Positions 1 through 64,000 of a stretch of DNA of 64,000 bases are shown here, in pieces. The notes beneath the pieces were generated by a model. The model was not told the DNA's origin and ran no database searches. It saw only the letters and a program-made list of their open reading frames with translations. The translations under genes and the position numbers were made by a program. The stretch is from Bacteroidales bacterium. GTDB lineage: Bacteria; Bacteroidota; Bacteroidia; Bacteroidales; FEN-979. The stretch's first letter is position 1; each line of letters begins with the position of its first letter. The stretch covers positions 6,610 to 70,609 of the forward strand of contig JAUXWT010000061.1 in assembly GCA_030681475.1 (NCBI GenBank), given 5' to 3'.

Positions 1-422
1 CCGATAGGATTGACGTGACCCCAGTATGATTCAACCTGCGGATGTACTTCAGGGTCTCCATAAACTTCGCTGGTAGAGGCTTGCAAAATCCTGGCCTTGA
101 TTCGTTTGGCCAGCCCCAGCATGTTGATGGCGCCCATCACCGAGGTTTTGACCGTTTTTATGGCATTGTATTGATAGTGGATCGGGGATGCCGGACAGGC
201 AAGGTTATAAATCTCGTCAACCTCAATAAAAAAAGGCATGGTCACATCATGACGGATCAACTCAAAATATGGATTGCCGAGCAAATGCACCACATTTTGC
301 TTTTGCCCGGTAAAATAGTTATCGAGGCATATTACCTCGTGTCCTTCCCCAAGCAACCGGTCACAAAGATGAGATCCGAGAAAACCCGCGCCACCGGTGA
401 TTAAGATTTTTTTCTTTAACAT
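1..422 (-). CDS. UDP-glucuronate decarboxylase (UDP-xylose synthase) family SDR, 3' end outside the window
   Basis: Not in the ORF track. Manual translation from ATG at 422 gives [24 protein letters not shown]...[13 protein letters not shown]...[11 protein letters not shown]...YWGHVNPIG. It lies directly downstream of ugd. Confidence 0.92.
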
Positions 423-446
423 GGATTGTGATTTTCCTTCGCGAAA

Positions 447-1772
447 TTATTTTGAAGTGTTTACGCCGATGCAGTAATAGATGAACCCTTTACGTTTCAT
501 CTCAGCAATATCGTAAATGTTCCGTCCATCAAAAACGACCGGATTTTTCAGCAGCTCGAGCATGTTTTCGAAATTTGGAAATTTGAACTCCGGCCATTCG
601 GTGACAAGCATCAGGCAATCTGCACCCACAAGTGCATCGTACTGATCGGGAGCATATTCAATTTTATCACCCAGTATCCGTCGGGTTTCATTCATGGCAA
701 CAGGATCGTATGCCCTGACTTTTACTCCTGCATCAAGAAGCTTTTTAATGATGACCAGTGATGGAGCCTCCCGCATGTCGTCGGTGTGCGGTTTAAATGA
801 TAATCCCCAGATGGCGACCGTCTTTCCGGTTACAGTTCCGCCATAATGTGTGATCAATTTGTTGAAAAGGACAGATTTCTGATCATCGTTAACAGCTTCA
901 ACCGCTTTCAGCACACGGAGATCGTATTGATAATCTTCGGCAGTGTGGATCAGGGCTTTGACATCTTTCGGAAAACAGGATCCGCCATAGCCTACACCCG
1001 GATAGATGAATTTGTTGCCGATCCGGCTGTCAGAACCGATTCCTTTTCGCACCATATTGATATCGGCTCCAACGATTTCGCACAGGTTGGCAACATCATT
1101 CATAAAACTGATCTTGGTTGCGAGCATGGAATTGGCTGCATATTTTGTCATCTCGGCCGAGGTGATGTCCATGAAAATGATCGGGTGACCGTTTAAGGTG
1201 AAAGGTTTATAAAGCGCTTTCATCAGGTCTTCCGCACGGGTGGAATCACATCCGACCACGATGCGGTCGGGTTTCAGGAAATCATCGATGGCTGCCCCTT
1301 CTTTAAGGAATTCAGGGTTTGATGCCACATCAAATGGTATGTTCACGCCTCGTTTATCCAGCTCTTCCTGAATGGCGCCCCGCACGGCTTTGGCAGTGCC
1401 AACCGGTACGGTGCTTTTGGTCACGATCAGCAGGTAATCTTTCATATGTTTGCCGCAATCGCGGGCCACGCTGATCACATATTGAAGGTCGGCGCTTCCG
1501 TCTTCATCAGGGGGAGTGCCCACCGCACTGAATATCACCTCACAATCTTCAAGCGCTTCAGCAATGTTGGTGGTAAAACGGAGACGTTCTTTTTTCATAT
1601 TCCGATGGACCATTTCCTCCAACCCCGGCTCATAAATTGGAATAATTCCGTTGTTAAGATTTTCGATTTTTTTATGATCAGTATCAACGCAGGTAACTTC
1701 GATTCCGACTTCAGCGAAGCAGGTACCTGAAACCAGTCCCACATATCCGGATCCAACAATGGCAACTTTCAT
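447..1772 (-). CDS. ugd: UDP-glucose 6-dehydrogenase
   Basis: GSGYVG Rossmann motif, SNPEFLKEG, catalytic [15 protein letters not shown]. Confidence 0.95.
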
Positions 1773-1836
1773 GATCTGGCAGTTTTTGTTTAGCTAATTT
1801 TGGACAAAAATAGAGAAATTATTTAACGCATGTAAA

Positions 1837-2640
1837 TCAGATATTCAACCTGGTTTGAATTGCCTGGATATCATTGCGTAACTGTTTAACTGTTTCCACC
1901 AGATGATAGTTCTCAGAGTTGAGATTTTCGGGTATTTTTGGACTGATGTAATGCACGAATTGCCAAATTTCACGGATATCCTGTACTTTGATCTCGTACG
2001 GTTCGTAAAGCGGATTCAGCGAATGCAGCAGCAGGTTCCCTTCGGTTTTGATCCTGTTCTCGATCACTTTAAACACGATGCCTTCGTCCATGGTGAGAAT
2101 GATATAGGCATCACGGTCGCGGAGTGTTGTCCAGTCCTGGATGAATACCCCGGTAACCCATGATCCATGCGGGATGGGCAGCATCGAATCTCCGTTAACC
2201 TGGAATGTCCTGTACTTTTTTTGCCGGGATAAAAATGGCAATCTGAAGGTCGGCAGGATGCTGATATATTCAGGGTCGGCAAACCCGCTGGTATATCCCG
2301 CTTTTGCCTTTTCCGAAACGAGTTCGATGTTGTCTTCATTATCCGGACCTACCGTTGTGGTAAGAATACGGAGGTTTGAACCCTTGATGAATACATCGTA
2401 GCCCCGTTCCAGTTGCCTGAGCTGGCTTTCCGGGATTTTGACCAGGTCAACCCTGATCAGGGTGTCGATGGCTACATTGTAATATTTTGAGAAGGCGATC
2501 AGGGTTTCAAAGCCCGGCTGGGCAATGTTGTTCTCGTATCCGCTCAGTGTGGAGCGTTTCATGTTCAGGGTAACGGCGACATCGTCCTGAGTCCGTCCGC
2601 GCCGGTTGCGTAAAAATTTGATGTTGCTGCTGAAAAACAT
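1837..2640 (-). CDS. XRE-HTH plus S24 peptidase repressor (LexA-like/CI-like), probable non-canonical SOS repressor
   Basis: N-terminal HTH (RTQDDVA...RSTLSGYEN), Ala-Gly cleavage site AKAGY, catalytic Ser in NGDSM, Lys in IVFKVI. Divergent from dinB. Confidence 0.88.
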   Translation of the reverse strand: MFFSSNIKFLRNRRGRTQDDVAVTLNMKRSTLSGYENNIAQPGFETLIAFSKYYNVAIDTLIRVDLVKIPESQLRQLERGYDVFIKGSNLRILTTTVGPDNEDNIELVSEKAKAGYTSGFADPEYISILPTFRLPFLSRQKKYRTFQVNGDSMLPIPHGSWVTGVFIQDWTTLRDRDAYIILTMDEGIVFKVIENRIKTEGNLLLHSLNPLYEPYEIKVQDIREIWQFVHYISPKIPENLNSENYHLVETVKQLRNDIQAIQTRLNI

Positions 2641-2661
2641 TTTTTGTTTTTTTTAAAAATA

Positions 2662-2701
2662 TGATTATATTATCGTCGGAAATTTGATTAAAAACATGGC
2701 A
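2662..2701. promoter_or_regulatory. Two degenerate TGATTA-N5-TAATCA-like boxes (candidate repressor operators)
   Basis: TGATTATATTATCGTCG (2662-2678) and TGATTAAAAACATGGCA (2685-2701), starts 23 bp apart. The same architecture recurs at 8402-8441. Confidence 0.65.
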
Positions 2702-2707
2702 AAGATA
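2700..2707 (-). promoter_or_regulatory. Bacteroidota -7 promoter element for the repressor gene
   Basis: TATCTTTG on the minus strand matches TAnnTTTG and abuts the second operator box. Confidence 0.6.
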
Positions 2708-2714
2708 ATAAAAA

Positions 2715-2742
2715 ATTTCGCTATTTCGCTATTTCGCTATTT
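2715..2742 (+). repeat. 8-bp tandem repeat (ATTTCGCT)x3.5 immediately before the dinB ATG
   Basis: atttcgct atttcgct atttcgct attt ATG. Confidence 0.9.
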
Positions 2743-3909
2743 ATGTTAGTCTCCCGCAATATAGTACATCTCGATATGGATACGTTCTTCGTCTCCGTCG
2801 AACGCCTCCTCCGCCCGGAACTGGTGGGGAAGCCGGTAATCATCGGCGGCGCCTCCGACCGGGGGGTGGTGGCTAGTTGCAGCTATGAGGCACGGAAATT
2901 TGGCATACATTCGGCCATGCCAATGAAGATGGCCCGGACGTTGTGCGGAGATGCCATCCTCGTGAGGGGCGACATGGAGCTCTATTCGAAGTATTCGCAC
3001 ACCGTTACGGAGATCATCGCCGAAAAGGCGCCGTTGTACGAGAAAGCCTCCATTGACGAGCATTATCTCGATGTTACCGGGATGGACCGCTTTTTCGGAT
3101 TACAGAAATGGACCCATGAACTGCGGGAAAGTATCATCAAAAACACCGGTCTGCCCATCTCTTTCGGACTGTCGGTGAACAAGACCGTATCAAAGATCGC
3201 CACCGGCGAAGCCAAGCCCAACGGGGAACTGTATGTGGGACCCGGGGCGGTGCAACCTTTCCTGGCGCCATTGTCGATCCGTAAGATCCCGATGATCGGG
3301 GAGAAGACTTACCGGCTGCTCCGTTCCATGGGGGTGGTGACGATCGATACGCTGAGCCATATTCCCGTCGACATGTTGGAACGGGTGATGGGCAGGAACG
3401 GCATCGTGATATGGGAGAAGGCCAACGGCATTGACCGCACCCCGATCTACCCGTACCATGAAGCCAAATCGGTGAGTACAGAAAATACCTTTGAGCAGGA
3501 CAGCATCGACATCGTACGGATGAAAGAGATCCTGGTGAAGATGGTGGAGAAGATATCCTTTGAGTTGCGCGACAAGCAAAAACTAACCTCCTGTGTCACG
3601 GTGAAGATCCGTTACTCGAATTTCGATACCCATACCCTGCAGCAGCATGTACCTTATACCGCATTTGACCATCAGCTCATCCCGGTGGTGAAGAATCTCT
3701 TCGACCGGCTCTACCAGCGCCGCATGTTGATCCGCCTCATCGGCGTTCGTTTCAGTAGCCTCATCTCGGGAAACCCGCAACTCAATATGTTCGATGACAA
3801 TGTGGAAATGGTTAATCTCTACCAGGCGCTCGACAGGATCAGGCGAAAGTATGGGCAGAAGATTGTGAGGAGGGGGGTGGCAATAAGAAATAGCGAAATA
3901 GCGAAATAG
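2743..3909 (+). CDS. dinB: DNA polymerase IV (Y family)
   Basis: HLDMDTFFVSVE, SCSYEARKFGI, ASIDEHYLD, SKIA..KPNG, IRLIGV. Confidence 0.95.
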   Translation: MLVSRNIVHLDMDTFFVSVERLLRPELVGKPVIIGGASDRGVVASCSYEARKFGIHSAMPMKMARTLCGDAILVRGDMELYSKYSHTVTEIIAEKAPLYEKASIDEHYLDVTGMDRFFGLQKWTHELRESIIKNTGLPISFGLSVNKTVSKIATGEAKPNGELYVGPGAVQPFLAPLSIRKIPMIGEKTYRLLRSMGVVTIDTLSHIPVDMLERVMGRNGIVIWEKANGIDRTPIYPYHEAKSVSTENTFEQDSIDIVRMKEILVKMVEKISFELRDKQKLTSCVTVKIRYSNFDTHTLQQHVPYTAFDHQLIPVVKNLFDRLYQRRMLIRLIGVRFSSLISGNPQLNMFDDNVEMVNLYQALDRIRRKYGQKIVRRGVAIRNSEIAK

Positions 3910-3942
3910 CGAAATGGTGAAATAGCGAAATGGTGAAATGGT
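3887..3942 (+). repeat. 8-bp tandem repeat (GAAATRGY)x7 spanning the dinB stop
   Basis: gaaatagc x3, gaaatggt, gaaatagc, gaaatggt x2. Reverse complement of the tract at 2715-2742. Confidence 0.92.
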
Positions 3943-5132
3943 CAGGTAGTTTTTTTTCTCAGATCAAGGAACATCACTATCGAGACAATTACCAGGAGGA
4001 AATTGCTTAGTCCCATCAGGCCTGATTCTAAGATCCGGTGTGAGAGTTCCCTTCCCAAGAGATCATCGGAATTTGCCCCGTAAAAAAAGAGGAGGATGAC
4101 CAGAAAAGGGATCCACCAATATTGTTTTCGGGAAGCCGTGTAAAAAATCATGAATGCAATCAGAGGCGCACTGAACACGAGTAGTACCCAGTCTGTCTTG
4201 ATAAGGTTAGGAAGAAGTGCGATCATCAAAAACCATTCGAAAGCAAAATTCACATCAGCAAAACCGTTCAATTTAGATTCCGGTTTTTCCTGGTGAATGT
4301 TTTTCAGAATGAACATGCTGACAATGGCACAACAGAAAAAAAAGATTACCGGGATTCCCCAGGCTGGCCATGATGGCATGAGTTGTCTTATGAAATAGTC
4401 GAGCGATGTCTTCCCGGGAAACCCACCGCTGTGCATAAGAATAGAATTGATCCAGTCTCCGTACATGCTGATACTCCTTTGCGGACCCGGGAAAACGAAG
4501 GGCAATAATGATATCAATGTGATTGTCAGACAAAGCCAGACCAATGTGTTCCATCTTTTTCTAAGAACCAGCGGAAGCAGCAAGATCATAAGGTAGGGTT
4601 TAACCAGGATCACGATACCCAACAGGATGCCGCCTTGCATATCTTTCCCTCTGAGGAAATTCCGGATCGAAATACAACACAGCATCAGCAGGATAATGTT
4701 GATGTTGCCAACGTACAATTCCCGGGCAAAATGGATCAGAATGCACACAAATGCCAGTGAAATCAACCCGAGTTCATGTTTTAGATTTTCAAAAGGAAAG
4801 TAGTCATGAAGTACTTTACGAATGACCATAAATGTGTACCAGTAAGCCGCGCCAAGAATAGCGAAATGAATAATTGCTGCTGTATTAAAGTTGAAAAGGG
4901 TGTATGGGATGAAAAAAAACAGCGTTGCAGGGCTATACTTGTAAAATCCACTTCCGGTGTAAAAAGAAATCATGTACACCGGTTCCCCAGTAACCAGGTT
5001 TTTTGCTGCTGAATAATAAACCATGAAATCACCGGGATGAAAACGGTCATTAAAGATATTCAGGACTAATGTCAGCAACCAGAGGAGGGCCACCAAAAGC
5101 GTGAATCCATTTATGATGTCATTTTTTTTCAT
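3942..5132 (-). CDS. GT-C fold membrane glycosyltransferase (GT87/DUF2029-like)
   Basis: Multi-pass membrane protein with DFMVYYSAA, YKYSP, GNINIIL and LVKPY motifs. Confidence 0.8.
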   Translation of the reverse strand: MKKNDIINGFTLLVALLWLLTLVLNIFNDRFHPGDFMVYYSAAKNLVTGEPVYMISFYTGSGFYKYSPATLFFFIPYTLFNFNTAAIIHFAILGAAYWYTFMVIRKVLHDYFPFENLKHELGLISLAFVCILIHFARELYVGNINIILLMLCCISIRNFLRGKDMQGGILLGIVILVKPYLMILLLPLVLRKRWNTLVWLCLTITLISLLPFVFPGPQRSISMYGDWINSILMHSGGFPGKTSLDYFIRQLMPSWPAWGIPVIFFFCCAIVSMFILKNIHQEKPESKLNGFADVNFAFEWFLMIALLPNLIKTDWVLLVFSAPLIAFMIFYTASRKQYWWIPFLVILLFFYGANSDDLLGRELSHRILESGLMGLSNFLLVIVSIVMFLDLRKKTT

Positions 5133-5141
5133 AGTTGGAAT

Positions 5142-6608
5142 CTATCGGACCTGTGGTTTTTTTAATTCGTAAACATACCAGAAGCTCGTACGGTCCATCC
5201 AGTGATTGAAGTTGAAACGGTTTATCCATTGAGGGTAAGTGGAGTAAATAAGGGTCGGATTGAATTGTTTTCCGGTCTGCAATATGGGTTTACTTGTCAC
5301 CACAAGATTGATGGTATCCTTCGACGTCTTGATCCTTTGCAACGAATCCACTTGTTTGAATACAAGGCCATTCCTTTTATAATAATGTATGTCAACTTTT
5401 GCCCGGTGATATGGGTTATCACCTGTGAAGTAGAGATTTGCAGGAGAGGGATAATTATCCCAGAGCTTTTTATACAAGGAGATCTGATCATCGGCCGGGC
5501 GGAAGATCAGGATCAAAAGCATTAAAAAGTTAAGCGACCAGAAGATTCGGAATGAAATTCTGGTCACGCGATGTTTGAGTTGCTCATATCCGTTTTTCTT
5601 CAGCAAAAGATCAGCAGTCCGGATGATCATTACCGGGAGAAAACCGATCATGGGGAAAAGGAACCTGATCTCTTTGTGCGGGATGATAAAATGAATAGCC
5701 AGGAATGGTATGATCGTCCAGGTCATCACATCCTTCGGGAAAAAGATGAAATAGAGAAAAACAGCCATGATATAAATGAGACTTAGCGGAGGAAAGGCAT
5801 TAATAAAAGTCTGTTCAATATAGTACCACCATGGACTTACCCCGAAACCAGCGGCTTTATCGAGAAGGATGTTCTGCAGAAAATAATTCCATGAAGTTAG
5901 AACCCATTCACCATAGAACCATCTGTCAATCAGGATACCAAGCATAGTCGCCGCGATGATCCCGGAACTGAATAAAGTAAAATTCCTGAACCCCGATTTA
6001 CGGACTACTGCGAGCCAGGCTGCAAAACCGAGGATCATAAAAGCTACCTGATACCTTGTGATAAATGCCAGGCCCAGAATAAATCCGGTTATCAGATAAT
6101 CAACCGGTTTCAGTCTCTTCCGGAGAAAGAACCAGGCGAGTCCGATAAGGAAAACCCTTCCGGCAACTGTTTCGGATGAAAACCTGACGCTGTTATAGGG
6201 TACAAACCAAATGAAAAATGAGAGCAGCAGGAAGGTGTATAGCAATTTCCGGTTCGTAATTTCCGGTGCATACAGCCTGATGATCATGTGAATGCTGATA
6301 AAAGCAAGCATTGCCGCGAGTAACCGGATGATGAAGGCGATATAAAACGGATTGGTACAACCGGTTACGGAAATGGTCTTATATACAGAATACACCACCA
6401 TAGGCTGAAAGGCCGGCCGCATCATACATGCGTACTCCCATGGAAGGTTGGCCTTTTCCGTTAACCCGAGCTTTAACCCGGCAAATTCAATGACCTGGAA
6501 ATGTTCGTCAAAATGATTATATCCAACAGAAAACCAGGCAGTCAGCAGGAAGACCAATCCTGCTAAGATATAGAACCGACGATTTTTATTCCCTTGTTCA
6601 ATTACCAT
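5142..6608 (-). CDS. GT-C mannosyltransferase, Alg9/PIG-B-like (GT22)
   Basis: HFDEHFQVIE, LPWEY, DRWFYGEW, PWWYY and PHKEIRFLFP motifs. Start placed at ATG 6608 (track start 6623). Confidence 0.8.
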   Translation of the reverse strand: MVIEQGNKNRRFYILAGLVFLLTAWFSVGYNHFDEHFQVIEFAGLKLGLTEKANLPWEYACMMRPAFQPMVVYSVYKTISVTGCTNPFYIAFIIRLLAAMLAFISIHMIIRLYAPEITNRKLLYTFLLLSFFIWFVPYNSVRFSSETVAGRVFLIGLAWFFLRKRLKPVDYLITGFILGLAFITRYQVAFMILGFAAWLAVVRKSGFRNFTLFSSGIIAATMLGILIDRWFYGEWVLTSWNYFLQNILLDKAAGFGVSPWWYYIEQTFINAFPPLSLIYIMAVFLYFIFFPKDVMTWTIIPFLAIHFIIPHKEIRFLFPMIGFLPVMIIRTADLLLKKNGYEQLKHRVTRISFRIFWSLNFLMLLILIFRPADDQISLYKKLWDNYPSPANLYFTGDNPYHRAKVDIHYYKRNGLVFKQVDSLQRIKTSKDTINLVVTSKPILQTGKQFNPTLIYSTYPQWINRFNFNHWMDRTSFWYVYELKKPQVR

Positions 6609-6638
6609 AATTCCACCTCTCAAATCGCTGTTTTGTAA

Positions 6639-8240
6639 TTAAAACCCGTTCAGTTGCAAAGTAACAGTCGGGATAAGTAACAAAAACCCAAGGATGAGCA
6701 TGATCAGCATGAACGGAGTCACCCACTTAAGCCATTTATCGTAAGGGATCCGTGCAATGCCAAGAACTCCCATTAAAACTCCTGAAGTTGGGGTGATCAT
6801 GTTGGTGAATCCATCGCCGAATTGATAGGCCATGACGGTCGCCTGACGCGATACGCCGATCAGGTCGGAGAATTGCGACATGATCGGCATGGTCAGCGCT
6901 GCCTTAGCTGAACCAGAAGGCATGATGAGATTTATTCCGGTCTGTACCACGTACATGATGCTTACCGAGGCATAATTCCCCATGTCGCTCATGGAGTCTG
7001 CAACATAATAAAGAAGGGTGTCGATGACCTGTCCGTTTTTCAGGATGATGATGATACCCCCGGCAAGGCCAACGATCATTCCGGCCGAAAGAATATCACG
7101 CACGCCGTCAAGGAAGTGCTTCGTAATTTCATTCAGGGTATAGTTCATGGCAAGCCCCGATGCGATACCCATAGCAAAGAAAAGCGTGGCAATCTCCATG
7201 ACATACCAGGCATAACCCATCACACCTACGATCAAAAATGCAATGGTGAAGAACAACAGACCCAGAATGAAGAAATGTACTGAATTCCTGAGTGCAACAA
7301 TCCCGGTAATAAAATACAGCGCGGTAAGGATGGGAACGATCGGAATAGTTACAGTGGCGAGCCCGATCTTTAAATCTGTCAGCGGATGGAAAAAGGAAAA
7401 AATGATCAGCACTAGCTGGATGGCTCCGAATACAAGCCAGGCAGCAATGGGTGTGTGGTAATTCTCCGGTTCCTCATCTTTTCCGGTTATAACGCGCCAA
7501 TAATCATCATCTTCATGAACGTAAGATTTTTCAGGATTTTTCCTGATCTTCCTGGCATACCAGAGTACATATGAAATCCCGACAAAATTGATGACTACCC
7601 AGCAAAACATCCGGTATTCGATTCCGGAGAAGAGCGGCAATTTTGACAATCCCTGTGCAATTCCGATGGTAAACGGATTGAGCAGGGCGCCGGCGAATCC
7701 CAGGCCTGCGCCGACGAAACACAAGCACAGCCCCACAATGGAATCATAACCCATCCTTACAGCCAGCGGTACAAAAATAATAGTGAAGGCAATGGTCTCC
7801 TCACTCATGCCAAACACCGCGCCGAAGATGCTGAACATCAGCATCAGCAATACAATGATGAGGTTGTCAACGCCCAGGTATTGCAGTACCCTGTTTTTCC
7901 CGATTTTCTTTGTGTAACGCAGAAAGGCATAAATCCCAATGTCGATCGACCGGGTCTGGTTCATGATCCAGAAAGCTCCGCCGATCAGCAGGATAAAGAC
8001 GATGATATCTGCCTTATCAACGAACCCGTCAAAAATGGCGGAAAAGATCTGCCAGGTCTGTGGTGAGTTTCCGATGTAATGAAAACTATTGCTTTTAACA
8101 ACTTCACGGTCGATCCCGTTCACCTGGATCACCTCACGGATGAAGGTGCCGCCCGGAATGATCCAGGTAAGTATTCCGGCAATAATAACAATAAAGAATA
8201 CAATGACGTATGTATGAGGAATCCTGATTTTTTTTGCCAT
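6639..8240 (-). CDS. YfcC/DcuC-family transporter (putative basic amino acid antiporter)
   Basis: IPHTYVI, GMSEETIAF, NPFTIGIAQ, PSGSAKA, QFGDGFTNMITPTSG. Confidence 0.88.
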   Translation of the reverse strand: MAKKIRIPHTYVIVFFIVIIAGILTWIIPGGTFIREVIQVNGIDREVVKSNSFHYIGNSPQTWQIFSAIFDGFVDKADIIVFILLIGGAFWIMNQTRSIDIGIYAFLRYTKKIGKNRVLQYLGVDNLIIVLLMLMFSIFGAVFGMSEETIAFTIIFVPLAVRMGYDSIVGLCLCFVGAGLGFAGALLNPFTIGIAQGLSKLPLFSGIEYRMFCWVVINFVGISYVLWYARKIRKNPEKSYVHEDDDYWRVITGKDEEPENYHTPIAAWLVFGAIQLVLIIFSFFHPLTDLKIGLATVTIPIVPILTALYFITGIVALRNSVHFFILGLLFFTIAFLIVGVMGYAWYVMEIATLFFAMGIASGLAMNYTLNEITKHFLDGVRDILSAGMIVGLAGGIIIILKNGQVIDTLLYYVADSMSDMGNYASVSIMYVVQTGINLIMPSGSAKAALTMPIMSQFSDLIGVSRQATVMAYQFGDGFTNMITPTSGVLMGVLGIARIPYDKWLKWVTPFMLIMLILGFLLLIPTVTLQLNGF

Positions 8241-8401
8241 GATCACCGGGTTAAAGAACAGCGTGGGTCAACGGTTTCGTCCAAGATCTGAAGAGTAAGA
8301 TGTGACTTGGTCTGCAAAAATGCAAAAAAAATGTGAAAGCCCGAATTATCCCGGAGTATTCGGGTTAAATTTTGTTTTTTCTTTTGATGATGTATGAAAA
8401 A

Positions 8402-8441
8402 TGATTATATTATAGTCAAAAAAATGATTAAAAACTAATCA
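8402..8441. promoter_or_regulatory. Two tandem palindromic boxes TGATTA-N5-TA(G/A)TCA directly before the dnaE2 start
   Basis: TGATTATATTATAGTCA (8402-8418) and TGATTAAAAACTAATCA (8425-8441, perfect inverted half-sites), starts 23 bp apart. Confidence 0.75.
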
Positions 8442-8443
8442 AA

Positions 8444-11400
8444 TTGTATCTCAACTGCCACTCATACTACTCACTCCGCTATGGGACCATCTCCGTGGAG
8501 AGCCTGGTGGATGACGCAGTAAGGACGACCCGCCGGGTCGCCCCGACAGATATCGCCCCGTCACATGTCGCCCTCACCGACATCAACAACACCACCGGAA
8601 TCATGGAATTCGTGGCTGTATGCAAAGAGAAGGGGATCAAACCCATCGCCGGGATCGAATTCCGTCGCGAAGACAAACTGCTTTACATAGGCCTGGCGAA
8701 AAATAACAAAGGTTTTCGGGAACTGAACGAATTTCTGAGCTATCATAACCTGAACAATCAGCCGCTGCCCGATCACCCGCCTGAGTTTCAGGAGGTCGTT
8801 GTTATTTACCCGTTTCGAAATAGTGAAATGGTGAAATGGCGAAATGGCGAAAATCGTCACGCGTCACGCGTCATGCGTCATGATTTCATAGGAATTCGCC
8901 CTTCAGAACTCAACCCGCTGATACTTTCCCGTCACCGCGACCTCATACCCCGGATGGTACTTATGGCGCCAGTTACTTTCAGGAATGAGAAGGAGTATGA
9001 ACTGCACCGTAACTTCAGGGCAGTTGACCACAACGTGCTGCTGAGCCGGCTGGAACCTCATCAGGTCGCGGCTCCCGATGAGGTCATGCTGCCTGTAGAC
9101 GAACTGCTGGATATCTGCAGCGATTTTCCCGAAATCATCCGCAATACTCAACAACTCATGGAAGCATGTTCCATCGATTTCGATTTCAAGGCCTGCAAAA
9201 ACAAAAAAACCTTTACCGGAAACCGTTACGATGATCTTATATTACTAGATAAACTGGCCATGGACGGGCTCCAATATCGCTACGGTAAAGGTCATGGTGA
9301 GGCCAGGCGCCGTATCCGCCACGAGTTGGATATTATCGACAAAATGGGATTTGCCGCCTATTTCCTCATCACCTGGGACATTATCCGCTATTCAATGTCA
9401 CGCGGCTTTTACCATGTGGGGCGAGGGAGCGGCGCCAACAGCATTGTGGCTTACTGCCTGCGCATTACCGATGTGGATCCGATTGAACTCGATCTCTACT
9501 TTGAGCGGTTTATCAATCCAAAACGCACCTCGCCACCGGATTTCGACATAGATTACTCCTGGAAGGAACGGGATGAGGTGCTCGACTATATATTTAAAAG
9601 GTACGGACATGAACACACCGCCTTACTCGGCGCTATGTCAACCTTTAAAGATAAGTCGATCTACCGTGAACTGGGCAAGGTCCACGGGCTGCCAAAAGGG
9701 GAGATCGATGCCTTTTTGAAGCATCCCGAGGAGGCCATCCACAAGAATCACATCATCCGGAAAATCAATGAACTCGGGGTGATGATGGCCGACTTCCCCA
9801 ACATCCGCAGTATCCATGCGGGCGGGGTGCTGATCTCAGAGGAACCGATTACCTGCTATACCGCGCTTGACTTGCCCCCAAAAGGCTTTCCAACCACACA
9901 GTTTGACATGTACATTGCGGAAGATATCAGTTTTGAGAAACTTGACATCCTGAGTCAAAGGGGTATCGGCCATATTTACGAAGCCGCGGAACTCGTGAAA
10001 AAAAACCGGGGTATCAGTGTTGATGTCCACATGGTGCATGCTTTCAAAGAAGATGAAAAGGTAAAAGAGCAATTGCGCAATGCCCGTACGATCGGTTGCT
10101 TCTATGTGGAAAGCCCTGCCATGCGCGGATTGTTGAAAAAACTGCACTGCGATAACTACCGTACATTGGTGGCTGCCAGCTCGATCATCCGCCCGGGGGT
10201 GGCGCGTTCGGGTATGATGAAGGAGTATATCTTCCGTTTTCATCATCCCGGCAAGTTCAAATATCTGCACCCGGTAATGGAGGAACAACTGAAGGAGACT
10301 TTCGGCGTGATGGTCTATCAGGAGGATGTGCTGAAGATCTGCCACCATTTTGCCGGTCTCGACCTGGCTGATGCCGACGTGATCCGACGGGCCATGAGCG
10401 GGAAATACCGTTCGAAAAAGGAGTTAGAGCGGATCATCGAAAAATTCTTCGAGAATTGCCGGAAGTCCGGTTATCCCGAAGAGGTCACCAAAGAAGTATG
10501 GCGGCAGATCGAGTCGTTTGCCGGATACTCCTTTTCAAAAGCCCATTCAGCCTCCTATGCCGTTGAGAGCTACCAGAGTCTTTACCTCAAGGCGCATTAT
10601 CCGTTGGAATTCATCACCGGGGTGATCAATAACTTCGGTGGTTTCTACTCATCCTGGGTCTATTTCAATGAAGCCAGAATATCAGGGGCGAACCTGCATG
10701 TGCCCTGCGTCAACCGGAGCGAATACAAAACCTGCATACGGGGAAAAGATATTTTTCTCGGTTTCATTCACGTGGCGAATCTTGAGACAGGAGTGGCGAA
10801 AGCAATTTACGATTTACGAATGACGATTGACGACTTCCGGAAAACTTCTCCGGACTGCCAGCCGGAGACTGCAGACTGGCAACTGCAAACTGCCAACTGC
10901 GGACTGCCAACTGCAAACAGCAAACTTATTGAAAAACCTTACACCAGCCTTGAGAATTTCATTCAGCGGGTTCCGGTTACGCTTGATCAGTTGATCATAT
11001 TGATCAGGGTTGGTGCGTTTCGTTTCACAGGAAAGCCAAAAGCCTCGCTGCTATGGGAGGCGCACATGCTGATGGGGAAAAATCAAACGCCGGCTAAAAA
11101 TCGCGAAATCGATCAATCGTCAATTCAATCGTCAATCGTCAATCGTCCAATCGTAAATCCGGTACTCTTTCAAACCGCGGTGAAGAAATTTGAACTTCCT
11201 GCGCTCGAGCAGAACACCATTGCCAATGTTTACGATGAGATAGAACTGCTTGGGTTTCCGGTTACCTCAACCTATTTTGATCTGCTGCACACGAAATTCA
11301 GGGGCGACATTCTCGCGCACGAAATGTCGCTCAATGCCGGAAGAACCATTCGCATGCTGGGATTGCTGGTTACCATCAAATATGTTCGCACTGTCAAAAG

Positions 11401-11605
11401 GGAATGGATGCATTTCGGCACCTTCATCGATGTCAACGGGCATTTTTTTGACACCGTTCACTTCCCGAAAGCAGTCACGGAGTACCCATTTCGGGGCGAT
11501 GGCGTCTATCTTGTGAAAGGAAAGATCGTGGAGGAGTTTGGTTTTCCCAGCATGAATGTGGAAAAGATGGCGAAGATGCCGCTGCAGGGCGATCCGCGGG
11601 GATAA
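8444..11605 (+). CDS. dnaE2: Error-prone DNA polymerase III alpha subunit homolog (DnaE2-like), TTG start, with several in-frame low-complexity inserts
   Basis: PHP domain (CHSYYS, ALTDINN), GRGSGANS, catalytic PPDFDID, SIHAGGV, FAGYSFSKAHS, C-terminal OB fold. Shares an upstream motif with dinB. Confidence 0.88.
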   Translation: MYLNCHSYYSLRYGTISVESLVDDAVRTTRRVAPTDIAPSHVALTDINNTTGIMEFVAVCKEKGIKPIAGIEFRREDKLLYIGLAKNNKGFRELNEFLSYHNLNNQPLPDHPPEFQEVVVIYPFRNSEMVKWRNGENRHASRVMRHDFIGIRPSELNPLILSRHRDLIPRMVLMAPVTFRNEKEYELHRNFRAVDHNVLLSRLEPHQVAAPDEVMLPVDELLDICSDFPEIIRNTQQLMEACSIDFDFKACKNKKTFTGNRYDDLILLDKLAMDGLQYRYGKGHGEARRRIRHELDIIDKMGFAAYFLITWDIIRYSMSRGFYHVGRGSGANSIVAYCLRITDVDPIELDLYFERFINPKRTSPPDFDIDYSWKERDEVLDYIFKRYGHEHTALLGAMSTFKDKSIYRELGKVHGLPKGEIDAFLKHPEEAIHKNHIIRKINELGVMMADFPNIRSIHAGGVLISEEPITCYTALDLPPKGFPTTQFDMYIAEDISFEKLDILSQRGIGHIYEAAELVKKNRGISVDVHMVHAFKEDEKVKEQLRNARTIGCFYVESPAMRGLLKKLHCDNYRTLVAASSIIRPGVARSGMMKEYIFRFHHPGKFKYLHPVMEEQLKETFGVMVYQEDVLKICHHFAGLDLADADVIRRAMSGKYRSKKELERIIEKFFENCRKSGYPEEVTKEVWRQIESFAGYSFSKAHSASYAVESYQSLYLKAHYPLEFITGVINNFGGFYSSWVYFNEARISGANLHVPCVNRSEYKTCIRGKDIFLGFIHVANLETGVAKAIYDLRMTIDDFRKTSPDCQPETADWQLQTANCGLPTANSKLIEKPYTSLENFIQRVPVTLDQLIILIRVGAFRFTGKPKASLLWEAHMLMGKNQTPAKNREIDQSSIQSSIVNRPIVNPVLFQTAVKKFELPALEQNTIANVYDEIELLGFPVTSTYFDLLHTKFRGDILAHEMSLNAGRTIRMLGLLVTIKYVRTVKREWMHFGTFIDVNGHFFDTVHFPKAVTEYPFRGDGVYLVKGKIVEEFGFPSMNVEKMAKMPLQGDPRG
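8519..8548 (+). repeat. REP-like hairpin in frame inside dnaE2
   Basis: GTAAGGACGACCCGCCGGGTCGCCCCGACA (stem CGACCC/GGGTCG) resembles GTAG-type REPs and encodes VRTTRRVAPT. Confidence 0.6.
8817..8882 (+). repeat. In-frame 8-bp (GAAATRGY)x4.5 plus 7-bp (CGTCAYG)x4 tracts inside dnaE2
   Basis: gaaatagt gaaatggt gaaatggc gaaatggc gaaa at cgtcacg cgtcacg cgtcatg cgtcatg. Confidence 0.9.
10805..10925 (+). repeat. In-frame 7-bp tracts (AWTKACG)x4 and (ACTGCNR-like)x8 inside dnaE2
   Basis: atttacg atttacg aatgacg attgacg ... actgcag actggca actgcaa actgcca actgcgg actgcca actgcaa acagcaa. Confidence 0.9.
11098..11159 (+). repeat. In-frame 7-bp tract (AATCGTC)n inside dnaE2, reverse complement of 10805-10833
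   Basis: aatcgatc aatcgtc aattc aatcgtc aatcgtc aatcgtcc aatcgta aatc. Confidence 0.88.
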
Positions 11606-11608
11606 ATT

Positions 11609-11641
11609 AAACCTTCCAGGTTTTCAAAACCTGGAAGGTTT
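11609..11641. repeat. Perfect 16-bp-arm palindrome between convergent genes (REP-like element or bidirectional terminator)
   Basis: AAACCTTCCAGGTTTT-C-AAAACCTGGAAGGTTT. Confidence 0.8.
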
Positions 11642-11648
11642 TGGAGGA

Positions 11649-12785
11649 TTAATTGATCGCAAACGGATGCGACGTAACTACGTCAATGTTTCGGCGGATA
11701 AGTTTATGGATATTCTTAAGGTATGGTTTTTCATCCGTTGAACAAAAAGACCATGCGGCACCGGCCTCACCGGCCCTGCCTGTCCTGCCGATTCGGTGAA
11801 CATAGGTCTCCGCCTGTTCAGGGATCTCATAGTTGATCACATGACTGAGTTTGTCCACATCAATTCCACGCGAAGCAACATCAGTAGCGACCAAAACGCG
11901 GATACTGCGGGTCTTAAAATCTCTCAGGGCTTTATCCCTGGCGCTCTGTGACTTGTTGCCATGAATGGCCAGCGCCTTGATACCGCTTCGTGTCAGATTT
12001 TTTACCACCTTATCAGCGCCGTGCTTCGTACGTGTGAATATCAGCACGTTTTGAACAGCTTCATTTTGCAGAATATGTGCCAGGAGTAATTTTTTATTCT
12101 CCTTGTTAACATGAAATACAGATTGTGCGACCAGGATTGGCGGCATCGTATCAGGAGACAGGTTAACCTGAACCGGATTGTGAAGGAGGGATGCGGCCAG
12201 TTTTCTGATCTCCACCGGGGCGGTAGCCGAAAACAGCAATGTTTGGCGTTTCGCAGGCAGTTTTGCGGTGATTTTTCTAATATCATTGATAAACCCCATG
12301 TCAAGCATGCGGTCAGCTTCGTCCAGTACTAAGTATTCTACTTTGTCAAGATGGACATATCCCTGGTTCATCAGGTCGAGCAACCTGCCAGGCGCCGCAA
12401 CGATGATATCGACACCTCTTTGTAGTGTCTGGGTTTGTGCCTTTTGTGAAATGCCGCCATAGATGGTGACAAGGCGAATGTCAAGTCCGGCGCCGTAAGC
12501 CTTGAATTCTTCACTGATCTGTGCGACCAGTTCACGGGTAGGGGCAAGGATCAAAGCCCTGACTGCCCTGCGTTGATTGCGGTCTTTTTCAGTTTCCAGC
12601 AATTGCAGTATGGGAAGCGCGAAGGCCGCGGTTTTGCCGGTGCCTGTTTGGGCGCAACCGAATATATCTTTCCCCTGGAGGATCATCGGAACAGCTTTTT
12701 CCTGGATTGGTGTAGGGTTCAGGTACCCTTTCTTTTTTACAGCGCTTAATAAGGGCTGGATAAGGTTAAGATTTTCAAAATTCAT
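11649..12785 (-). CDS. DEAD-box RNA helicase (RhlE-like, short)
   Basis: AQTGTGKT, PTRELV, PGRLLD, LDEAD, SAT, YVHRIGRTGRAG. Confidence 0.93.
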   Translation of the reverse strand: MNFENLNLIQPLLSAVKKKGYLNPTPIQEKAVPMILQGKDIFGCAQTGTGKTAAFALPILQLLETEKDRNQRRAVRALILAPTRELVAQISEEFKAYGAGLDIRLVTIYGGISQKAQTQTLQRGVDIIVAAPGRLLDLMNQGYVHLDKVEYLVLDEADRMLDMGFINDIRKITAKLPAKRQTLLFSATAPVEIRKLAASLLHNPVQVNLSPDTMPPILVAQSVFHVNKENKKLLLAHILQNEAVQNVLIFTRTKHGADKVVKNLTRSGIKALAIHGNKSQSARDKALRDFKTRSIRVLVATDVASRGIDVDKLSHVINYEIPEQAETYVHRIGRTGRAGEAGAAWSFCSTDEKPYLKNIHKLIRRNIDVVTSHPFAIN

Positions 12786-12941
12786 TAATAGTAATATAAG
12801 GTATATAATTGATTGTTCCCGGTTATAAAACTGTTGTAACAGCTTTATAAGGGTGTTTCTTTAAAAAAATGTACGTTGGGCTGAATGGTAAAACAGGAAG
12901 GATTACAGTCAGATTGATATACAATCTTTCAAACGAGGGTG

Positions 12942-12949
12942 CAAAGATA
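12942..12949 (-). promoter_or_regulatory. -7 promoter element of the helicase gene, implying a 5' UTR of about 150 nt
   Basis: TATCTTTG(CAC) on the minus strand. Confidence 0.55.
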
Positions 12950-13005
12950 CGAATAGATATCTTACGAAAAACATTTAGTCGAAAAATATCCCCCGCCTCT
13001 TGCGA

Positions 13006-14010
13006 TTATGCTTTCTTCCCAACCATCAACTGGTTTCCCGATGCGGTAATTTTTACTTGAATACCTGTCAACCCGGCATCCTCCATCCAAGACCTGAGTT
13101 CTGCCTCCGTGTATGTATCCCCGTGAAAGGTTCCGACCAGCATGTTCAGGGCAAAGAAAGCTCCCACTGCGGGTTCTGTGCGGTCATCATTCATGATGTG
13201 GTCCAGCACTACCAGTTGTCCGCCGGAGTTCAGGGCTTCAGCGCCATTGCGGATGAGTAACTGGTTCTCTTCCGGTGAGTTGATGTGCACGATTGCCGAC
13301 ATCAAGACAAGGTCATATCCAACACCAAGATCATCGGTGAGGTAGTTTCCGGTAACAGTGTCAACCTGATCTGATAATCCTGACAATTGAATATATTTTC
13401 TGGTCAGAGGTATTATGTTCGGCAGGTCAAAAATGGTGGCTTTAACAGACTGATTTCTACGGATAATTGCAAAGGCAAAGGCGCCGGATCCACCGCCAAC
13501 ATCGAGGATGCTCCGTGCTTTTTCAAGGTCAAGAACCTCTGCAGCCTCTTTTGCCTGAACTCCTGCACGTGCATGCATGGCTGCGATGAAAGATTCCTGC
13601 CATTCCGGTGTGCGTTCATTGATGGGCGATTCCATCGCGATCGTGGTTCCTTTAATAACAGCCTCGGACAGGGTACTCCAGGTTTTCCACGTTTGATTTG
13701 ATAAGGAGAGGCCGCCAAGGTATTCAGCAGAACCCTTTACAAGGAAGTTATTGCTGAAAGCGGTGTTTTGAAAAACGCCTTTATGTTTATCCAAAAGTCC
13801 AAGGGCAACCAACGCATTTAACAATCGGTCTGTTGCCCGGTGATCCGCACCCAGCCGATCTGCGACGAATGACGAAGAATTACCATGGCCATGCAATTGG
13901 TTAAAAACGCCTAACTCGTCTGCTGTCAGGATGATACGACTATTCCGAAAAGCGTTTACTTTCTCAAGCAGGTGAGCCGGATTCGTAATTTCAGGATTTT
14001 TCACAGGCAA
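13006..14010 (-). CDS. SAM-dependent O-methyltransferase with dimerisation domain
   Basis: N-terminal winged-helix dimerisation region, ILDVGGGSG, FDLP, YDLVLMSAIVH. Confidence 0.88.
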   Translation of the reverse strand: MPVKNPEITNPAHLLEKVNAFRNSRIILTADELGVFNQLHGHGNSSSFVADRLGADHRATDRLLNALVALGLLDKHKGVFQNTAFSNNFLVKGSAEYLGGLSLSNQTWKTWSTLSEAVIKGTTIAMESPINERTPEWQESFIAAMHARAGVQAKEAAEVLDLEKARSILDVGGGSGAFAFAIIRRNQSVKATIFDLPNIIPLTRKYIQLSGLSDQVDTVTGNYLTDDLGVGYDLVLMSAIVHINSPEENQLLIRNGAEALNSGGQLVVLDHIMNDDRTEPAVGAFFALNMLVGTFHGDTYTEAELRSWMEDAGLTGIQVKITASGNQLMVGKKA

Positions 14011-14016
14011 TGTGTA

Positions 14017-15678
14017 TTATTTCGACAAACCAAGTACCTCAGTTCCCTGCTCGTAAACAATGTCGATCGGAATATTCGCTGTTTTAAGCCGGTCAAGGTC
14101 AAACTGAAGGTTTTCCCTGATATTGCCATTTGCCTGAAGGTACGCCGAAGCGCCATCATAATCGCCGTCTCCTTCGAATTTAAGTACCTGGGCAGCCCAT
14201 TTATTCATGGCATCACGGGTTTTCTCAAAATTGACCTTATAGGTTCCATCTGTGCCACGTTCAAAAGCCCCGTTATCGGCAAAATAGTTGAAGCACATCA
14301 TATTCGCCTTCCCATGGGCGCTGGCTGCTCCGAAACGAACCGAACGGAAAAGTCCGGCCATGTAGGTCACAAAACAATCTTCGGCAGTGATATCCGTTAC
14401 TTCACCTTGTGCAATAAGCTGGGTGGTCATATAAAGTCCAAGGATATCTGCCTTCGCTTCTTCAAAAGAGGAATACTTTTCCTTTAAGGCTTCTCTTACA
14501 GTGCCTTTGCCTGTGATGGTCTTTTTGATACCCAATCCGTGAGCAACCTCATGAAACATGACATTTGAGAAAAATGCATCGAACCTGATGTTTCCACGCT
14601 GACCGGAATCGATCAGCACATTGGCAATTGGCAGGAGGATGTGGTCGAATTTTGCACGCATGGCGTTTTTCAGTTGTAACCGGCGTGACCCTTTAGCCAA
14701 TTGAACCTTCTCATCATTCGGGAGATTTATGGCAATGGTTTTGCTGACCTTGTTGGCATGTCCGGACACAAAAACCACGTCATACGCATTCAGGTCTGAA
14801 TCGGTACCGGGTTTCTCCGTCTTATATTTGGCGTCAACCGGGAGGTTTTTTTGCAGGGCAGGAAGAAAAGCGGCAAACTTGGCAAGTTTTTTACTCCAAT
14901 CCTGGTCCTTTACCAACACAACTCCTTCATAGGCAGTCTTATATCCGAATAGTTCATCTTCATAGTTTTCGATCGGACCGATAACAAAATCGATCGTATT
15001 GTTTTTCATATTCATCCAGGCCATGTCGCTGTCAAAATAATTATCATTGAGAAACGCCTTTGCCCGCAATTCAAGATATTTCTTCAATCCGGGGTCTTCA
15101 GCCAGTTCGGCAGCCTTGCTTAATAATTCTGCTGCCCGGCCGGTTTGATCGCTGAATGCCTCATGATACCAGACAGATTTCAGCGTATTGTCCTCGTTTC
15201 GCTGAATTAATGTGTATTGGCTCGTCTTGTTTGGGTCATTCCATTTTTTAAACTCATCTTTTGTCATGTCAGCAGGATAAAACCTTGCGCCCGGTGGTTT
15301 TTCGCCAAATCCGGGAATGAATGGCTTGTTACCATTCAATCGTTCCCAGGGGCCATAATTTATTTCGGCAAATTGCTTCATAAGCGGATTTTGTATCGTG
15401 TCAAGAAAAGCTGTTTTGTCACCGATCGTCTGTTCCCAATAGAGACCGTCAATGAGGTCTGCTGCTTCGATGAGGATAGGGATCATCTGTTTTTCCTTTT
15501 CAGTGAGTTTCGAAAGGTCGGTTGTGAGTCGCACCGAAACATATTCGTTTATTTTACCCATTAGAATTGAATCCTCAGAATCTGCGGTTGATGTCTGATT
15601 TCCGGATTGATAATTGCAACCTGCAAACATGAATAAAGATGTGGCAATAACCAGCATCACAATCAATTTTTTTACCAT
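14017..15678 (-). CDS. Peptidase M49 (dipeptidyl peptidase III-like) lipoprotein
   Basis: Lipobox FAGC, GPIENYED, AINLPND, HEVAH and EEAKAD zinc ligands. Start placed at MVKKL (15678). Confidence 0.85.
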   Translation of the reverse strand: MVKKLIVMLVIATSLFMFAGCNYQSGNQTSTADSEDSILMGKINEYVSVRLTTDLSKLTEKEKQMIPILIEAADLIDGLYWEQTIGDKTAFLDTIQNPLMKQFAEINYGPWERLNGNKPFIPGFGEKPPGARFYPADMTKDEFKKWNDPNKTSQYTLIQRNEDNTLKSVWYHEAFSDQTGRAAELLSKAAELAEDPGLKKYLELRAKAFLNDNYFDSDMAWMNMKNNTIDFVIGPIENYEDELFGYKTAYEGVVLVKDQDWSKKLAKFAAFLPALQKNLPVDAKYKTEKPGTDSDLNAYDVVFVSGHANKVSKTIAINLPNDEKVQLAKGSRRLQLKNAMRAKFDHILLPIANVLIDSGQRGNIRFDAFFSNVMFHEVAHGLGIKKTITGKGTVREALKEKYSSFEEAKADILGLYMTTQLIAQGEVTDITAEDCFVTYMAGLFRSVRFGAASAHGKANMMCFNYFADNGAFERGTDGTYKVNFEKTRDAMNKWAAQVLKFEGDGDYDGASAYLQANGNIRENLQFDLDRLKTANIPIDIVYEQGTEVLGLSK

Positions 15679-15812
15679 GATTTTAAAATTTTGGATGTTT
15701 AGCAAAAGTAAAAAAAATAGAATTGTGTTTATAAACTTAAACACATTTGATTTGCACCGGAAATATTCCTAAGTTTGTTAAAATTTTTACTAAACCTTAA
15801 ATCAAAATCGCC

Positions 15813-16700
15813 ATGAACAATGTTATTATTCTGATCATCGCCGGAGCAGTCATTTTTCTTTTCTTTTCAGGTATCCGGATCGTTCGTCCGACCCATCGTG
15901 GATTAATAGAACGTTTCGGGAAATACAATCGCTTTGCAAATCCTGGTTTTCACTGGATCATTCCTATGATTGATTTAATGTACCAGGTGAATATAACAGA
16001 GAAAATGATCGATGCCGAACCGCAGGAGATCATTACAAACGACAACCTGAACGCAAAGGTTGATGCCCAGGTCTATTTCAAGATAAAAGACGACGAAGCA
16101 AGTGTGAAGAATTCACAGTACAATGTCAATAAAATTGAATATCAGATTGTGAACCTCGCCCGTACAACCTTGCGTAACATTATCGGAACGATGACTTTAA
16201 AATCTGCAAACAGTGAACGTGGAAAAATCAATAAGGAACTTCACGGAACCCTGCTTGATGAGACCAGGAGTTGGGGAATCATGATCATTCGTACCGAATT
16301 AAAGGAGATTGACCCTCCGAAGGATGTTCAGGAAACCATGAACAAAATCGTAAAGGCTGAAAATGAAAAAATTGCGGCTGTTGATTACGCTACTGCTGCA
16401 GAAACCAAGGCCGACGGAGAAAAACGTGCTGAAATCAGGCGTGCCGAGGGAGTGAAACAAGGCCAGATACTCAGGGCAGAAGGCGAAGCCCAGGCAATTG
16501 CCCTGGTCAACGAGGCAGCCGAAAAATACTTCATCGGCAATGCACAGATATTGCGTAAGATCCAGGCTTTGGAAACCTCCCTGAAAGACAATTCCAAAAT
16601 CGTGGTTCCGGCCGGTTCCGACCTGGTAAATGTGTTGGGCGATATGGCAGGTATCATCCCAATAAGAGAAAAACCTGATACAACCTATGCACCGGTTTAA
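15813..16700 (+). CDS. SPFH/band-7 (stomatin-like) membrane protein
   Basis: N-terminal TM, IERFGKY..PGFHWIIP, TTLRNIIG, AE-rich coiled coil. Confidence 0.9.
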   Translation: MNNVIILIIAGAVIFLFFSGIRIVRPTHRGLIERFGKYNRFANPGFHWIIPMIDLMYQVNITEKMIDAEPQEIITNDNLNAKVDAQVYFKIKDDEASVKNSQYNVNKIEYQIVNLARTTLRNIIGTMTLKSANSERGKINKELHGTLLDETRSWGIMIIRTELKEIDPPKDVQETMNKIVKAENEKIAAVDYATAAETKADGEKRAEIRRAEGVKQGQILRAEGEAQAIALVNEAAEKYFIGNAQILRKIQALETSLKDNSKIVVPAGSDLVNVLGDMAGIIPIREKPDTTYAPV

Positions 16701-16925
16701 CAAGGAATCGAGGTAACTTTTCCTATTTCCTCCTATTCATGCTTTCTCCGCCTGATACGCAATCGGATTTCATTGGTAGAAAATATCCAAATAATTTAAT
16801 TATTTTCGGATGTGTATATCAGTTGTTAAATATTCCTTATCTTTGGTCTAAATGTTTTTTGAACTGACAAACAAGTCCTCTTTATTTTGTTCATCATATC
16901 TATTGATACAGTTTATTTGAAAATT

Positions 16926-18836
16926 ATGGCCGCACCGTTAAAAATACTTGTTTTAACGCTCTTGATAATTGTATTGATTTGTCCGTTCAGTATGAGGGCG
17001 GAATCAGCAAAGAAACCTGTTGAAACTGCCTTGCAAGGAACCATAAGCGATACGCTTAGGGCGTTAGGCTTGCTTGTTGAAAGGAATAAAATCAGCAATA
17101 ACCCGCTTGCAATCAAATATGCACGGTCAGCACTGTCCTTTGCCCGAAAAAGCGACTCTGTATCTGACCTGGTTAATGCATACCGTTGGATGGGGAAGGC
17201 ATATTTGCAGAATCAAAAAGATTCGAGTTATTATTATTATAATCTGGCTTTGCAAATTGCCAACAGCAACAACCTTGTAAGTCTTAAGATTCATATTTTC
17301 TTTAATCTGGCCACCCTGTACTCGGCCGCTTATAATTATAAAACATCTATATCACTGTTGGATTCATCCATCACATTGGCTAAATCAGTCAAAGATCATG
17401 TGGGTATTACCAATGCCTATATGGCGCTTGGCACGATCAAATATAACATTCACGACTTTGAAAGCTCGCGTCTGATGTTTGAATCTGCGCTGGAGGTTGC
17501 ACGTGGTAATAATTTATATAAACAGATGGGTGTCGCCTTGGGAAATCTTGCCCGAAAACCATTCGAAAAGGATGTCAGAAGATCAACCAGCATGCAAAAA
17601 GAGGCACTATCTTATTTGAATAATGTCAGTGGCGCTGAAGAGGAAATGGCATACATTTTTATCAACATGGGTAATAATCTAAATGCAAAACCTGATTCAG
17701 CCCTGTTTTATTATAAAGCGGCGCTTAAACTTGCACTCAATGCAAATTTGCCAAAGGTTCTCTTTGGCGCTTATAACGGCATGGCATACAGTTATTTAGA
17801 TAAAAATGATCTGCAACGGGCGGAAAGTTGTTTAAAAGATCAGGCAATACCTGTTGCACTTGAAAAGAAGGACAATGATTGGTTGTCTTCGCTGTATGAT
17901 ACCTACGCTGACGTTTGCATTGCAAAAGGAGATTATAAGCGTGCCTGGGAATATCAAAGGAAAGCGATGAAAGCACGGGAACTGGATAATATGCAAAAAG
18001 GCGCTGATCAGGTCAGGTTACTGGCTGCCTTACTGGAACTGAAAAACAAGGAATTGATCATTCAGAATGAAGAAAAATTGTTGTTGGTTCAGCAAAATCG
18101 GATCCAACAAACCGAACTATGGCTTGCTATTGCGCTTCTTCTGGTTGTTGCCTCTGTATTTACGACGCTTATTCTGCAGCAGCGTGGGCGTGCAAGGTTT
18201 CATAAAGAGCAGATCGGCTCGGCGAAAAGACTTATCGAGATGGAGGAAACCGAAAAAGGACGGACTGCAAGAGAGTTGCACGATCTAACCGGACAGCTTG
18301 TCCTGGGGATCTCAGGCACCATTGAAAATATTGATTTTCCTGATAATGAGATCAAAGAACTCATCAAGGGCAGGATCAAGGAACTGGGAGCGAGCATCCG
18401 CCAGATATCACATCGGATGAACAGGGCTATGATTGAGCATTTCACCTTTAGCGAAATGATAACCGGTTTATGTGAGGACACACAAAAATTGTCGCGAATG
18501 AAGGTTGACCTTGAGATACCCGATGAACTGGCCGACTTGCCGAACGAATTTGTGCTGCACTTTTACCGTATAACACAGGAATTACTGACTAATGCGGGAA
18601 AATATGCCAAGGATAGTCAGGTGAAGCTAAAAGTTTTATCCAAAAACGGAAAACTTATGCTATTTTATTCTGACAATGGCCCCGGTTTTGACCCTGAAGA
18701 GAAAAGAAAACCGAGTATGGGTATTTTAAATATTTTTGAACGGGCAAAAATGGTTGGCGGTCAAGCAAAATTAACTACCGGCCCTGGGAAAGGAACTTCA
18801 TGGGAGATCTCTTTTCCCATGACCTTTAAAACATAA
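16926..18836 (+). CDS. TPR-repeat sensor histidine kinase (HisKA_3 type)
   Basis: Periplasmic TPR-like helices, TM segment, ARELHD, QELLTNAGKY, DNGPGF, G-rich ATPase box. Start placed at ATG 16926. Confidence 0.88.
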   Translation: MAAPLKILVLTLLIIVLICPFSMRAESAKKPVETALQGTISDTLRALGLLVERNKISNNPLAIKYARSALSFARKSDSVSDLVNAYRWMGKAYLQNQKDSSYYYYNLALQIANSNNLVSLKIHIFFNLATLYSAAYNYKTSISLLDSSITLAKSVKDHVGITNAYMALGTIKYNIHDFESSRLMFESALEVARGNNLYKQMGVALGNLARKPFEKDVRRSTSMQKEALSYLNNVSGAEEEMAYIFINMGNNLNAKPDSALFYYKAALKLALNANLPKVLFGAYNGMAYSYLDKNDLQRAESCLKDQAIPVALEKKDNDWLSSLYDTYADVCIAKGDYKRAWEYQRKAMKARELDNMQKGADQVRLLAALLELKNKELIIQNEEKLLLVQQNRIQQTELWLAIALLLVVASVFTTLILQQRGRARFHKEQIGSAKRLIEMEETEKGRTARELHDLTGQLVLGISGTIENIDFPDNEIKELIKGRIKELGASIRQISHRMNRAMIEHFTFSEMITGLCEDTQKLSRMKVDLEIPDELADLPNEFVLHFYRITQELLTNAGKYAKDSQVKLKVLSKNGKLMLFYSDNGPGFDPEEKRKPSMGILNIFERAKMVGGQAKLTTGPGKGTSWEISFPMTFKT

Positions 18837-18854
18837 TTTAAAGCTATTACCATT

Positions 18855-19484
18855 ATGATACGGCTATTTATCGTTGAGGATCATCCGGTGATCGTTACAG
18901 GAGTAAAAAATCTCTTTCGGCCATCCCGCGATGGAATAGAGATTACAGATAATGCCTTCAGCGTTGATGACGCAGTATTGAAGGCTAAACCCGATACCTT
19001 TGATATTTTTCTGCTGGATTTATGGCTTCCGGATGCACATCCATTGATGAATGTCAAGAAATTAAAGGAAAAATTTCCCGGAAAACCAATTGTTATCTTT
19101 ACTTCCGAGGATTCTGCCTCATGGCAGCGTAAGATGTTTGAGGCCGGTGTGATGGCCTATTTGCTTAAGAGTACAAACAAGACGGAGATAAAATCCACCC
19201 TTGAAAAGGTTATCAGAGGCCAGATTGTATTTTCCGGGCTCGTCGAACCTGATTATGAAAAGAAACTGGCTACGGTTTTATCCGGTCAGAAATATCATCT
19301 GACCCCGAATCAACAGGAACTTGTCATTCTCTTGTCATCCGGACTGACACAACAGCAAATCGCTGATGCCAAAAAGACAAGCGTCTCAACTGTAGAAAAA
19401 ACCCTCAAACATGTACGTGAAAGATGTGATGCAAAAAACAATGCAGAACTCGTAAAAATACTTCTTGAAAAAGGTATAATCTGA
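18855..19484 (+). CDS. NarL/LuxR-family response regulator
   Basis: IVEDHP, LLDLWLP receiver domain; C-terminal LTPNQQE...QIA..SVSTVE HTH. Confidence 0.9.
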   Translation: MIRLFIVEDHPVIVTGVKNLFRPSRDGIEITDNAFSVDDAVLKAKPDTFDIFLLDLWLPDAHPLMNVKKLKEKFPGKPIVIFTSEDSASWQRKMFEAGVMAYLLKSTNKTEIKSTLEKVIRGQIVFSGLVEPDYEKKLATVLSGQKYHLTPNQQELVILLSSGLTQQQIADAKKTSVSTVEKTLKHVRERCDAKNNAELVKILLEKGII

Positions 19485-19604
19485 TTTTTTTATCATTTTT
19501 TTATCAACAAAATTACGTTGCCTAACGTTATTTTAGTAAAAATCCGCCAAAATTTCAATTTCTCAGGCGAAAAAAATGGTTTCCATTATTTAAAATAATC
19601 ATGT

Positions 19605-19713
19605 TGATTATCAGGCAGATAATCATGAGGCTGATTGTGAAAATTGCGGATTTCCTCAGTATCATTTTATGGAAATCCACTATTGCGGAGGTTATGCTCG
19701 AAACATAACTTTG
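19605..19713 (+). promoter_or_regulatory. Candidate regulated promoter with palindromic boxes and a -7 element
   Basis: TGATTATC-N5-GATAATCA (19605-19625), GGATTTCC (19648) and GGAAATCC (19671), TAACTTTG (19706-19713). Confidence 0.45.
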
Positions 19714-19766
19714 TCAAACACGTATAATTCAAATGTTCTTTAATAAGAATTTAAAAACTCAGCCCC

Positions 19767-20147
19767 ATGAAAAAAATTATTCTGATTACATCTCTTTTTG
19801 TCCTCTTCGCAGGGTTAAATGGTTTGTTTGCACAGCAAATTCAGATCAATCCCATACCTCGTTTCAACTATCAGTTGACCGCACTCAACACCGGTTTCCA
19901 GGAAGCCATAAAGTATACCGGGACCAATCGCGAAAAACGTGATATGGACGTTGTGATCTCATCGAGTTCCGTCTCCGTCATTCCGGTATTCGCTACAGTG
20001 TGGGTCGTAAAAAACAATGTCATATTTAATGGACCATATACTATTTTTATGAATGAACCCCTTATTGTTCCAATTGATAACAGCGGCAGGTGGGGTGTCA
20101 TAATTAGATGTGATTGGAGTGTTTTAGCAAGTGTTTGGATCGATTAA
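19767..20147 (+). CDS. Small secreted hypothetical protein
   Basis: Sec signal MKKIIL...GLFA followed by QQ; beta-rich mature part; terminator follows. Confidence 0.8.
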   Translation: MKKIILITSLFVLFAGLNGLFAQQIQINPIPRFNYQLTALNTGFQEAIKYTGTNREKRDMDVVISSSSVSVIPVFATVWVVKNNVIFNGPYTIFMNEPLIVPIDNSGRWGVIIRCDWSVLASVWID

Positions 20148-20168
20148 TGGTTGTTTTTTATTGAATAT

Positions 20169-20209
20169 AACAAACAGAAGCGCCTGTTAGGTTGCTTCTG
20201 TTTGTTTTT
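20169..20209 (+). terminator. Intrinsic terminator
   Basis: AACAAACAGAAGC...GCTTCTGTTTGTT followed by TTT. Confidence 0.75.
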
Positions 20210-20323
20210 AGGATATCCCGGAATCTACGTTAGAATAACTTTTTACAATATCTCTTTCCCATATCTTATAATTTCTTATTTTTGACAGCAGGTAACCAGG
20301 CCTGCTTTTTTAATTGCTGGGAA

Positions 20324-20360
20324 ACCCTGTTACTTTGTTACCCTGTCACCCTGTAACCCG
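20324..20360 (+). repeat. 8-bp tandem repeat (ACCCTGTN)x4.5 before a start codon
   Basis: accctgtt actttgtt accctgtc accctgta acccg. Confidence 0.8.
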
Positions 20361-20373
20361 CTAAGTTAATATT

Positions 20374-21093
20374 TTGTTAGTCGATCTCTTCATACCATGT
20401 TTTGTCGATCAGTTTTATCCTGATACAGGAATGAACATGGTTAAAATCCTGGAAAAACTGGATGTCGCTGTAAACTATAACGGAAATCAGACATGTTGCG
20501 GGCAAATGGCATTTAACAGCGGGTTCTGGGAGGAATCGAAAAAGATGGGGGAAAAGTTTCTTAAAGATTTTCCAAATGACAGGCCCATTGTCGGCCCATC
20601 TGCCTCCTGCATCGGATTTATCCGCAATTATTATGGTTGGCTATTTCACAATACGGCTTATCATCTTGAGTACAAGCAACTTAAGAAAAATATTTTTGAA
20701 TTTACCGATTTTTTAATCAATGAATTAAAGGTTGAAAATGTTGGCGCTTCCTTCCCGCACGTTGTCACCTACCATGATTCCTGTGCAGCGCTCAGGGAGT
20801 ATAATCTGAAGGATGAGCCACGAAAACTTTTGGCAAAAGTTGATGGCCTCGAGTTGCGGGAAATGAAAGAAAATGACGTCTGTTGTGGATTTGGAGGTAC
20901 CTTTTCAGCCAAATTTGAACCTGTTTCCGCAGCAATGGCAGAGCAAAAAGTCAATCGTGCCCTCGAAACCGGCGCTGCCTACATTGTATCTACCGATTCG
21001 TCGTGCCTGATGAATCAACAAGCCTATATCGACAAACACAAGCTGCCTATCCAGACTATTCATATTATTGATGTTCTGGCGTCAGGGTGGTGA
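20374..21093 (+). CDS. CCG-domain Fe-S protein (LutA/YkgE-like)
   Basis: FIPCFVD, QTCCGQ, YHDSC, CCGFGGTF, DSSCLM. Confidence 0.88.
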   Translation: MLVDLFIPCFVDQFYPDTGMNMVKILEKLDVAVNYNGNQTCCGQMAFNSGFWEESKKMGEKFLKDFPNDRPIVGPSASCIGFIRNYYGWLFHNTAYHLEYKQLKKNIFEFTDFLINELKVENVGASFPHVVTYHDSCAALREYNLKDEPRKLLAKVDGLELREMKENDVCCGFGGTFSAKFEPVSAAMAEQKVNRALETGAAYIVSTDSSCLMNQQAYIDKHKLPIQTIHIIDVLASGW

Positions 21094-21193
21094 CAACTCA
21101 AAGTCCTCCACGATTATTCCCGCGGTTTTTTCTATTTTTATTGTATTTTTGTAAATTACAAATCCAGTAATTCAAACCATTAATTATAAACGG

Positions 21194-21622
21194 ATGAAAC
21201 GTCTCCTTTTTTTTACCCCGATGTTTTTTGCGATTTTAACCGTCAGCGCCCAACAACCGGGAGTTCAACCTGATGATCCCGCCTTTATCGCGAAATATGC
21301 AAATTTTAATTTTAAAGGTAAGTTTGCATCTGTCATTGAAAGCGATGGAATTAACAACTATTTTCTGCTCGATTTTTCACAATTGCCAACAAGGTTTGAT
21401 CGTGTGTATTTCATGAACGTTAGTTTTGCTTCAAAAGAAATTATAAATATCGACCCGGATTTAAACAAAACCAGAGTTTGTTTTATGGCAAATGTTAAAT
21501 ACGATCAAAATGAAGTTTTGGCAATTTATGACGATATTAAAAAGAAGGTGGTAGAAACTTCATTTTCATTGCCGGCAGATAAGAAGGCGGAGTGGCTTAA
21601 AAATAACGATAAATACAATTAA
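21194..21622 (+). CDS. Secreted hypothetical protein
   Basis: Signal peptide ending VSA followed by QQ; first gene of a tightly spaced run. Confidence 0.75.
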   Translation: MKRLLFFTPMFFAILTVSAQQPGVQPDDPAFIAKYANFNFKGKFASVIESDGINNYFLLDFSQLPTRFDRVYFMNVSFASKEIINIDPDLNKTRVCFMANVKYDQNEVLAIYDDIKKKVVETSFSLPADKKAEWLKNNDKYN

Positions 21623-21634
21623 TACGATACGGGT

Positions 21635-23887
21635 ATGAAAAAGAACTGGTGCCTTTTTATTGTGTTCCTGATGATATGTGGAGCAATCAATGCCCAACAG
21701 GGCGGTGGTAGCAACAATACCTGTGAAACAGCAGCCCCATTTTGTACCGGCACTTTATATTCATTCCCGGCAGGTGTCAACGCAGGTACCGGTCAGGTTG
21801 GCCCTTACTATGGATGCCTTTTAACCAGGCCGAATCCGGCATGGTATTATATGAAGGTTGCCAACTCAGGAAACATCATCATTCAAATGCACAGTGAGCC
21901 GGCAAAAGACATCGATTTCTGTTGCTGGGGACCTTTTACCTCTCAGGAGTGCTGCGGACAGCTTACGCAGCCGAAAATTGTGTCGTGCAGTTATTCTACA
22001 GCGGCCTATGAAACCTGCAACATCCCTAATGCGATCACGGGGCAGTATTACATGCTGGTTATAACGAATTATTCCAATCAACCATGCAATATCATTTTTC
22101 AGCAAACCGGTGGAACAGGAACAACGGATTGCTCGATCCTGCCTCCGCCCTGTACCAGCAATAGTCCGATCTGCAAAGGACAAACCCTGCAACTTGCGGC
22201 TCAAACGATCTCGGGCGCAACATATTATTGGTGGGGACCGGCCGGGTTTGCATCTTCACTGCAGAATCCTACCATACCAAATGCTACTCCGGCTAATTCC
22301 GGTTCCTATTTTCTCAGGGTTGTTGTGGGTGGACAGCCAAGCAGCGATACTTCAATCACAGTGGTAAATGTTTATAATCCCACGGCAAATGCAGGAAATG
22401 ATACTACAATTTTAAATGGAGTAACAACCACGTTGCATGGAAAATGCGTGGGTGGCAGCGGCGCCTATCACTATAAATGGTCGCCGGCATCATTGCTTAT
22501 CAACGATAGTGTGCAAAATCCCCAAACCGTTAATTTGTTTACCAGCCAGGTCTTTACCCTGAAGGTAACAGATGCTGCGGTAAATTGTCAATCAACTGAT
22601 ATGGTATCCATCAATATTGAGGGTGGCGCTCTTGCGGTGAATGCCGTTGCAAACCCATCTTCTATTTGCTTTGGAGGTACTTCCCAGATACAGGCAATTG
22701 GTTCAGGAGGCGCTGGTAACTATACCTACCAATGGACCGGCCCAAATGGTTTTTTATCGACATTGCAGAACCCTACAGTAGCGCCAACGGTCACTTCAAC
22801 CTATCAGGTAACTACCTTTGATGGTTATAATATGGTGACAGGATCGGTGACCGTGACCGTAATCCCTTTGCCTGTAGCTAATGCCGGTACTTCGAAATCA
22901 ATTCCTTACGGCACTTATACCTTCCTTAATGGCTCAGTTTTAAATGGTAACAGCAGTTATTATTATAGCTGGTCGCCGGCGAATCAACTACTCAACGCCG
23001 GAATTCAGAATCCACAAACGGTAAATCTGACAACCACAACAGTTTTCTCACTTATTGCTACCGACCTTACCACCAACTGTGTGAGTACCAATGATGCAAC
23101 TGTTGCTATTGAAGTATCCGGAGGCGCGTTGAATGTCAATCCTGTCGCAACCCCCGGATCTATATGCAGGGGTGATTCAACACGGCTGCACGCCTCAGCC
23201 GGTGGAGGAAATGTAGGGTTTTACGAGTATTTGTGGAGTTCAGAACCCATAGGATTCACATCCGCTGACCCTAATCCAATGGTACATCCCCTGGTGAATA
23301 CAACATATTATCTCACAGTTACCGACCAGTTTAATACAACTCAGGGGAGTACTGCCGTCGTTATATACCCCGAACCTGTAATTCAACTGGGACCAACAGA
23401 TACCACTGTTTGTATTTATGATACCGTAAGATTAAATGCCGGAAATCCCGGCTCGGCATACCTGTGGTCGAATGGGTCAACCGATCAACGGATCTCATTT
23501 GGTACCACCGGAATTGGATTTGATAAGCAGGTCTATTCCGTTGAAGTTGTTAACGAAAATGGGTGCAGGGCTAATGGTACAATAAATGTTATTTTTTCAT
23601 TCGATCTATGTACCGGGATTGACGATTTGAATCCTTCCGGTCATATCCGGATTTATCCGAATCCGGCAAGAAATTTTATCAGAATTGATGCGGATGGCAT
23701 TTCCGGGATAACTTCCGGTACCTTGCTCACAACCCTGGGTTACGTTTTACGAAAGTTCACTATTCAGGATCCGGCAGATGCAGTATCGTCAATAAACCTT
23801 GATCTGTCAGGTCTTCCCAAAGGGGTTTATCTCGTTAGGTTTAATAATTCATCTTTCACTCATATTCAAAAGCTGGTAATTAAATAG
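21635..23887 (+). CDS. T9SS type A CTD protein with Cys-rich N-terminal domain and Ig/PKD-like repeats
   Basis: Signal peptide; C-terminus IYPNPA...LSGLPKGVYLV...KLVIK. Confidence 0.88.
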   Translation: MKKNWCLFIVFLMICGAINAQQGGGSNNTCETAAPFCTGTLYSFPAGVNAGTGQVGPYYGCLLTRPNPAWYYMKVANSGNIIIQMHSEPAKDIDFCCWGPFTSQECCGQLTQPKIVSCSYSTAAYETCNIPNAITGQYYMLVITNYSNQPCNIIFQQTGGTGTTDCSILPPPCTSNSPICKGQTLQLAAQTISGATYYWWGPAGFASSLQNPTIPNATPANSGSYFLRVVVGGQPSSDTSITVVNVYNPTANAGNDTTILNGVTTTLHGKCVGGSGAYHYKWSPASLLINDSVQNPQTVNLFTSQVFTLKVTDAAVNCQSTDMVSINIEGGALAVNAVANPSSICFGGTSQIQAIGSGGAGNYTYQWTGPNGFLSTLQNPTVAPTVTSTYQVTTFDGYNMVTGSVTVTVIPLPVANAGTSKSIPYGTYTFLNGSVLNGNSSYYYSWSPANQLLNAGIQNPQTVNLTTTTVFSLIATDLTTNCVSTNDATVAIEVSGGALNVNPVATPGSICRGDSTRLHASAGGGNVGFYEYLWSSEPIGFTSADPNPMVHPLVNTTYYLTVTDQFNTTQGSTAVVIYPEPVIQLGPTDTTVCIYDTVRLNAGNPGSAYLWSNGSTDQRISFGTTGIGFDKQVYSVEVVNENGCRANGTINVIFSFDLCTGIDDLNPSGHIRIYPNPARNFIRIDADGISGITSGTLLTTLGYVLRKFTIQDPADAVSSINLDLSGLPKGVYLVRFNNSSFTHIQKLVIK

Positions 23888-25872
23888 TGCCGACAACGAC
23901 ATGTAATAAAATACCAGTTATATTTCCGGGTCACCTCCTGCTGATTTTCCTGTTTGTCCTGTTTACCGGTAATGCCGCTGCTCAAAAAACCTGGTTTAAA
24001 AGCAATTGCCCAAGATCCCAAAAGCAGGCTGAGCTATGGTATTTCGGAGAAAAAGCAGGAATTGATTTTCGTTCAGGAACTGCCATACCACTCCTTGATG
24101 AGGATGTGATGACTGCGTTTAAGGCTTCGGCCAGTATTTGCGATAGTGTCGGAAATCTGATCATGTTTACTGACGGCAGAAGAGTTTGGGACAGATCATT
24201 TTCCCTGATGCCCAATGCGACCGGTTTGGCGGGTGATCTTGGGGCGACACAGCCTTGTGTCATTGTTCCCTGGCCAGGCGATTCGTCTCTTTATTATATA
24301 TTCACGGTTGATATACTTAAATTTCAGGATTCTATAACTTTCACAACACAGGGATTATCAAATACTGTCATTGACCTCAAGCTACGCAATGGGCTGGGGG
24401 ATGCAACTTCATCGATACTGAATGCCCCCCTTTTATCTCCGGTAAGTCAGAAACTGACCGCCGTTAAACATAAAAATGATAAATATTTCTGGGTTATCGT
24501 TCACGAGTGGAACTCCGATAAATTTTACGCTTACCTGGTCAACTATTCCGGTATTGCCGCTCCGGTAATAAGCGCCGTTGGCAGCATACATGGGGGAAAC
24601 AGCAAGGATGCCAATAATGCAGTCGGATACCTTAAGGCATCTCCCGACGGAAGCAGGCTGGCTCTTGCCATCACGGAAAAAAAAGTTATAGAGGTTTTCG
24701 ATTTCGATAACGAAACAGGGGTTGTTTCTAATGCACAAAGCTACACGACAACAAGACCAGGCGTAAATCCTTATGGTGTTGAATTTTCTCCGGATTGCCG
24801 GTTTTTATATGCGACCTTATTTGAAATAGGCGGAGTGGTTACCCCTTCGAGGCCCTCCTTTATCTACCAGTTTGATCTTAAAAATGGTCTTACAAACCCA
24901 GCAATCATTGATTCCATTGCCGGGTTGCGTATTGCAGCCATGCAACTGGCGCCTGATGGAAGGATATATCTGTCGCGGACAAACAATATCCTGTCAAAAA
25001 GGGATTCACTGGAGGTAATCTATAATCCAAACCGGCCGGGAAAGGCCTGTAATTTTAACATGCTTAATAACGTCGCAAACAGCAATTTCTCGCTGCTTGG
25101 GCGAAAAAGCATCTACAGCCTTCCAAACTTTGTTCAGAGTTACCTTAATGTTCCTCCATTTACCTGGGATAGCGTGTGCGAAGGGGATATCACCCGGTTT
25201 CAAATTACCAATATAGCCAATATCGACTCGGTAACCTGGGATTTTGGGGATGGCGGGACTTCAAATCAAATGGATCCATTGCACGAGTTTACAAGTCCGG
25301 GAACTTATTTGGTTAAACTTACTGAAAAATTTAACGGTCAAAACTTCACTGATTCTATCAGCGTAATAAACTACCCTAAACCAGTTATTTCTCTGGGGGA
25401 TACTGTTTTACTCTATTCCGGCTCAACAATCAATCTTCACGCAGGTGGCGGATTCACAGAATATCTTTGGTCCAATGGTTCTCGCGATTCCGTTATCAAT
25501 GTGAGAAACCAGGGATCATATTGGGCAAAAGTTAAAGATATTCATTGTTGCATCAATGCGGATACAACATTTGTGAAGGTATTCGAGTATTTTATTCCAA
25601 ATGCTTTTTCTCCGAATGGTGATGGGATAAATGATGTATTCCGGGTAAACGGCTTATATAAAAATATAAAATTCAGCATGATTGTGTATGATCGATGGGG
25701 CCAATTGGTTTTTAAATCAGAAAACGTCGATAAAGTGTGGGATGGCACATATAAAGGTCAGATTTGTCCGCCCGAAACATATGTTTGGATAGTAAACATA
25801 GGCTTCCTGGGTCAGGATATCATCACCAATGGAGATATTGTATTTAAAGGAACGGTGACCATTATTCGATGA
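23887..25872 (+). CDS. T9SS type B CTD (gliding-motility-associated CTD) protein with beta-propeller-like and PKD domains
   Basis: WYFGEKAGIDF, WDFGDG, C-terminus IPNAFSPNGDGIND...YDRWG...WDG...KGTVTIIR. Confidence 0.9.
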   Translation: MPTTTCNKIPVIFPGHLLLIFLFVLFTGNAAAQKTWFKSNCPRSQKQAELWYFGEKAGIDFRSGTAIPLLDEDVMTAFKASASICDSVGNLIMFTDGRRVWDRSFSLMPNATGLAGDLGATQPCVIVPWPGDSSLYYIFTVDILKFQDSITFTTQGLSNTVIDLKLRNGLGDATSSILNAPLLSPVSQKLTAVKHKNDKYFWVIVHEWNSDKFYAYLVNYSGIAAPVISAVGSIHGGNSKDANNAVGYLKASPDGSRLALAITEKKVIEVFDFDNETGVVSNAQSYTTTRPGVNPYGVEFSPDCRFLYATLFEIGGVVTPSRPSFIYQFDLKNGLTNPAIIDSIAGLRIAAMQLAPDGRIYLSRTNNILSKRDSLEVIYNPNRPGKACNFNMLNNVANSNFSLLGRKSIYSLPNFVQSYLNVPPFTWDSVCEGDITRFQITNIANIDSVTWDFGDGGTSNQMDPLHEFTSPGTYLVKLTEKFNGQNFTDSISVINYPKPVISLGDTVLLYSGSTINLHAGGGFTEYLWSNGSRDSVINVRNQGSYWAKVKDIHCCINADTTFVKVFEYFIPNAFSPNGDGINDVFRVNGLYKNIKFSMIVYDRWGQLVFKSENVDKVWDGTYKGQICPPETYVWIVNIGFLGQDIITNGDIVFKGTVTIIR

Positions 25873-28022
25873 TAACGGAAAAATATACAGAAATCATTGC
25901 CGGTGAACTGAACCAACCTGTTGGTTTTGTTCAAAACACCATAAACCTCCTTGAGAGCGGCGCTACAATCCCTTTTATAGCACGATACCGGAAGGAGATG
26001 ACAGGTTCAATGGACGAGGTGATTATTGCGCAGATCCGCGATCGCCTTGCCCAACTCAAGGACCTTGATGCACGTCGCTCTGCCATCCTGAAATCCCTTG
26101 TAGAGCAGGAAATACTCACGCCTGAATTGGAGGTTTCTATTGCAAATGCTTCTACCATGGCCGAATTGGAGGATATCTACCTGCCATTTAAACCCAAGCG
26201 CAAAACACGTGCAAGTATAGCGCGCGAGAAAGGACTTGAACCACTTGCCAATTTGATATTTTCCCAGCATTATGATGATATTGAAAGAAGAGCGGAAAAA
26301 TTTATTGATCCTGAAAAAGGGGTCAGCTCAGTTGAAGAAGCCATTCAGGGCGCCTGTGACATCATTGCTGAAAAAATCAATGAAGACAGCTATGCCAGGA
26401 AACGTATTCGTGCACTATTCCAGAAAGAGTCAGAAATAAAGGCTAAAGTAATTAAAGGCAAAGATCAGGATGGGATCAATTTCCAAATGTATTTTGACTA
26501 TCATGAACCAGTGTACCGCGCACCCTCGCATAGGCTCCTGGCCATGTTCCGTGGTGAAAATGAGGGGTTTCTGAGAATTTCCGTGGAAGTCGAGGAAGTC
26601 GTAGCCTATGAAATCCTGGAAAGAATCTTTGTCAAAGGCAACAATTCGTCCTCAATTTTGGTTAAAGAATCCATCGCCGATAGTTGCAAACGCCTGCTAT
26701 TCCCATCTATGGAAACAGAAATGAACCAGTGGGCCAAGGAGAAAGCAGATGCAGAAGCCATTCGGGTTTTTGCTGAAAATATGCGCCAACTGTTGCTTGC
26801 ACCGCCGCTCGGACAAAAAACTGTTTTGGCGATTGACCCGGGATTTCGTACCGGATGTAAAATTGTTTGTCTCGACCGCCAGGGGAAACTCCTGCACAAT
26901 GAAACGATCTATCCCCATCCTCCCCAGAATGAGGTGAAGGAATCCATCCATAAAATAAAAAGTTTGGTGAATGCCTATAAGATCGAAGCCATTGCCATCG
27001 GAAACGGAACAGCCGGTCGGGAAACTGAACGACTCATAAAATCAGTTGCATTTGATCGCGATGTGATCGCCCTGGCTGTTAATGAGAGCGGAGCCTCCGT
27101 CTATTCTGCATCGGCAGTTGCACGCAAGGAGTTTCCCGACTATGATATTACGGTTCGCGGAGCTGTATCTATCGGACGGCGTCTGATGGATCCGCTGGCA
27201 GAATTGGTGAAAATTGAACCCAAATCAATAGGTGTCGGCCAGTATCAGCATGATATCAACCAACCGGCCCTGATGAAGAGTTTGGAGGATACGGTGGTGA
27301 GTTGCGTTAACAAGGTGGGAGTTGAGGTTAATACGGCAAGTGAAGAGTTGCTGACCTATGTATCGGGACTTGGACCCGGCCTGGCGAAAAACATCATCGC
27401 CTATCGCAATGAACATGGTCCGTTTAAGTCGCGGAATGAGTTTAGAAAAGTGGCGCGCTTTGGTGAAAAGGCATTTGAACAGGCAGCAGGATTCCTTCGC
27501 ATTCGGGATGCAAAGAACCCGCTTGACCGGAGTTCTGTTCATCCTGAAAGCTATGCAGTGGTTGATCGAATCGCACATAGGTTGCATTGCGCCATTGATG
27601 ATCTTATCGAAAAACCGGAACTGCGTTCAAAGATTAAACCGGAAGACTTCGTCAGCGAAAAAGTAGGGATGCCCACCCTCCATGATATCATCGAGGAACT
27701 TGCCAAACCTGGCCGTGATCCGCGCCAGCAGTTTGAAATGTTTGAGTTTGACAAACACATCCATTCAATTAACGATTTGCGGACGGGCATGAAACTTCCT
27801 GGTATAGTGACCAATATTACTAATTTTGGCGTTTTTGTCGATCTCGGAATACATCAGGATGGCCTTGTCCACATCAGCCAGCTGGCCGATCGTTTCGTCA
27901 GGGATCCGAACGACGTTGTGAAACTTAATCAAAAAGTCATGGTCGAAGTGCTTGACATTGACATGGACCGCAAACGGATACAACTGACCATGAAAAATCA
28001 ACATACTAAGCCGGAGGTATAA
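25869..28022 (+). CDS. tex: Tex-family RNA-binding transcription accessory protein
   Basis: GATIPFIARYRKE, AIDPGFRTGCK, IGVGQYQHD, C-terminal S1 domain. Confidence 0.94.
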   Translation: MITEKYTEIIAGELNQPVGFVQNTINLLESGATIPFIARYRKEMTGSMDEVIIAQIRDRLAQLKDLDARRSAILKSLVEQEILTPELEVSIANASTMAELEDIYLPFKPKRKTRASIAREKGLEPLANLIFSQHYDDIERRAEKFIDPEKGVSSVEEAIQGACDIIAEKINEDSYARKRIRALFQKESEIKAKVIKGKDQDGINFQMYFDYHEPVYRAPSHRLLAMFRGENEGFLRISVEVEEVVAYEILERIFVKGNNSSSILVKESIADSCKRLLFPSMETEMNQWAKEKADAEAIRVFAENMRQLLLAPPLGQKTVLAIDPGFRTGCKIVCLDRQGKLLHNETIYPHPPQNEVKESIHKIKSLVNAYKIEAIAIGNGTAGRETERLIKSVAFDRDVIALAVNESGASVYSASAVARKEFPDYDITVRGAVSIGRRLMDPLAELVKIEPKSIGVGQYQHDINQPALMKSLEDTVVSCVNKVGVEVNTASEELLTYVSGLGPGLAKNIIAYRNEHGPFKSRNEFRKVARFGEKAFEQAAGFLRIRDAKNPLDRSSVHPESYAVVDRIAHRLHCAIDDLIEKPELRSKIKPEDFVSEKVGMPTLHDIIEELAKPGRDPRQQFEMFEFDKHIHSINDLRTGMKLPGIVTNITNFGVFVDLGIHQDGLVHISQLADRFVRDPNDVVKLNQKVMVEVLDIDMDRKRIQLTMKNQHTKPEV

Positions 28023-28036
28023 CCGTTTAGAAATAT

Positions 28037-28059
28037 TGACGAATTACGAATTACGATTG
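28037..28059 (+). repeat. Short 7-bp tandem repeat (TTACGAA-like)x3
   Basis: ttgacgaa ttacgaa ttacgatt; same family as 10805-10833. Confidence 0.6.
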
Positions 28060-28066
28060 TCCTCCC

Positions 28067-28738
28067 ATGGTGAAACCTTTCAGTTTTATTTTCTTTATCC
28101 TGGCGCTTGGATTACTTTGCCCGTCCGTTTTGCATGCCCAGCGTATCCTTGGGGCAGTGAGTCTTGGAATGAATATTACACAGGTGGATGGGGATGAATT
28201 TATCGGATATCATAAGATTGGGCTCCATGTAGGCCCGATGGTTGCCATTCCGTTTGGTAAGAATAGAAACTGGTCGGTAAGCATGGAGCTGCTATACAGC
28301 CAAAAAGGGAGTAATCACAGCGGGTCAACAGATTCAACGGGCTTCAGGCTGGTTCAGGATTATGCTGAAATTCCGCTTTTGATTCATTATACAGATAAAA
28401 AACTGATTTCCGGTGGATTGGGTGTCTCTTATGGCCAGTTGATTAATTATAAAGAGACGAAAAATAACTTCTTCGACAGCATATTTTTTTATCAGACAGG
28501 ACTTTCAAATAATGACATATCCATCGTTGCTGATGTACAAATCCGGATGTGGAACAAGTTATGGGCAGGGGTTCGTTACCAGTATTCCATGAAAAGCAAC
28601 CGGACGGTATTGGTCAAAGATCCCGGAACCTATCCGAGACTGGAGTACACCCGATACCAGTATAACAATGTGATCACCATCCGGTTAACTTGGGTATTCA
28701 ACCAGGAAAAAATTTCAAAACTCCCAAAGAAAAACTGA
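28067..28738 (+). CDS. Outer-membrane beta-barrel protein (porin/PorT-like family)
   Basis: Signal peptide, QVDGD, ELLYSQKG, YAEIPLL, alternating beta strands. Confidence 0.75.
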   Translation: MVKPFSFIFFILALGLLCPSVLHAQRILGAVSLGMNITQVDGDEFIGYHKIGLHVGPMVAIPFGKNRNWSVSMELLYSQKGSNHSGSTDSTGFRLVQDYAEIPLLIHYTDKKLISGGLGVSYGQLINYKETKNNFFDSIFFYQTGLSNNDISIVADVQIRMWNKLWAGVRYQYSMKSNRTVLVKDPGTYPRLEYTRYQYNNVITIRLTWVFNQEKISKLPKKN

Positions 28739-28820
28739 CCCCACCCTAAATCCCTCCCCAAAAAGGGAGGGACTTACTCCCCCTTCCCTTTTTGGGGAAG
28801 GGGGTCAGGGGGGATGGGGT
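28738..28820. repeat. GC-rich composite palindrome (two inner hairpins within an outer stem) between convergent genes
   Basis: ACCCCACCC..TCCCTCCC-caaaaa-GGGAGGGA..CCCCCTTCCC-ttttt-GGGGAAGGGGG..GGGATGGGGT. Confidence 0.8.
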
Positions 28821-28827
28821 AGTACCT

Positions 28828-29637
28828 TCAAATGACCCTTTTAATCAACCGCAATTTATGCGTATATTTTTGCAATTTCGCATTGTAGATCCCCTCGTGG
28901 TCAATGGTGTCAACCCGTACATGCCCTGAACAATGAACGACGTTGTAACGGTCAAGTAGCATTCCAACATGGGTGATTTTTTCCTCAACATCATCGAAAA
29001 ACACCAGGTCACATGGCTCTGCCTCACCCAGCAGGCTGATCACCTCTCCCTGTGTTGCTTGTTGTGAAGCATCGCGCATAAGGTGAAAACCCTGGAGTTT
29101 GAATACCATTTGTATTAAGCCGGAACAATCTATTCCCATCGGTGTCCGGCCACCCCACAAATAAGGGGCGTTCAGGTACAACCTGGTACCCTCAATCAGT
29201 TGTTGCTTTAATTGCATGACATCCTGATTGCTGCGCTTTGTTTCGTGAAGGATCGCCCCGGAGACAGTTCCCTCATACAAATAAACATCCTGGCCAATCC
29301 GTAACCGAGATGCCTCCAAAGCAGGAAGAGAACTTCCGATCACCACAGGAATCATCGACATATCGTTTTCATGCGACAGGAGTTGAATCAGATCCATGGT
29401 TATATAAGTTTCTGACACGGAAAGACGCAAAAATTCCTGGTCACCGATGCAGTGAACCTGCAGTATATCGATCCATCCTTCATAGTTATCAAATAACTGC
29501 CTGATCCTACACCAGGATTCCTCCTTTTCAGTGACAAGATAAAGTTCGCCGAACAAGACCTGCGAAACCATTTCAGACTTATGCGACGGTTCAGCCCTTA
29601 CCGGTACCACACTGTGAAGACAAATGCCATATTCCAT
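28828..29637 (-). CDS. NlpC/P60 (C40) peptidase with N-terminal SH3-like domain
   Basis: SEMVSQVLFGE, PYLWGG..GIDCSGL, RDASQQ, ITHVG. Confidence 0.92.
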   Translation of the reverse strand: MEYGICLHSVVPVRAEPSHKSEMVSQVLFGELYLVTEKEESWCRIRQLFDNYEGWIDILQVHCIGDQEFLRLSVSETYITMDLIQLLSHENDMSMIPVVIGSSLPALEASRLRIGQDVYLYEGTVSGAILHETKRSNQDVMQLKQQLIEGTRLYLNAPYLWGGRTPMGIDCSGLIQMVFKLQGFHLMRDASQQATQGEVISLLGEAEPCDLVFFDDVEEKITHVGMLLDRYNVVHCSGHVRVDTIDHEGIYNAKLQKYTHKLRLIKRVI

Positions 29638-29668
29638 TGTATGTCGGTTTTTGTGAGGTCAAATATAT

Positions 29669-29716
29669 GAACAAGTGGGCAGGTGGGCAAGTGGGCAAGT
29701 GGACAAGCGGACGAGC
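29669..29716 (+). repeat. 8-bp tandem repeat (GGRCAAGT-like)x6
   Basis: gaacaagt gggcaggt gggcaagt gggcaagt ggacaagc ggacgagc. Confidence 0.88.
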
Positions 29717-29730
29717 TAAACGCTTTCGTC

Positions 29731-29892
29731 TTACTTCCTTTGTTCCATGTTTTGTTTCAGTTCTTCCAGCTTGCACCCGCTGCATCCGTGGCACTTTGAA
29801 GCCGGTGTCATGAAAAACCGGATCACCCGGATGACGGTCGCCAGCGATGCTGCAAAGATGATTGATCCAACGATTATTAATTGCCAAATCAT
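29731..29892 (-). CDS. FeoB-associated Cys-rich small membrane protein (53 aa)
   Basis: Below the ORF-track cutoff. Manual translation: MIWQLIIVGSIIFAASLATVIRVIRFFMTPASKCHGCSGCKLEELKQNMEQRK. Starts 1 bp after the feoB stop. Confidence 0.85.
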   Translation of the reverse strand: MIWQLIIVGSIIFAASLATVIRVIRFFMTPASKCHGCSGCKLEELKQNMEQRK

Positions 29893-29893
29893 A

Positions 29894-32299
29894 TCAGAAA
29901 AAAATTAAACTGCCGATCTGAAACACGGCAAACGATAAAAGCCAGGCAAGTATTGTGGTATAAACGATCAGGAAGAGCGCCCACTTCCAGCTTCCCGATT
30001 CCCGATTCACGGTTGCTACTACAGCTACACATGGCATATAAATAAGAATGAACAGCAGGTATGAAACTCCGACCAGTGGAGTAAAGAGCCTTTGCCCGAA
30101 TCGGGGGCCATCCTTGTGGGTTGCCTGCTGTAACTGTACCCCGAGTGTTTGTGGATTACCTTTTTCCTGAATGTGGTCAGTGCCAAATAGAACGCCCATC
30201 GTACTGACTACAACCTCTTTAGCTGCAGCGCCCGTGATCAGGCTCACGCCCATGCGCCAGTCAAAACCAAGTGGTGCGATCACCGGTTCAAAGGTTTTAC
30301 CGATTTTTGCGATATATGAATTTTGCAGCCTTTCATCAGGGTTGACAGAATTTCCACCGGGGAAATATTCAAGCGCCCAGATCAGGATTACCGCAATGAG
30401 GATGATGCCTCCCATTTTACTCAGGTATTGTTTGCCTTTTTCCCACATGTGCCGCATGATAACAATGAACGTTGGCATGCGATAAGGGGGCAGCTCCATT
30501 ACGAATGGCGCTTCCTTACTTTTAAACAGGAATTTTTTAAAGACTAAGGAGATCAGGATGGCCAGGATGATCCCAGTCATATAAAGCCCGAAAATAACCG
30601 ATCCGGCATGGTCAGGGAACACTGCGCCGGCAATCAGAATATAGACCGGTAACCTTGCACTGCACGACATAAAAGGGTTGATCAGCATCGTAAGTAACCG
30701 GTCATTTCTGTCCTTCAAAGTCCTGGTAACCATGATGGCAGGTACATTGCAACCAAAGCCCATGATAAGTGGTATGAAGGATTGTCCGTGCAAGCCGATT
30801 TTATGCATCAGTTTATCCATGATGAAAGCGGCCCTCGCCATATATCCGGTATCTTCCATGAGTGAGATAAAGAAGAAGAGGATTAATATATTGGGAAGGA
30901 AAACAATGATGCTTCCGACTCCGTTAATGATCCCATTAACCAGCAAATCTTCGAGCGGGCCAACCGGAAGAGCAGCGGTGATCTGTCCCCCCGTCCACGC
31001 TACCGCCAGATCAATCCAGTGTTTGGGAATTTCACCCAGGATGAATGTGGATTGGAACATTACCCAGAGAAAAAAAATAAAAACTGGGAATCCAAGTATT
31101 CTGTGTGTAAGAATAGCGTCAATTTGGTCGCTGGCGGGTTTAGAGAAGTCAACCTTCTCCACCGTATGCAACGTCTCTTTTAATGCGCCGGCAACGAAAC
31201 CGTATTTGGCGTCTGTGGCCAATGTTGAAGAATCTTCTTTGTAGTCTGTCTCCAGTCGTTGGATCTCCTTATCAGAAATATCCAGTATGGCCTGGAAATG
31301 GTTTGAGGACTTGATAGAGGCCAGTACCGCAGAATCTTTTTCAAGCAGTTTGATGCTGTAAAATCTTGAGGAGATTCGGTCAGTCAATGATTTATCCATC
31401 CAGATCGCCTCCTGGATTTTCCGGATGGATCTTTCAAGCTCAGTACCATAATTGATATGAACATGACGTATAACCGGATCCCGGTCTTCGAACACCTCAA
31501 TGAGCCGGGCGAAAAGATCAGGGATCCCTGTCCCTTTAGAGCTTATGGTCGGAATGACCGGAATCCCAAGAAGTTTTCCAAGAGCCTTGTGGTCAAGTTG
31601 ATTTCCGGTTTTTTTAAATTCATCGAACATGTTCAGGGCGATCACCACCCTGATATCCATATCAATAAGCTGTGTTGTCAGATAAAGGTTACGTTCGAGA
31701 TTGGATGCATCCACCACATTGACGACGATGTCGGGGATGTTTTCGGTAATGTGTTTCCTGACAAAAAGTTCTTCCGGTGAATAGGCTGTTAAAGAATAGG
31801 TTCCCGGAAGATCAGTGATGTTAAAAGTGTATCCTGCATGTTTGAATTTAGCGACTTTCAAATCAACCGTAACCCCGCTGAAATTACCAACTCTTTCATG
31901 CGAACCGGAGGCAACATTGAACAAGGTTGTTTTTCCGCAATTGGGATTCCCGACAAGGGCAATGTCGATGATTTTTCCCCGGTCACCGTTATCATCCCGG
32001 CTTGATTGCTCTTCGATGGTTCCACTGTAACCATAAATTTCAGGAGCGGAAAATTCACCGATTCCATGATCATCAGTGGGGATGATCTCGATCAACTTTG
32101 CTTCACTCTGCCGCAATGATACGTGGTATCCGATAATTTTATACTGGATGGGATCCTGCAACGGAGCAGCCTTAACCACGGTTACTTCCCTTCCTTTTAC
32201 AAAGCCCATCTCCGTGATCCGTTTGCGGAACGATCCCCTGCCTTTCACCTTCGTGATCAAGCCCGATTCACCTTGTTTTAGTTCAAATAGGGTAGCCAA
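29894..32299 (-). CDS. feoB: Ferrous iron transporter FeoB with fused N-terminal FeoA domain
   Basis: FeoA-like RITEMGF..APLQDP; GNPNCGKT, DLPGTYSL, GFGCNVPA, FMSCSARLP, FVMELPPYR. Confidence 0.95.
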   Translation of the reverse strand: MATLFELKQGESGLITKVKGRGSFRKRITEMGFVKGREVTVVKAAPLQDPIQYKIIGYHVSLRQSEAKLIEIIPTDDHGIGEFSAPEIYGYSGTIEEQSSRDDNGDRGKIIDIALVGNPNCGKTTLFNVASGSHERVGNFSGVTVDLKVAKFKHAGYTFNITDLPGTYSLTAYSPEELFVRKHITENIPDIVVNVVDASNLERNLYLTTQLIDMDIRVVIALNMFDEFKKTGNQLDHKALGKLLGIPVIPTISSKGTGIPDLFARLIEVFEDRDPVIRHVHINYGTELERSIRKIQEAIWMDKSLTDRISSRFYSIKLLEKDSAVLASIKSSNHFQAILDISDKEIQRLETDYKEDSSTLATDAKYGFVAGALKETLHTVEKVDFSKPASDQIDAILTHRILGFPVFIFFLWVMFQSTFILGEIPKHWIDLAVAWTGGQITAALPVGPLEDLLVNGIINGVGSIIVFLPNILILFFFISLMEDTGYMARAAFIMDKLMHKIGLHGQSFIPLIMGFGCNVPAIMVTRTLKDRNDRLLTMLINPFMSCSARLPVYILIAGAVFPDHAGSVIFGLYMTGIILAILISLVFKKFLFKSKEAPFVMELPPYRMPTFIVIMRHMWEKGKQYLSKMGGIILIAVILIWALEYFPGGNSVNPDERLQNSYIAKIGKTFEPVIAPLGFDWRMGVSLITGAAAKEVVVSTMGVLFGTDHIQEKGNPQTLGVQLQQATHKDGPRFGQRLFTPLVGVSYLLFILIYMPCVAVVATVNRESGSWKWALFLIVYTTILAWLLSFAVFQIGSLIFF

Positions 32300-32302
32300 T
32301 TA

Positions 32303-32328
32303 ATTTAGATTGAATTAATGCAAAGTTA
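32303..32328 (-). promoter_or_regulatory. feoB -7 element with an adjacent AT-rich imperfect palindrome (possible metal-repressor site)
   Basis: TAACTTTG (32321-32328) and ATTAATTCAATCTAAAT between it and the TTG start. Confidence 0.4.
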
Positions 32329-32402
32329 AGGAAAAATAGCGCTCAACTTCATGATGGAGCTTTATTTATTTATTCAATCGTGGCCTTTGGTAGAATAATA
32401 AA

Positions 32403-33026
32403 TTAAGGATTTGTATGAATACTTGCGAGGTAAAGTGAAGCCTCAGGTCCGAGGTTAAAGATCACATCGAGAATACTGAGCCCCGGAATGAACCCGTGAC
32501 TGGTTTCAAAAACCTGTGTATAACCTGGATATTTTGTTTGTTTACCGGACAATTTGACGCCGAGAATGGTTCGCAAATCTATCTCATAATCAGGATGTTT
32601 TTCAAAAATTTGCGTAAATCTGACGGGTTGGCTGGCGTTAAGAATTTTTAAAATTATAAACAAAATCTCGGTGTTCATGTCAAGAAGATGCCTGAATTTT
32701 TTATGGTAAAGGTGGGCAATCTGATCCTGATAATAAAGAAAAAACGGCGAATTGTTGTACGCCGTTTCTATGGAACGCCAATGAATTTTCTGCCATGGCT
32801 GATGTGCAGAGATCAGCACATCTTTTGTAAGTGTATGGTTCCCGTTAACCTTGATTACCGGGATAGTCAATTTTTGTTTCCCATTAGGACCAAAAATGGT
32901 GCAATGGTTCCGGCAGGTTTGCTTCGTATAAGTCTCAAATGCTTCGATCACAATTTCATCTGCCTTTATGGCTTCAGCCATGTAGTTGACAGATGGCAGG
33001 TAGGCCGTTGGAAGCAGGACAAGCAT
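32403..33026 (-). CDS. WbqC-family protein
   Basis: YTKQTCRNHC, LTIPV, HWRSIETAY..SPFF, LSILDVIFNLGP; TAATG overlap with trxA. Confidence 0.88.
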   Translation of the reverse strand: MLVLLPTAYLPSVNYMAEAIKADEIVIEAFETYTKQTCRNHCTIFGPNGKQKLTIPVIKVNGNHTLTKDVLISAHQPWQKIHWRSIETAYNNSPFFLYYQDQIAHLYHKKFRHLLDMNTEILFIILKILNASQPVRFTQIFEKHPDYEIDLRTILGVKLSGKQTKYPGYTQVFETSHGFIPGLSILDVIFNLGPEASLYLASIHTNP

Positions 33027-33388
33027 TAATTAACCTTTTTCAACAACACATCGCTGATGGCTTTTTTGAGCGAATCTTTTGGCAAGGCGCCAACCGACAT
33101 CTGGGGTTGTTCTTTCATTGGAACGAACAGCATAGAGGGGATGCTGCGGATACCGAATGCGCCAGCCAATTCCTGTTCTGCCTCAGTATCAACTTTGTAA
33201 ATGTTGATTTTACCGGAATATTCAATGGCAAGCTCTTCAAGTACAGGGGCTACCATCTTGCATGGGCCACACCAGTCGGCATAAAAATCAATAATGCAGG
33301 GGATCGTCCCCTCGTATTTCCACTCCTTGTTTGTTTCGAAATTAAAGACCTTCTCCTGGAAGGATTCTTTTGTTAAATGTTCTACCAT
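33026..33388 (-). CDS. trxA: Thioredoxin
   Basis: DFYADWCGPC, IRSIPS. Confidence 0.93.
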   Translation of the reverse strand: MVEHLTKESFQEKVFNFETNKEWKYEGTIPCIIDFYADWCGPCKMVAPVLEELAIEYSGKINIYKVDTEAEQELAGAFGIRSIPSMLFVPMKEQPQMSVGALPKDSLKKAISDVLLKKVN

Positions 33389-33442
33389 TTTATATCAATT
33401 TTAAAATTAAAAATAAACTCCAACTTTGTACATCTTTTCTTT

Positions 33443-33478
33443 CCACACGTCCACTTGTCCACTTGTCCACTTGTCCCC
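33443..33478 (+). repeat. 8-bp tandem repeat (CCACTTGT)x4.5, reverse complement of the 29669 family
   Basis: ccacacgt ccacttgt ccacttgt ccacttgt cccc; abuts the stop codon of the thioredoxin lipoprotein. Confidence 0.9.
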
Positions 33479-33960
33479 TAGTTTACCACCAACACATTTC
33501 TGATCATCTCAACATATGCCTCCTTCTGCATCGCACCAACCGACATCTGCGGTTTTCCGTTTTTGGGGATGAACAACACAGCCGGGATTGAATTTATATT
33601 GAATAATCCGGCCAGTTCTTTTTGCTCATCGGTGTTGACCTTATAGATTCTGACTTTTCCATTATACTCTTTGGAGAGTTCATCCATGATCGGTGCAACG
33701 AGTCTGCAAGGTTTGCACCAGTCAGCATAAAAATCAATAATAACCGGCTGATCGCCGCTGAATACCCATTCTTTCGGGTTTGATTTGTAATCCCAAACGA
33801 GTTTTTGGAATGCATCTGCAGTAAGTTTATTTACTTGCCCGTCAGTAATTTCTTTTGCGCCGATGTTTTCATTGCCGCTGTTGGTTTCATTTGCTGTGCC
33901 GCTACAGGCAGTGAAAGTAAATGGAATAAGAAATAAAAGGGCGAACGTAAGTTTTTTCAT
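33478..33960 (-). CDS. Thioredoxin-family lipoprotein
   Basis: Lipobox-like FTAC, DFYADWCKPC. Confidence 0.88.
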   Translation of the reverse strand: MKKLTFALLFLIPFTFTACSGTANETNSGNENIGAKEITDGQVNKLTADAFQKLVWDYKSNPKEWVFSGDQPVIIDFYADWCKPCRLVAPIMDELSKEYNGKVRIYKVNTDEQKELAGLFNINSIPAVLFIPKNGKPQMSVGAMQKEAYVEMIRNVLVVN

Positions 33961-33983
33961 GGTTTAGTTTTTTAATGACGCTG

Positions 33984-34043
33984 CAAAGATAAAAACAATT
34001 TTTTAATTAAATCGCATAAATATCACTATTTTTTTTAACTTTG
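33984..34043. promoter_or_regulatory. Divergent -7 promoter elements
   Basis: TATCTTTG (minus, 33984-33991) and TAACTTTG (plus, 34036-34043). Confidence 0.55.
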
Positions 34044-34064
34044 CATTAAAATAAATTTTAAATT

Positions 34065-34472
34065 ATGTCTATAACCTTCAAACAACTTGATATTAAGGGA
34101 CTATCAGAATTATTTTCTGAGGAGGCAGATTGTTTGAAATTTCTTGCTGAAAAGAAGTGGGCGTCTGGTTTTGTATGTAACAGGTGTGGAAACACTAATT
34201 ATTGCAATGGAAAAACGTTATATTCACGCCGTTGTACCCGTTGTAAATCCGAAGAATCCGCTACCGCTCATACAATTTTTCACCGGTGCCATATTCCTAT
34301 TACAGAGGCATTTCGCATCGTATATTTGGTGTGTCATGACCCTTCCGTATCTACTTATGAACTGTCACGCCTAACCGACCTTCGACAGATGACATGCTGG
34401 AAATTGAAAAATCGCCTGAACGATTGTATTAAAAACCGTGGGGAGATAGATATCCTTTATAACGAAAAATGA
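34065..34472 (+). CDS. Stand-alone IS1595-type zinc-ribbon/HTH protein lacking a DDE domain
   Basis: CLKFLAEKKW..GFVCNRCG...RRCTRCKSEESATAHTIFH...VSTYELSR...TCW; ends at 135 aa. Confidence 0.7.
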   Translation: MSITFKQLDIKGLSELFSEEADCLKFLAEKKWASGFVCNRCGNTNYCNGKTLYSRRCTRCKSEESATAHTIFHRCHIPITEAFRIVYLVCHDPSVSTYELSRLTDLRQMTCWKLKNRLNDCIKNRGEIDILYNEK

Positions 34473-34545
34473 GGCGTTTTGTGCCGGGATACAGTTGGCC
34501 CATCCGGCGATTTTGCAAAAAAATGGTTATTTTCGTGAATTCAAA

Positions 34546-35808
34546 ATGAAAAAGATGTCAATACTTATAAAAAACATAAAGGAGATCGTTCAGGCAGAAG
34601 ACAACCCGCAACGTATGGTTGCAGGTAAAGCCATGTCACACATAAATACCGTTAAAAACGGATGGATTTTTATCGTAGGCAACAGGATACAGGATTTTGG
34701 AATCATGCCTGTTCCTGATGATATACTCCGGCAACTGGATTCAGGCTCTTCGACCATTGATGCTTCCGGAAAAATGGTCTTTCCGAGCTTTTGCGACGCT
34801 CACACCCATTTGGTGTATGCCGGAAGCCGTGAAATTGAGTATATAGATAAAATAAAGGGATTGAGTTACGAGGAAATCGCAAGACGGGGTGGCGGAATCC
34901 TGAATTCTGCCAAACGGTTACACGATACCGGCGAGGAGGAATTGGTAGCGCAGGCCATGGAGCGCCTGAATGAGATCATGTTGTTTGGTACCGGAGCAGT
35001 TGAAATAAAGAGTGGTTATGGTCTGAATGTGAAAGACGAAATAAAAATACTCAGGGTGATCCGGATACTGAGATCGCTTTCACCGGTTACGATCGTTCCG
35101 ACATTTTTAGGCGCTCATGCAGTACCTGCTGAATATAAAGGCCGTCAAGGTGAGTTTGTCGATATGGTGATCAGTGAAATGATCCCCATGGTTGCGTCAG
35201 AAGGGCTTGCTGATTATATTGATGTTTTTTGTGACCGCGGCTTTTTTACCATCGAAGAGACTGACCGGATATTAGCGGCTGGTGCGAAATATGGGATGCG
35301 TCCCAAGATCCACGCCAATGAACTGGACTATTCAGGAGGTATTCAGGTTGGCGTAAAGCATAATGCCCTTTCAGTTGACCATTTGGAATTTACCGGAGAT
35401 AAAGAAATTGAATGTCTGCTTGGGACTGAAACGATGCCGACAGTATTGCCCGGCGCAGCTTTCTTCCTGGAAATGGTATATGCTCCTGTACGTAAAATGA
35501 TTAATGCCGGTCTTCCTGTTGCTATGGCCAGTGATTTTAATCCTGGTTCATCACCATCAGGAAATATGCAGTTCATCCTCTCAATGGCATGCATCAAATA
35601 CCGGATGTTACCCGAGGAAGCGATCAACGCCGTGACCATCAATGGCGCTTATGCCATGGGTTTGAATGAAGATTATGGCAGCATTGCCCGCGGAAAAGTT
35701 GCCAACCTGTTTATCACAAAACCAATTCCCAACCTGTCATTTATGCCATATGCCTACGGAAGCAACAAAGCCGGGCAGATCATTTTAAACGGTAAGGTGG
35801 TCAATTGA
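34546..35808 (+). CDS. hutI: Imidazolonepropionase
   Basis: DAHTHLVYAG, EIKSGYGL, FLGAHA, DVFCD, KIHANEL, SDFNPGSSP. Start placed at ATG 34546. Confidence 0.94.
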   Translation: MKKMSILIKNIKEIVQAEDNPQRMVAGKAMSHINTVKNGWIFIVGNRIQDFGIMPVPDDILRQLDSGSSTIDASGKMVFPSFCDAHTHLVYAGSREIEYIDKIKGLSYEEIARRGGGILNSAKRLHDTGEEELVAQAMERLNEIMLFGTGAVEIKSGYGLNVKDEIKILRVIRILRSLSPVTIVPTFLGAHAVPAEYKGRQGEFVDMVISEMIPMVASEGLADYIDVFCDRGFFTIEETDRILAAGAKYGMRPKIHANELDYSGGIQVGVKHNALSVDHLEFTGDKEIECLLGTETMPTVLPGAAFFLEMVYAPVRKMINAGLPVAMASDFNPGSSPSGNMQFILSMACIKYRMLPEEAINAVTINGAYAMGLNEDYGSIARGKVANLFITKPIPNLSFMPYAYGSNKAGQIILNGKVVN

Positions 35809-35811
35809 TCG

Positions 35812-37278
35812 TTATTCAATCACTAATTTACCTTTGACAGTTACCTCTTTACCGGTTAACGTATAGATGTACAGTCCGGTTGGCAGGTTTTTTCTTTCAA
35901 TGGTAGAAATGCTGGAATTGATTTTTATGCGAAGAACCTCTTTACCTACAAGGTTGTACAAGACGAACCGGAGATCCTCGGTGATTTTAAAACCGTCAAT
36001 GACTATTTGAGCCTGGTTTTTAAATGGATTCGGTAAAATGCGCACCTGCGAGGAGCCGGCGATGGGGTATTCATCAACATCTAGAATCGGTGAACACTCT
36101 GTGCCGACTGGGTTTCCCCACGTTTCTGACCCCTTTTTAAAATAAACCAGACGATGAAAGTCCTGGGTACTTTGATCATCACGATAATACTCAGTCACAC
36201 CAAGGCCTTCAGAATAGTTGCGATAAAGTAAAACATTTCCGGAAGGAATTAAAAAGCATGAATTGAGGAACCTGTATTTGTCTTCGGTTACTTTCTTCGT
36301 CTGACGGTTATTAAATGCCTTCATATAACGATCAAACTGCGAAGCATAAACGTTCTGGCGTTTAAACTGATCGGGATAACGCAAGATGGTCGAATCGTTG
36401 GCCATTACGGTAAACCTGTATTTAATGGTAATGGTATCGCGCATGTAAACATGGTTGTTTCCGGGGTTGGTAATGGTACTGCGGCAACGGTCGAACTTAT
36501 ATATTACCGAATCATTATTAGCTCCATAGGTAGTTTTTGAAAATACATTCTGGATCTCCTTCCATGTCGTGCTCGTACCGCCGGTAAAAGAGTTGGTATA
36601 TCCTGAAAAGTGAAGAACATCACCGATATTATAATTGTAAACCTCTTTCCAGCCGAATTCCTGAATTCCAATAACCGGTTTCAGTTTCCCCACGATGGTG
36701 TAATGTGTTGTATCGAAAGGAACATTGGTCATGTCAAATGTTCGTGCCAATCCATAATGTTTGCTGAGTTTCAGATAGGTGCCATTCCATGGACTTGTGA
36801 GGAGGGTTCCATCGTTCCTTTTTGCCTGCAGTTCAATTTTCATCATGTCATCCAATACGCCCATGACACTATCCGGGGCAATTGATACTACTTTTGCTTC
36901 AAGAAATGTGCCTGAAGTCAGTTTCACGAACCGCCATGTATCATTCAGCACAGCCTTGGCATTGATATAAATAGTGTCGTTGTCTTTGTTAAAGAAATAA
37001 AACAGATAATTCGCGCTTTCTCTGTAAATTTTTCTGCCGAGGATGGACCCTTTTGTGGTGTCCTTGCATTCTGCAGCGGTATCACGAATGGTTGCAAAAG
37101 AGTAGAAAATCGTATCACCGCTCACTGGTATCGTATAACTTGTTGTTCTATATGCTTTCAGAACATTAGTGTTCATCTTTTTATAAAAAGCCGGACCAGG
37201 AGAGCAGATGTTGGTGTAATTCTGTGCGTTGAGCAAAATCGGCGCGATGAGGAAAAGTGTAAATATAAGTTTTTTCAT
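35812..37278 (-). CDS. T9SS type A CTD protein of unknown function
   Basis: Signal MKKLIF...LNA-Q; C-terminus ILPNPF...YNLVGKEV...LPTGLYIY...KLVIE. Confidence 0.85.
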   Translation of the reverse strand: MKKLIFTLFLIAPILLNAQNYTNICSPGPAFYKKMNTNVLKAYRTTSYTIPVSGDTIFYSFATIRDTAAECKDTTKGSILGRKIYRESANYLFYFFNKDNDTIYINAKAVLNDTWRFVKLTSGTFLEAKVVSIAPDSVMGVLDDMMKIELQAKRNDGTLLTSPWNGTYLKLSKHYGLARTFDMTNVPFDTTHYTIVGKLKPVIGIQEFGWKEVYNYNIGDVLHFSGYTNSFTGGTSTTWKEIQNVFSKTTYGANNDSVIYKFDRCRSTITNPGNNHVYMRDTITIKYRFTVMANDSTILRYPDQFKRQNVYASQFDRYMKAFNNRQTKKVTEDKYRFLNSCFLIPSGNVLLYRNYSEGLGVTEYYRDDQSTQDFHRLVYFKKGSETWGNPVGTECSPILDVDEYPIAGSSQVRILPNPFKNQAQIVIDGFKITEDLRFVLYNLVGKEVLRIKINSSISTIERKNLPTGLYIYTLTGKEVTVKGKLVIE

Positions 37279-37319
37279 ATGGAATGTTTTTTTTTGCAAA
37301 AATAGTCAAAAAATTATAG

Positions 37320-37347
37320 AAAAGACAACCTTCATCGGGGAAGGTTG
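37320..37347 (-). terminator. Intrinsic terminator
   Basis: CAACCTTC/GAAGGTTG stem followed by a U-rich tract on the minus strand. Confidence 0.55.
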
Positions 37348-37372
37348 CCTGATTCTTCAAGTTTTATAAATT

Positions 37373-39448
37373 TTATTTTGATTTGGCAGATCCAAGAACA
37401 GATTGATTTGATAATGCCATATCAGTTGCATCTAACAAGGGTTTTATTGAAATTTCACTGCCAACGGCATTTTTCATCCAGAGTTGTGGAATAAGCCGTC
37501 CGGTTGAATAGATCCGCAGGGCTTCATCAGCAAAGTTTTTTCCTTTAAGGAACAGATCAAGTTGGAATTCGATGAGGTGTCCGACCGGATAGTTTGACAA
37601 ATATAAGGGGTTGTCGATCATATGGGAATAGATGGCCAGGATGGGTGAGTCATTTGAGCCAAAAACAGGGGCATAATATTGATTCCAGATATCAATGGCT
37701 GTTTTAACTACGGTCTCTTTCAGTTGTTCCTTGGTTGCGCCGGGATTTTCATACAACCATTTCCATACCTTCATATCGAGTAATGAAACACCCATGATTT
37801 CGTAACTTCCCCAGAAATTATCAATCGCGGCCATGGCTTCCTTATCCGGATCATTGTCTTTAATGCCAAGCAATTCAAGGTCGTATTTCTGGAAAGTAAA
37901 CGCAAATGCCTCTGTAAATGCTGTATTGGGCACGCCCTGCATCATATAGTTGTCTACCATGTATAGGGAAATTGTTTGTTCCACATTGTGGCCAAGCTCA
38001 TGAATGGCAATATTGTAACCCTTATAGTCCATGCCATCCTTGCCGATTCTGGTACGCAGGTGCGCCTTATCACCTTTCATAGCAGCGCCCCAGGCATGCC
38101 CGCTGCCTCGTGCCGGATCAACAGTAATATGTGATGCGATCTCTTTTGCCATATCGGGTTTGAAACCCATTTTAATCAGCATTCCGGGGATATCGGCCTC
38201 GAAAGCCTTGGTATCCGGATACTTTGCACGGGTTGTCTTATCAAGCAGTTCCATGTTCATGTTGCTTCGTGGTTTGAAACCATCATACCAGATATCGAAG
38301 GGTTGGAGCGGACGGCCAAGCCGTTTGCTGATCAGGTCGCCAACCTGTTTGACCTGTGGAGAAGAACAAAAATCGGTGAACAGCTTCTCAACCTGTTCCT
38401 GGGGAATCTCCATGCCTCCGTCAAAAGCCCGTTCAATATAGGTGGGATACATCGGTGTGTAAGGGTCCATCAATTTCATGTTATTGAACAGGTTAAGCAG
38501 GTTCGCATATCTTGTATCCGGTTCAGGAGGATTGGCAACCTCTTTCCCTTCTTTATATAGTTTATTGGAAACAGGGTTCCATTGAAATGAAGGATTGTTG
38601 ATCACGCTGTCGGGAATCTCTTGTTTGATGATCCGGAGCATGACCTGATAGATCATCTGTTGTTTCAACAATCCTTCGTCACCTTTATTGTAATTGGCCT
38701 TTAGTTCGTCCCGGAGATTCCAGTGGGATAAGAGCTTCATCTCTTTGTCAAAATGGGTCTTCCCCTCGTCGTCGAGCAGATTCCCTACATATATGTTATA
38801 ACCCGAAATGTAGTTATCAGCCGCTGTGAGCGCTTCGGCGATCTTAACATTTACTTCTGCCGGCACACGCGCCGTGAACAGATCACCCATACGTGCATGC
38901 GCCCATTCAGAGCGGCTCCATTCTGGCCCGAGTTCCTCCTTCTCCTTCAGGGAGTAATTGGGGAAATTGAGCACGGTAATAAATGCAAGTTTATTGTTGA
39001 AAAAATCATCATTGAAATGGGCTCCCGGTTCATAGGCTCCAAAAATCTCATCGATGTCGAGCATCTCCCCAAGGTCTAAATGCATCCCGCGTTTCAGGTC
39101 CAGGCTGATCATGTTGAACCGGCCAAACAGCGCCTCCCAGTTGGCAGAAAACCTGTTGAACAAAATTTCCCGCTGAACTGGGTCGCCAGCATAATACTTA
39201 AGGCAGAAGGCTTCGAATGCTATTTCGTCACCGTCCTGTGATGTCCACAGCGAAGCACACTGATTTACCCCTTTTTCAATGCGGGTCTTGTTTACTTCGC
39301 CAAATTGTTTCGTCAGCTTGTTCATCACAGAATCTATAACCGGTTGTTTGATAAAGGAGACCAATGATTTTTCTTTGCGCTGATCAACCGGTCTGCATTG
39401 CCCGAAAAGCAGCGCAACGGGAAGTAAAATTAGCAGAATGTTTTTCAT
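37373..39448 (-). CDS. Putative lipoprotein zinc metallopeptidase (gluzincin-like)
   Basis: MKNILL...FGQC lipoprotein-like N-terminus; HELGH plus downstream FTEAFA; GSGHAWG. Start placed at 39448. Confidence 0.65.
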   Translation of the reverse strand: MKNILLILLPVALLFGQCRPVDQRKEKSLVSFIKQPVIDSVMNKLTKQFGEVNKTRIEKGVNQCASLWTSQDGDEIAFEAFCLKYYAGDPVQREILFNRFSANWEALFGRFNMISLDLKRGMHLDLGEMLDIDEIFGAYEPGAHFNDDFFNNKLAFITVLNFPNYSLKEKEELGPEWSRSEWAHARMGDLFTARVPAEVNVKIAEALTAADNYISGYNIYVGNLLDDEGKTHFDKEMKLLSHWNLRDELKANYNKGDEGLLKQQMIYQVMLRIIKQEIPDSVINNPSFQWNPVSNKLYKEGKEVANPPEPDTRYANLLNLFNNMKLMDPYTPMYPTYIERAFDGGMEIPQEQVEKLFTDFCSSPQVKQVGDLISKRLGRPLQPFDIWYDGFKPRSNMNMELLDKTTRAKYPDTKAFEADIPGMLIKMGFKPDMAKEIASHITVDPARGSGHAWGAAMKGDKAHLRTRIGKDGMDYKGYNIAIHELGHNVEQTISLYMVDNYMMQGVPNTAFTEAFAFTFQKYDLELLGIKDNDPDKEAMAAIDNFWGSYEIMGVSLLDMKVWKWLYENPGATKEQLKETVVKTAIDIWNQYYAPVFGSNDSPILAIYSHMIDNPLYLSNYPVGHLIEFQLDLFLKGKNFADEALRIYSTGRLIPQLWMKNAVGSEISIKPLLDATDMALSNQSVLGSAKSK

Positions 39449-39494
39449 GGAACAGTGATTTGGGATATTCAGGCAAAGGTAAAAAAAAACAATA

Positions 39495-39526
39495 AGCGAA
39501 ACAGCGAAATGGCGAAATAGCGAAAT
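39495..39526 (+). repeat. 8-bp tandem repeat (RGCGAAAT)x4
   Basis: agcgaaac agcgaaat ggcgaaat agcgaaat. Confidence 0.88.
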
Positions 39527-39587
39527 CATGACCGCAAATATTTCTATTTTTGTAAAAAAAACGAAATCCGAAAAGCATAACAATTTT

Positions 39588-39625
39588 TTTCACCATTTCG
39601 CCATTTCGCCATTTCACTATTTCCT
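39588..39625 (+). repeat. 8-bp tandem repeat (ATTTCRCY)x4-5 abutting the ftcD ATG
   Basis: tttcacc atttcgcc atttcgcc atttcact atttcct ATG. Confidence 0.88.
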
Positions 39626-41311
39626 ATGAAACAACTCATCGAATGTGTTCCCAACTTTTCTGAAGGTCGCGACATGAGCGTGATCAAGATCATTACAGAT
39701 GAAATTGAAAAAGTGGAGGGGGTCAGGCTCCTCGATGTTGACCCGGGCGCGGCCACGAACCGCACGGTCGTCACATTGGTGGGCACACCCGATGCTGTGA
39801 TTGAAGCAGCATTCAAAGCAATTAAAAAAGCATCTGAAGTGATCGACATGAGCAAACATCATGGTGAACATCCCCGTTTCGGCGCCACTGATGTTTGCCC
39901 GTTGGTTCCGATCTCAAATATTACGATGGAGGAGACAGCCAGGTTTGCGCATAAACTTGCGGAAAGGGTTGGGAAAGAGCTTGAAATTCCTGTCTATTGT
40001 TATGAAAATGCCGCACTTTTATCTGAACGGCGAAACCTGGCGAACTGCCGCTCGGGAGAATACGAGGGATTGCCCAAAAAGCTGGAAGATCCGCACTGGA
40101 AACCCGATTTCGGACCTGCAACCTTCAACCCGCGCGCAGGCGCCATCGCCATTGGCGCCCGCGATTTTTTGGTAGCTTACAACATCAATTTAAATACCAC
40201 CTCCACCCGTCGCGCCAACGCGGTTGCCTTTGATATTCGCGAAAAGGGGAGGCCGGTGCGCGAAGGCAACCCGATCACCGGGAAAATTAAAAAGGATGAG
40301 CAGGGCAATGAAGTTTGGACTCCCGGCGCCCTCAAAGCATGCAAGGCAATCGGTTGGTTTATCGAAGAATATGGCATTGCACAGGTTTCGATTAACCTGA
40401 CCAATATCAGCATTACGTCTGTTCATGAGGCTTTTGAAGTATCATGTCAGAAAGCACAGGAACGGGGTATGCGGGTGACTGGTTCAGAACTTGTCGGTCT
40501 TATCCCTAAAAAAGCCATGATCGACGCCGGTAAGTATTTTTTATGCAAGCAACAGCGCTCGGTGGGGGTATCGGAAGATGAGATCATTAAAATTGCGGTC
40601 AAGTCTCTCGGACTGGATGACCTGAAACCTTTTAACCCCCGAGAGAAGATCATTGAGTATTTACTGGAGGACCCTGCAGATAAAAAGCTTGTCGGCATGA
40701 CCACTGAAGGCTTCGCCAACGAAACTGCCTCTGAATCACCGGCCCCCGGCGGCGGATCAGTTTCGGCCTACATCGCAGCCCTTGGTGTTTCCCTGGGAAC
40801 CATGGTCGCCAACCTCTCCGCGCATAAGGCCGGATGGGATGACCGGTGGGAAGAATTCTCTGATTGGGCCGAAAAAGGGCAGAAACTTAAAGAGGAATTG
40901 TTATTCCTGGTAGATGAGGATACCAGGGCATTCAATAGGATTATGGAAGCTTTCGGTTTGCCAAAAGGAAACGACCAGGAGAAAATGTTGCGCACCAATG
41001 CAATCCAGGAAGCTACCAGATATGCCATCGAAGTGCCTTTCCGTACCATGCAAAAAGCCTGTGAATCGTTTGAGATTATCCGGGCTATGGTTGAAACCGG
41101 AAACCCCAATTCAGTGACCGATGCGGGAGTTGGAGCGCTTTGTGTGCGTTCAGCAATAATAGGGGCTTATCTGAATGTTAAGGTGAATGGTGCGGGCTTT
41201 CATGATAAAACCTTCTTGGAAGGTATCATGACCCATGCTGACCAACTCCTGGCAAAGGCAAAGATCGCCGAAGAGGAGATTTTGGCGGCAGTCAATGAGA
41301 AAATCACCTAA
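39626..41311 (+). CDS. ftcD: Bifunctional glutamate formimidoyltransferase / formiminotetrahydrofolate cyclodeaminase
   Basis: ECVPNFSEGR, HHGEHPRFGATDVCP, SPAPGGGSVSA, GNPNSVTDAGVG. Confidence 0.93.
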   Translation: MKQLIECVPNFSEGRDMSVIKIITDEIEKVEGVRLLDVDPGAATNRTVVTLVGTPDAVIEAAFKAIKKASEVIDMSKHHGEHPRFGATDVCPLVPISNITMEETARFAHKLAERVGKELEIPVYCYENAALLSERRNLANCRSGEYEGLPKKLEDPHWKPDFGPATFNPRAGAIAIGARDFLVAYNINLNTTSTRRANAVAFDIREKGRPVREGNPITGKIKKDEQGNEVWTPGALKACKAIGWFIEEYGIAQVSINLTNISITSVHEAFEVSCQKAQERGMRVTGSELVGLIPKKAMIDAGKYFLCKQQRSVGVSEDEIIKIAVKSLGLDDLKPFNPREKIIEYLLEDPADKKLVGMTTEGFANETASESPAPGGGSVSAYIAALGVSLGTMVANLSAHKAGWDDRWEEFSDWAEKGQKLKEELLFLVDEDTRAFNRIMEAFGLPKGNDQEKMLRTNAIQEATRYAIEVPFRTMQKACESFEIIRAMVETGNPNSVTDAGVGALCVRSAIIGAYLNVKVNGAGFHDKTFLEGIMTHADQLLAKAKIAEEEILAAVNEKIT

Positions 41312-41559
41312 TTATGTATCATGTTAAGTTTTTAACATGGTTGAAATCCAAATATTTATAATTTTTTTAAAAAAAAAGTGTAAAAATATTTGCTTTTTTG
41401 AATAAATGGTTATAATATTGTTAATTATTTCCGATAATTACCGATTTAACAATGAACATAATAGACGATCAGTTTATTTTTAGTCTATTAAAAAATTAAC
41501 CAATTTTAAATACATTAATCAGAAATTAAATTTAAATCCACCACTAAAACATCATTATT

Positions 41560-42462
41560 ATGAGAAAACTATTTACATTAATTTTAAGTTTAACCGTCGT
41601 TTTTGCTTTCTCGCAGCAACGGATGGAAAACAACAAACCTTTTCCTGCCCAGGTTAACAAGGCGACAATAACCGTTACCGGACTTGGTGAACCAGGAATT
41701 GATCCCAATGCCCTCGTTGCATCGCTGGTCGGCCCCGGTATCACATTCAGCAATGTGACCTTTACCGGTGTTCAGGGTGGCACGGGCACTGCTTCAGCCG
41801 GTGGCTTCACTGGCGGTATGGCAATTTTTGGTATTGATCAGGGTGTCGTTCTAAGTTCCGGGCGTGCTGTCAATTCTCTTGGCCCAAACAATAGTGGAGG
41901 TACCGGTACGAGCAATGGACTGCCTGGCGATCCGGACCTGGAGGCTGTTTTTGGGTGCTGCACCTATGATGCATGCGTGCTGGAATTCGATTTTATCCCT
42001 ACAGCAAGCACAATGTATGTACAGTATGTTCTTGCTTCAGAAGAGTATAATGAATACATCAATTATGCTGATTGCTTCGCGTTTTTTCTTGATGGACAGA
42101 ATATTGCGCTGATCCCCGGAAGTGGCCCGCCCCCTATTCCGGTTTCTGTTGGTACAATAAACCTGGGTTCTTATCCAGCTTTATATGTGAACAATAGTCC
42201 TGGTCCTTATGATATCGAAGCCGACGGTTTTACCAAGGTACTCACGGCAACCGGAACTGTTGTTCCGGGCCAAACCCACCACATTAAGCTGGCTCTTGCT
42301 GATAAAGGTGACGGGGTTTATGATACCTGGGTTTTTCTCAAAGGAGCCAGTTTTTCCGTTGTCAACCCCGATATTCCTACTCTTTCACAATGGGGTCTGA
42401 TCATTCTTGGTTGTGTACTCCTCGGATTTGGTACCTTCTATATCCTGAGAATGAGGGGATAA
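41560..42462 (+). CDS. Choice-of-anchor-L-like domain protein with IPTL-CTERM sorting signal
   Basis: Signal peptide; GVVLSSG, DACVLEFDF, ASEEY, NIALIPG, HIKLALAD..DGVYDTWVFL; C-terminus IPTLSQWG + TM + RMRG. Confidence 0.85.
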   Translation: MRKLFTLILSLTVVFAFSQQRMENNKPFPAQVNKATITVTGLGEPGIDPNALVASLVGPGITFSNVTFTGVQGGTGTASAGGFTGGMAIFGIDQGVVLSSGRAVNSLGPNNSGGTGTSNGLPGDPDLEAVFGCCTYDACVLEFDFIPTASTMYVQYVLASEEYNEYINYADCFAFFLDGQNIALIPGSGPPPIPVSVGTINLGSYPALYVNNSPGPYDIEADGFTKVLTATGTVVPGQTHHIKLALADKGDGVYDTWVFLKGASFSVVNPDIPTLSQWGLIILGCVLLGFGTFYILRMRG

Positions 42463-42483
42463 TAAAAGTTTTTCTTTAATTAT

Positions 42484-42526
42484 AAAAATCCTTTGTGGTT
42501 ATTAGCCACAAAGGATTTTTTTTTTT
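42484..42526 (+). terminator. Intrinsic terminator
   Basis: AAAAATCCTTTGTGG/CCACAAAGGATTTTT stem followed by a long T run. Confidence 0.85.
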
Positions 42527-42646
42527 GCAGGCTGCGTTAGCCTGGGGGTTGGGGTTGATTCATGCATCCGGGCTTTAGCCCAAAATCTTGCTTAAGGAGC
42601 ATTACTGATTTTCTTTGTTCAATGAATGATTTATGAATTCTTCAAC

Positions 42647-42702
42647 ACACAGTGAACAGTGAAAAGCGTTGAGTGAATAATTAAAAACGAAAAGTGAAAA
42701 GT
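42647..42702 (+). repeat. Degenerate 7-bp repeats (GAAMAGT-like)
   Basis: cacacagt gaacagt gaaaagc ... gaaaagt gaaaagt. Confidence 0.5.
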
Positions 42703-42723
42703 ATGGAGTTCTATGCCTATTCC

Positions 42724-43323
42724 TTACTTGCCTTTTGTTTGAGGCTTGAAGTCATCCAACCTGAAGGTGACAAACAACCAGATGGCTACTACGAAATAGA
42801 GCACTGAACTGGATGTAACGGAGATGAATCTATTGGCAAAGGTGAGGAGCGTTTTCCGGGTTCCTGTGAAGTTTGTAAGTTCGAGCCAGGGTGTCTCTTC
42901 ACTGAGCGACAATAATGCGATCCACTGCTTAAAGAGGATCAGGCACATGACCAGGATCAGTCCGACAGGCAGGGCGATTAGTTTTCGTTTCCACGGTACA
43001 GGTGAGGCAATTACGAGCGAAATCAATAAAACTGTCGGGATATATCCCAGGTACCGGGTATTGATATCCACGTAGGCAGTTTTGGATGTTCCGTCGGGCC
43101 GCACCTGGTTGTAATTACCAAGATTGATATGTGTGGTAACCGGAGCCTTCCACTCTCTGAACTTCACAAAACCTGTCTCCCTGAAGTTGCTGAAAAAAAA
43201 CCCGGCGATTTTCCTGTAGAAGGTACCGTATGTTTCATCATAAATGGTAAGGGGAGCCGAGAGCAACCCGTAAATCACAAGAGCTTTGATCAGGAACAAT
43301 ATGAGGGTTTTACTTCGCAACAT
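42724..43323 (-). CDS. Exosortase-associated membrane protein (exosortase-like topology, no evident catalytic Cys)
   Basis: Probable start MLRSK at 43323, overlapping the exosortase stop by 14 bp; multi-TM; ASPVPWKRKL parallels TFPARWNYKL of the exosortase. Confidence 0.65.
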   Translation of the reverse strand: MLRSKTLILFLIKALVIYGLLSAPLTIYDETYGTFYRKIAGFFFSNFRETGFVKFREWKAPVTTHINLGNYNQVRPDGTSKTAYVDINTRYLGYIPTVLLISLVIASPVPWKRKLIALPVGLILVMCLILFKQWIALLSLSEETPWLELTNFTGTRKTLLTFANRFISVTSSSVLYFVVAIWLFVTFRLDDFKPQTKGK

Positions 43324-43897
43324 CAGTAACCCCCTTTCTTGTCCATCTGATCCAGAAAATAAATAATCCGATGGCAAAGATGATGAACAGCACCTGCCAG
43401 ACCTCAACATGCATAATCTCAAACGCCTTTGGAAAATATATTCCGGTGAGGAAAAGCGAAACAACCCTCAGGATATTCAGGCTGAACAGCAGGGCGATAC
43501 CTGAGAAAAAACCGATCAGCTTGTAATTCCACCGGGCGGGAAATGTAAGGAGGGCGGAGGCAAACAGCGCCATGGCTTCCATCGCATCGCAACCACGGGC
43601 AATATTCACGGAAAATCGGGCTGAAGATATGGTCCCATTAACTGTTGTAGTTCCCATGCCGAAAATGTTCAGGATAAAATTGGATAATCCGGCATTTACC
43701 TGAACAACCTTGGGTTGAACAATATTTTGACTGTAATCTGAAAGCCAGTAAACATAAAACAGGATCATAAGAACCGCGAATCCAAGCACAAATATGAGCA
43801 CTGGTAATTTCTGGCGCCAGTTGGAACGAATTCCTGCGAAAGGTGAGGGACGGGGCTCCTTTTTCTTCAACCCTTTTTTCTTTAATGGTTTGCCCAT
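43310..43897 (-). CDS. Exosortase/archaeosortase-family transpeptidase (exosortase H-like)
   Basis: Cys-Arg-His triad in IARGCDAME, NILRVVSL and IMHVEVWQ; next to an IPTL-CTERM gene. Start placed at MGKPL (43897). Confidence 0.85.
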   Translation of the reverse strand: MGKPLKKKGLKKKEPRPSPFAGIRSNWRQKLPVLIFVLGFAVLMILFYVYWLSDYSQNIVQPKVVQVNAGLSNFILNIFGMGTTTVNGTISSARFSVNIARGCDAMEAMALFASALLTFPARWNYKLIGFFSGIALLFSLNILRVVSLFLTGIYFPKAFEIMHVEVWQVLFIIFAIGLFIFWIRWTRKGVTDVAK

Positions 43898-44052
43898 ATA
43901 AATTATTTTCTGTGATATTATTGATCTGCAACATAGGTTTATGTATATTAGAAGCATAAACCTTTTTTTGCAAATTTACCAAAGATTTGATAATAACCTA
44001 ATGGTTGAATGGAGGTCAGGAAAAAGGAATTGAATACGGTCTCGCTTATGGA

Positions 44053-44352
44053 TTATTTTTTTAGCGGACCCTGGCAGCAGTCAAGAGAACAGGACTCCCG
44101 TCTGAGAAACTTTCCCTCCTTGTCGAAGAATAGTTTTTCGTGTGTTTTATCTTTGTTGACACACACATCATAGGTGATAACCCCTTTGGCGTCAACCTTG
44201 AAAACCTTATCAATGGAATATCCCATGAAATTCTTCGCAATATATTCCGTGATGGGTTTCTGGAGTTCATCAATTTTTAATTCAGTTTTGGTCTGAGCGA
44301 CCATGATTGTAGTGAAAATTCCGAAAACAAATATCAGGAGCGCTTTTTTCAT
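44053..44352 (-). CDS. Small periplasmic PepSY-like (BLIP-like) protein
   Basis: Signal peptide; ELQKPITEYIAKNF.GYSI...LFFDKEGKFL pattern; downstream of a TCS. Confidence 0.65.
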   Translation of the reverse strand: MKKALLIFVFGIFTTIMVAQTKTELKIDELQKPITEYIAKNFMGYSIDKVFKVDAKGVITYDVCVNKDKTHEKLFFDKEGKFLRRESCSLDCCQGPLKK

Positions 44353-44431
44353 AATTCATCAGGGTACAAAATCAAATAAAATAATGATGCAAATTTGCTG
44401 CATGATTCTGTCGGAATTTTGGAGAGAGGTA

Positions 44432-45697
44432 TTATTTATATGAGATTTTCAAAGTATGAAGGCCCTGGTTGCATATGTAGTCCACCTTCATCAGATAAAG
44501 GTTGGCAATTTTTTGCACGATCGACAGTCCAAGTCCGACAGAATCGGGATTGATCTCTGATTTTCTGAAGCGTTCAAAGAGGATTTGTGGGTCAGTTTTT
44601 AACAATTGGCCTGTGTTTGTAATTGAAAATGAATCAGGTTCTGCATTGATTTCAATGCGGCCCTGGTTGATATTATGCCGGATGGCATTTGACACAAGAT
44701 TGGTAATAAGGATCTCGGCCAAAGTGGGATTCATATTCAATGTAACTTGTTGCCGGTAATTTTTTGAAACAGCAATATGCCGGTGTGTTATCATTTCCTC
44801 AAAGTGTCCGATCGTTTTCTCGATAAGGGTAACAATGTTTACATCTTCCGTATGAATAAACTGGTTGTTTTCAATCTTTGAAATGAGCAGCAATCCCTGG
44901 TTTAGCTTTGACATCCTGGTTGTGGCTTCAAATACAGCGCTGATCAGGTGCATCTGGTTTTCATCGAGGTTCTCTTTCTGGATCAGCAATTCAAGTTTTG
45001 ATTTGATAATTGCCAAAGGTGTTTGGAGTTCGTGAGCGGCATTTTCATTAAATTCTTTCAGGTTCATGTAATCAAGACGTATTTTTTTCGACATCTTTTC
45101 AAGCGCCTGATTTAGCAGATCGAATTCATAAATATCGGTCGAGGTGAGTTCAAGGGGATTCTCCTGATTGATCTCATATTTGTGAAGGTTGTCAAGAATC
45201 CGGTAAAAAGGGATCCAAACCCGGCGAGCAATAAAATAGTTGAAGATGACCAATAGAAGAAGCAGGCCAATGAAGACCAGCGACATTGAAATGACGATTT
45301 CTGCAATCAATTGCTCTGAATCCCGCAAAGGCTTGTAAATGTTGATTGTATAACCTTTTTTTCTGAAGGAAGTGTTTTCGGCGAAGAGATGACGAAAAGA
45401 GGCAAAAGTACCCAGGTCGTGATCGTACATCAACGTATCTTTGATGTAACCGGTCTTGGAATGTGGCGCATTCAGGATGGTGACATCGATCATATGTCCG
45501 AAGATTAACCTGAAATCGGGAACACTGTCGGAAAAGTTGATCGTTTGTTCAATTAACAACTTTTCTTCGATTAAAGTTTCATCAAGCTGCCGTTTAAAGA
45601 TACCATGTAAAATGTTATAAAATATCAAGCCGCTGATGATGAACACCACTACCGAGATGGAGACATATAATCTGGATGTCCGGGTAAGCAGCTTCAT
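44432..45697 (-). CDS. Sensor histidine kinase (HisKA)
   Basis: Two TMs, ENAAHELQTPL, NLVSNAIRH, GLGLSIV. Confidence 0.92.
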   Translation of the reverse strand: MKLLTRTSRLYVSISVVVFIISGLIFYNILHGIFKRQLDETLIEEKLLIEQTINFSDSVPDFRLIFGHMIDVTILNAPHSKTGYIKDTLMYDHDLGTFASFRHLFAENTSFRKKGYTINIYKPLRDSEQLIAEIVISMSLVFIGLLLLLVIFNYFIARRVWIPFYRILDNLHKYEINQENPLELTSTDIYEFDLLNQALEKMSKKIRLDYMNLKEFNENAAHELQTPLAIIKSKLELLIQKENLDENQMHLISAVFEATTRMSKLNQGLLLISKIENNQFIHTEDVNIVTLIEKTIGHFEEMITHRHIAVSKNYRQQVTLNMNPTLAEILITNLVSNAIRHNINQGRIEINAEPDSFSITNTGQLLKTDPQILFERFRKSEINPDSVGLGLSIVQKIANLYLMKVDYICNQGLHTLKISYK

Positions 45698-46371
45698 TGG
45701 CCAGTGAATTTGTATCCCATCCCGTAAATTGTTTTGATATAATCTTCTCCGCCTTTTTCAAGGATCTTTTTCCTAAGATTTTTAATATGGGTATAGATAA
45801 AGTCGAATGAATCGGCCATATCCATATCGTCGCCCCACAAATGTTCTGCAATCGCTTCACGGGTCAGTACACGGTCCTGGTTGGAGAGGAAGAAAACTAA
45901 AAGATCGTACTCTTTTTTTGTGAGCGTAAGGGATTCATCATTAACCATAACTTCCATGTTTTCAGGCAATATCCTAAGCTCGTTGAACACGATCTCATTC
46001 ACGCCTCCGAAACTCCTGCGGCGAATGATAGATTTGATTCGTGCATTGAGTTCAGGTAAATGGAATGGTTTGGTAAGGTAATCATCGGCTCCGATCTCCA
46101 GACCGGTAATTTTATCATCCAAAGAATTTCTGGCAGATATTATCATAATGCCGGTTTCCGATCTGTTCTTTTTCAGTGAACGGATAAGATTCAATCCGCT
46201 ACCGTCAGGCAGGCCGATATCAACAATGATACAATCGTAATGATAGAGGTTTATTTTTTCCAGCGCATATTCGAAGTTGTTTACTACTTCGCACAGGTAA
46301 TTTTCTTTTTGCAGGTATTCCGCCATAGAGTCTGATAACTCTTTTTCGTCTTCGACCAGGAGGATTTTCAT
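45694..46371 (-). CDS. OmpR-family response regulator
   Basis: LLVEDE, VDIGLPDGSG, GADDYLTKPF, TIYGMGYKF; ATGA overlap with the kinase. Confidence 0.93.
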   Translation of the reverse strand: MKILLVEDEKELSDSMAEYLQKENYLCEVVNNFEYALEKINLYHYDCIIVDIGLPDGSGLNLIRSLKKNRSETGIMIISARNSLDDKITGLEIGADDYLTKPFHLPELNARIKSIIRRRSFGGVNEIVFNELRILPENMEVMVNDESLTLTKKEYDLLVFFLSNQDRVLTREAIAEHLWGDDMDMADSFDFIYTHIKNLRKKILEKGGEDYIKTIYGMGYKFTGQ

Positions 46372-46376
46372 ATTTC

Positions 46377-46409
46377 GGGGGACAAGGGGGCAGGTGGACA
46401 GGTGGACAA
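46377..46409 (+). repeat. 8-bp tandem repeat (GGRCARG-like)x4 just before the regulator ATG on the minus strand
   Basis: gggggacaag ggggcagg tggacagg tggacaa. Confidence 0.8.
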
Positions 46410-46416
46410 TGTTTGG

Positions 46417-49287
46417 TTAATTTTTAATGCACCTCACGGGAAAGGCGCTGGCTTTGGAACTGTTATACTTCGAAACAGAGGTGTTAATCGTATTTACTCC
46501 CCGTGCAACAGGGTTTGTGCCGGCAAGGGTCGATGTCCAGAACATGGTTACCGACGGACTCCCTGTTGTGAATGACCATGTATTGTTTTGATAGTATATT
46601 CCGTTAAACATAGCATTGAATCCTGTTTGAAAGGCAAGATAACTCCCGGCAAGCCCATCACCCGGTGTCGTATTTGGAAGTTTGTCGATCAAATTCTGCC
46701 ATTCCGTGGCGGTGGGAACATGCCAGCCGCCAGGACAAATATCCTGAAACATGTAGTTCTCCTGATAGCCCATGATCTCGCCCCATTGATAGTACCCTCC
46801 TGAAGAACCGCATTGCGCTGCTATATTTTCCTTGCAATATTTTTCAAGGGTACAATTATCGGTTTGAACGATTTTGTGATCGGTAAAAGTCCCGTAATTT
46901 AAATTTGCCGACATCCAGCATCGCGCATTCACTCCTGACCCCTCCAGAAATGTCGGATAAATTTTCCCATCACGATGATCTTTAACTGTTCCGGGACATG
47001 GATCATTTGCGTTAGATGCGTAAACCGAGATCGTAATTGTTTTATCATCGTAACAACCCTGTGAATTTGTGTAGCGGTATGTTACCTGATGAACAACGCC
47101 GACAGATGGAGTGCCGCCAATTACGCTGCTGTTCCCGGGATCGAAAACATAGCTCCCTGGAGCTGCCATGATGACACCGGTGCCGAAGTATTCCCCATTT
47201 GCGCCAATCGGACTACCGCCCTTCAACATGATCGGACGGCTGTTTTTTGTGGTAGCGATGCTGTTGCAGACAGTAAATCCTACGGTTGGAATCGGCTTGA
47301 CATTAATGGGGAAAGGTGGAGACGGCATTCCATCCCCGCATGCGTTTTGTGCCTTTACAGTGAGGATCCCCGATGTTGCAGTTACTGAAAAATCAATGAT
47401 CAGATCAGTCCCGTTGTTGGTCATGGATATACCTGTGCCGGTATATGACCAAATGTAGGTCGATGCATTGGGAATGGCGTTGACGCTGTAGGAGAATCCG
47501 GTTTGATTCTGACAAACCTCATATCCTGTGGTACTTACAATTGTACCTGCATCCCCGGGAAGCGGGTTGATTGTAACCGCCAGGGTGGACGGAGTGCCAA
47601 ATCCGCAAATTACATTATGGCCCTGAACACTTATGGTTCCGGAGGCAGTGGCTGAACTGAAGTCAACTGTGATGGAATTTGTGTTAGCTCCGGCTGTAAT
47701 GGTGGCACCGGCAGGCAGCGTCCACGAATAACTTTCCGCCCCCGTGATGGGAACGATTGAATAGGTTATCCCCGTAACTGGAACGCAAGTTGAATTTAAG
47801 CCTGTTATTATACCGGCCGGGCCAGGTACTGTTCGCACCTCGACCGTAATTTCTTTGGCTGCAGATTGATTACAGGCATCGGTGACAGTTACCGAATAGA
47901 GGTGGATCCCTGCAGGAGGTGTTACTGTAATTGAGGCAGTGGTGGCAGTGTTACTCCACACGTAGGTATAGGCATTGGCCGGTAATACCGGTTGACCTCC
48001 TGTAATGGTTGGAGTCAGTGTTGTGGATGACCCGATACATATTATTACATTATTTATATTGACGGAAAGCGGACTGAAATCTTTAATAGAAAATTCGGAA
48101 GTGACAACAGTTGTGATACCGCAGGTGATTGTGGATCCTTCAATGATCAGATTTTCAACCGGTTCTGGCAATCCATCAGAAATGGGGATGATCAGTATCG
48201 GCGTTGATTGAAGTTGCCCTGCGGGGATGGTCACGTGTGATGGAAAAGGATTAGGCAGAATATCAGCCTGGGTAGCAGTTCCAGCAGATTGGATAGCGAC
48301 ATCAACGGTCAGATCTGTTGTATGGGGCTGTGGGATTGAATAGACAAGTGAAACATCACTGCAACCCTCAACCAGCAACTGTCCGGTTAGCGGGTTTGAA
48401 AAGGAGACGGAACTGGTTACATTATTGCTGGTAAAACTGTTTTGTTCAAGGAATACCCCCGAATCAAGAACACCATCGGATGCATCCCCGATGGCAAACT
48501 TCATATGGTAGGTTTGATTGCATGCAACCGTGTAACTTGCCGTGAAAACATAGGTCAACCGGTTATAGGAAAAGTAGTCCTTTTTCACGTTCCACCAGGA
48601 ATAAACCCCATTACCCAGATTGCCTTGATCTGCCGCACAGATATTGAATATCGTCACATAATTTGTACTGTTTGGCAGCAGGGCAATATTTACAGCATCG
48701 TTAACAAAACCAAGCCCGCCGGCGATACCCGGGCCGCTTAAAAAAAGACCGAAAGCATCGTTGATAGAGCTGCAAAAACTATCAAATTCAATGGATCCGA
48801 ACACATACCTGAAGGTTACAACATCAGTTTGGGGAACAAAGTCAAATTCAAGAACCGATTTATCATGAATGGTATTACCGGCAAGGATGACCAGATCAGG
48901 GTCACTTTCCGCGGGCTGGCTGTTTCCCCACATATCGTCGCTGGGATTGGATCCGGCTTTGGCTTTCCCAACAAATCCGGTTGACAGGATTACCCCTCCG
49001 TCAATTCCCAGTTGGGATGCTGCTCCGCCGGTATTCGCAAATGATCCGATTTGATCCCTGGCCTTGAGCGGAAGACGATTTGTACTGTTCAACGGCTCGG
49101 TTGACCCGTTGTATTTTGCATTGGAAATGGTAATACCGGCGCCGACCAGGTAGGTCTCAACAAACTGCTGTGGGGTCAAACTTATTGTTGATCCTTGCAC
49201 GACAGTTAGCTGCCCCCACGATTCCAGCGGAAAAACAAATACAAACAACCAGAACAGGTTGAAATAAAAGATTAGCTGGACTTTCAT
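46417..49287 (-). CDS. Large secreted protein: choice-of-anchor-L-like domain, Ig/PKD-like repeats, C-terminal FISUMP (Fib_succ_major) module
   Basis: GVILSTG, VLEFDF, HMKFAIGDASDGVLDSGVFLE; tail CWMSANL..GGYYQW..ICPGGWHVPT..EW..FWTST..FPVRCIKN. Confidence 0.82.
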   Translation of the reverse strand: MKVQLIFYFNLFWLFVFVFPLESWGQLTVVQGSTISLTPQQFVETYLVGAGITISNAKYNGSTEPLNSTNRLPLKARDQIGSFANTGGAASQLGIDGGVILSTGFVGKAKAGSNPSDDMWGNSQPAESDPDLVILAGNTIHDKSVLEFDFVPQTDVVTFRYVFGSIEFDSFCSSINDAFGLFLSGPGIAGGLGFVNDAVNIALLPNSTNYVTIFNICAADQGNLGNGVYSWWNVKKDYFSYNRLTYVFTASYTVACNQTYHMKFAIGDASDGVLDSGVFLEQNSFTSNNVTSSVSFSNPLTGQLLVEGCSDVSLVYSIPQPHTTDLTVDVAIQSAGTATQADILPNPFPSHVTIPAGQLQSTPILIIPISDGLPEPVENLIIEGSTITCGITTVVTSEFSIKDFSPLSVNINNVIICIGSSTTLTPTITGGQPVLPANAYTYVWSNTATTASITVTPPAGIHLYSVTVTDACNQSAAKEITVEVRTVPGPAGIITGLNSTCVPVTGITYSIVPITGAESYSWTLPAGATITAGANTNSITVDFSSATASGTISVQGHNVICGFGTPSTLAVTINPLPGDAGTIVSTTGYEVCQNQTGFSYSVNAIPNASTYIWSYTGTGISMTNNGTDLIIDFSVTATSGILTVKAQNACGDGMPSPPFPINVKPIPTVGFTVCNSIATTKNSRPIMLKGGSPIGANGEYFGTGVIMAAPGSYVFDPGNSSVIGGTPSVGVVHQVTYRYTNSQGCYDDKTITISVYASNANDPCPGTVKDHRDGKIYPTFLEGSGVNARCWMSANLNYGTFTDHKIVQTDNCTLEKYCKENIAAQCGSSGGYYQWGEIMGYQENYMFQDICPGGWHVPTATEWQNLIDKLPNTTPGDGLAGSYLAFQTGFNAMFNGIYYQNNTWSFTTGSPSVTMFWTSTLAGTNPVARGVNTINTSVSKYNSSKASAFPVRCIKN

Positions 49288-49335
49288 CCTTTCACTGACA
49301 ATAAAAAGTACTGTAAAGTTACATAAAAAAACAGA

Positions 49336-52131
49336 CTAATCCTTAACGCACCTCACGGTGAATGCATTTGCCCTGGAACTTTCATATTTCGAAACGGAGG
49401 GATCGATTGTATTGAGCCCTCTGGCGATAGCTTTATTGCCGGAGATGGTAGAAGTCCAGAACATCGTTGCAGAAGGGTTTCCGGAAGTGAATGCCCATTT
49501 ATTGTTCAGGTAATAGATTCCTTTGAAAAGGGTATTAAATCCGGTGAGATAGAGGAGATAACTCCCTGCAATTCCTTCCCCTGGGGTTTTACCTGCAACT
49601 TCATCGATCAGAGTCTGCCATTCAATTGACGTAGGGATGTGCCAACCCGGTGGACATAAACCCTGCGTGCCTTCCTGATCACTGTACTGCATCACCTCAT
49701 CCCATTGGTAAAAACCACCCGATGTGCAGCCGCCCTGCATAGATGCGTAACAATATTTCTGAGGCTGGCAGTTATCAGTCTGTGGTGTAGCAGGGTCTAA
49801 CTCATTGCCGTAGCTCAAATCCTGGGCCATCCAGCATCGCGTACCAGACCAATAGGTGTTATAGGATTTATATGGAGTTGGTGTTCTGACATCTTTCAGG
49901 GGAAAGAGGGGATTTCCACACTGGAACTGTGGAGGAGTTATTATCGAAATAACCTTTGTATCCTTTGCGGGGCAATTGAAGTTATTAACGTATGTATAAG
50001 TGATCATGTGGGTTCCCACCCCGGCAACGGCGGGGTTGAACATGTATTCTCCGGCTACCGGGGTCACGCCTGTTCCTGAATAGACCCCGGTTGGTCCAAG
50101 TGGGGTTCCTCCATGCAGTATAAATGGTTTTGCTATCGGAATTGTCACCAGGTTGAAACAGGTCATCAGGGTGACCAAGGGTTTTGGATTGATCAGAATA
50201 TCTTTCGTTTTGGATTTTTGGCAGCCGTGAATTGTTACGCCGTCCAGTTTAAGTTGGGCGGGTCCTGTACCAGTCCAGTTGACATCAGCTACATGTGGCG
50301 ATCCGGGGACAGGAGTGACCGTACCTTTGCCGGTATATGGCGGGGGGATGTTCCATGTATATGTTGTCAACGGGTCGGCAGGAACCTGATATTGTGAAGG
50401 AGTCGGATAATCCTGGCATACCGACGCAGGCACAACCGGACCTGAAAAATCGACAAAAGGAACAGCATTGACCTGAATATTCTGAGACATGGCATTGGTA
50501 CAACCGTTCAGATCGGTGAAAGTATAGGTTATCGAGTGATTGCCGACACCTGCTGTTGCAGGATAAAAACTCCCGGCAACAATTCCGGTGCCTGTATAGA
50601 TACCCCCGATTGGAGATGCAGCCAATAGTGGAAATGGCGCAATATCCTCACATACATCGGGAATGCTGTTAAAGGTGATCACCGGCGTTGCATTTACAAC
50701 GATAGATTGTGTTGCCGAGCTTGTGCATCCGTTCACATCGGTATATGTATAAGTGATCGTATGAGTTCCAATACCGGCATTAGCGGGATCAAACACCCCA
50801 CCCGCTACACCTGTACCGGAATAGGTACCTCCGGACGGAGTTGCGGTTGAAAGAGGAAATGCGGCGTTATTCAAACAAACTTCGTTGAGGGCCGGAAAGT
50901 TCACTTCCGGCAAAGGGTTTATGGTAACAGCCAATTGCGAGGTAATTCCCGGTGAAGGGCAGGCGGCGTTGGTGCCATACACTTCAATAAATCCTGATGT
51001 TGCAGTGGATGAAAAGCTGATCGAGATGAAAGGATCACCCGGATCAGCCTGTACAATGGTCACGCCCGGTTGTGCCGGGTTATAACTGAAGTGATATTCT
51101 TCCGTGCCGGGATTGGGTACAACTGAAATAGTCTGACCAGTTGTTCCTGCACAGAAGGTCTGCGGCCCCATGGTGAATGTCAGCGGCTGCGCACAGGTTG
51201 ACTCGGGTGCGGTGAACTGGTGGGTAAGTGAACAGTCCGGGATTTCAGAGAAAACAGCCGTGAGGAGGTGGGGTAACCCGTCACATGGAATATTCGTCAG
51301 GATATATGGCAATGGACTTGTGAACGTGGGATTGAATACCTGGGAGACAGGTGGGACAGCCGTATTGTCGGTTATTGTCAACGTACCCGTGGAGGGTGCA
51401 TTGGTGAATTCAATGTTTCCTGAAACCGAGAAGGTATTTGAACCCGGGTCACATACCGTAGAATTTGCAGTAATCGCGATCACAGAGCAATTGGTAACGA
51501 TATCACAGTCTGTAAAACCAGTCCCCCCGGTCTGCGAAAAAGTGATCATCCCTGGCAGTGTGCTGTAGTTTGTTATGAGAAGAATATAGATCTCGCCAAC
51601 CTGGGCATTCATGATATTACAGGTCTCAATAGCAAACGAGGAATAACTGCAGTCGGTAATGTTTCCTTTCGGATATATACAGCCCGGTGTTGTGTTGCTA
51701 CAACACGGGTCAAGTGGTTTAGGACATGTCCCTGTAAGGCCATTGGCACATCCGTCGGTAAGGCTTGAAAATGGCCCCCAGCAAATAAAATCAACATCAT
51801 GATTGTCTGACTGTGAAATGGTGATAATGATATCACCAGCCACACTGACCTGCATATAATACCAAGCCGGGCAAGGTGTCGAATTAAGGCAACCGTAATT
51901 CGGATAGCCACCTACAGCAGGGGGAGCTGTTCCGGAGGTGCCTGCGGGAAATGAATAGGTGTTTTCAGAGCAGGAAACCTGGGCGCCTGAGCACTCAAAA
52001 GTACCTTCTAACGGGGCATTTTCCTGGTTTGATTGTGGTGAAGCTTCCGCCTGATAAGAATTGAACAATAAAAAAAATGGCAGAAAGAGACCTTGCAGGA
52101 AAAACAAAAAAAGATTTTGTTTCTTCTTCAT
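49336..52131 (-). CDS. Large secreted protein: Cys-rich N-terminal domain (paralog of the 21635 N-domain), Ig-like repeats, C-terminal FISUMP module
   Basis: NYGCL..PAWYYM..DVDFICWGPF..YILLITNYS; tail GLCPPGWHIPT..FWTST..FTVRCVKD. Confidence 0.82.
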   Translation of the reverse strand: MKKKQNLFLFFLQGLFLPFFLLFNSYQAEASPQSNQENAPLEGTFECSGAQVSCSENTYSFPAGTSGTAPPAVGGYPNYGCLNSTPCPAWYYMQVSVAGDIIITISQSDNHDVDFICWGPFSSLTDGCANGLTGTCPKPLDPCCSNTTPGCIYPKGNITDCSYSSFAIETCNIMNAQVGEIYILLITNYSTLPGMITFSQTGGTGFTDCDIVTNCSVIAITANSTVCDPGSNTFSVSGNIEFTNAPSTGTLTITDNTAVPPVSQVFNPTFTSPLPYILTNIPCDGLPHLLTAVFSEIPDCSLTHQFTAPESTCAQPLTFTMGPQTFCAGTTGQTISVVPNPGTEEYHFSYNPAQPGVTIVQADPGDPFISISFSSTATSGFIEVYGTNAACPSPGITSQLAVTINPLPEVNFPALNEVCLNNAAFPLSTATPSGGTYSGTGVAGGVFDPANAGIGTHTITYTYTDVNGCTSSATQSIVVNATPVITFNSIPDVCEDIAPFPLLAASPIGGIYTGTGIVAGSFYPATAGVGNHSITYTFTDLNGCTNAMSQNIQVNAVPFVDFSGPVVPASVCQDYPTPSQYQVPADPLTTYTWNIPPPYTGKGTVTPVPGSPHVADVNWTGTGPAQLKLDGVTIHGCQKSKTKDILINPKPLVTLMTCFNLVTIPIAKPFILHGGTPLGPTGVYSGTGVTPVAGEYMFNPAVAGVGTHMITYTYVNNFNCPAKDTKVISIITPPQFQCGNPLFPLKDVRTPTPYKSYNTYWSGTRCWMAQDLSYGNELDPATPQTDNCQPQKYCYASMQGGCTSGGFYQWDEVMQYSDQEGTQGLCPPGWHIPTSIEWQTLIDEVAGKTPGEGIAGSYLLYLTGFNTLFKGIYYLNNKWAFTSGNPSATMFWTSTISGNKAIARGLNTIDPSVSKYESSRANAFTVRCVKD

Positions 52132-52143
52132 AGGTATATTCTC

Positions 52144-55100
52144 CTAATCTTTCACACACCTCACCGGAAAGGCATTGGTTTTTGCGCTTTCATATATCGA
52201 AACCGAGGAGTTGATCGTATTGAGCCCCCTGGCGATGGGTTTATTTCCTGAGAGTGTGGATGTCCAGAACATGGTCGCCCCGGGGCTGCCGGCATCAAAG
52301 GCCCACAGGTTATTCAGGTAATAGATCCCTTTGCGCAGCGAATTGAATCCTCCTGCTGCTTTGAGATAACCTCCTGCAGTTGCATCTCCGGGGTTCATAT
52401 TTGCCACTGCATCGATCAGGTTCTGCCATTCATTGATTGTAGGTATATGCCATCCCGGAGGGCAGGCGCCCTGGTATGGGGCCTGGGTAAGTGCATATTG
52501 GATAAGCTCATCCCATTGATAGAGGCCGCCATAAACAGTGCAACCTGCATTATCTGTGGTCAGGCAGTACTTTTCATTGATACAGTTGTCAGTTTGAGGC
52601 TGTGGCTGGTTCTGGGAGGGAAAAGTCACCGTGGTACCATACCGAAGGTTCTCAGCCATCCAGCATTTTGCATTGATCATAATGGTACGGTAAGTATTAT
52701 TGTCTCGTGGATCGGTAAGCAAGCTTACCCCGCATGGATAGCTGACATTCGACGTGAGTACCGTGATCGTTTGAGGGATAGAGGAGGCTTTGCAATTATT
52801 CACGGTGGTGTATGTATAATAGATGGTGTTCGAACCAAGAAACACTGCGGCATCACCCGGATTAAATATGTTTCCAGGAAGGGCGGGGGCGGCCGGATTG
52901 TTTAAATGATATGTTCCGGTGGCTCCATATGGGCTTCCTCCTTTTAAAATGAAGGGTTTAGCATTTTTAGTGGTGACCAGGTCATTGCAAAATGAATAGG
53001 AAACGACCGGTAGCGGATGGACTATGATAGACAGGGGGGCAGACACGGGTCCATCCCCACATTCATTATTTCCGGTTACAGTCAAAGTGCCATTGGTTGC
53101 AGTAGTTGAGAATGTTATGCTGATAGCCGGTGTTCCGTTACCCACAATGGACACGCCGGTACCTGTGTAGGCCCATTTATACGAGGTTGCATTCAGGATT
53201 GCGGGAACAGAATATGACTGGGTGGATGTTTTACAAACACTGATTGGTCCGGTGATCGCACCAGGGGTAATTGGCCAGGGCTTAAAGGAAACGGGAAAGG
53301 TCATCGCTGTTGCAGTACAACTTACTCCTGTATATACTATGGTTTCAGTAAGATCAACGAACACCGGTGGCGTGTTTGCCCATAGAACTGAGACCGTATT
53401 TTGACCCAGCGGTAGTTGGGCTGTTCCACCTGTAATGGTCCATTGATAAACATTGCCGGTTGTTCCGGCAGAATATACCTGGGTGGAAAATCCACAGATG
53501 GGGGTCAAAGGGCCAGTGATCACCGGGCTGGGGTTTGGATTAACAGTAACGGTGAGGGTCGTTGGTGTTACAGCGGTACAACCGGTGGAACCCACCGTAT
53601 AATTTACTGTGATAATGTAGGTCCCGGGATTCAGCCAGGTCATGGTAAATTGATTGTCGGAGGAACCTCCCCCGGTAAAGGTACCTCCTGCTGCCGGGAT
53701 ACCCCAAACATAGGATGTCGCCGATGCATCGGTATTGTACGTTTCAATATCCCCCACACAAACATGCGTTTCTCCTGTCAGTGTTGGGGTAGGGAGATCC
53801 TGAACATTAACTGTGTAAGAGGAGGCCACATTGGCTGTACAGCCATTCGCATCGAAATAGTTAACAGTCAGGGTTTGTGGCCCGATGACATTCCAGGCAA
53901 CGGTAATTTCGTTGATTCCCGGTCCCGGAACAAAGGATCCACCTGCCGAAATGGTCCATTGATAGTTTGTCATACCAGCCTCAGTAAAATAAATTAATCC
54001 CGTGGTACCTGAACAAACAGAGGGGGCCCCGGTTATTTGCGGGACAGGCAATGGATTTACCGTAATTGTAAATGATTTTGCGGTACCGACGCAACTGACT
54101 GATTGATTTGTGAATGTCGGAGTGACCGTTATGGTGGCGACAACCGGTGTGGAACCAGTATTGACAGCGATAAACGAAGCAATATTTCCGGTACCGGATG
54201 ACGGCAGACCGATCGTGGCAGTATTGTTTGTCCAGCTATATGTCGTGGTACCAATCGTATTGTTGGTTCCAAAAGTGACAACACTGGTCATGACGTTGTG
54301 GCAAACTACCAGGTTTAAGGGATTGTTCACTTGTCCTGACGGGTTCACTGTGATGGTAAAGATTTCTGCAGGTCCAATACAACTTTCAGATAAATTTGAA
54401 AATGTCGGGGTCACCGTGATGGTGGCTACTACCGGTGCGGTGCCGGTATTGACGGCAGTAAAGGAGGGAATATTTCCGGATCCGGCGGCTGCGAGACCAA
54501 TTGATACTGTATTGTTTGTCCAATTATAAGTTGTAGTGCCCCCGGAATTATTCGTATTGAAGTCGACATCCCCGGTTGATGTATTGTTGCAAACAACCAG
54601 GTCGGTTGGATCGATCACCTGACCGGTCGGGTTCACCGTGATCGTAAAATTTTCTGTGGGGCCAACACAACTTTCTGACAAATAGGTAAATGTCGGAGTA
54701 ACAGTAATTGTGGCTACCACCGGCGTTAAGCCGTTGTTGACGGCGTTAAAGGAGGCAATATTACCGTTGCCTGAAGCAGGCAGGCCAATCGAAGTCGTGT
54801 TGTTGAGCCAGTTATAAGTGGTTGTGCCGACCGTATTTGTTGTTCCAAAGGTGACAGCAGTGGTGAGTGCGGTATTGCATGCAACGAGATCGGTTGGGTC
54901 GTTCACCTGACCTGTTGGATTTACGGTGATGGTAAACGTTTTTGCAGGACCGACGCAACTTACCGATTGATTGGTAAATGTCGGAGTAACGGTAATTGTG
55001 GCTACCACAGGCACAGTGGTGGTATTGATAGCTGTAAAGGAAGGAATATTGCCATTCCCGTTGCCTGCAAGGCCGATAGAAGTGTTATCGTTAGCCCAGC

Positions 55101-58100
55101 TATAGGTTGTCGTGCCTCCGCTGTTGTTCGTCCCGAAGATGACATCTGTTGTATTTGCGTTGTTGCAAACTACCAGGTTCGCTGGATCGATCACCTGGCC
55201 TGATGGATTCACCGTAATGGTGAATGTTTCAGAAGGTCCCACACAGCTTAAGGAAAGATTTGTAAATGTCGGTGTGACTGTTATCGAAGCCGTTACCGGA
55301 GCGGTCGTGGTGTTTACAGCAGTAAATGCAGTAATGTCACCCGTTCCGCTGGCTGGAAGCCCAATGGAGGCTGTATTGTTAGTCCAGCTATATGTTGCTG
55401 TACCACCGGTATTGTTCGTGCCAAACGTGACAGCGGTGTTGGTGCCACCATGACAGACAACCAGGTCGGCCGGATCGATCACCTGTCCCGTTGGATTCAC
55501 AGTTATATCAAAGGTCTCGGACGGGCCGACACAACTTTCTGACAGATATGTAAAAGTTGGAGAAACTGTGATGGTAGCCACTATCGGCGAGGTTGTAATG
55601 TTAACAGCAGTAAATGCAGCAATATTCCCTGTTCCGGATGATGCAAGCCCAATGGAGGCTGTATTGTTAGTCCAGTTATATGTTGTTGTACCAACAGTAT
55701 TATTCGTACTGAAAATGACATCGGCGCTTGGGTTGGCATTGCAAACAACCATATCAGGCGGATCGTTCACCTGTCCTGACGGGTTCACCTTAATGGTAAA
55801 GGCTTCTGCTGGACCAACACAATTTTCAGATAGATTGGAAAAAGTCGGAGTAACCGTGATAGTGGCTATCACCGGGGCAGCGCCGGTATTGATGGCAGTA
55901 AAGGAAGCAATATCACCGGTTCCGAATGCAGAAAGTCCGATCGTTGTATTATCGTTTGTCCAGCTATAGCTCGTTGTCCCGCCGGTATTGTTCGTTGCGA
56001 AGATGACATCCGTAGTAGATGCGGCGTTGCATACAACCAGGTCGGTTGGATCGATCACCTGACCGGTCGGGTTCACCGTTATCGTAAAAGTTTCTGCGGG
56101 GCCAACACAACTTTCTGACAAATAGGTAAATGTCGGCGTAACAGTAATTGTGGCCACCACCGGCGTTAATCCGTTGTTAATGGCGGTAAAGGAGGCAATA
56201 TTATCGTTGCCTGAAGCAGGCAGGCCAATCGAAGTCGTGTTGTTGAGCCAGTTATAAGTGGTTGTGCCGACCGTATTTGTTGTTGCAAAGGTTACAGCGG
56301 TGGTGAGTGCGGTATTGCATGCAACGAGATCGGTTGGGTCGTTCACCTGACCTGTTGGATTTACGGTGATCGTAAAAGTTTCAGGAGGGCCGATGCAACT
56401 TTCTGATAAATGCGTAAACGTTGGAGTGACTGTAATGGTTGCTACTACCGGCATGGTGCCATTGTTGATTGCGGTAAAGGAGGCAATGTTCCCGGTTCCG
56501 GTGGCAGACAAGCCGATGGAGGTGGTGTTGTTTGTCCAGCTATAGGTCGTAATACCAACGGTATTGTTCGTTTCAAAGTTAACATCCGGGGTGGGCCCGG
56601 CATTGCAAACAACAAGGTCTGTTGGATCGTTCACTTGTCCCAATGGGTTCACCGTGATGGTAAATGTCTCCGGAGGCCCCTCGCAATTAACCGAAAGGTT
56701 GGTAAATGTGGGAATTACTGTGATCGTGGCAATTACGGGCGCAGTTGTGGTGTTGACAGCGCTAAAGGAGGCGATATTCCCGGTTCCGCTGGCTGCAAGT
56801 CCAATTGAAGTCGTATTATTTGTCCAGCTAAACGTTGTCGCACCCCCGGTATTATTCGAACCAAAAGTGACAGCAGTATTTGTGCCACCATTGCAAACGA
56901 CCAGGTCTGTCGGATCAATCACCTGTCCGGTCGGGTTTACGGTGATCGTAAAGTTTTCAGGCGGCCCGACACAGCTTTCTGAAAGATTGGTAAAGGTAGG
57001 GGTAACGGTGATGGTAGCTACCACGGGCATTGTTCCAGTGTTGATCGCTGTAAAGGAAGGAATATTGCCCGTTCCGGTAGCTGTTAAGCCGATTGAAGTT
57101 GTATTGTTTGTCCAGTCGTAGGTTGTGGCACCAACCGTATTGGTTGTTCCAAAAGTTACATCCGTGGTAAGCCCTTCGTTGCATACAACCAGGTTTGTTG
57201 GATCGATAACCTGTCCAGACGGATTCACCGTAATGGTAAATATTTCCGGCAGGCCGGTACAACTTACGGATTGATTTATGAAGGTTGGCGTAACTGTGAT
57301 GGTTGCCACCACAGGGGCTGTTGTGGTATTTGCCGCTGTAAATGAAGCAATGTTCCCGGTGCCGCTTGCAGTAAGGCCGATCGAAGTTGTATTGTTGGTC
57401 CAGCTATAAGTTGTACTGCCACCTGTGTTGTTTGTTGCAAATGTAATGTCAGCAGTAGTTCCGGCATTGCATGCCACAAGGTCAATTGGGTCGATCACCT
57501 GTCCGGCCGGGTTCACTGTGATGGTAAAGGTTTCCGGAGGACCAACGCAACTTTCCGAAAGGTTGGTAAATGTCGGTGTAACAGTAATCGTGGCCACCTC
57601 CGGCGAGGTGCCGGTGTTAACGGCGGTAAAGGAGGCGATATTCCCGGTTCCGCTTGCAGCAAGTCCGATCGAAGTGGTGTTGTTCTCCCAACTGTATGTT
57701 GTTGTGCCGACTGTGTTGTTTGTTCCAAAGTTTATAATATTGGTAATACCATTATGGCATACAACCAGATCGGCCGGATCGATCACCTGTCCTGAGGGGT
57801 TCACTGTGATCGAAAAAGTCTCAGCAGGGCCGACACAACTAACTGATTCATTAGTGAATGTGGGAGTTACGGTGATGGTTGCCAAAACCGGAGCTGTCGT
57901 GGTATTTGCAGTAGTAAAGGAGGAAATATCCCCGGTTCCGCTTGCTGCAAGTCCGATAGAAGGCGTTGAGTTAGACCAGCTATAGGTTGTGGCGCCGCCT
58001 GTATTGTTCGTTCCGAAGATGACATCAGAGGTTGTGCCTGCGTTACAAACGACCTGATCGGCAGGATCGATGATATGTCCTGAGGGGTTAACCGTGATGG

Positions 58101-60273
58101 TGAAGATTTCTCCGGGGCCAACACAACTTACTGATAAATTGGTAAATGTCGGAGTTACAGTTACCGTCGCTACAACTGGCGCTGTTCCTGTGTTAACAGC
58201 CGTAAATGATGCAATGTTTCCGGTTCCGCTTGCTGCAATTCCGATCGAAGTAGTGCTGTTCGCCCAGCTATAAGTTGTTGTCCCACCGGTATTATTTGTA
58301 CCAAAGGTGATCCCGGCAGTTGATGCACCGTTGCATACCACCAGGTCGGCCGGATCATTCACCTGTCCCGAAGGGTTAATGGTTATAGTAAATGTTGAAT
58401 CCGGGCCTGGACAATCATTTGCTGTCGGCGTGATCGTAATATTGGCAAGGGCTGGTGTAGTTCCCGTGTTTGATGCCGTGAAGACCGGAATATTTCCGGT
58501 TCCGGAAGCGGCAAGCCCGATGGTGGCATTGTCGTTGGTCCAGGCATATGTTGTTCCTGTGATCGTACTTGTTAATGCGGTTTCAACAGCATCTGAACCG
58601 TTACAATAAACCTGGTCAGGAACGGGAAGAACTGAGGGCAAGGCATGAACAGTCACGTCATAAGTTATCGGTAATCCTATGCAATCGCTGATCCTGGGCG
58701 TGATGGTATAGGTCACCACAGCATCCAGGGGGCCGGTATTAACGATCAGATCATTGATCAGCGACCCGCTCTGACTCGCTGGAATATTGGTAATTGTGGC
58801 TGCGCCTGTTGTGACGGCTCTTGTCCAGTTGGCATAGGCGCCCAACTGGGAAAAGACAAGCAGAATGTCGGCATTCTCGCCGGAGCAGATGGGTTTACCA
58901 GAACCTAAATTGTCGATGGTGGGAGGTATATCGGCAACGGTGATGTCGTTTGTGACAGTATCTGAGCATGGATCAGATGTAAAACGGATCAGGGTGACCG
59001 GATAAGTGCCGGCAAGTGCATATGAGTGCGTTGTTACAGCGGTATTCACAGTTACAGGGGGAGAGCCATCTCCAAAATCCCAAATCCTGACATCAGTTGC
59101 ATTCTGATTGATGACAGAAGTATCGGTAAATGTGCTGGGATTCCCGATGCAATTGATGGAGGACATGAACCCTGCAAAGATGTTTGTAAAGGCAACAGTT
59201 GATACTACCTTCTGTATCACACAGTTAGGGTAATTATAGAATGAAACCAGTTTCAGCCTGTATTGATCTCCCGTAGTGGCATTGGAGATGGTGAGTGTTT
59301 GGTTTGTTCCGACCACGACAGGCGTACATCCGACGGCGCAGTATGGGCCAGTCCATTCATACTCGGCAAAACCAGGGGGGCCCGTCATGACGACTTGGTT
59401 TGAACCTTCACAACCTTGAAAAGTAACACTCAGCGAAGTACAGTATGCCGAAATGTATGAATATCCAAAGTGCCCGCCAGGCGAACAATCTTTTGTCGTG
59501 AATACGATCGTAAGTTCTTTTCCATAATCTGAAACATCGAAAGCCAACCCAACCGTCGTCCAGTCTTTCCAATATACCGGTAAACTTGGGCTCCCTCCGT
59601 TCATTGTACTGGTATACCATCCGGGGAGGTTTGGTTGTGCATAAACATAATAGTAACCGCAGATGGGATCATACTGCAATCCTGTGTTTTTATCGAAAAT
59701 ATCGATTTCAAAACTCGCCCTTTGCACGGGAGTGTGGGCTGCATTGTGGTTTAATACGACAGCATACCTGTAGATAAAAAAATCGCTGGTTGGTCCGATG
59801 GTAACATCATAAGAGAGCTGTTCACCCTGAGCGCCTGTATTACTATTACCCAATCTGGCGGAAAAGGCCTCTCCGGGGAATACAGTCATCAGGGTTGCAC
59901 CACTGCCCAGAACATCTGTCCCGTAAGGATCAACAGTTCCGGGTGCGGGGATGATCAGATGCCTTGCCGGCGGTGTTGGCCCTGGCACAATTCCAAGAGT
60001 CTGCCAGGGTTGGGCAAAAGTGCCGTAATGACCAATCCAATTTGTGAAGTTCCCCATTGAGAAGTTGGAATTCGGACAAGAGGTGGTTTCATCAGTCAGA
60101 TATTCCGAATCTCCGGAACTGTGATAATGTACTTTTTCATGAAAATGAGGCTCCAGTAAAGTGTAAGGTGGCGTTTGTCCGTTTACATTGGAAATAATAC
60201 TTAACAGAAAAAGACTTATAAAAAAAATATGCAGAACAGGTGTCAGTGTGCCTGTGTCTTTATATGTTTTCAT
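52144..60273 (-). CDS. Giant repetitive adhesin-like protein (2709 aa): N-terminal domain, PKD, about 15 x 96-aa PKD-like repeats, C-terminal FISUMP module
   Basis: SARLGN..YRYAVVL..DC..GGHFGY N-domain; WDFGDG; repeats GQVxDPxDLVVC...FTITVNP; tail ACPPGWHIPT..FPVRCVKD. Confidence 0.87.
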   Translation of the reverse strand: MKTYKDTGTLTPVLHIFFISLFLLSIISNVNGQTPPYTLLEPHFHEKVHYHSSGDSEYLTDETTSCPNSNFSMGNFTNWIGHYGTFAQPWQTLGIVPGPTPPARHLIIPAPGTVDPYGTDVLGSGATLMTVFPGEAFSARLGNSNTGAQGEQLSYDVTIGPTSDFFIYRYAVVLNHNAAHTPVQRASFEIDIFDKNTGLQYDPICGYYYVYAQPNLPGWYTSTMNGGSPSLPVYWKDWTTVGLAFDVSDYGKELTIVFTTKDCSPGGHFGYSYISAYCTSLSVTFQGCEGSNQVVMTGPPGFAEYEWTGPYCAVGCTPVVVGTNQTLTISNATTGDQYRLKLVSFYNYPNCVIQKVVSTVAFTNIFAGFMSSINCIGNPSTFTDTSVINQNATDVRIWDFGDGSPPVTVNTAVTTHSYALAGTYPVTLIRFTSDPCSDTVTNDITVADIPPTIDNLGSGKPICSGENADILLVFSQLGAYANWTRAVTTGAATITNIPASQSGSLINDLIVNTGPLDAVVTYTITPRISDCIGLPITYDVTVHALPSVLPVPDQVYCNGSDAVETALTSTITGTTYAWTNDNATIGLAASGTGNIPVFTASNTGTTPALANITITPTANDCPGPDSTFTITINPSGQVNDPADLVVCNGASTAGITFGTNNTGGTTTYSWANSTTSIGIAASGTGNIASFTAVNTGTAPVVATVTVTPTFTNLSVSCVGPGEIFTITVNPSGHIIDPADQVVCNAGTTSDVIFGTNNTGGATTYSWSNSTPSIGLAASGTGDISSFTTANTTTAPVLATITVTPTFTNESVSCVGPAETFSITVNPSGQVIDPADLVVCHNGITNIINFGTNNTVGTTTYSWENNTTSIGLAASGTGNIASFTAVNTGTSPEVATITVTPTFTNLSESCVGPPETFTITVNPAGQVIDPIDLVACNAGTTADITFATNNTGGSTTYSWTNNTTSIGLTASGTGNIASFTAANTTTAPVVATITVTPTFINQSVSCTGLPEIFTITVNPSGQVIDPTNLVVCNEGLTTDVTFGTTNTVGATTYDWTNNTTSIGLTATGTGNIPSFTAINTGTMPVVATITVTPTFTNLSESCVGPPENFTITVNPTGQVIDPTDLVVCNGGTNTAVTFGSNNTGGATTFSWTNNTTSIGLAASGTGNIASFSAVNTTTAPVIATITVIPTFTNLSVNCEGPPETFTITVNPLGQVNDPTDLVVCNAGPTPDVNFETNNTVGITTYSWTNNTTSIGLSATGTGNIASFTAINNGTMPVVATITVTPTFTHLSESCIGPPETFTITVNPTGQVNDPTDLVACNTALTTAVTFATTNTVGTTTYNWLNNTTSIGLPASGNDNIASFTAINNGLTPVVATITVTPTFTYLSESCVGPAETFTITVNPTGQVIDPTDLVVCNAASTTDVIFATNNTGGTTSYSWTNDNTTIGLSAFGTGDIASFTAINTGAAPVIATITVTPTFSNLSENCVGPAEAFTIKVNPSGQVNDPPDMVVCNANPSADVIFSTNNTVGTTTYNWTNNTASIGLASSGTGNIAAFTAVNITTSPIVATITVSPTFTYLSESCVGPSETFDITVNPTGQVIDPADLVVCHGGTNTAVTFGTNNTGGTATYSWTNNTASIGLPASGTGDITAFTAVNTTTAPVTASITVTPTFTNLSLSCVGPSETFTITVNPSGQVIDPANLVVCNNANTTDVIFGTNNSGGTTTYSWANDNTSIGLAGNGNGNIPSFTAINTTTVPVVATITVTPTFTNQSVSCVGPAKTFTITVNPTGQVNDPTDLVACNTALTTAVTFGTTNTVGTTTYNWLNNTTSIGLPASGNGNIASFNAVNNGLTPVVATITVTPTFTYLSESCVGPTENFTITVNPTGQVIDPTDLVVCNNTSTGDVDFNTNNSGGTTTYNWTNNTVSIGLAAAGSGNIPSFTAVNTGTAPVVATITVTPTFSNLSESCIGPAEIFTITVNPSGQVNNPLNLVVCHNVMTSVVTFGTNNTIGTTTYSWTNNTATIGLPSSGTGNIASFIAVNTGSTPVVATITVTPTFTNQSVSCVGTAKSFTITVNPLPVPQITGAPSVCSGTTGLIYFTEAGMTNYQWTISAGGSFVPGPGINEITVAWNVIGPQTLTVNYFDANGCTANVASSYTVNVQDLPTPTLTGETHVCVGDIETYNTDASATSYVWGIPAAGGTFTGGGSSDNQFTMTWLNPGTYIITVNYTVGSTGCTAVTPTTLTVTVNPNPSPVITGPLTPICGFSTQVYSAGTTGNVYQWTITGGTAQLPLGQNTVSVLWANTPPVFVDLTETIVYTGVSCTATAMTFPVSFKPWPITPGAITGPISVCKTSTQSYSVPAILNATSYKWAYTGTGVSIVGNGTPAISITFSTTATNGTLTVTGNNECGDGPVSAPLSIIVHPLPVVSYSFCNDLVTTKNAKPFILKGGSPYGATGTYHLNNPAAPALPGNIFNPGDAAVFLGSNTIYYTYTTVNNCKASSIPQTITVLTSNVSYPCGVSLLTDPRDNNTYRTIMINAKCWMAENLRYGTTVTFPSQNQPQPQTDNCINEKYCLTTDNAGCTVYGGLYQWDELIQYALTQAPYQGACPPGWHIPTINEWQNLIDAVANMNPGDATAGGYLKAAGGFNSLRKGIYYLNNLWAFDAGSPGATMFWTSTLSGNKPIARGLNTINSSVSIYESAKTNAFPVRCVKD
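54052..58371 (-). repeat. 15 tandem 288-bp coding repeats
   Basis: Regular 96-aa period; two units 1440 bp apart are nearly identical. Confidence 0.9.
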
Positions 60274-60412
60274 CGAAACGGGGTATATATGTCAACCATA
60301 ATATAAAGTTTTAAATGCTTGTAAGATGTAAAATTACAACAATTTTTGCACCCTGACAATGAATCCCTGTTTTTTATAAACTCATATGTAAAAGGAGCCG
60401 GAATTGATGCTC

Positions 60413-63400
60413 CTAATCCTTCACACACCTAACCGGGAAAGCGTTGGCTTTCGAATTTTCATAAACCGAAACGGATGGATTTATGGAGTTTATCCCGTGG
60501 GCGACCGGCTTTGCGCCTGAGAGGGTTGAAGTCCAGAACATCGTTGCGACCGGGCTGCCTGAGGAAAATGCCCATGCATTGTTCTGATAAAACAGTCCGT
60601 TAAGCAGTGCGTTGAAACCGGTAGGATATTGTAGATAAAATCCGGCAAGTCCCTCACCGGGTGTTATGGTGGCAATGGCATCGATCAAATCCTTCCACTC
60701 AACCGCAGTTGGAACATGCCATCCCGGGGGGCATACTCCTTTTGTCCAACCCGGTGTACTTCCGTATTGCATCAATTCATCCCATTGAAATAGTGAGCCG
60801 TAAAGTCCGCAGGTGTTGTCGTTTGTTGCACAATACCGTTCGGTGTTGCAATTATCGGTCTGAGGCTGACCGGAGGCTAAGGTGAAGCCCCAGTTGAGAT
60901 TTTTTAACATCCAGCATTTGGTTTTGCCGTTTGCGGTAAATGTGGTCGTCGGATATTTGTTCGTTGCCGGATCACTGTTTCGTGGGTCAGTAAAAATGTT
61001 ATTCACACAGGAATAGGCTGCATTGGAAGGATAAACGGTAATCATTTTGTTTGCTGTGGCCTGGCATCCATTGACATCGGTGTAGGTGTAAGAAACAGTA
61101 TGGTTAGCCACACTGAGGCCGGAAGGATTGACTAAGGCGCCTGCTACAAGTGAGCCGTCGATGTAATATTTCCCGCCGGCGCCAAGCGGTGTTCCGCCTT
61201 TAAGCAGGAATGGTTTGGCATTGGTGGTGGTCACCAGGTCGAAACAGGATGACAACTGGGTGTTGGGTTTTGGATTTATGGTGATAATAACCGGAGCGGA
61301 ACTTGCAGTACATTGAGGTATTGTAGATGAAGTTATGGCAGTCAAAGTCAATGTTGCAGTTTGTGCAGCGCTCCCGGGAAGTTTCCATGTAATGGATGCA
61401 GGGTTTGCAGTTGGGTCTGCAACTAGGGCGTTTACAGCCGGAATGACTTGCCATTGGTAGGTTGCCGCCACACCTCCTGCACTAACGGAGTAGAGTGAAG
61501 GTGTTGGAAAGTCCTGACAAACCGGCGAAGGGGTGCTGGTTGTAAATGTAGTGATGGGAAGTGGTTGGATGTCCACGTTGGTTAATGTCATACCTGCACA
61601 CCCTAAGGCATTGTTATAAGTGACGCTGATGGAAGCCTGCGCTAAAGAGAAGCCCGCTGCCCAGTTCACCGAAACTGAATTTACATTGTTTGCCGGCAGA
61701 GCTATGGTTCCTCCCGGGGTGATCGTCCAGTTGCCCGTTTCGGTGCCCTGAAGCTGGTAAATACTTGTTGATCCGGCACAAACACTTAAGGGGCCGGTCA
61801 CATTAAAGAATGGGGTGGGGTTCACTACTGCCGGTATTCGCGTTGGGATGACAGCCGTACAACCATTGGCATCCACATAGTTGACCTCGATCCATTCCGT
61901 ACCGCTGATAACATTCCATATCACCGTTGCCGTGTGATCTGTAAAGGTGATCGTATTTCCCGGTGATACATCCCAGAAGTAATTGCTCTGACCGGGCTGG
62001 GTTGTATAGACATAGGAAATACTATGACATACGTTGAAATTCCCGGTAGCGATGGTCGGTGCGGGCAGGGGATTTACAGTAACAAGTTTGCTGGCAGGTA
62101 TGGTAGTACAACCATTGGGATCAGTATATGTTAACGTGATTGTTTTTATCCCTGCTGATGGCCATATGATCGATTTTATATCAGGATCGGCACCAGTGAT
62201 AACTCCATCAGGGATCACTGACCATAAATAGGAGGATGGGACCATCCCGGGATCGGTTGTAAAGGTGGAAGCAACACCTAAACATGCGGTTGGACTCCCG
62301 AGAAGACTCGGGGTTATCAGGTCTTGAACAATGATCTCTTTTTGGTCAGCATTGATGCAACCGTTAACATCGGTGTAAGTGTAAGTTATCAGATGCGACC
62401 CGACACCTGCGGCCAATGGATCGAAAATCGTTAATGGACTTCCTCCAAGGGTATAGATCCCTGTGGCCCCGACCGGAGTACCACCTGATAGCGAAAATGG
62501 TGGTGTGTTCAAACAGACTGGCGCAAAGCTCGCGAGTTGGACAACGGGTAGCTGAAGAACGTTAACGGTATATGTAACCGGATCACCCACACAACCGCCA
62601 ACGGTAGGTGTTATCGTATAGATTACAGAGCCCGGATTGTTTATGTCGTTCAGTGTGAGTTGGTTTACGATCGGTGATGCAGATCCTGATGTAGGGCAGG
62701 TCAAAATGTTGTTGCAACCTCCCGGCATCATGACCCCCCAGTTGATGGTTGCACCCGCCAGTCCCGATTGAAGGACAATGCTGGTTGTTCCGCCGGAACA
62801 AAGATTTTCTCCGGGACCGACAGGACTTGTGATATTGGGTTTGGGATCAACCGTTAAGACCAGGTCTAGTGTTGATCCGATGCAGCCATTGGCAATGGGA
62901 GTCACATGGTAAGTTACCGTTCCCTGATTGAGATCGGTAACAGACACTGTTCCTGAAATAGAAGGCCCGCTGCCACCCGGCGGACAGGGCAATGCGATAT
63001 TCGGCGTGCAGTTCGGCGCCGGACTAGCCCATGAATAGGCGGCTCCCGGGGGAATTGAAGTTAAAGGAACAGAGAAGGGGTTCCCTGAACAAGTGGCATG
63101 GGAGAGGCTGCTCGAAAGCTCGGGAATGGGAAGTACCGTTACCGGAATTATGGTGACCGGCCCGTTGCCGCAGTCAGCATTGACGCCGTTGACTAAAACT
63201 GATAACGCCCCGGGCGTGGCGCCGACTGGAAAAGTGATGTTTATGCCCGGAACCAGGGTGGTCAGGGTTCCATAGCCCCAATCCCAAAAATAGGAAGAGG
63301 AATTTGGATCACCAATAACATTAAAAGTATATGATTCACCCGGACAAACTTGTGCAGGGTTATTAATCGGATTTAAGACAGATGGACCGATTTTATAGGT

Positions 63401-64000
63401 GAGGTTTACACTTGCGGTGGAATTGCTGACAAGGAACCACCAGGTGTTGATGGTTTTTCCATCACCCCAATCACCATTATAAGGTGGAATACCCCATGCA
63501 TGACATGAGGTTGCCGGAGGCGATGTACATCCAGGCGGGGTTAACATCTGTCCGCCGCTGACTAAAGCATCATCCCAGTAAAATGCAGGTTCGTCTATCG
63601 GGGGAACGAGTACCGGCCTGACCAGATTGACAATAAAACCATTCACGTTTTTCTCAACGTCCCACAACGGCATATGAGTCAATCCGTTCGTATAGCGCAG
63701 GGTAAATGGAAAGGTAGAGCCGCTGGGGACCTGGTTTCCTATCCCGTCCAAACCGTCCCATGTAACAGAATAAACACCTCCCGGCACATTGTTGGTTACC
63801 AGGATACGGTCGACCATAGGTGGAGTTAGTGCACTGAGTTGAAGCGTGATCTCAACCGTGCCAATCGCATTGACCGGTGTGGTCTGGAAATTAAAGTTTA
63901 CCGTACCAGTATTGCAAAAGGTTTCCGTAGTAACTGAACCATCCACCAATTGACCAATAATTCCGTCAGGATATTCAATCTGGTCAGGATTGTTCAGGAA
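60413..64000 (-). CDS. Large secreted Ig/PKD-like repeat protein with C-terminal FISUMP module, 5' end outside the window
   Basis: Frame stays open to the window edge (FLNNPDQIEYPDGIIGQL...); WDGLDG FlgD-like motif; tail GVCPPGWHVPT..FPVRCVKD. Confidence 0.85.
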   Translation of the reverse strand, partial: FLNNPDQIEYPDGIIGQLVDGSVTTETFCNTGTVNFNFQTTPVNAIGTVEITLQLSALTPPMVDRILVTNNVPGGVYSVTWDGLDGIGNQVPSGSTFPFTLRYTNGLTHMPLWDVEKNVNGFIVNLVRPVLVPPIDEPAFYWDDALVSGGQMLTPPGCTSPPATSCHAWGIPPYNGDWGDGKTINTWWFLVSNSTASVNLTYKIGPSVLNPINNPAQVCPGESYTFNVIGDPNSSSYFWDWGYGTLTTLVPGINITFPVGATPGALSVLVNGVNADCGNGPVTIIPVTVLPIPELSSSLSHATCSGNPFSVPLTSIPPGAAYSWASPAPNCTPNIALPCPPGGSGPSISGTVSVTDLNQGTVTYHVTPIANGCIGSTLDLVLTVDPKPNITSPVGPGENLCSGGTTSIVLQSGLAGATINWGVMMPGGCNNILTCPTSGSASPIVNQLTLNDINNPGSVIYTITPTVGGCVGDPVTYTVNVLQLPVVQLASFAPVCLNTPPFSLSGGTPVGATGIYTLGGSPLTIFDPLAAGVGSHLITYTYTDVNGCINADQKEIIVQDLITPSLLGSPTACLGVASTFTTDPGMVPSSYLWSVIPDGVITGADPDIKSIIWPSAGIKTITLTYTDPNGCTTIPASKLVTVNPLPAPTIATGNFNVCHSISYVYTTQPGQSNYFWDVSPGNTITFTDHTATVIWNVISGTEWIEVNYVDANGCTAVIPTRIPAVVNPTPFFNVTGPLSVCAGSTSIYQLQGTETGNWTITPGGTIALPANNVNSVSVNWAAGFSLAQASISVTYNNALGCAGMTLTNVDIQPLPITTFTTSTPSPVCQDFPTPSLYSVSAGGVAATYQWQVIPAVNALVADPTANPASITWKLPGSAAQTATLTLTAITSSTIPQCTASSAPVIITINPKPNTQLSSCFDLVTTTNAKPFLLKGGTPLGAGGKYYIDGSLVAGALVNPSGLSVANHTVSYTYTDVNGCQATANKMITVYPSNAAYSCVNNIFTDPRNSDPATNKYPTTTFTANGKTKCWMLKNLNWGFTLASGQPQTDNCNTERYCATNDNTCGLYGSLFQWDELMQYGSTPGWTKGVCPPGWHVPTAVEWKDLIDAIATITPGEGLAGFYLQYPTGFNALLNGLFYQNNAWAFSSGSPVATMFWTSTLSGAKPVAHGINSINPSVSVYENSKANAFPVRCVKD

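Follow-up and report, generated by a model that had tools for sequence, protein, structure and literature searches.

Translated tandem repeats of 7- and 8-nucleotide units in variable loops of a DnaE2-like DNA polymerase from Bacteroidales

The gene for a DnaE2-like DNA polymerase in the genome of an uncultured member of the Bacteroidales carries extra, translated sequence at four sites (S1-S4), and three of these sites hold tandem arrays of 7- or 8-nt units that recur through the genome. With a probability of about 80%, we explain them by a genus-wide proliferation of short tandem repeats of non-triplet unit length, tolerated and translated where they fall in disordered loops. The repeat loops look like a tolerated by-product rather than a special switch. 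Below, the window means the whole 64,000-nt stretch of DNA that was analysed; the studied genome is labelled G000, and L-numbers denote orthologue loci.

The polymerase gene and its neighbourhood

The TTG start of the polymerase ORF (Table 1) aligns with the ATG of orthologues. Its translation contains the intact 1053-aa frame and the three odd peptides quoted in an earlier note on this DNA, and the catalytic DFDID is likewise intact, at residues 366-370. The domain set (Pfam PHP, DNA_pol3_alpha, finger and HHH_6), a TIGR00594 score of 502.2, above the cut-off of 434.35, and Foldseek matches of the predicted model to 7pu7 (M. tuberculosis DnaE1; TM 0.77) and 3e0d (0.76) identify it by domains and fold as a C-family DNA polymerase (Pol III alpha superfamily). 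PDFDID aligns with PDFDVD of E. coli, and an alignment of 108 sequences shows no variation at the catalytic residues D366, D368 and D501; D501 is presumably E. coli D555. Two NCBIfam models score below their cut-offs, the error-prone polymerase model NF004225 (430.6 bits, cut-off 939) and the DnaE model NF004226 (522, cut-off 1002). This is the second of two PF07733 genes in the genome and is 32% identical to the other, a 1167-aa DnaE1 on contig C63.

A DinB-like Y-family polymerase is the usual operon partner of the DnaE2-like polymerase: among 115 related loci, 68 have a dinB-like gene in the flank, in most cases immediately upstream of the polymerase, and 57 have a lexA-like gene there. Such an arrangement is known as the putative Bacteroidetes PolY2-DnaE2 mutasome variant (Timinskas and Venclovas 2019, PMC6511836), reported under non-canonical LexA (Sanchez-Osuna et al. 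2021, PMC8565304), a repressor family combining HTH and S24 domains (PMC8565304). Our system resembles it in having a second C-family polymerase, with intact catalytic aspartates, and in most relatives an upstream Y-family gene and a divergent HTH-S24 repressor. It differs in that the G000 pair is split, dinB ending 4.5 kb upstream of the polymerase with three opposite-strand genes between, while the polymerase keeps its own upstream element. The only other place with that element is the divergent region between the lexA-like gene and dinB: the 4.24-Mb genome has exactly two copies of the 13-mer ATGATTATATTAT, one in each of these two regions, and TGATTAAAAAC follows both. The published LexA-box pattern GGA-N5-TCC was also tried and dropped, with 19 matches in the window against 17.85 expected and none in either promoter. 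We place the gene, as a putative DnaE2-type polymerase of the damage response, in the 'Y-family polymerase + DnaE2' system of Bacteroidota; repeat-built loops are not mentioned in the available text of PMC6511836 and PMC8565304.

Table 1. Features of the window discussed in the text
Feature	Position	Strand	Description
Repressor, HTH_3 + Peptidase_S24 (non-canonical LexA type)	1837..2640	-	Pfam; divergent from dinB
Y-family polymerase, DinB-like	2743..3909	+	Pfam IMS + IMS_C
Promoter/operator-like element	8396..8443	+	Only other copy in the lexA-like/dinB divergent region (2656-2700)
DnaE2-like C-family DNA polymerase gene	8444..11605	+	ORF, TTG start, 1053 aa
Site S1, ~aa 30-37	8527..8573	+	13-nt palindrome GACCCGCCGGGTC (8527-8539) and 15-nt local tandem duplication (8538-8573, period 15, 2.4 copies)
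Site S2, aa ~125-146	8816..8880	+	8-mer CGAAATGG array (8816-8852, 4.6 copies), then 7-mer CGTCACG array (8855-8880, 3.7 copies); encodes RNSEMVKWRNGENRHASRVMRHD
Site S3a	10805..10833	+	Degenerate 7-mer array ATTTACG/ATTGACG (ATTGACG, 10805-10833, 4.1 copies); encodes IYDLRMTIDDF
Site S3b, aa 802-830	10854..10926	+	7-mer array ACTGCAA/ACTGCCA (ACTGCAA, 10868-10926, 8.4 copies), inside the helix-hairpin-helix region; encodes DCQPETADWQLQTANCGLPTANSK
Site S4, aa ~886-904	11107..11159	+	7-mer array AATCGTC, 7.6 copies, in the linker leading to the C-terminal OB-fold domain; encodes DQSSIQSSIVNRPIVNP

Repeat tracts within the gene

Tracts in the window were detected with Tandem Repeats Finder (TRF), the source of the copy numbers in Table 1. 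The tracts at S2-S4 are built, as had been proposed, from repeat families of the genome: by blastn-short they have matches elsewhere at ~66 loci for S2, ~11 for S3a, ~9 for S3b and ~20 for S4. The 8-mer tracts that had been placed around dinB and ftcD are found there by TRF, at 2715-2742 and 3887-3939 flanking dinB, and at 39495-39526 and 39588-39623 just upstream of the ftcD ORF (39626-41311). A weak 3-copy TRF hit also lies inside the conserved LDQLIILIR-coding stretch of the polymerase gene, outside the four sites.

S1 is of another kind. It had been read as a REP-like hairpin (8519-8548); it is an insert but belongs to no repeat family. The duplication copies the native ALTDI-coding stretch, and the whole segment has a single other match in the genome, of 18 nt (blastn-short). 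The palindrome folds as RNA at -13.7 kcal/mol (z -1.97). It has only 4 genome matches at no more than one mismatch, against a rough chance expectation of ~2.5; with so few loose matches, membership of a GC-rich hairpin family of this genome was not supported.

Comparison with orthologues

The out-of-genus orthologues L015, L016 and L019 are gapped at exactly these places, so the tracts are insertions. Relative to those ~979-aa proteins, G000 has 9, 11, 35 and 19 extra residues at S1 to S4, 74 in total. Among 31 orthologues of the same genus, both length and sequence vary at the four sites: the aligned stretch spans 11-45 aa at S1, 20-111 at S2 (out-of-genus baseline, 21 aa), 14-71 at S3 and 18-91 at S4. 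TRF finds arrays at S2 in 23 of the 31, at S3 in 15 and at S4 in 20, at one or more of the sites in 26, and in none of the three outgroups; at S1 none of the 31 has a TRF array. A motif related to the S3a peptide, DLRFTIYDLRFT, is common in the genus. Turnover is evident between sister species whose polymerase cores are 97.1% identical, where S3 differs by 63 nt (9 heptamers). Several genus members, L058 and L009 among them, show the baseline length or close to it at one site or another. Outside the four sites arrays are almost absent from the 31 orthologues; besides the weak G000 hit they occur only in upstream ORF extensions left untrimmed in four of them.

Across more distant Bacteroidota the polymerase is typically 976-980 aa long. 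Of 47 such loci with a defined start, none carries an array within the gene, while in 15 an array is present no more than 200 nt upstream. Only 8 of ~70 aligned distant orthologues have an insert of at least 5 aa at or near the sites (L074, L081, L092, L118, L122, L124 and L131, and L078 at aa 145); these rare inserts are at S2 and S4.

The inserts might be produced by misassembly, or might be removed before or after translation in the manner of an intron, an intein or ribosomal bypass. The genome is a metagenome assembly, and in a second sample the contigs end at the arrays. Against an artefact, 26 of 31 independently assembled genus genomes have arrays at the same four sites, and one contig, possibly source data, covers the entire gene without a single difference. 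Against removal, Pfam finds no intein-like domains, and an Rfam search of 8200-11700 at E no greater than 1 returned only a chance snoRNA-like match (21.3 bits against a gathering score of 64). All 34 full-length genus copies are single open frames without internal stops. Frame and freedom from stops are thus preserved across species, as translation demands; excision from RNA would require neither. We give artefact or removal next to no weight. RNA-level control is not supported either, in view of the Rfam result, the preserved frame and fold z-scores that give no consistent signal (S2, -1.3; S3b region, -3.1; S4, -0.2).

Frame preservation and switching

The tracts had also been proposed to provide frameshift switching. 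In such a contingency (phase-variable) locus, gain or loss of a single 7- or 8-nt unit would shift the frame, so that some cells of a population have the mutator polymerase on and others off. In favour of this, the ORF contains units of non-triplet length, the C-terminal OB-fold region would be lost through a frameshift at either S3 or S4, and the polymerase may be dispensable, its gene not being found in 3 of 40 genus genomes (those 81-94% complete). Long uninterrupted runs do exist: L043 has 8.0 heptamers in a row, L005 has 6.1 and L012 has 5.8 octamers. In 11 of 31 orthologues a run reaches 4 units or more, and one array, in L048, totals ~26 heptamers. Yet among the 34 species-level copies none is out of frame, runs of at least 6 units occur in just 2 of the 31 orthologues, and the G000 tracts are degenerate (75-94% matches) with 1.9-3.3 uninterrupted units. 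Genome-wide, perfect tracts of at least 5 units make up 1 of 104 arrays inside ORFs versus 25 of 363 intergenic ones (Fisher P 0.015). PurL, MurF-Alr and PolA contain the same arrays, and for these proteins on/off switching would be hard to rationalize.

Heptanucleotide phase-variable tracts such as that of neuO in E. coli K1 are long, perfect and 5'-proximal, with documented on/off variants. The polymerase tracts resemble them in having a 7-nt unit inside an ORF, where only multiples of three units keep the frame, and differ in being short or degenerate in G000 and placed mid-gene or late, with no off-frame allele in 34 species. Enrichment of SSRs linked to frame-shift phase variation is near the N-terminus (Lin and Kussell, as summarised in PMC4692102). 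As judged from species-level copies, switching is improbable.

Predicted structure of the insert sites

An AlphaFold model made with 17 close orthologues was unusable (mean pLDDT 48.4) and was replaced by one based on the 108-sequence alignment (mean pLDDT 90.6, pTM 0.89). In the latter, pLDDT falls below 50 only at residues 139-143 (S2), 802-830 (S3b), 883-907 (S4) and 909-912, and averages 62 over residues 31-40 at S1. The inserts therefore coincide with the only low-confidence parts of the model, at sites that are hypervariable in 31 orthologues, in agreement with the idea that they occupy tolerant loops, though low confidence is partly expected there because the folding alignment has no homologous columns at the inserts.

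Loops at such positions could have a selected function, tuning tether length or binding mutasome partners (the Y-family polymerase, RecA, the clamp), or the arrays could serve as protein-binding sites in DNA or RNA. Throughout the genus each of the four sites is occupied or varies, and S4 directly precedes a conserved xLF segment of the alignment consensus, which we take to be a possible clamp-binding motif. The S3b region folds better than its shuffles (3 of 200 fold as well), and the limited set of unit families in intergenic arrays could reflect a binding factor. However, unit sequence, length and even strand differ at one site between close species (the peptides RNGEMAKW and ISPFSHFA represent the two strands of one unit family), and the same peptides appear in unrelated enzymes. 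Some genus members have little or no insert at a given site, and the wider clade, with its array-free genes, evidently works without arrays. We judge a selected function unlikely, and the inserts are probably near-neutral passengers.

Arrays across the genome

TRF finds 593 arrays of at least 3 copies in the genome, 281 with 7-nt and 242 with 8-nt units, against 2 in a block-shuffled control. On a crude ORF map, made by greedy choice among stop-to-stop frames with a minimum of 100 aa, 434 of the 593 are not contained in an ORF, though ~90% of the genome is ORF; density is ~1 per kb in intergenic and 0.027 per kb in coding DNA. Arrays tend to follow genes: for 234 of 363 array-to-gene-end distances, the stop codon is no more than 30 nt away. 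Head-to-tail 5-11-nt units far above chance and mainly in non-coding DNA make these LSSR/STRR-like arrays. Among intergenic 7- and 8-nt units only 10 of 333 have stops on both strands, where a rough calculation predicts ~10-13%; this shortfall need not mean a bias, since a few related families dominate the set.

The same crude map places 104 arrays deep inside 77 ORFs, including PurL (5), a surface protein (5), NadE, MurF-Alr and MeaB (2 each) and PolA (1); a Pfam domain is missing in 4 of 19 array-bearing ORFs checked. The earlier note saw no comparable accumulation in other genes. This holds in the window, where no other long ORF contains a 7- or 8-nt TRF array of at least 3 copies, and fails genome-wide, since PurL and the surface protein also carry five arrays. 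PurL linkers in the genus show the motifs FTIYDLRFT, HASRVT, EMAKWRN and QYSIFN, none of them present in outgroups. With peptide motifs shared in this way and 77 ORFs affected, a repeat-depositing process aimed at the polymerase gene is not supported.

The polymerase is nonetheless a clear outlier in array load, with 5 arrays where the coding-region mean predicts 0.086 (Poisson P ~4e-8), while its essential paralogue DnaE1 has arrays on both flanks and none inside. A gene-specific factor may therefore act; weaker constraint on the gene, a low level of expression or loops that are more permissive would be examples.

Origin of the inserts

We propose that tolerated proliferation would work as follows. 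The genus carries hundreds of dispersed 7- and 8-nt arrays, mostly just behind genes, and arrays that arise or land inside genes would survive only under three conditions: that they sit in a disordered surface loop or inter-domain linker, that the strand used has no stop codon in any of its three frames, and that the total added length is a multiple of three. Since 7 and 8 are not multiples of 3, the encoded peptides repeat with periods of 7 or 8 residues, each spanning three units, as in QSSIVNR, HASRVTR and RNGEMAKW. The polymerase would offer four permissive places: two PHP-domain loops, a point midway through the helix-hairpin-helix region and the tether that precedes the OB-fold. As arrays are born, slip and decay, these sites would become hypervariable between species while the remaining protein is conserved.

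Because unit families are shared between sites, between genes and between species, local slippage alone does not account for the pattern, and arrays probably reach new sites in some further way. Tentatively, active family-specific seeding may act beyond slippage, through templated copying or recombination from a shared unit pool; it would plant the same few 7- and 8-nt families repeatedly at new loci, including disordered loops of conserved enzymes. We hold this possible, though doubtful. If it were true, the protein linkers of this lineage would evolve mainly by non-triplet microsatellite turnover, and a DnaE2 with 6-8 uninterrupted (up to ~26 total) heptamers would incidentally be a slippage-switchable SOS mutator.

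Comparison with known repeats

Ogata et al. (2000) reportedly described Rickettsia palindromic elements (RPEs) inserted in frame in protein genes. RPEs are palindromic, ~100-150 bp long and look mobile. Common to both cases are dispersed, non-coding-type repeats tolerated in frame in conserved and even essential genes, at surface positions that spare the fold. Unlike RPEs, the inserts described here are tandem 7-8-nt arrays lacking terminal inverted repeats and changing by unit number; no palindromic element of ~100-150 bp was found in the polymerase inserts, only the 13-nt palindrome at S1.

Similar arrays have been described as long simple sequence repeats, whose units measure 5-11 nt (Mrazek et al. 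2007, cited through PMC4679880), and as heptamer direct repeats of cyanobacteria and Beggiatoaceae, of the TAACTGA type (MacGregor 2015, PMC4679880) or the GGGNATC type (PMC4692102). They share with the G000 arrays the head-to-tail arrangement of 7-8-nt units at hundreds of copies per genome, strong non-coding enrichment near gene ends and a limited set of unit families. MacGregor (PMC4679880) places such repeats also in a few Bacteroidetes and states that stop codons restrict the strand able to overlap coding sequence. Coding-region copies are under-represented or excluded in the available parts of PMC4679880 and PMC4692102, whereas the G000 arrays are translated deep inside conserved enzymes, recur at loop sites and turn over between congeneric species; the sequences of their units are not those of the families published so far. 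The literature searched contained no description of in-frame 7- or 8-nt arrays in DnaE2, or of their genus-wide occurrence in Bacteroidales.

Implications

At the level of present evidence, special targeting or switching of a mutator polymerase is removed from the account of this gene. Annotators and structure predictors should take the odd low-complexity peptides in proteins of these Bacteroidales as genome repeats that are translated, and not as errors. The genus offers a clean example of protein loops evolving via microsatellites of non-triplet unit length, and a natural insertion-tolerance map of a C-family polymerase, in which four sites take 0 to ~90 extra residues while the catalytic core is fixed.

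Repeat arrays within the polymerase gene

The DnaE2-like polymerase of the source genome (4.24 Mb in 111 contigs, 98.7% complete) has the Pfam domains PHP, DNA_pol3_alpha, finger and HHH_6 and a DFDID motif at residues 366-370; the intact 1053-aa frame, this motif and the three peptides quoted in the earlier note are all present in the ORF. The protein passes the NCBIfam model TIGR00594 for the Pol III alpha superfamily (score 502, cut-off 434) and falls below threshold for the DnaE model (522, cut-off 1002) and the error-prone polymerase model (431, cut-off 939). One further PF07733 gene is found in the genome, a 1167-aa DnaE1 on contig C63. An AlphaFold model of the polymerase from a 108-sequence alignment, in which D366, D368 and D501 are invariant, has mean pLDDT 90.6 and pTM 0.89, with TM scores of 0.77 and 0.76 to the solved Pol III alpha chains 7pu7 and 3e0d.

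Arrays within the gene were called by Tandem Repeats Finder (TRF), and the sequence was then inspected (Table). The 8-mer and 7-mer tracts noticed previously were recovered as TRF arrays at three of the four insert sites (S2, S3 and S4), and the kinship of the 8-mer with tracts at dinB and ftcD held up: the CGAAATGG family occurs on both sides of dinB (2715-2742 and 3887-3939) and shortly upstream of ftcD (39495-39526 and 39588-39623; ftcD ORF 39626-41311). The insert sequences match about 66 (S2), 11 (S3a), 9 (S3b) and 20 (S4) other loci in the genome, and the S1 segment has one other match, of 18 nt. What had been taken for a REP-like hairpin at S1 proved to be a 13-nt palindrome (8527-8539; fold -13.7 kcal/mol, z -1.97), with only four genome matches at up to one mismatch against a rough estimate of 2.5 expected; the rest of S1 is a local 15-nt tandem duplication of the native stretch encoding ALTDI.

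Features discussed in the text (window coordinates, or contig of the source genome, C, with coordinates)
Feature	Location	Strand	Remarks
lexA-like gene	1837-2640	-	
~42-nt upstream element (ATGATTATATTAT ... TGATTAAAAAC)	2656-2700 and 8396-8443		lexA-like/dinB divergent promoter; polymerase gene
dinB	2743-3909	+	
Three genes between dinB and polymerase	3942-8246	-	GT87-family and GT22/Alg9-like glycosyltransferases, DcuC-type carrier
DnaE2-like polymerase ORF	8444..11605	+	1053 aa, TTG start matched to orthologues' ATG
15-mer array (S1)	8538-8573		2.4 copies, TRF
CGAAATGG array (S2)	8816-8852		4.6 copies, TRF
CGTCACG array (S2)	8855-8880		3.7 copies, TRF
ATTGACG array (S3a)	10805-10833		4.1 copies, TRF
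ACTGCAA array (S3b)	10868-10926		8.4 copies, TRF
AATCGTC array (S4)	11107-11159		7.6 copies, TRF
PurL	C94:11275-15078		five in-frame 7/8-nt arrays
NadE	C28:45128-46828		in-frame 7/8-nt arrays
MurF-Alr	C65:181183-183768		in-frame 7/8-nt arrays
PolA	C109:33720-36611		in-frame 7/8-nt array
PKD/Fib_succ_major surface proteins	C106:1-4302, C77:3605-8905, C87:1-3435, C90:2-4114		

Four insertion hotspots across the genus

From the 34 full-length copies in the genus, 31 orthologues were aligned with three out-of-genus orthologues (L015, L016 and L019, L-numbers denoting polymerase loci) as outgroups, leaving out the truncated L017, L018 and L020, and insert regions were defined as columns gapped in every outgroup. 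The tracts are indeed insertions: four such regions appear, at residues 30-37, 128-138, 795-829 and 886-904, and the extra residues at S1-S4 (+9, +11, +35 and +19) sum to 74, the difference between 1053 and 979. Relatives carry different repeats at these same sites, which are hypervariable in both length and peptide, the aligned stretch ranging within the genus over 11-45 aa at S1, 20-111 at S2 (out-of-genus baseline 21), 14-71 at S3 and 18-91 at S4. Translation of the repeat units gives the inserted peptides their periodicity (QSSIVNR, HASRVTR, DEGRGTK and YQLTNLPT are among them), and RNGEMAKW and ISPFSHFA peptides come from opposite strands of one unit family.

TRF found 7/8-nt arrays at S2 in 23, at S3 in 15 and at S4 in 20 of the 31 genus orthologues, at S1 in none of the 31, and at S2-S4 in none of the three outgroups; at least one array is present in 26/31. 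Essentially no arrays occur elsewhere in the gene among the genus orthologues, with two exceptions, a weak 3-copy array of the source genome (10983-11007) in a conserved stretch encoding LDQLIILIR, and arrays of four orthologues in untrimmed upstream ORF extensions. Unit number differs between close species (sister species were judged on a core-protein tree): between L043 and L048, whose cores are 97.1% identical, S3 differs by 63 nt (9 heptamers) and S2 by 27 nt. The pair L006 and L045, with cores 99.0% identical, is identical at all four sites.

Mapped onto the predicted structure, the inserts fall on its least confident segments: pLDDT drops below 50 only at residues 139-143, 802-830, 883-907 and 909-912 and averages 62 over residues 31-40 (S1), so that in the model the low-confidence segments are the four insert sites, where the inserts lack homologous alignment columns, which by itself lowers pLDDT. 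S1 and S2 are modelled as loops of the PHP domain, S3 within the helix-hairpin-helix region and S4 as a tether ahead of a C-terminal beta-rich (OB-type) domain.

Across distant Bacteroidota the polymerase is usually 976-980 aa long, and inserts of at least 5 aa at or near S1-S4 are found in only 8 of about 70 aligned orthologues. Seven lie at about residues 116-123 (S2) or 827-832 (S4) (L074, L081, L092, L118, L122, L124 and L131), and that of L078 is at residue 145; L081 has a second insert at 879. Among the 47 distant loci with a defined start (within L064-L139), none has an array inside the polymerase gene, and in 15 an array lies upstream, no more than 200 nt from the start. These upstream arrays are species-specific and lie in the dinB-polymerase spacer, with a different unit sequence in each, so that arrays with no relation to each other occupy a single orthologous site between the two genes. 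The surroundings of the polymerase in distant Bacteroidota (596 kb) contain 85 7/8-nt arrays, at 37 of 76 loci, all intergenic except two, both at S4 of L074.

Arrays in the whole genome

The source genome has 593 arrays (6-9-nt units, at least 3 copies), 281 of them with heptamer and 242 with octamer units; a block-shuffled control has 2. ORFs were mapped crudely (3133 with a length of at least 100 aa, 90% of bases), and on this map 434 arrays fall outside ORFs, 55 are no more than 60 nt from an ORF end, and the other 104 are deeper, spread over 77 ORFs. Intergenic arrays favour positions just after stop codons (median distance 12 nt; 30 nt or less in 234/363 distances), and array density per kb is 0.47 in divergent, 1.07 in tandem and 1.34 in convergent spacers. 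ORF ends are touched or straddled by 126 arrays, and the DinB stop at 3909 lies within one, so many proteins, DinB included, may carry repeat-encoded C-terminal tails. Stop codons on both strands are found in 10/333 intergenic 7/8-nt units, about 3% against a rough expectation of 10-13%, in a small effective sample dominated by few related families.

Five arrays each are found in three ORFs, the polymerase, PurL and a DUF7948/PKD surface protein, and two each in 15 ORFs, including NadE, an epimerase, MurF-Alr, MeaB and an alpha-2-macroglobulin; PolA has one, and DnaE1 has none internally, with arrays adjoining both its ends. A Pfam check of 19 array-bearing ORFs (17 with at least two arrays, 2 with one) gave domains in 15. 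The PurL linkers are hypervariable within the genus, with peptides FTIYDLRFT, HASRVT, EMAKWRN and QYSIFN, and the outgroup PurL orthologues have none of these repeat peptides or arrays. The array process operates across the genome, housekeeping enzymes included, and does not single out the mutator polymerase; repeat deposition targeted to this gene, as the earlier note had suggested, does not fit the equal load of PurL and the surface protein or the spread of arrays deep into other ORFs. The polymerase nevertheless stands at the top of the load distribution (5 against 0.086 expected from the coding-region mean, Poisson P ~4e-8).

Paralogous PKD/Fib_succ_major surface proteins have common 9-nt arrays of the TGCATTGTT type at comparable positions; since this unit is triplet-compatible, these arrays probably represent something other than the 7/8-mer phenomenon. 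In the window, 54092-58365 is made of 14.8 copies of a 288-nt unit (69% matches) and presumably encodes a repetitive surface protein.

Reading frame and RNA

Repeat slippage could conceivably inactivate the polymerase in some orthologues, which have longer pure tracts (8.0 heptamers in L043, 6.1 heptamers in L005, 5.8 octamers in L012). However, all 34 full-length genus copies read through as one open frame (996-1172 aa) without an internal stop, and an out-of-frame allele is seen in none of the assembled genus copies; three more copies are interrupted only by contig ends, and the gene was not found in 3/40 genus genomes, those being 81-94% complete. The tracts of the source genome are also short and degenerate (75-94% matches, 1.9-3.3 uninterrupted units), and its tracts of at least five perfect units number 1/104 inside ORFs versus 25/363 in intergenic DNA (Fisher P 0.015), so the frameshift switching proposed earlier is not borne out. 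Nor is there support for the other proposal, control at the RNA level, or for excision of the inserts: there is no Rfam family match, folding z-scores are inconsistent (S2 -1.3, S3 -3.1, S4 -0.2), and the frame and its freedom from stops are strictly kept, which translation demands and RNA excision does not.

Gene neighbourhood

A DinB-like gene flanks the polymerase in 68 of 115 related loci, mostly immediately upstream, and an HTH-S24 repressor gene is additionally in the flank at 57. This gene set matches the Bacteroidetes 'PolY2 + DnaE2' arrangement as outlined by Timinskas and Venclovas (PMC6511836); an account of the non-canonical LexA regulon is given by Sanchez-Osuna et al. (PMC8565304). 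Because the context fits that arrangement, the label 'DnaE2-like' is reasonable, although the protein scores below the cut-off of the curated sequence model. In the source genome the pair is separated, the order being lexA-like gene, dinB, three minus-strand genes, polymerase; dinB adjoins the polymerase in same-genus L007, L046, L053, L061 and L063 and in most distant loci. The 13-mer ATGATTATATTAT is present at just two places genome-wide, one ahead of dinB and one ahead of the polymerase, with TGATTAAAAAC after each copy. The polymerase appears from this shared sequence to have retained a common control region after the split from dinB, and the ~42-nt element may be an operator for the HTH-S24 repressor; neither copy contains the published GGA-N5-TCC pattern.

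Origin of the arrays

The arrays of the polymerase are insertions compatible with the translated frame, lying in disordered loops, and they use unit families also found in intergenic arrays and other genes. We propose that arrays would arise at, or be copied into, many places, and that selection would purge those breaking a fold, adding a stop or shifting the frame; the remainder would sit in permissive loops, there to expand, contract (by net multiples of three) and decay. That the same unit families turn up at different sites, in different genes and in different species argues for copying or strong bias, over independent local slippage, as the way to new loci. Rickettsia palindromic elements are dispersed repeats tolerated in frame, and by analogy the arrays would be alike in this tolerance.

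The repeats are of the long simple-sequence-repeat, or STRR-like, class. The heptamer is given as the commonest unit of long simple sequence repeats (Mrazek et al., via PMC4679880), and a strong non-coding bias of such repeats is reported in PMC4692102; the arrays here are likewise mostly outside ORFs (434/593). In the literature searched, we met no description of translated 7/8-nt arrays, whether in DnaE2 or in this lineage. The main value of the present case is as a four-site, genus-wide example of repeat-built loops in a polymerase.
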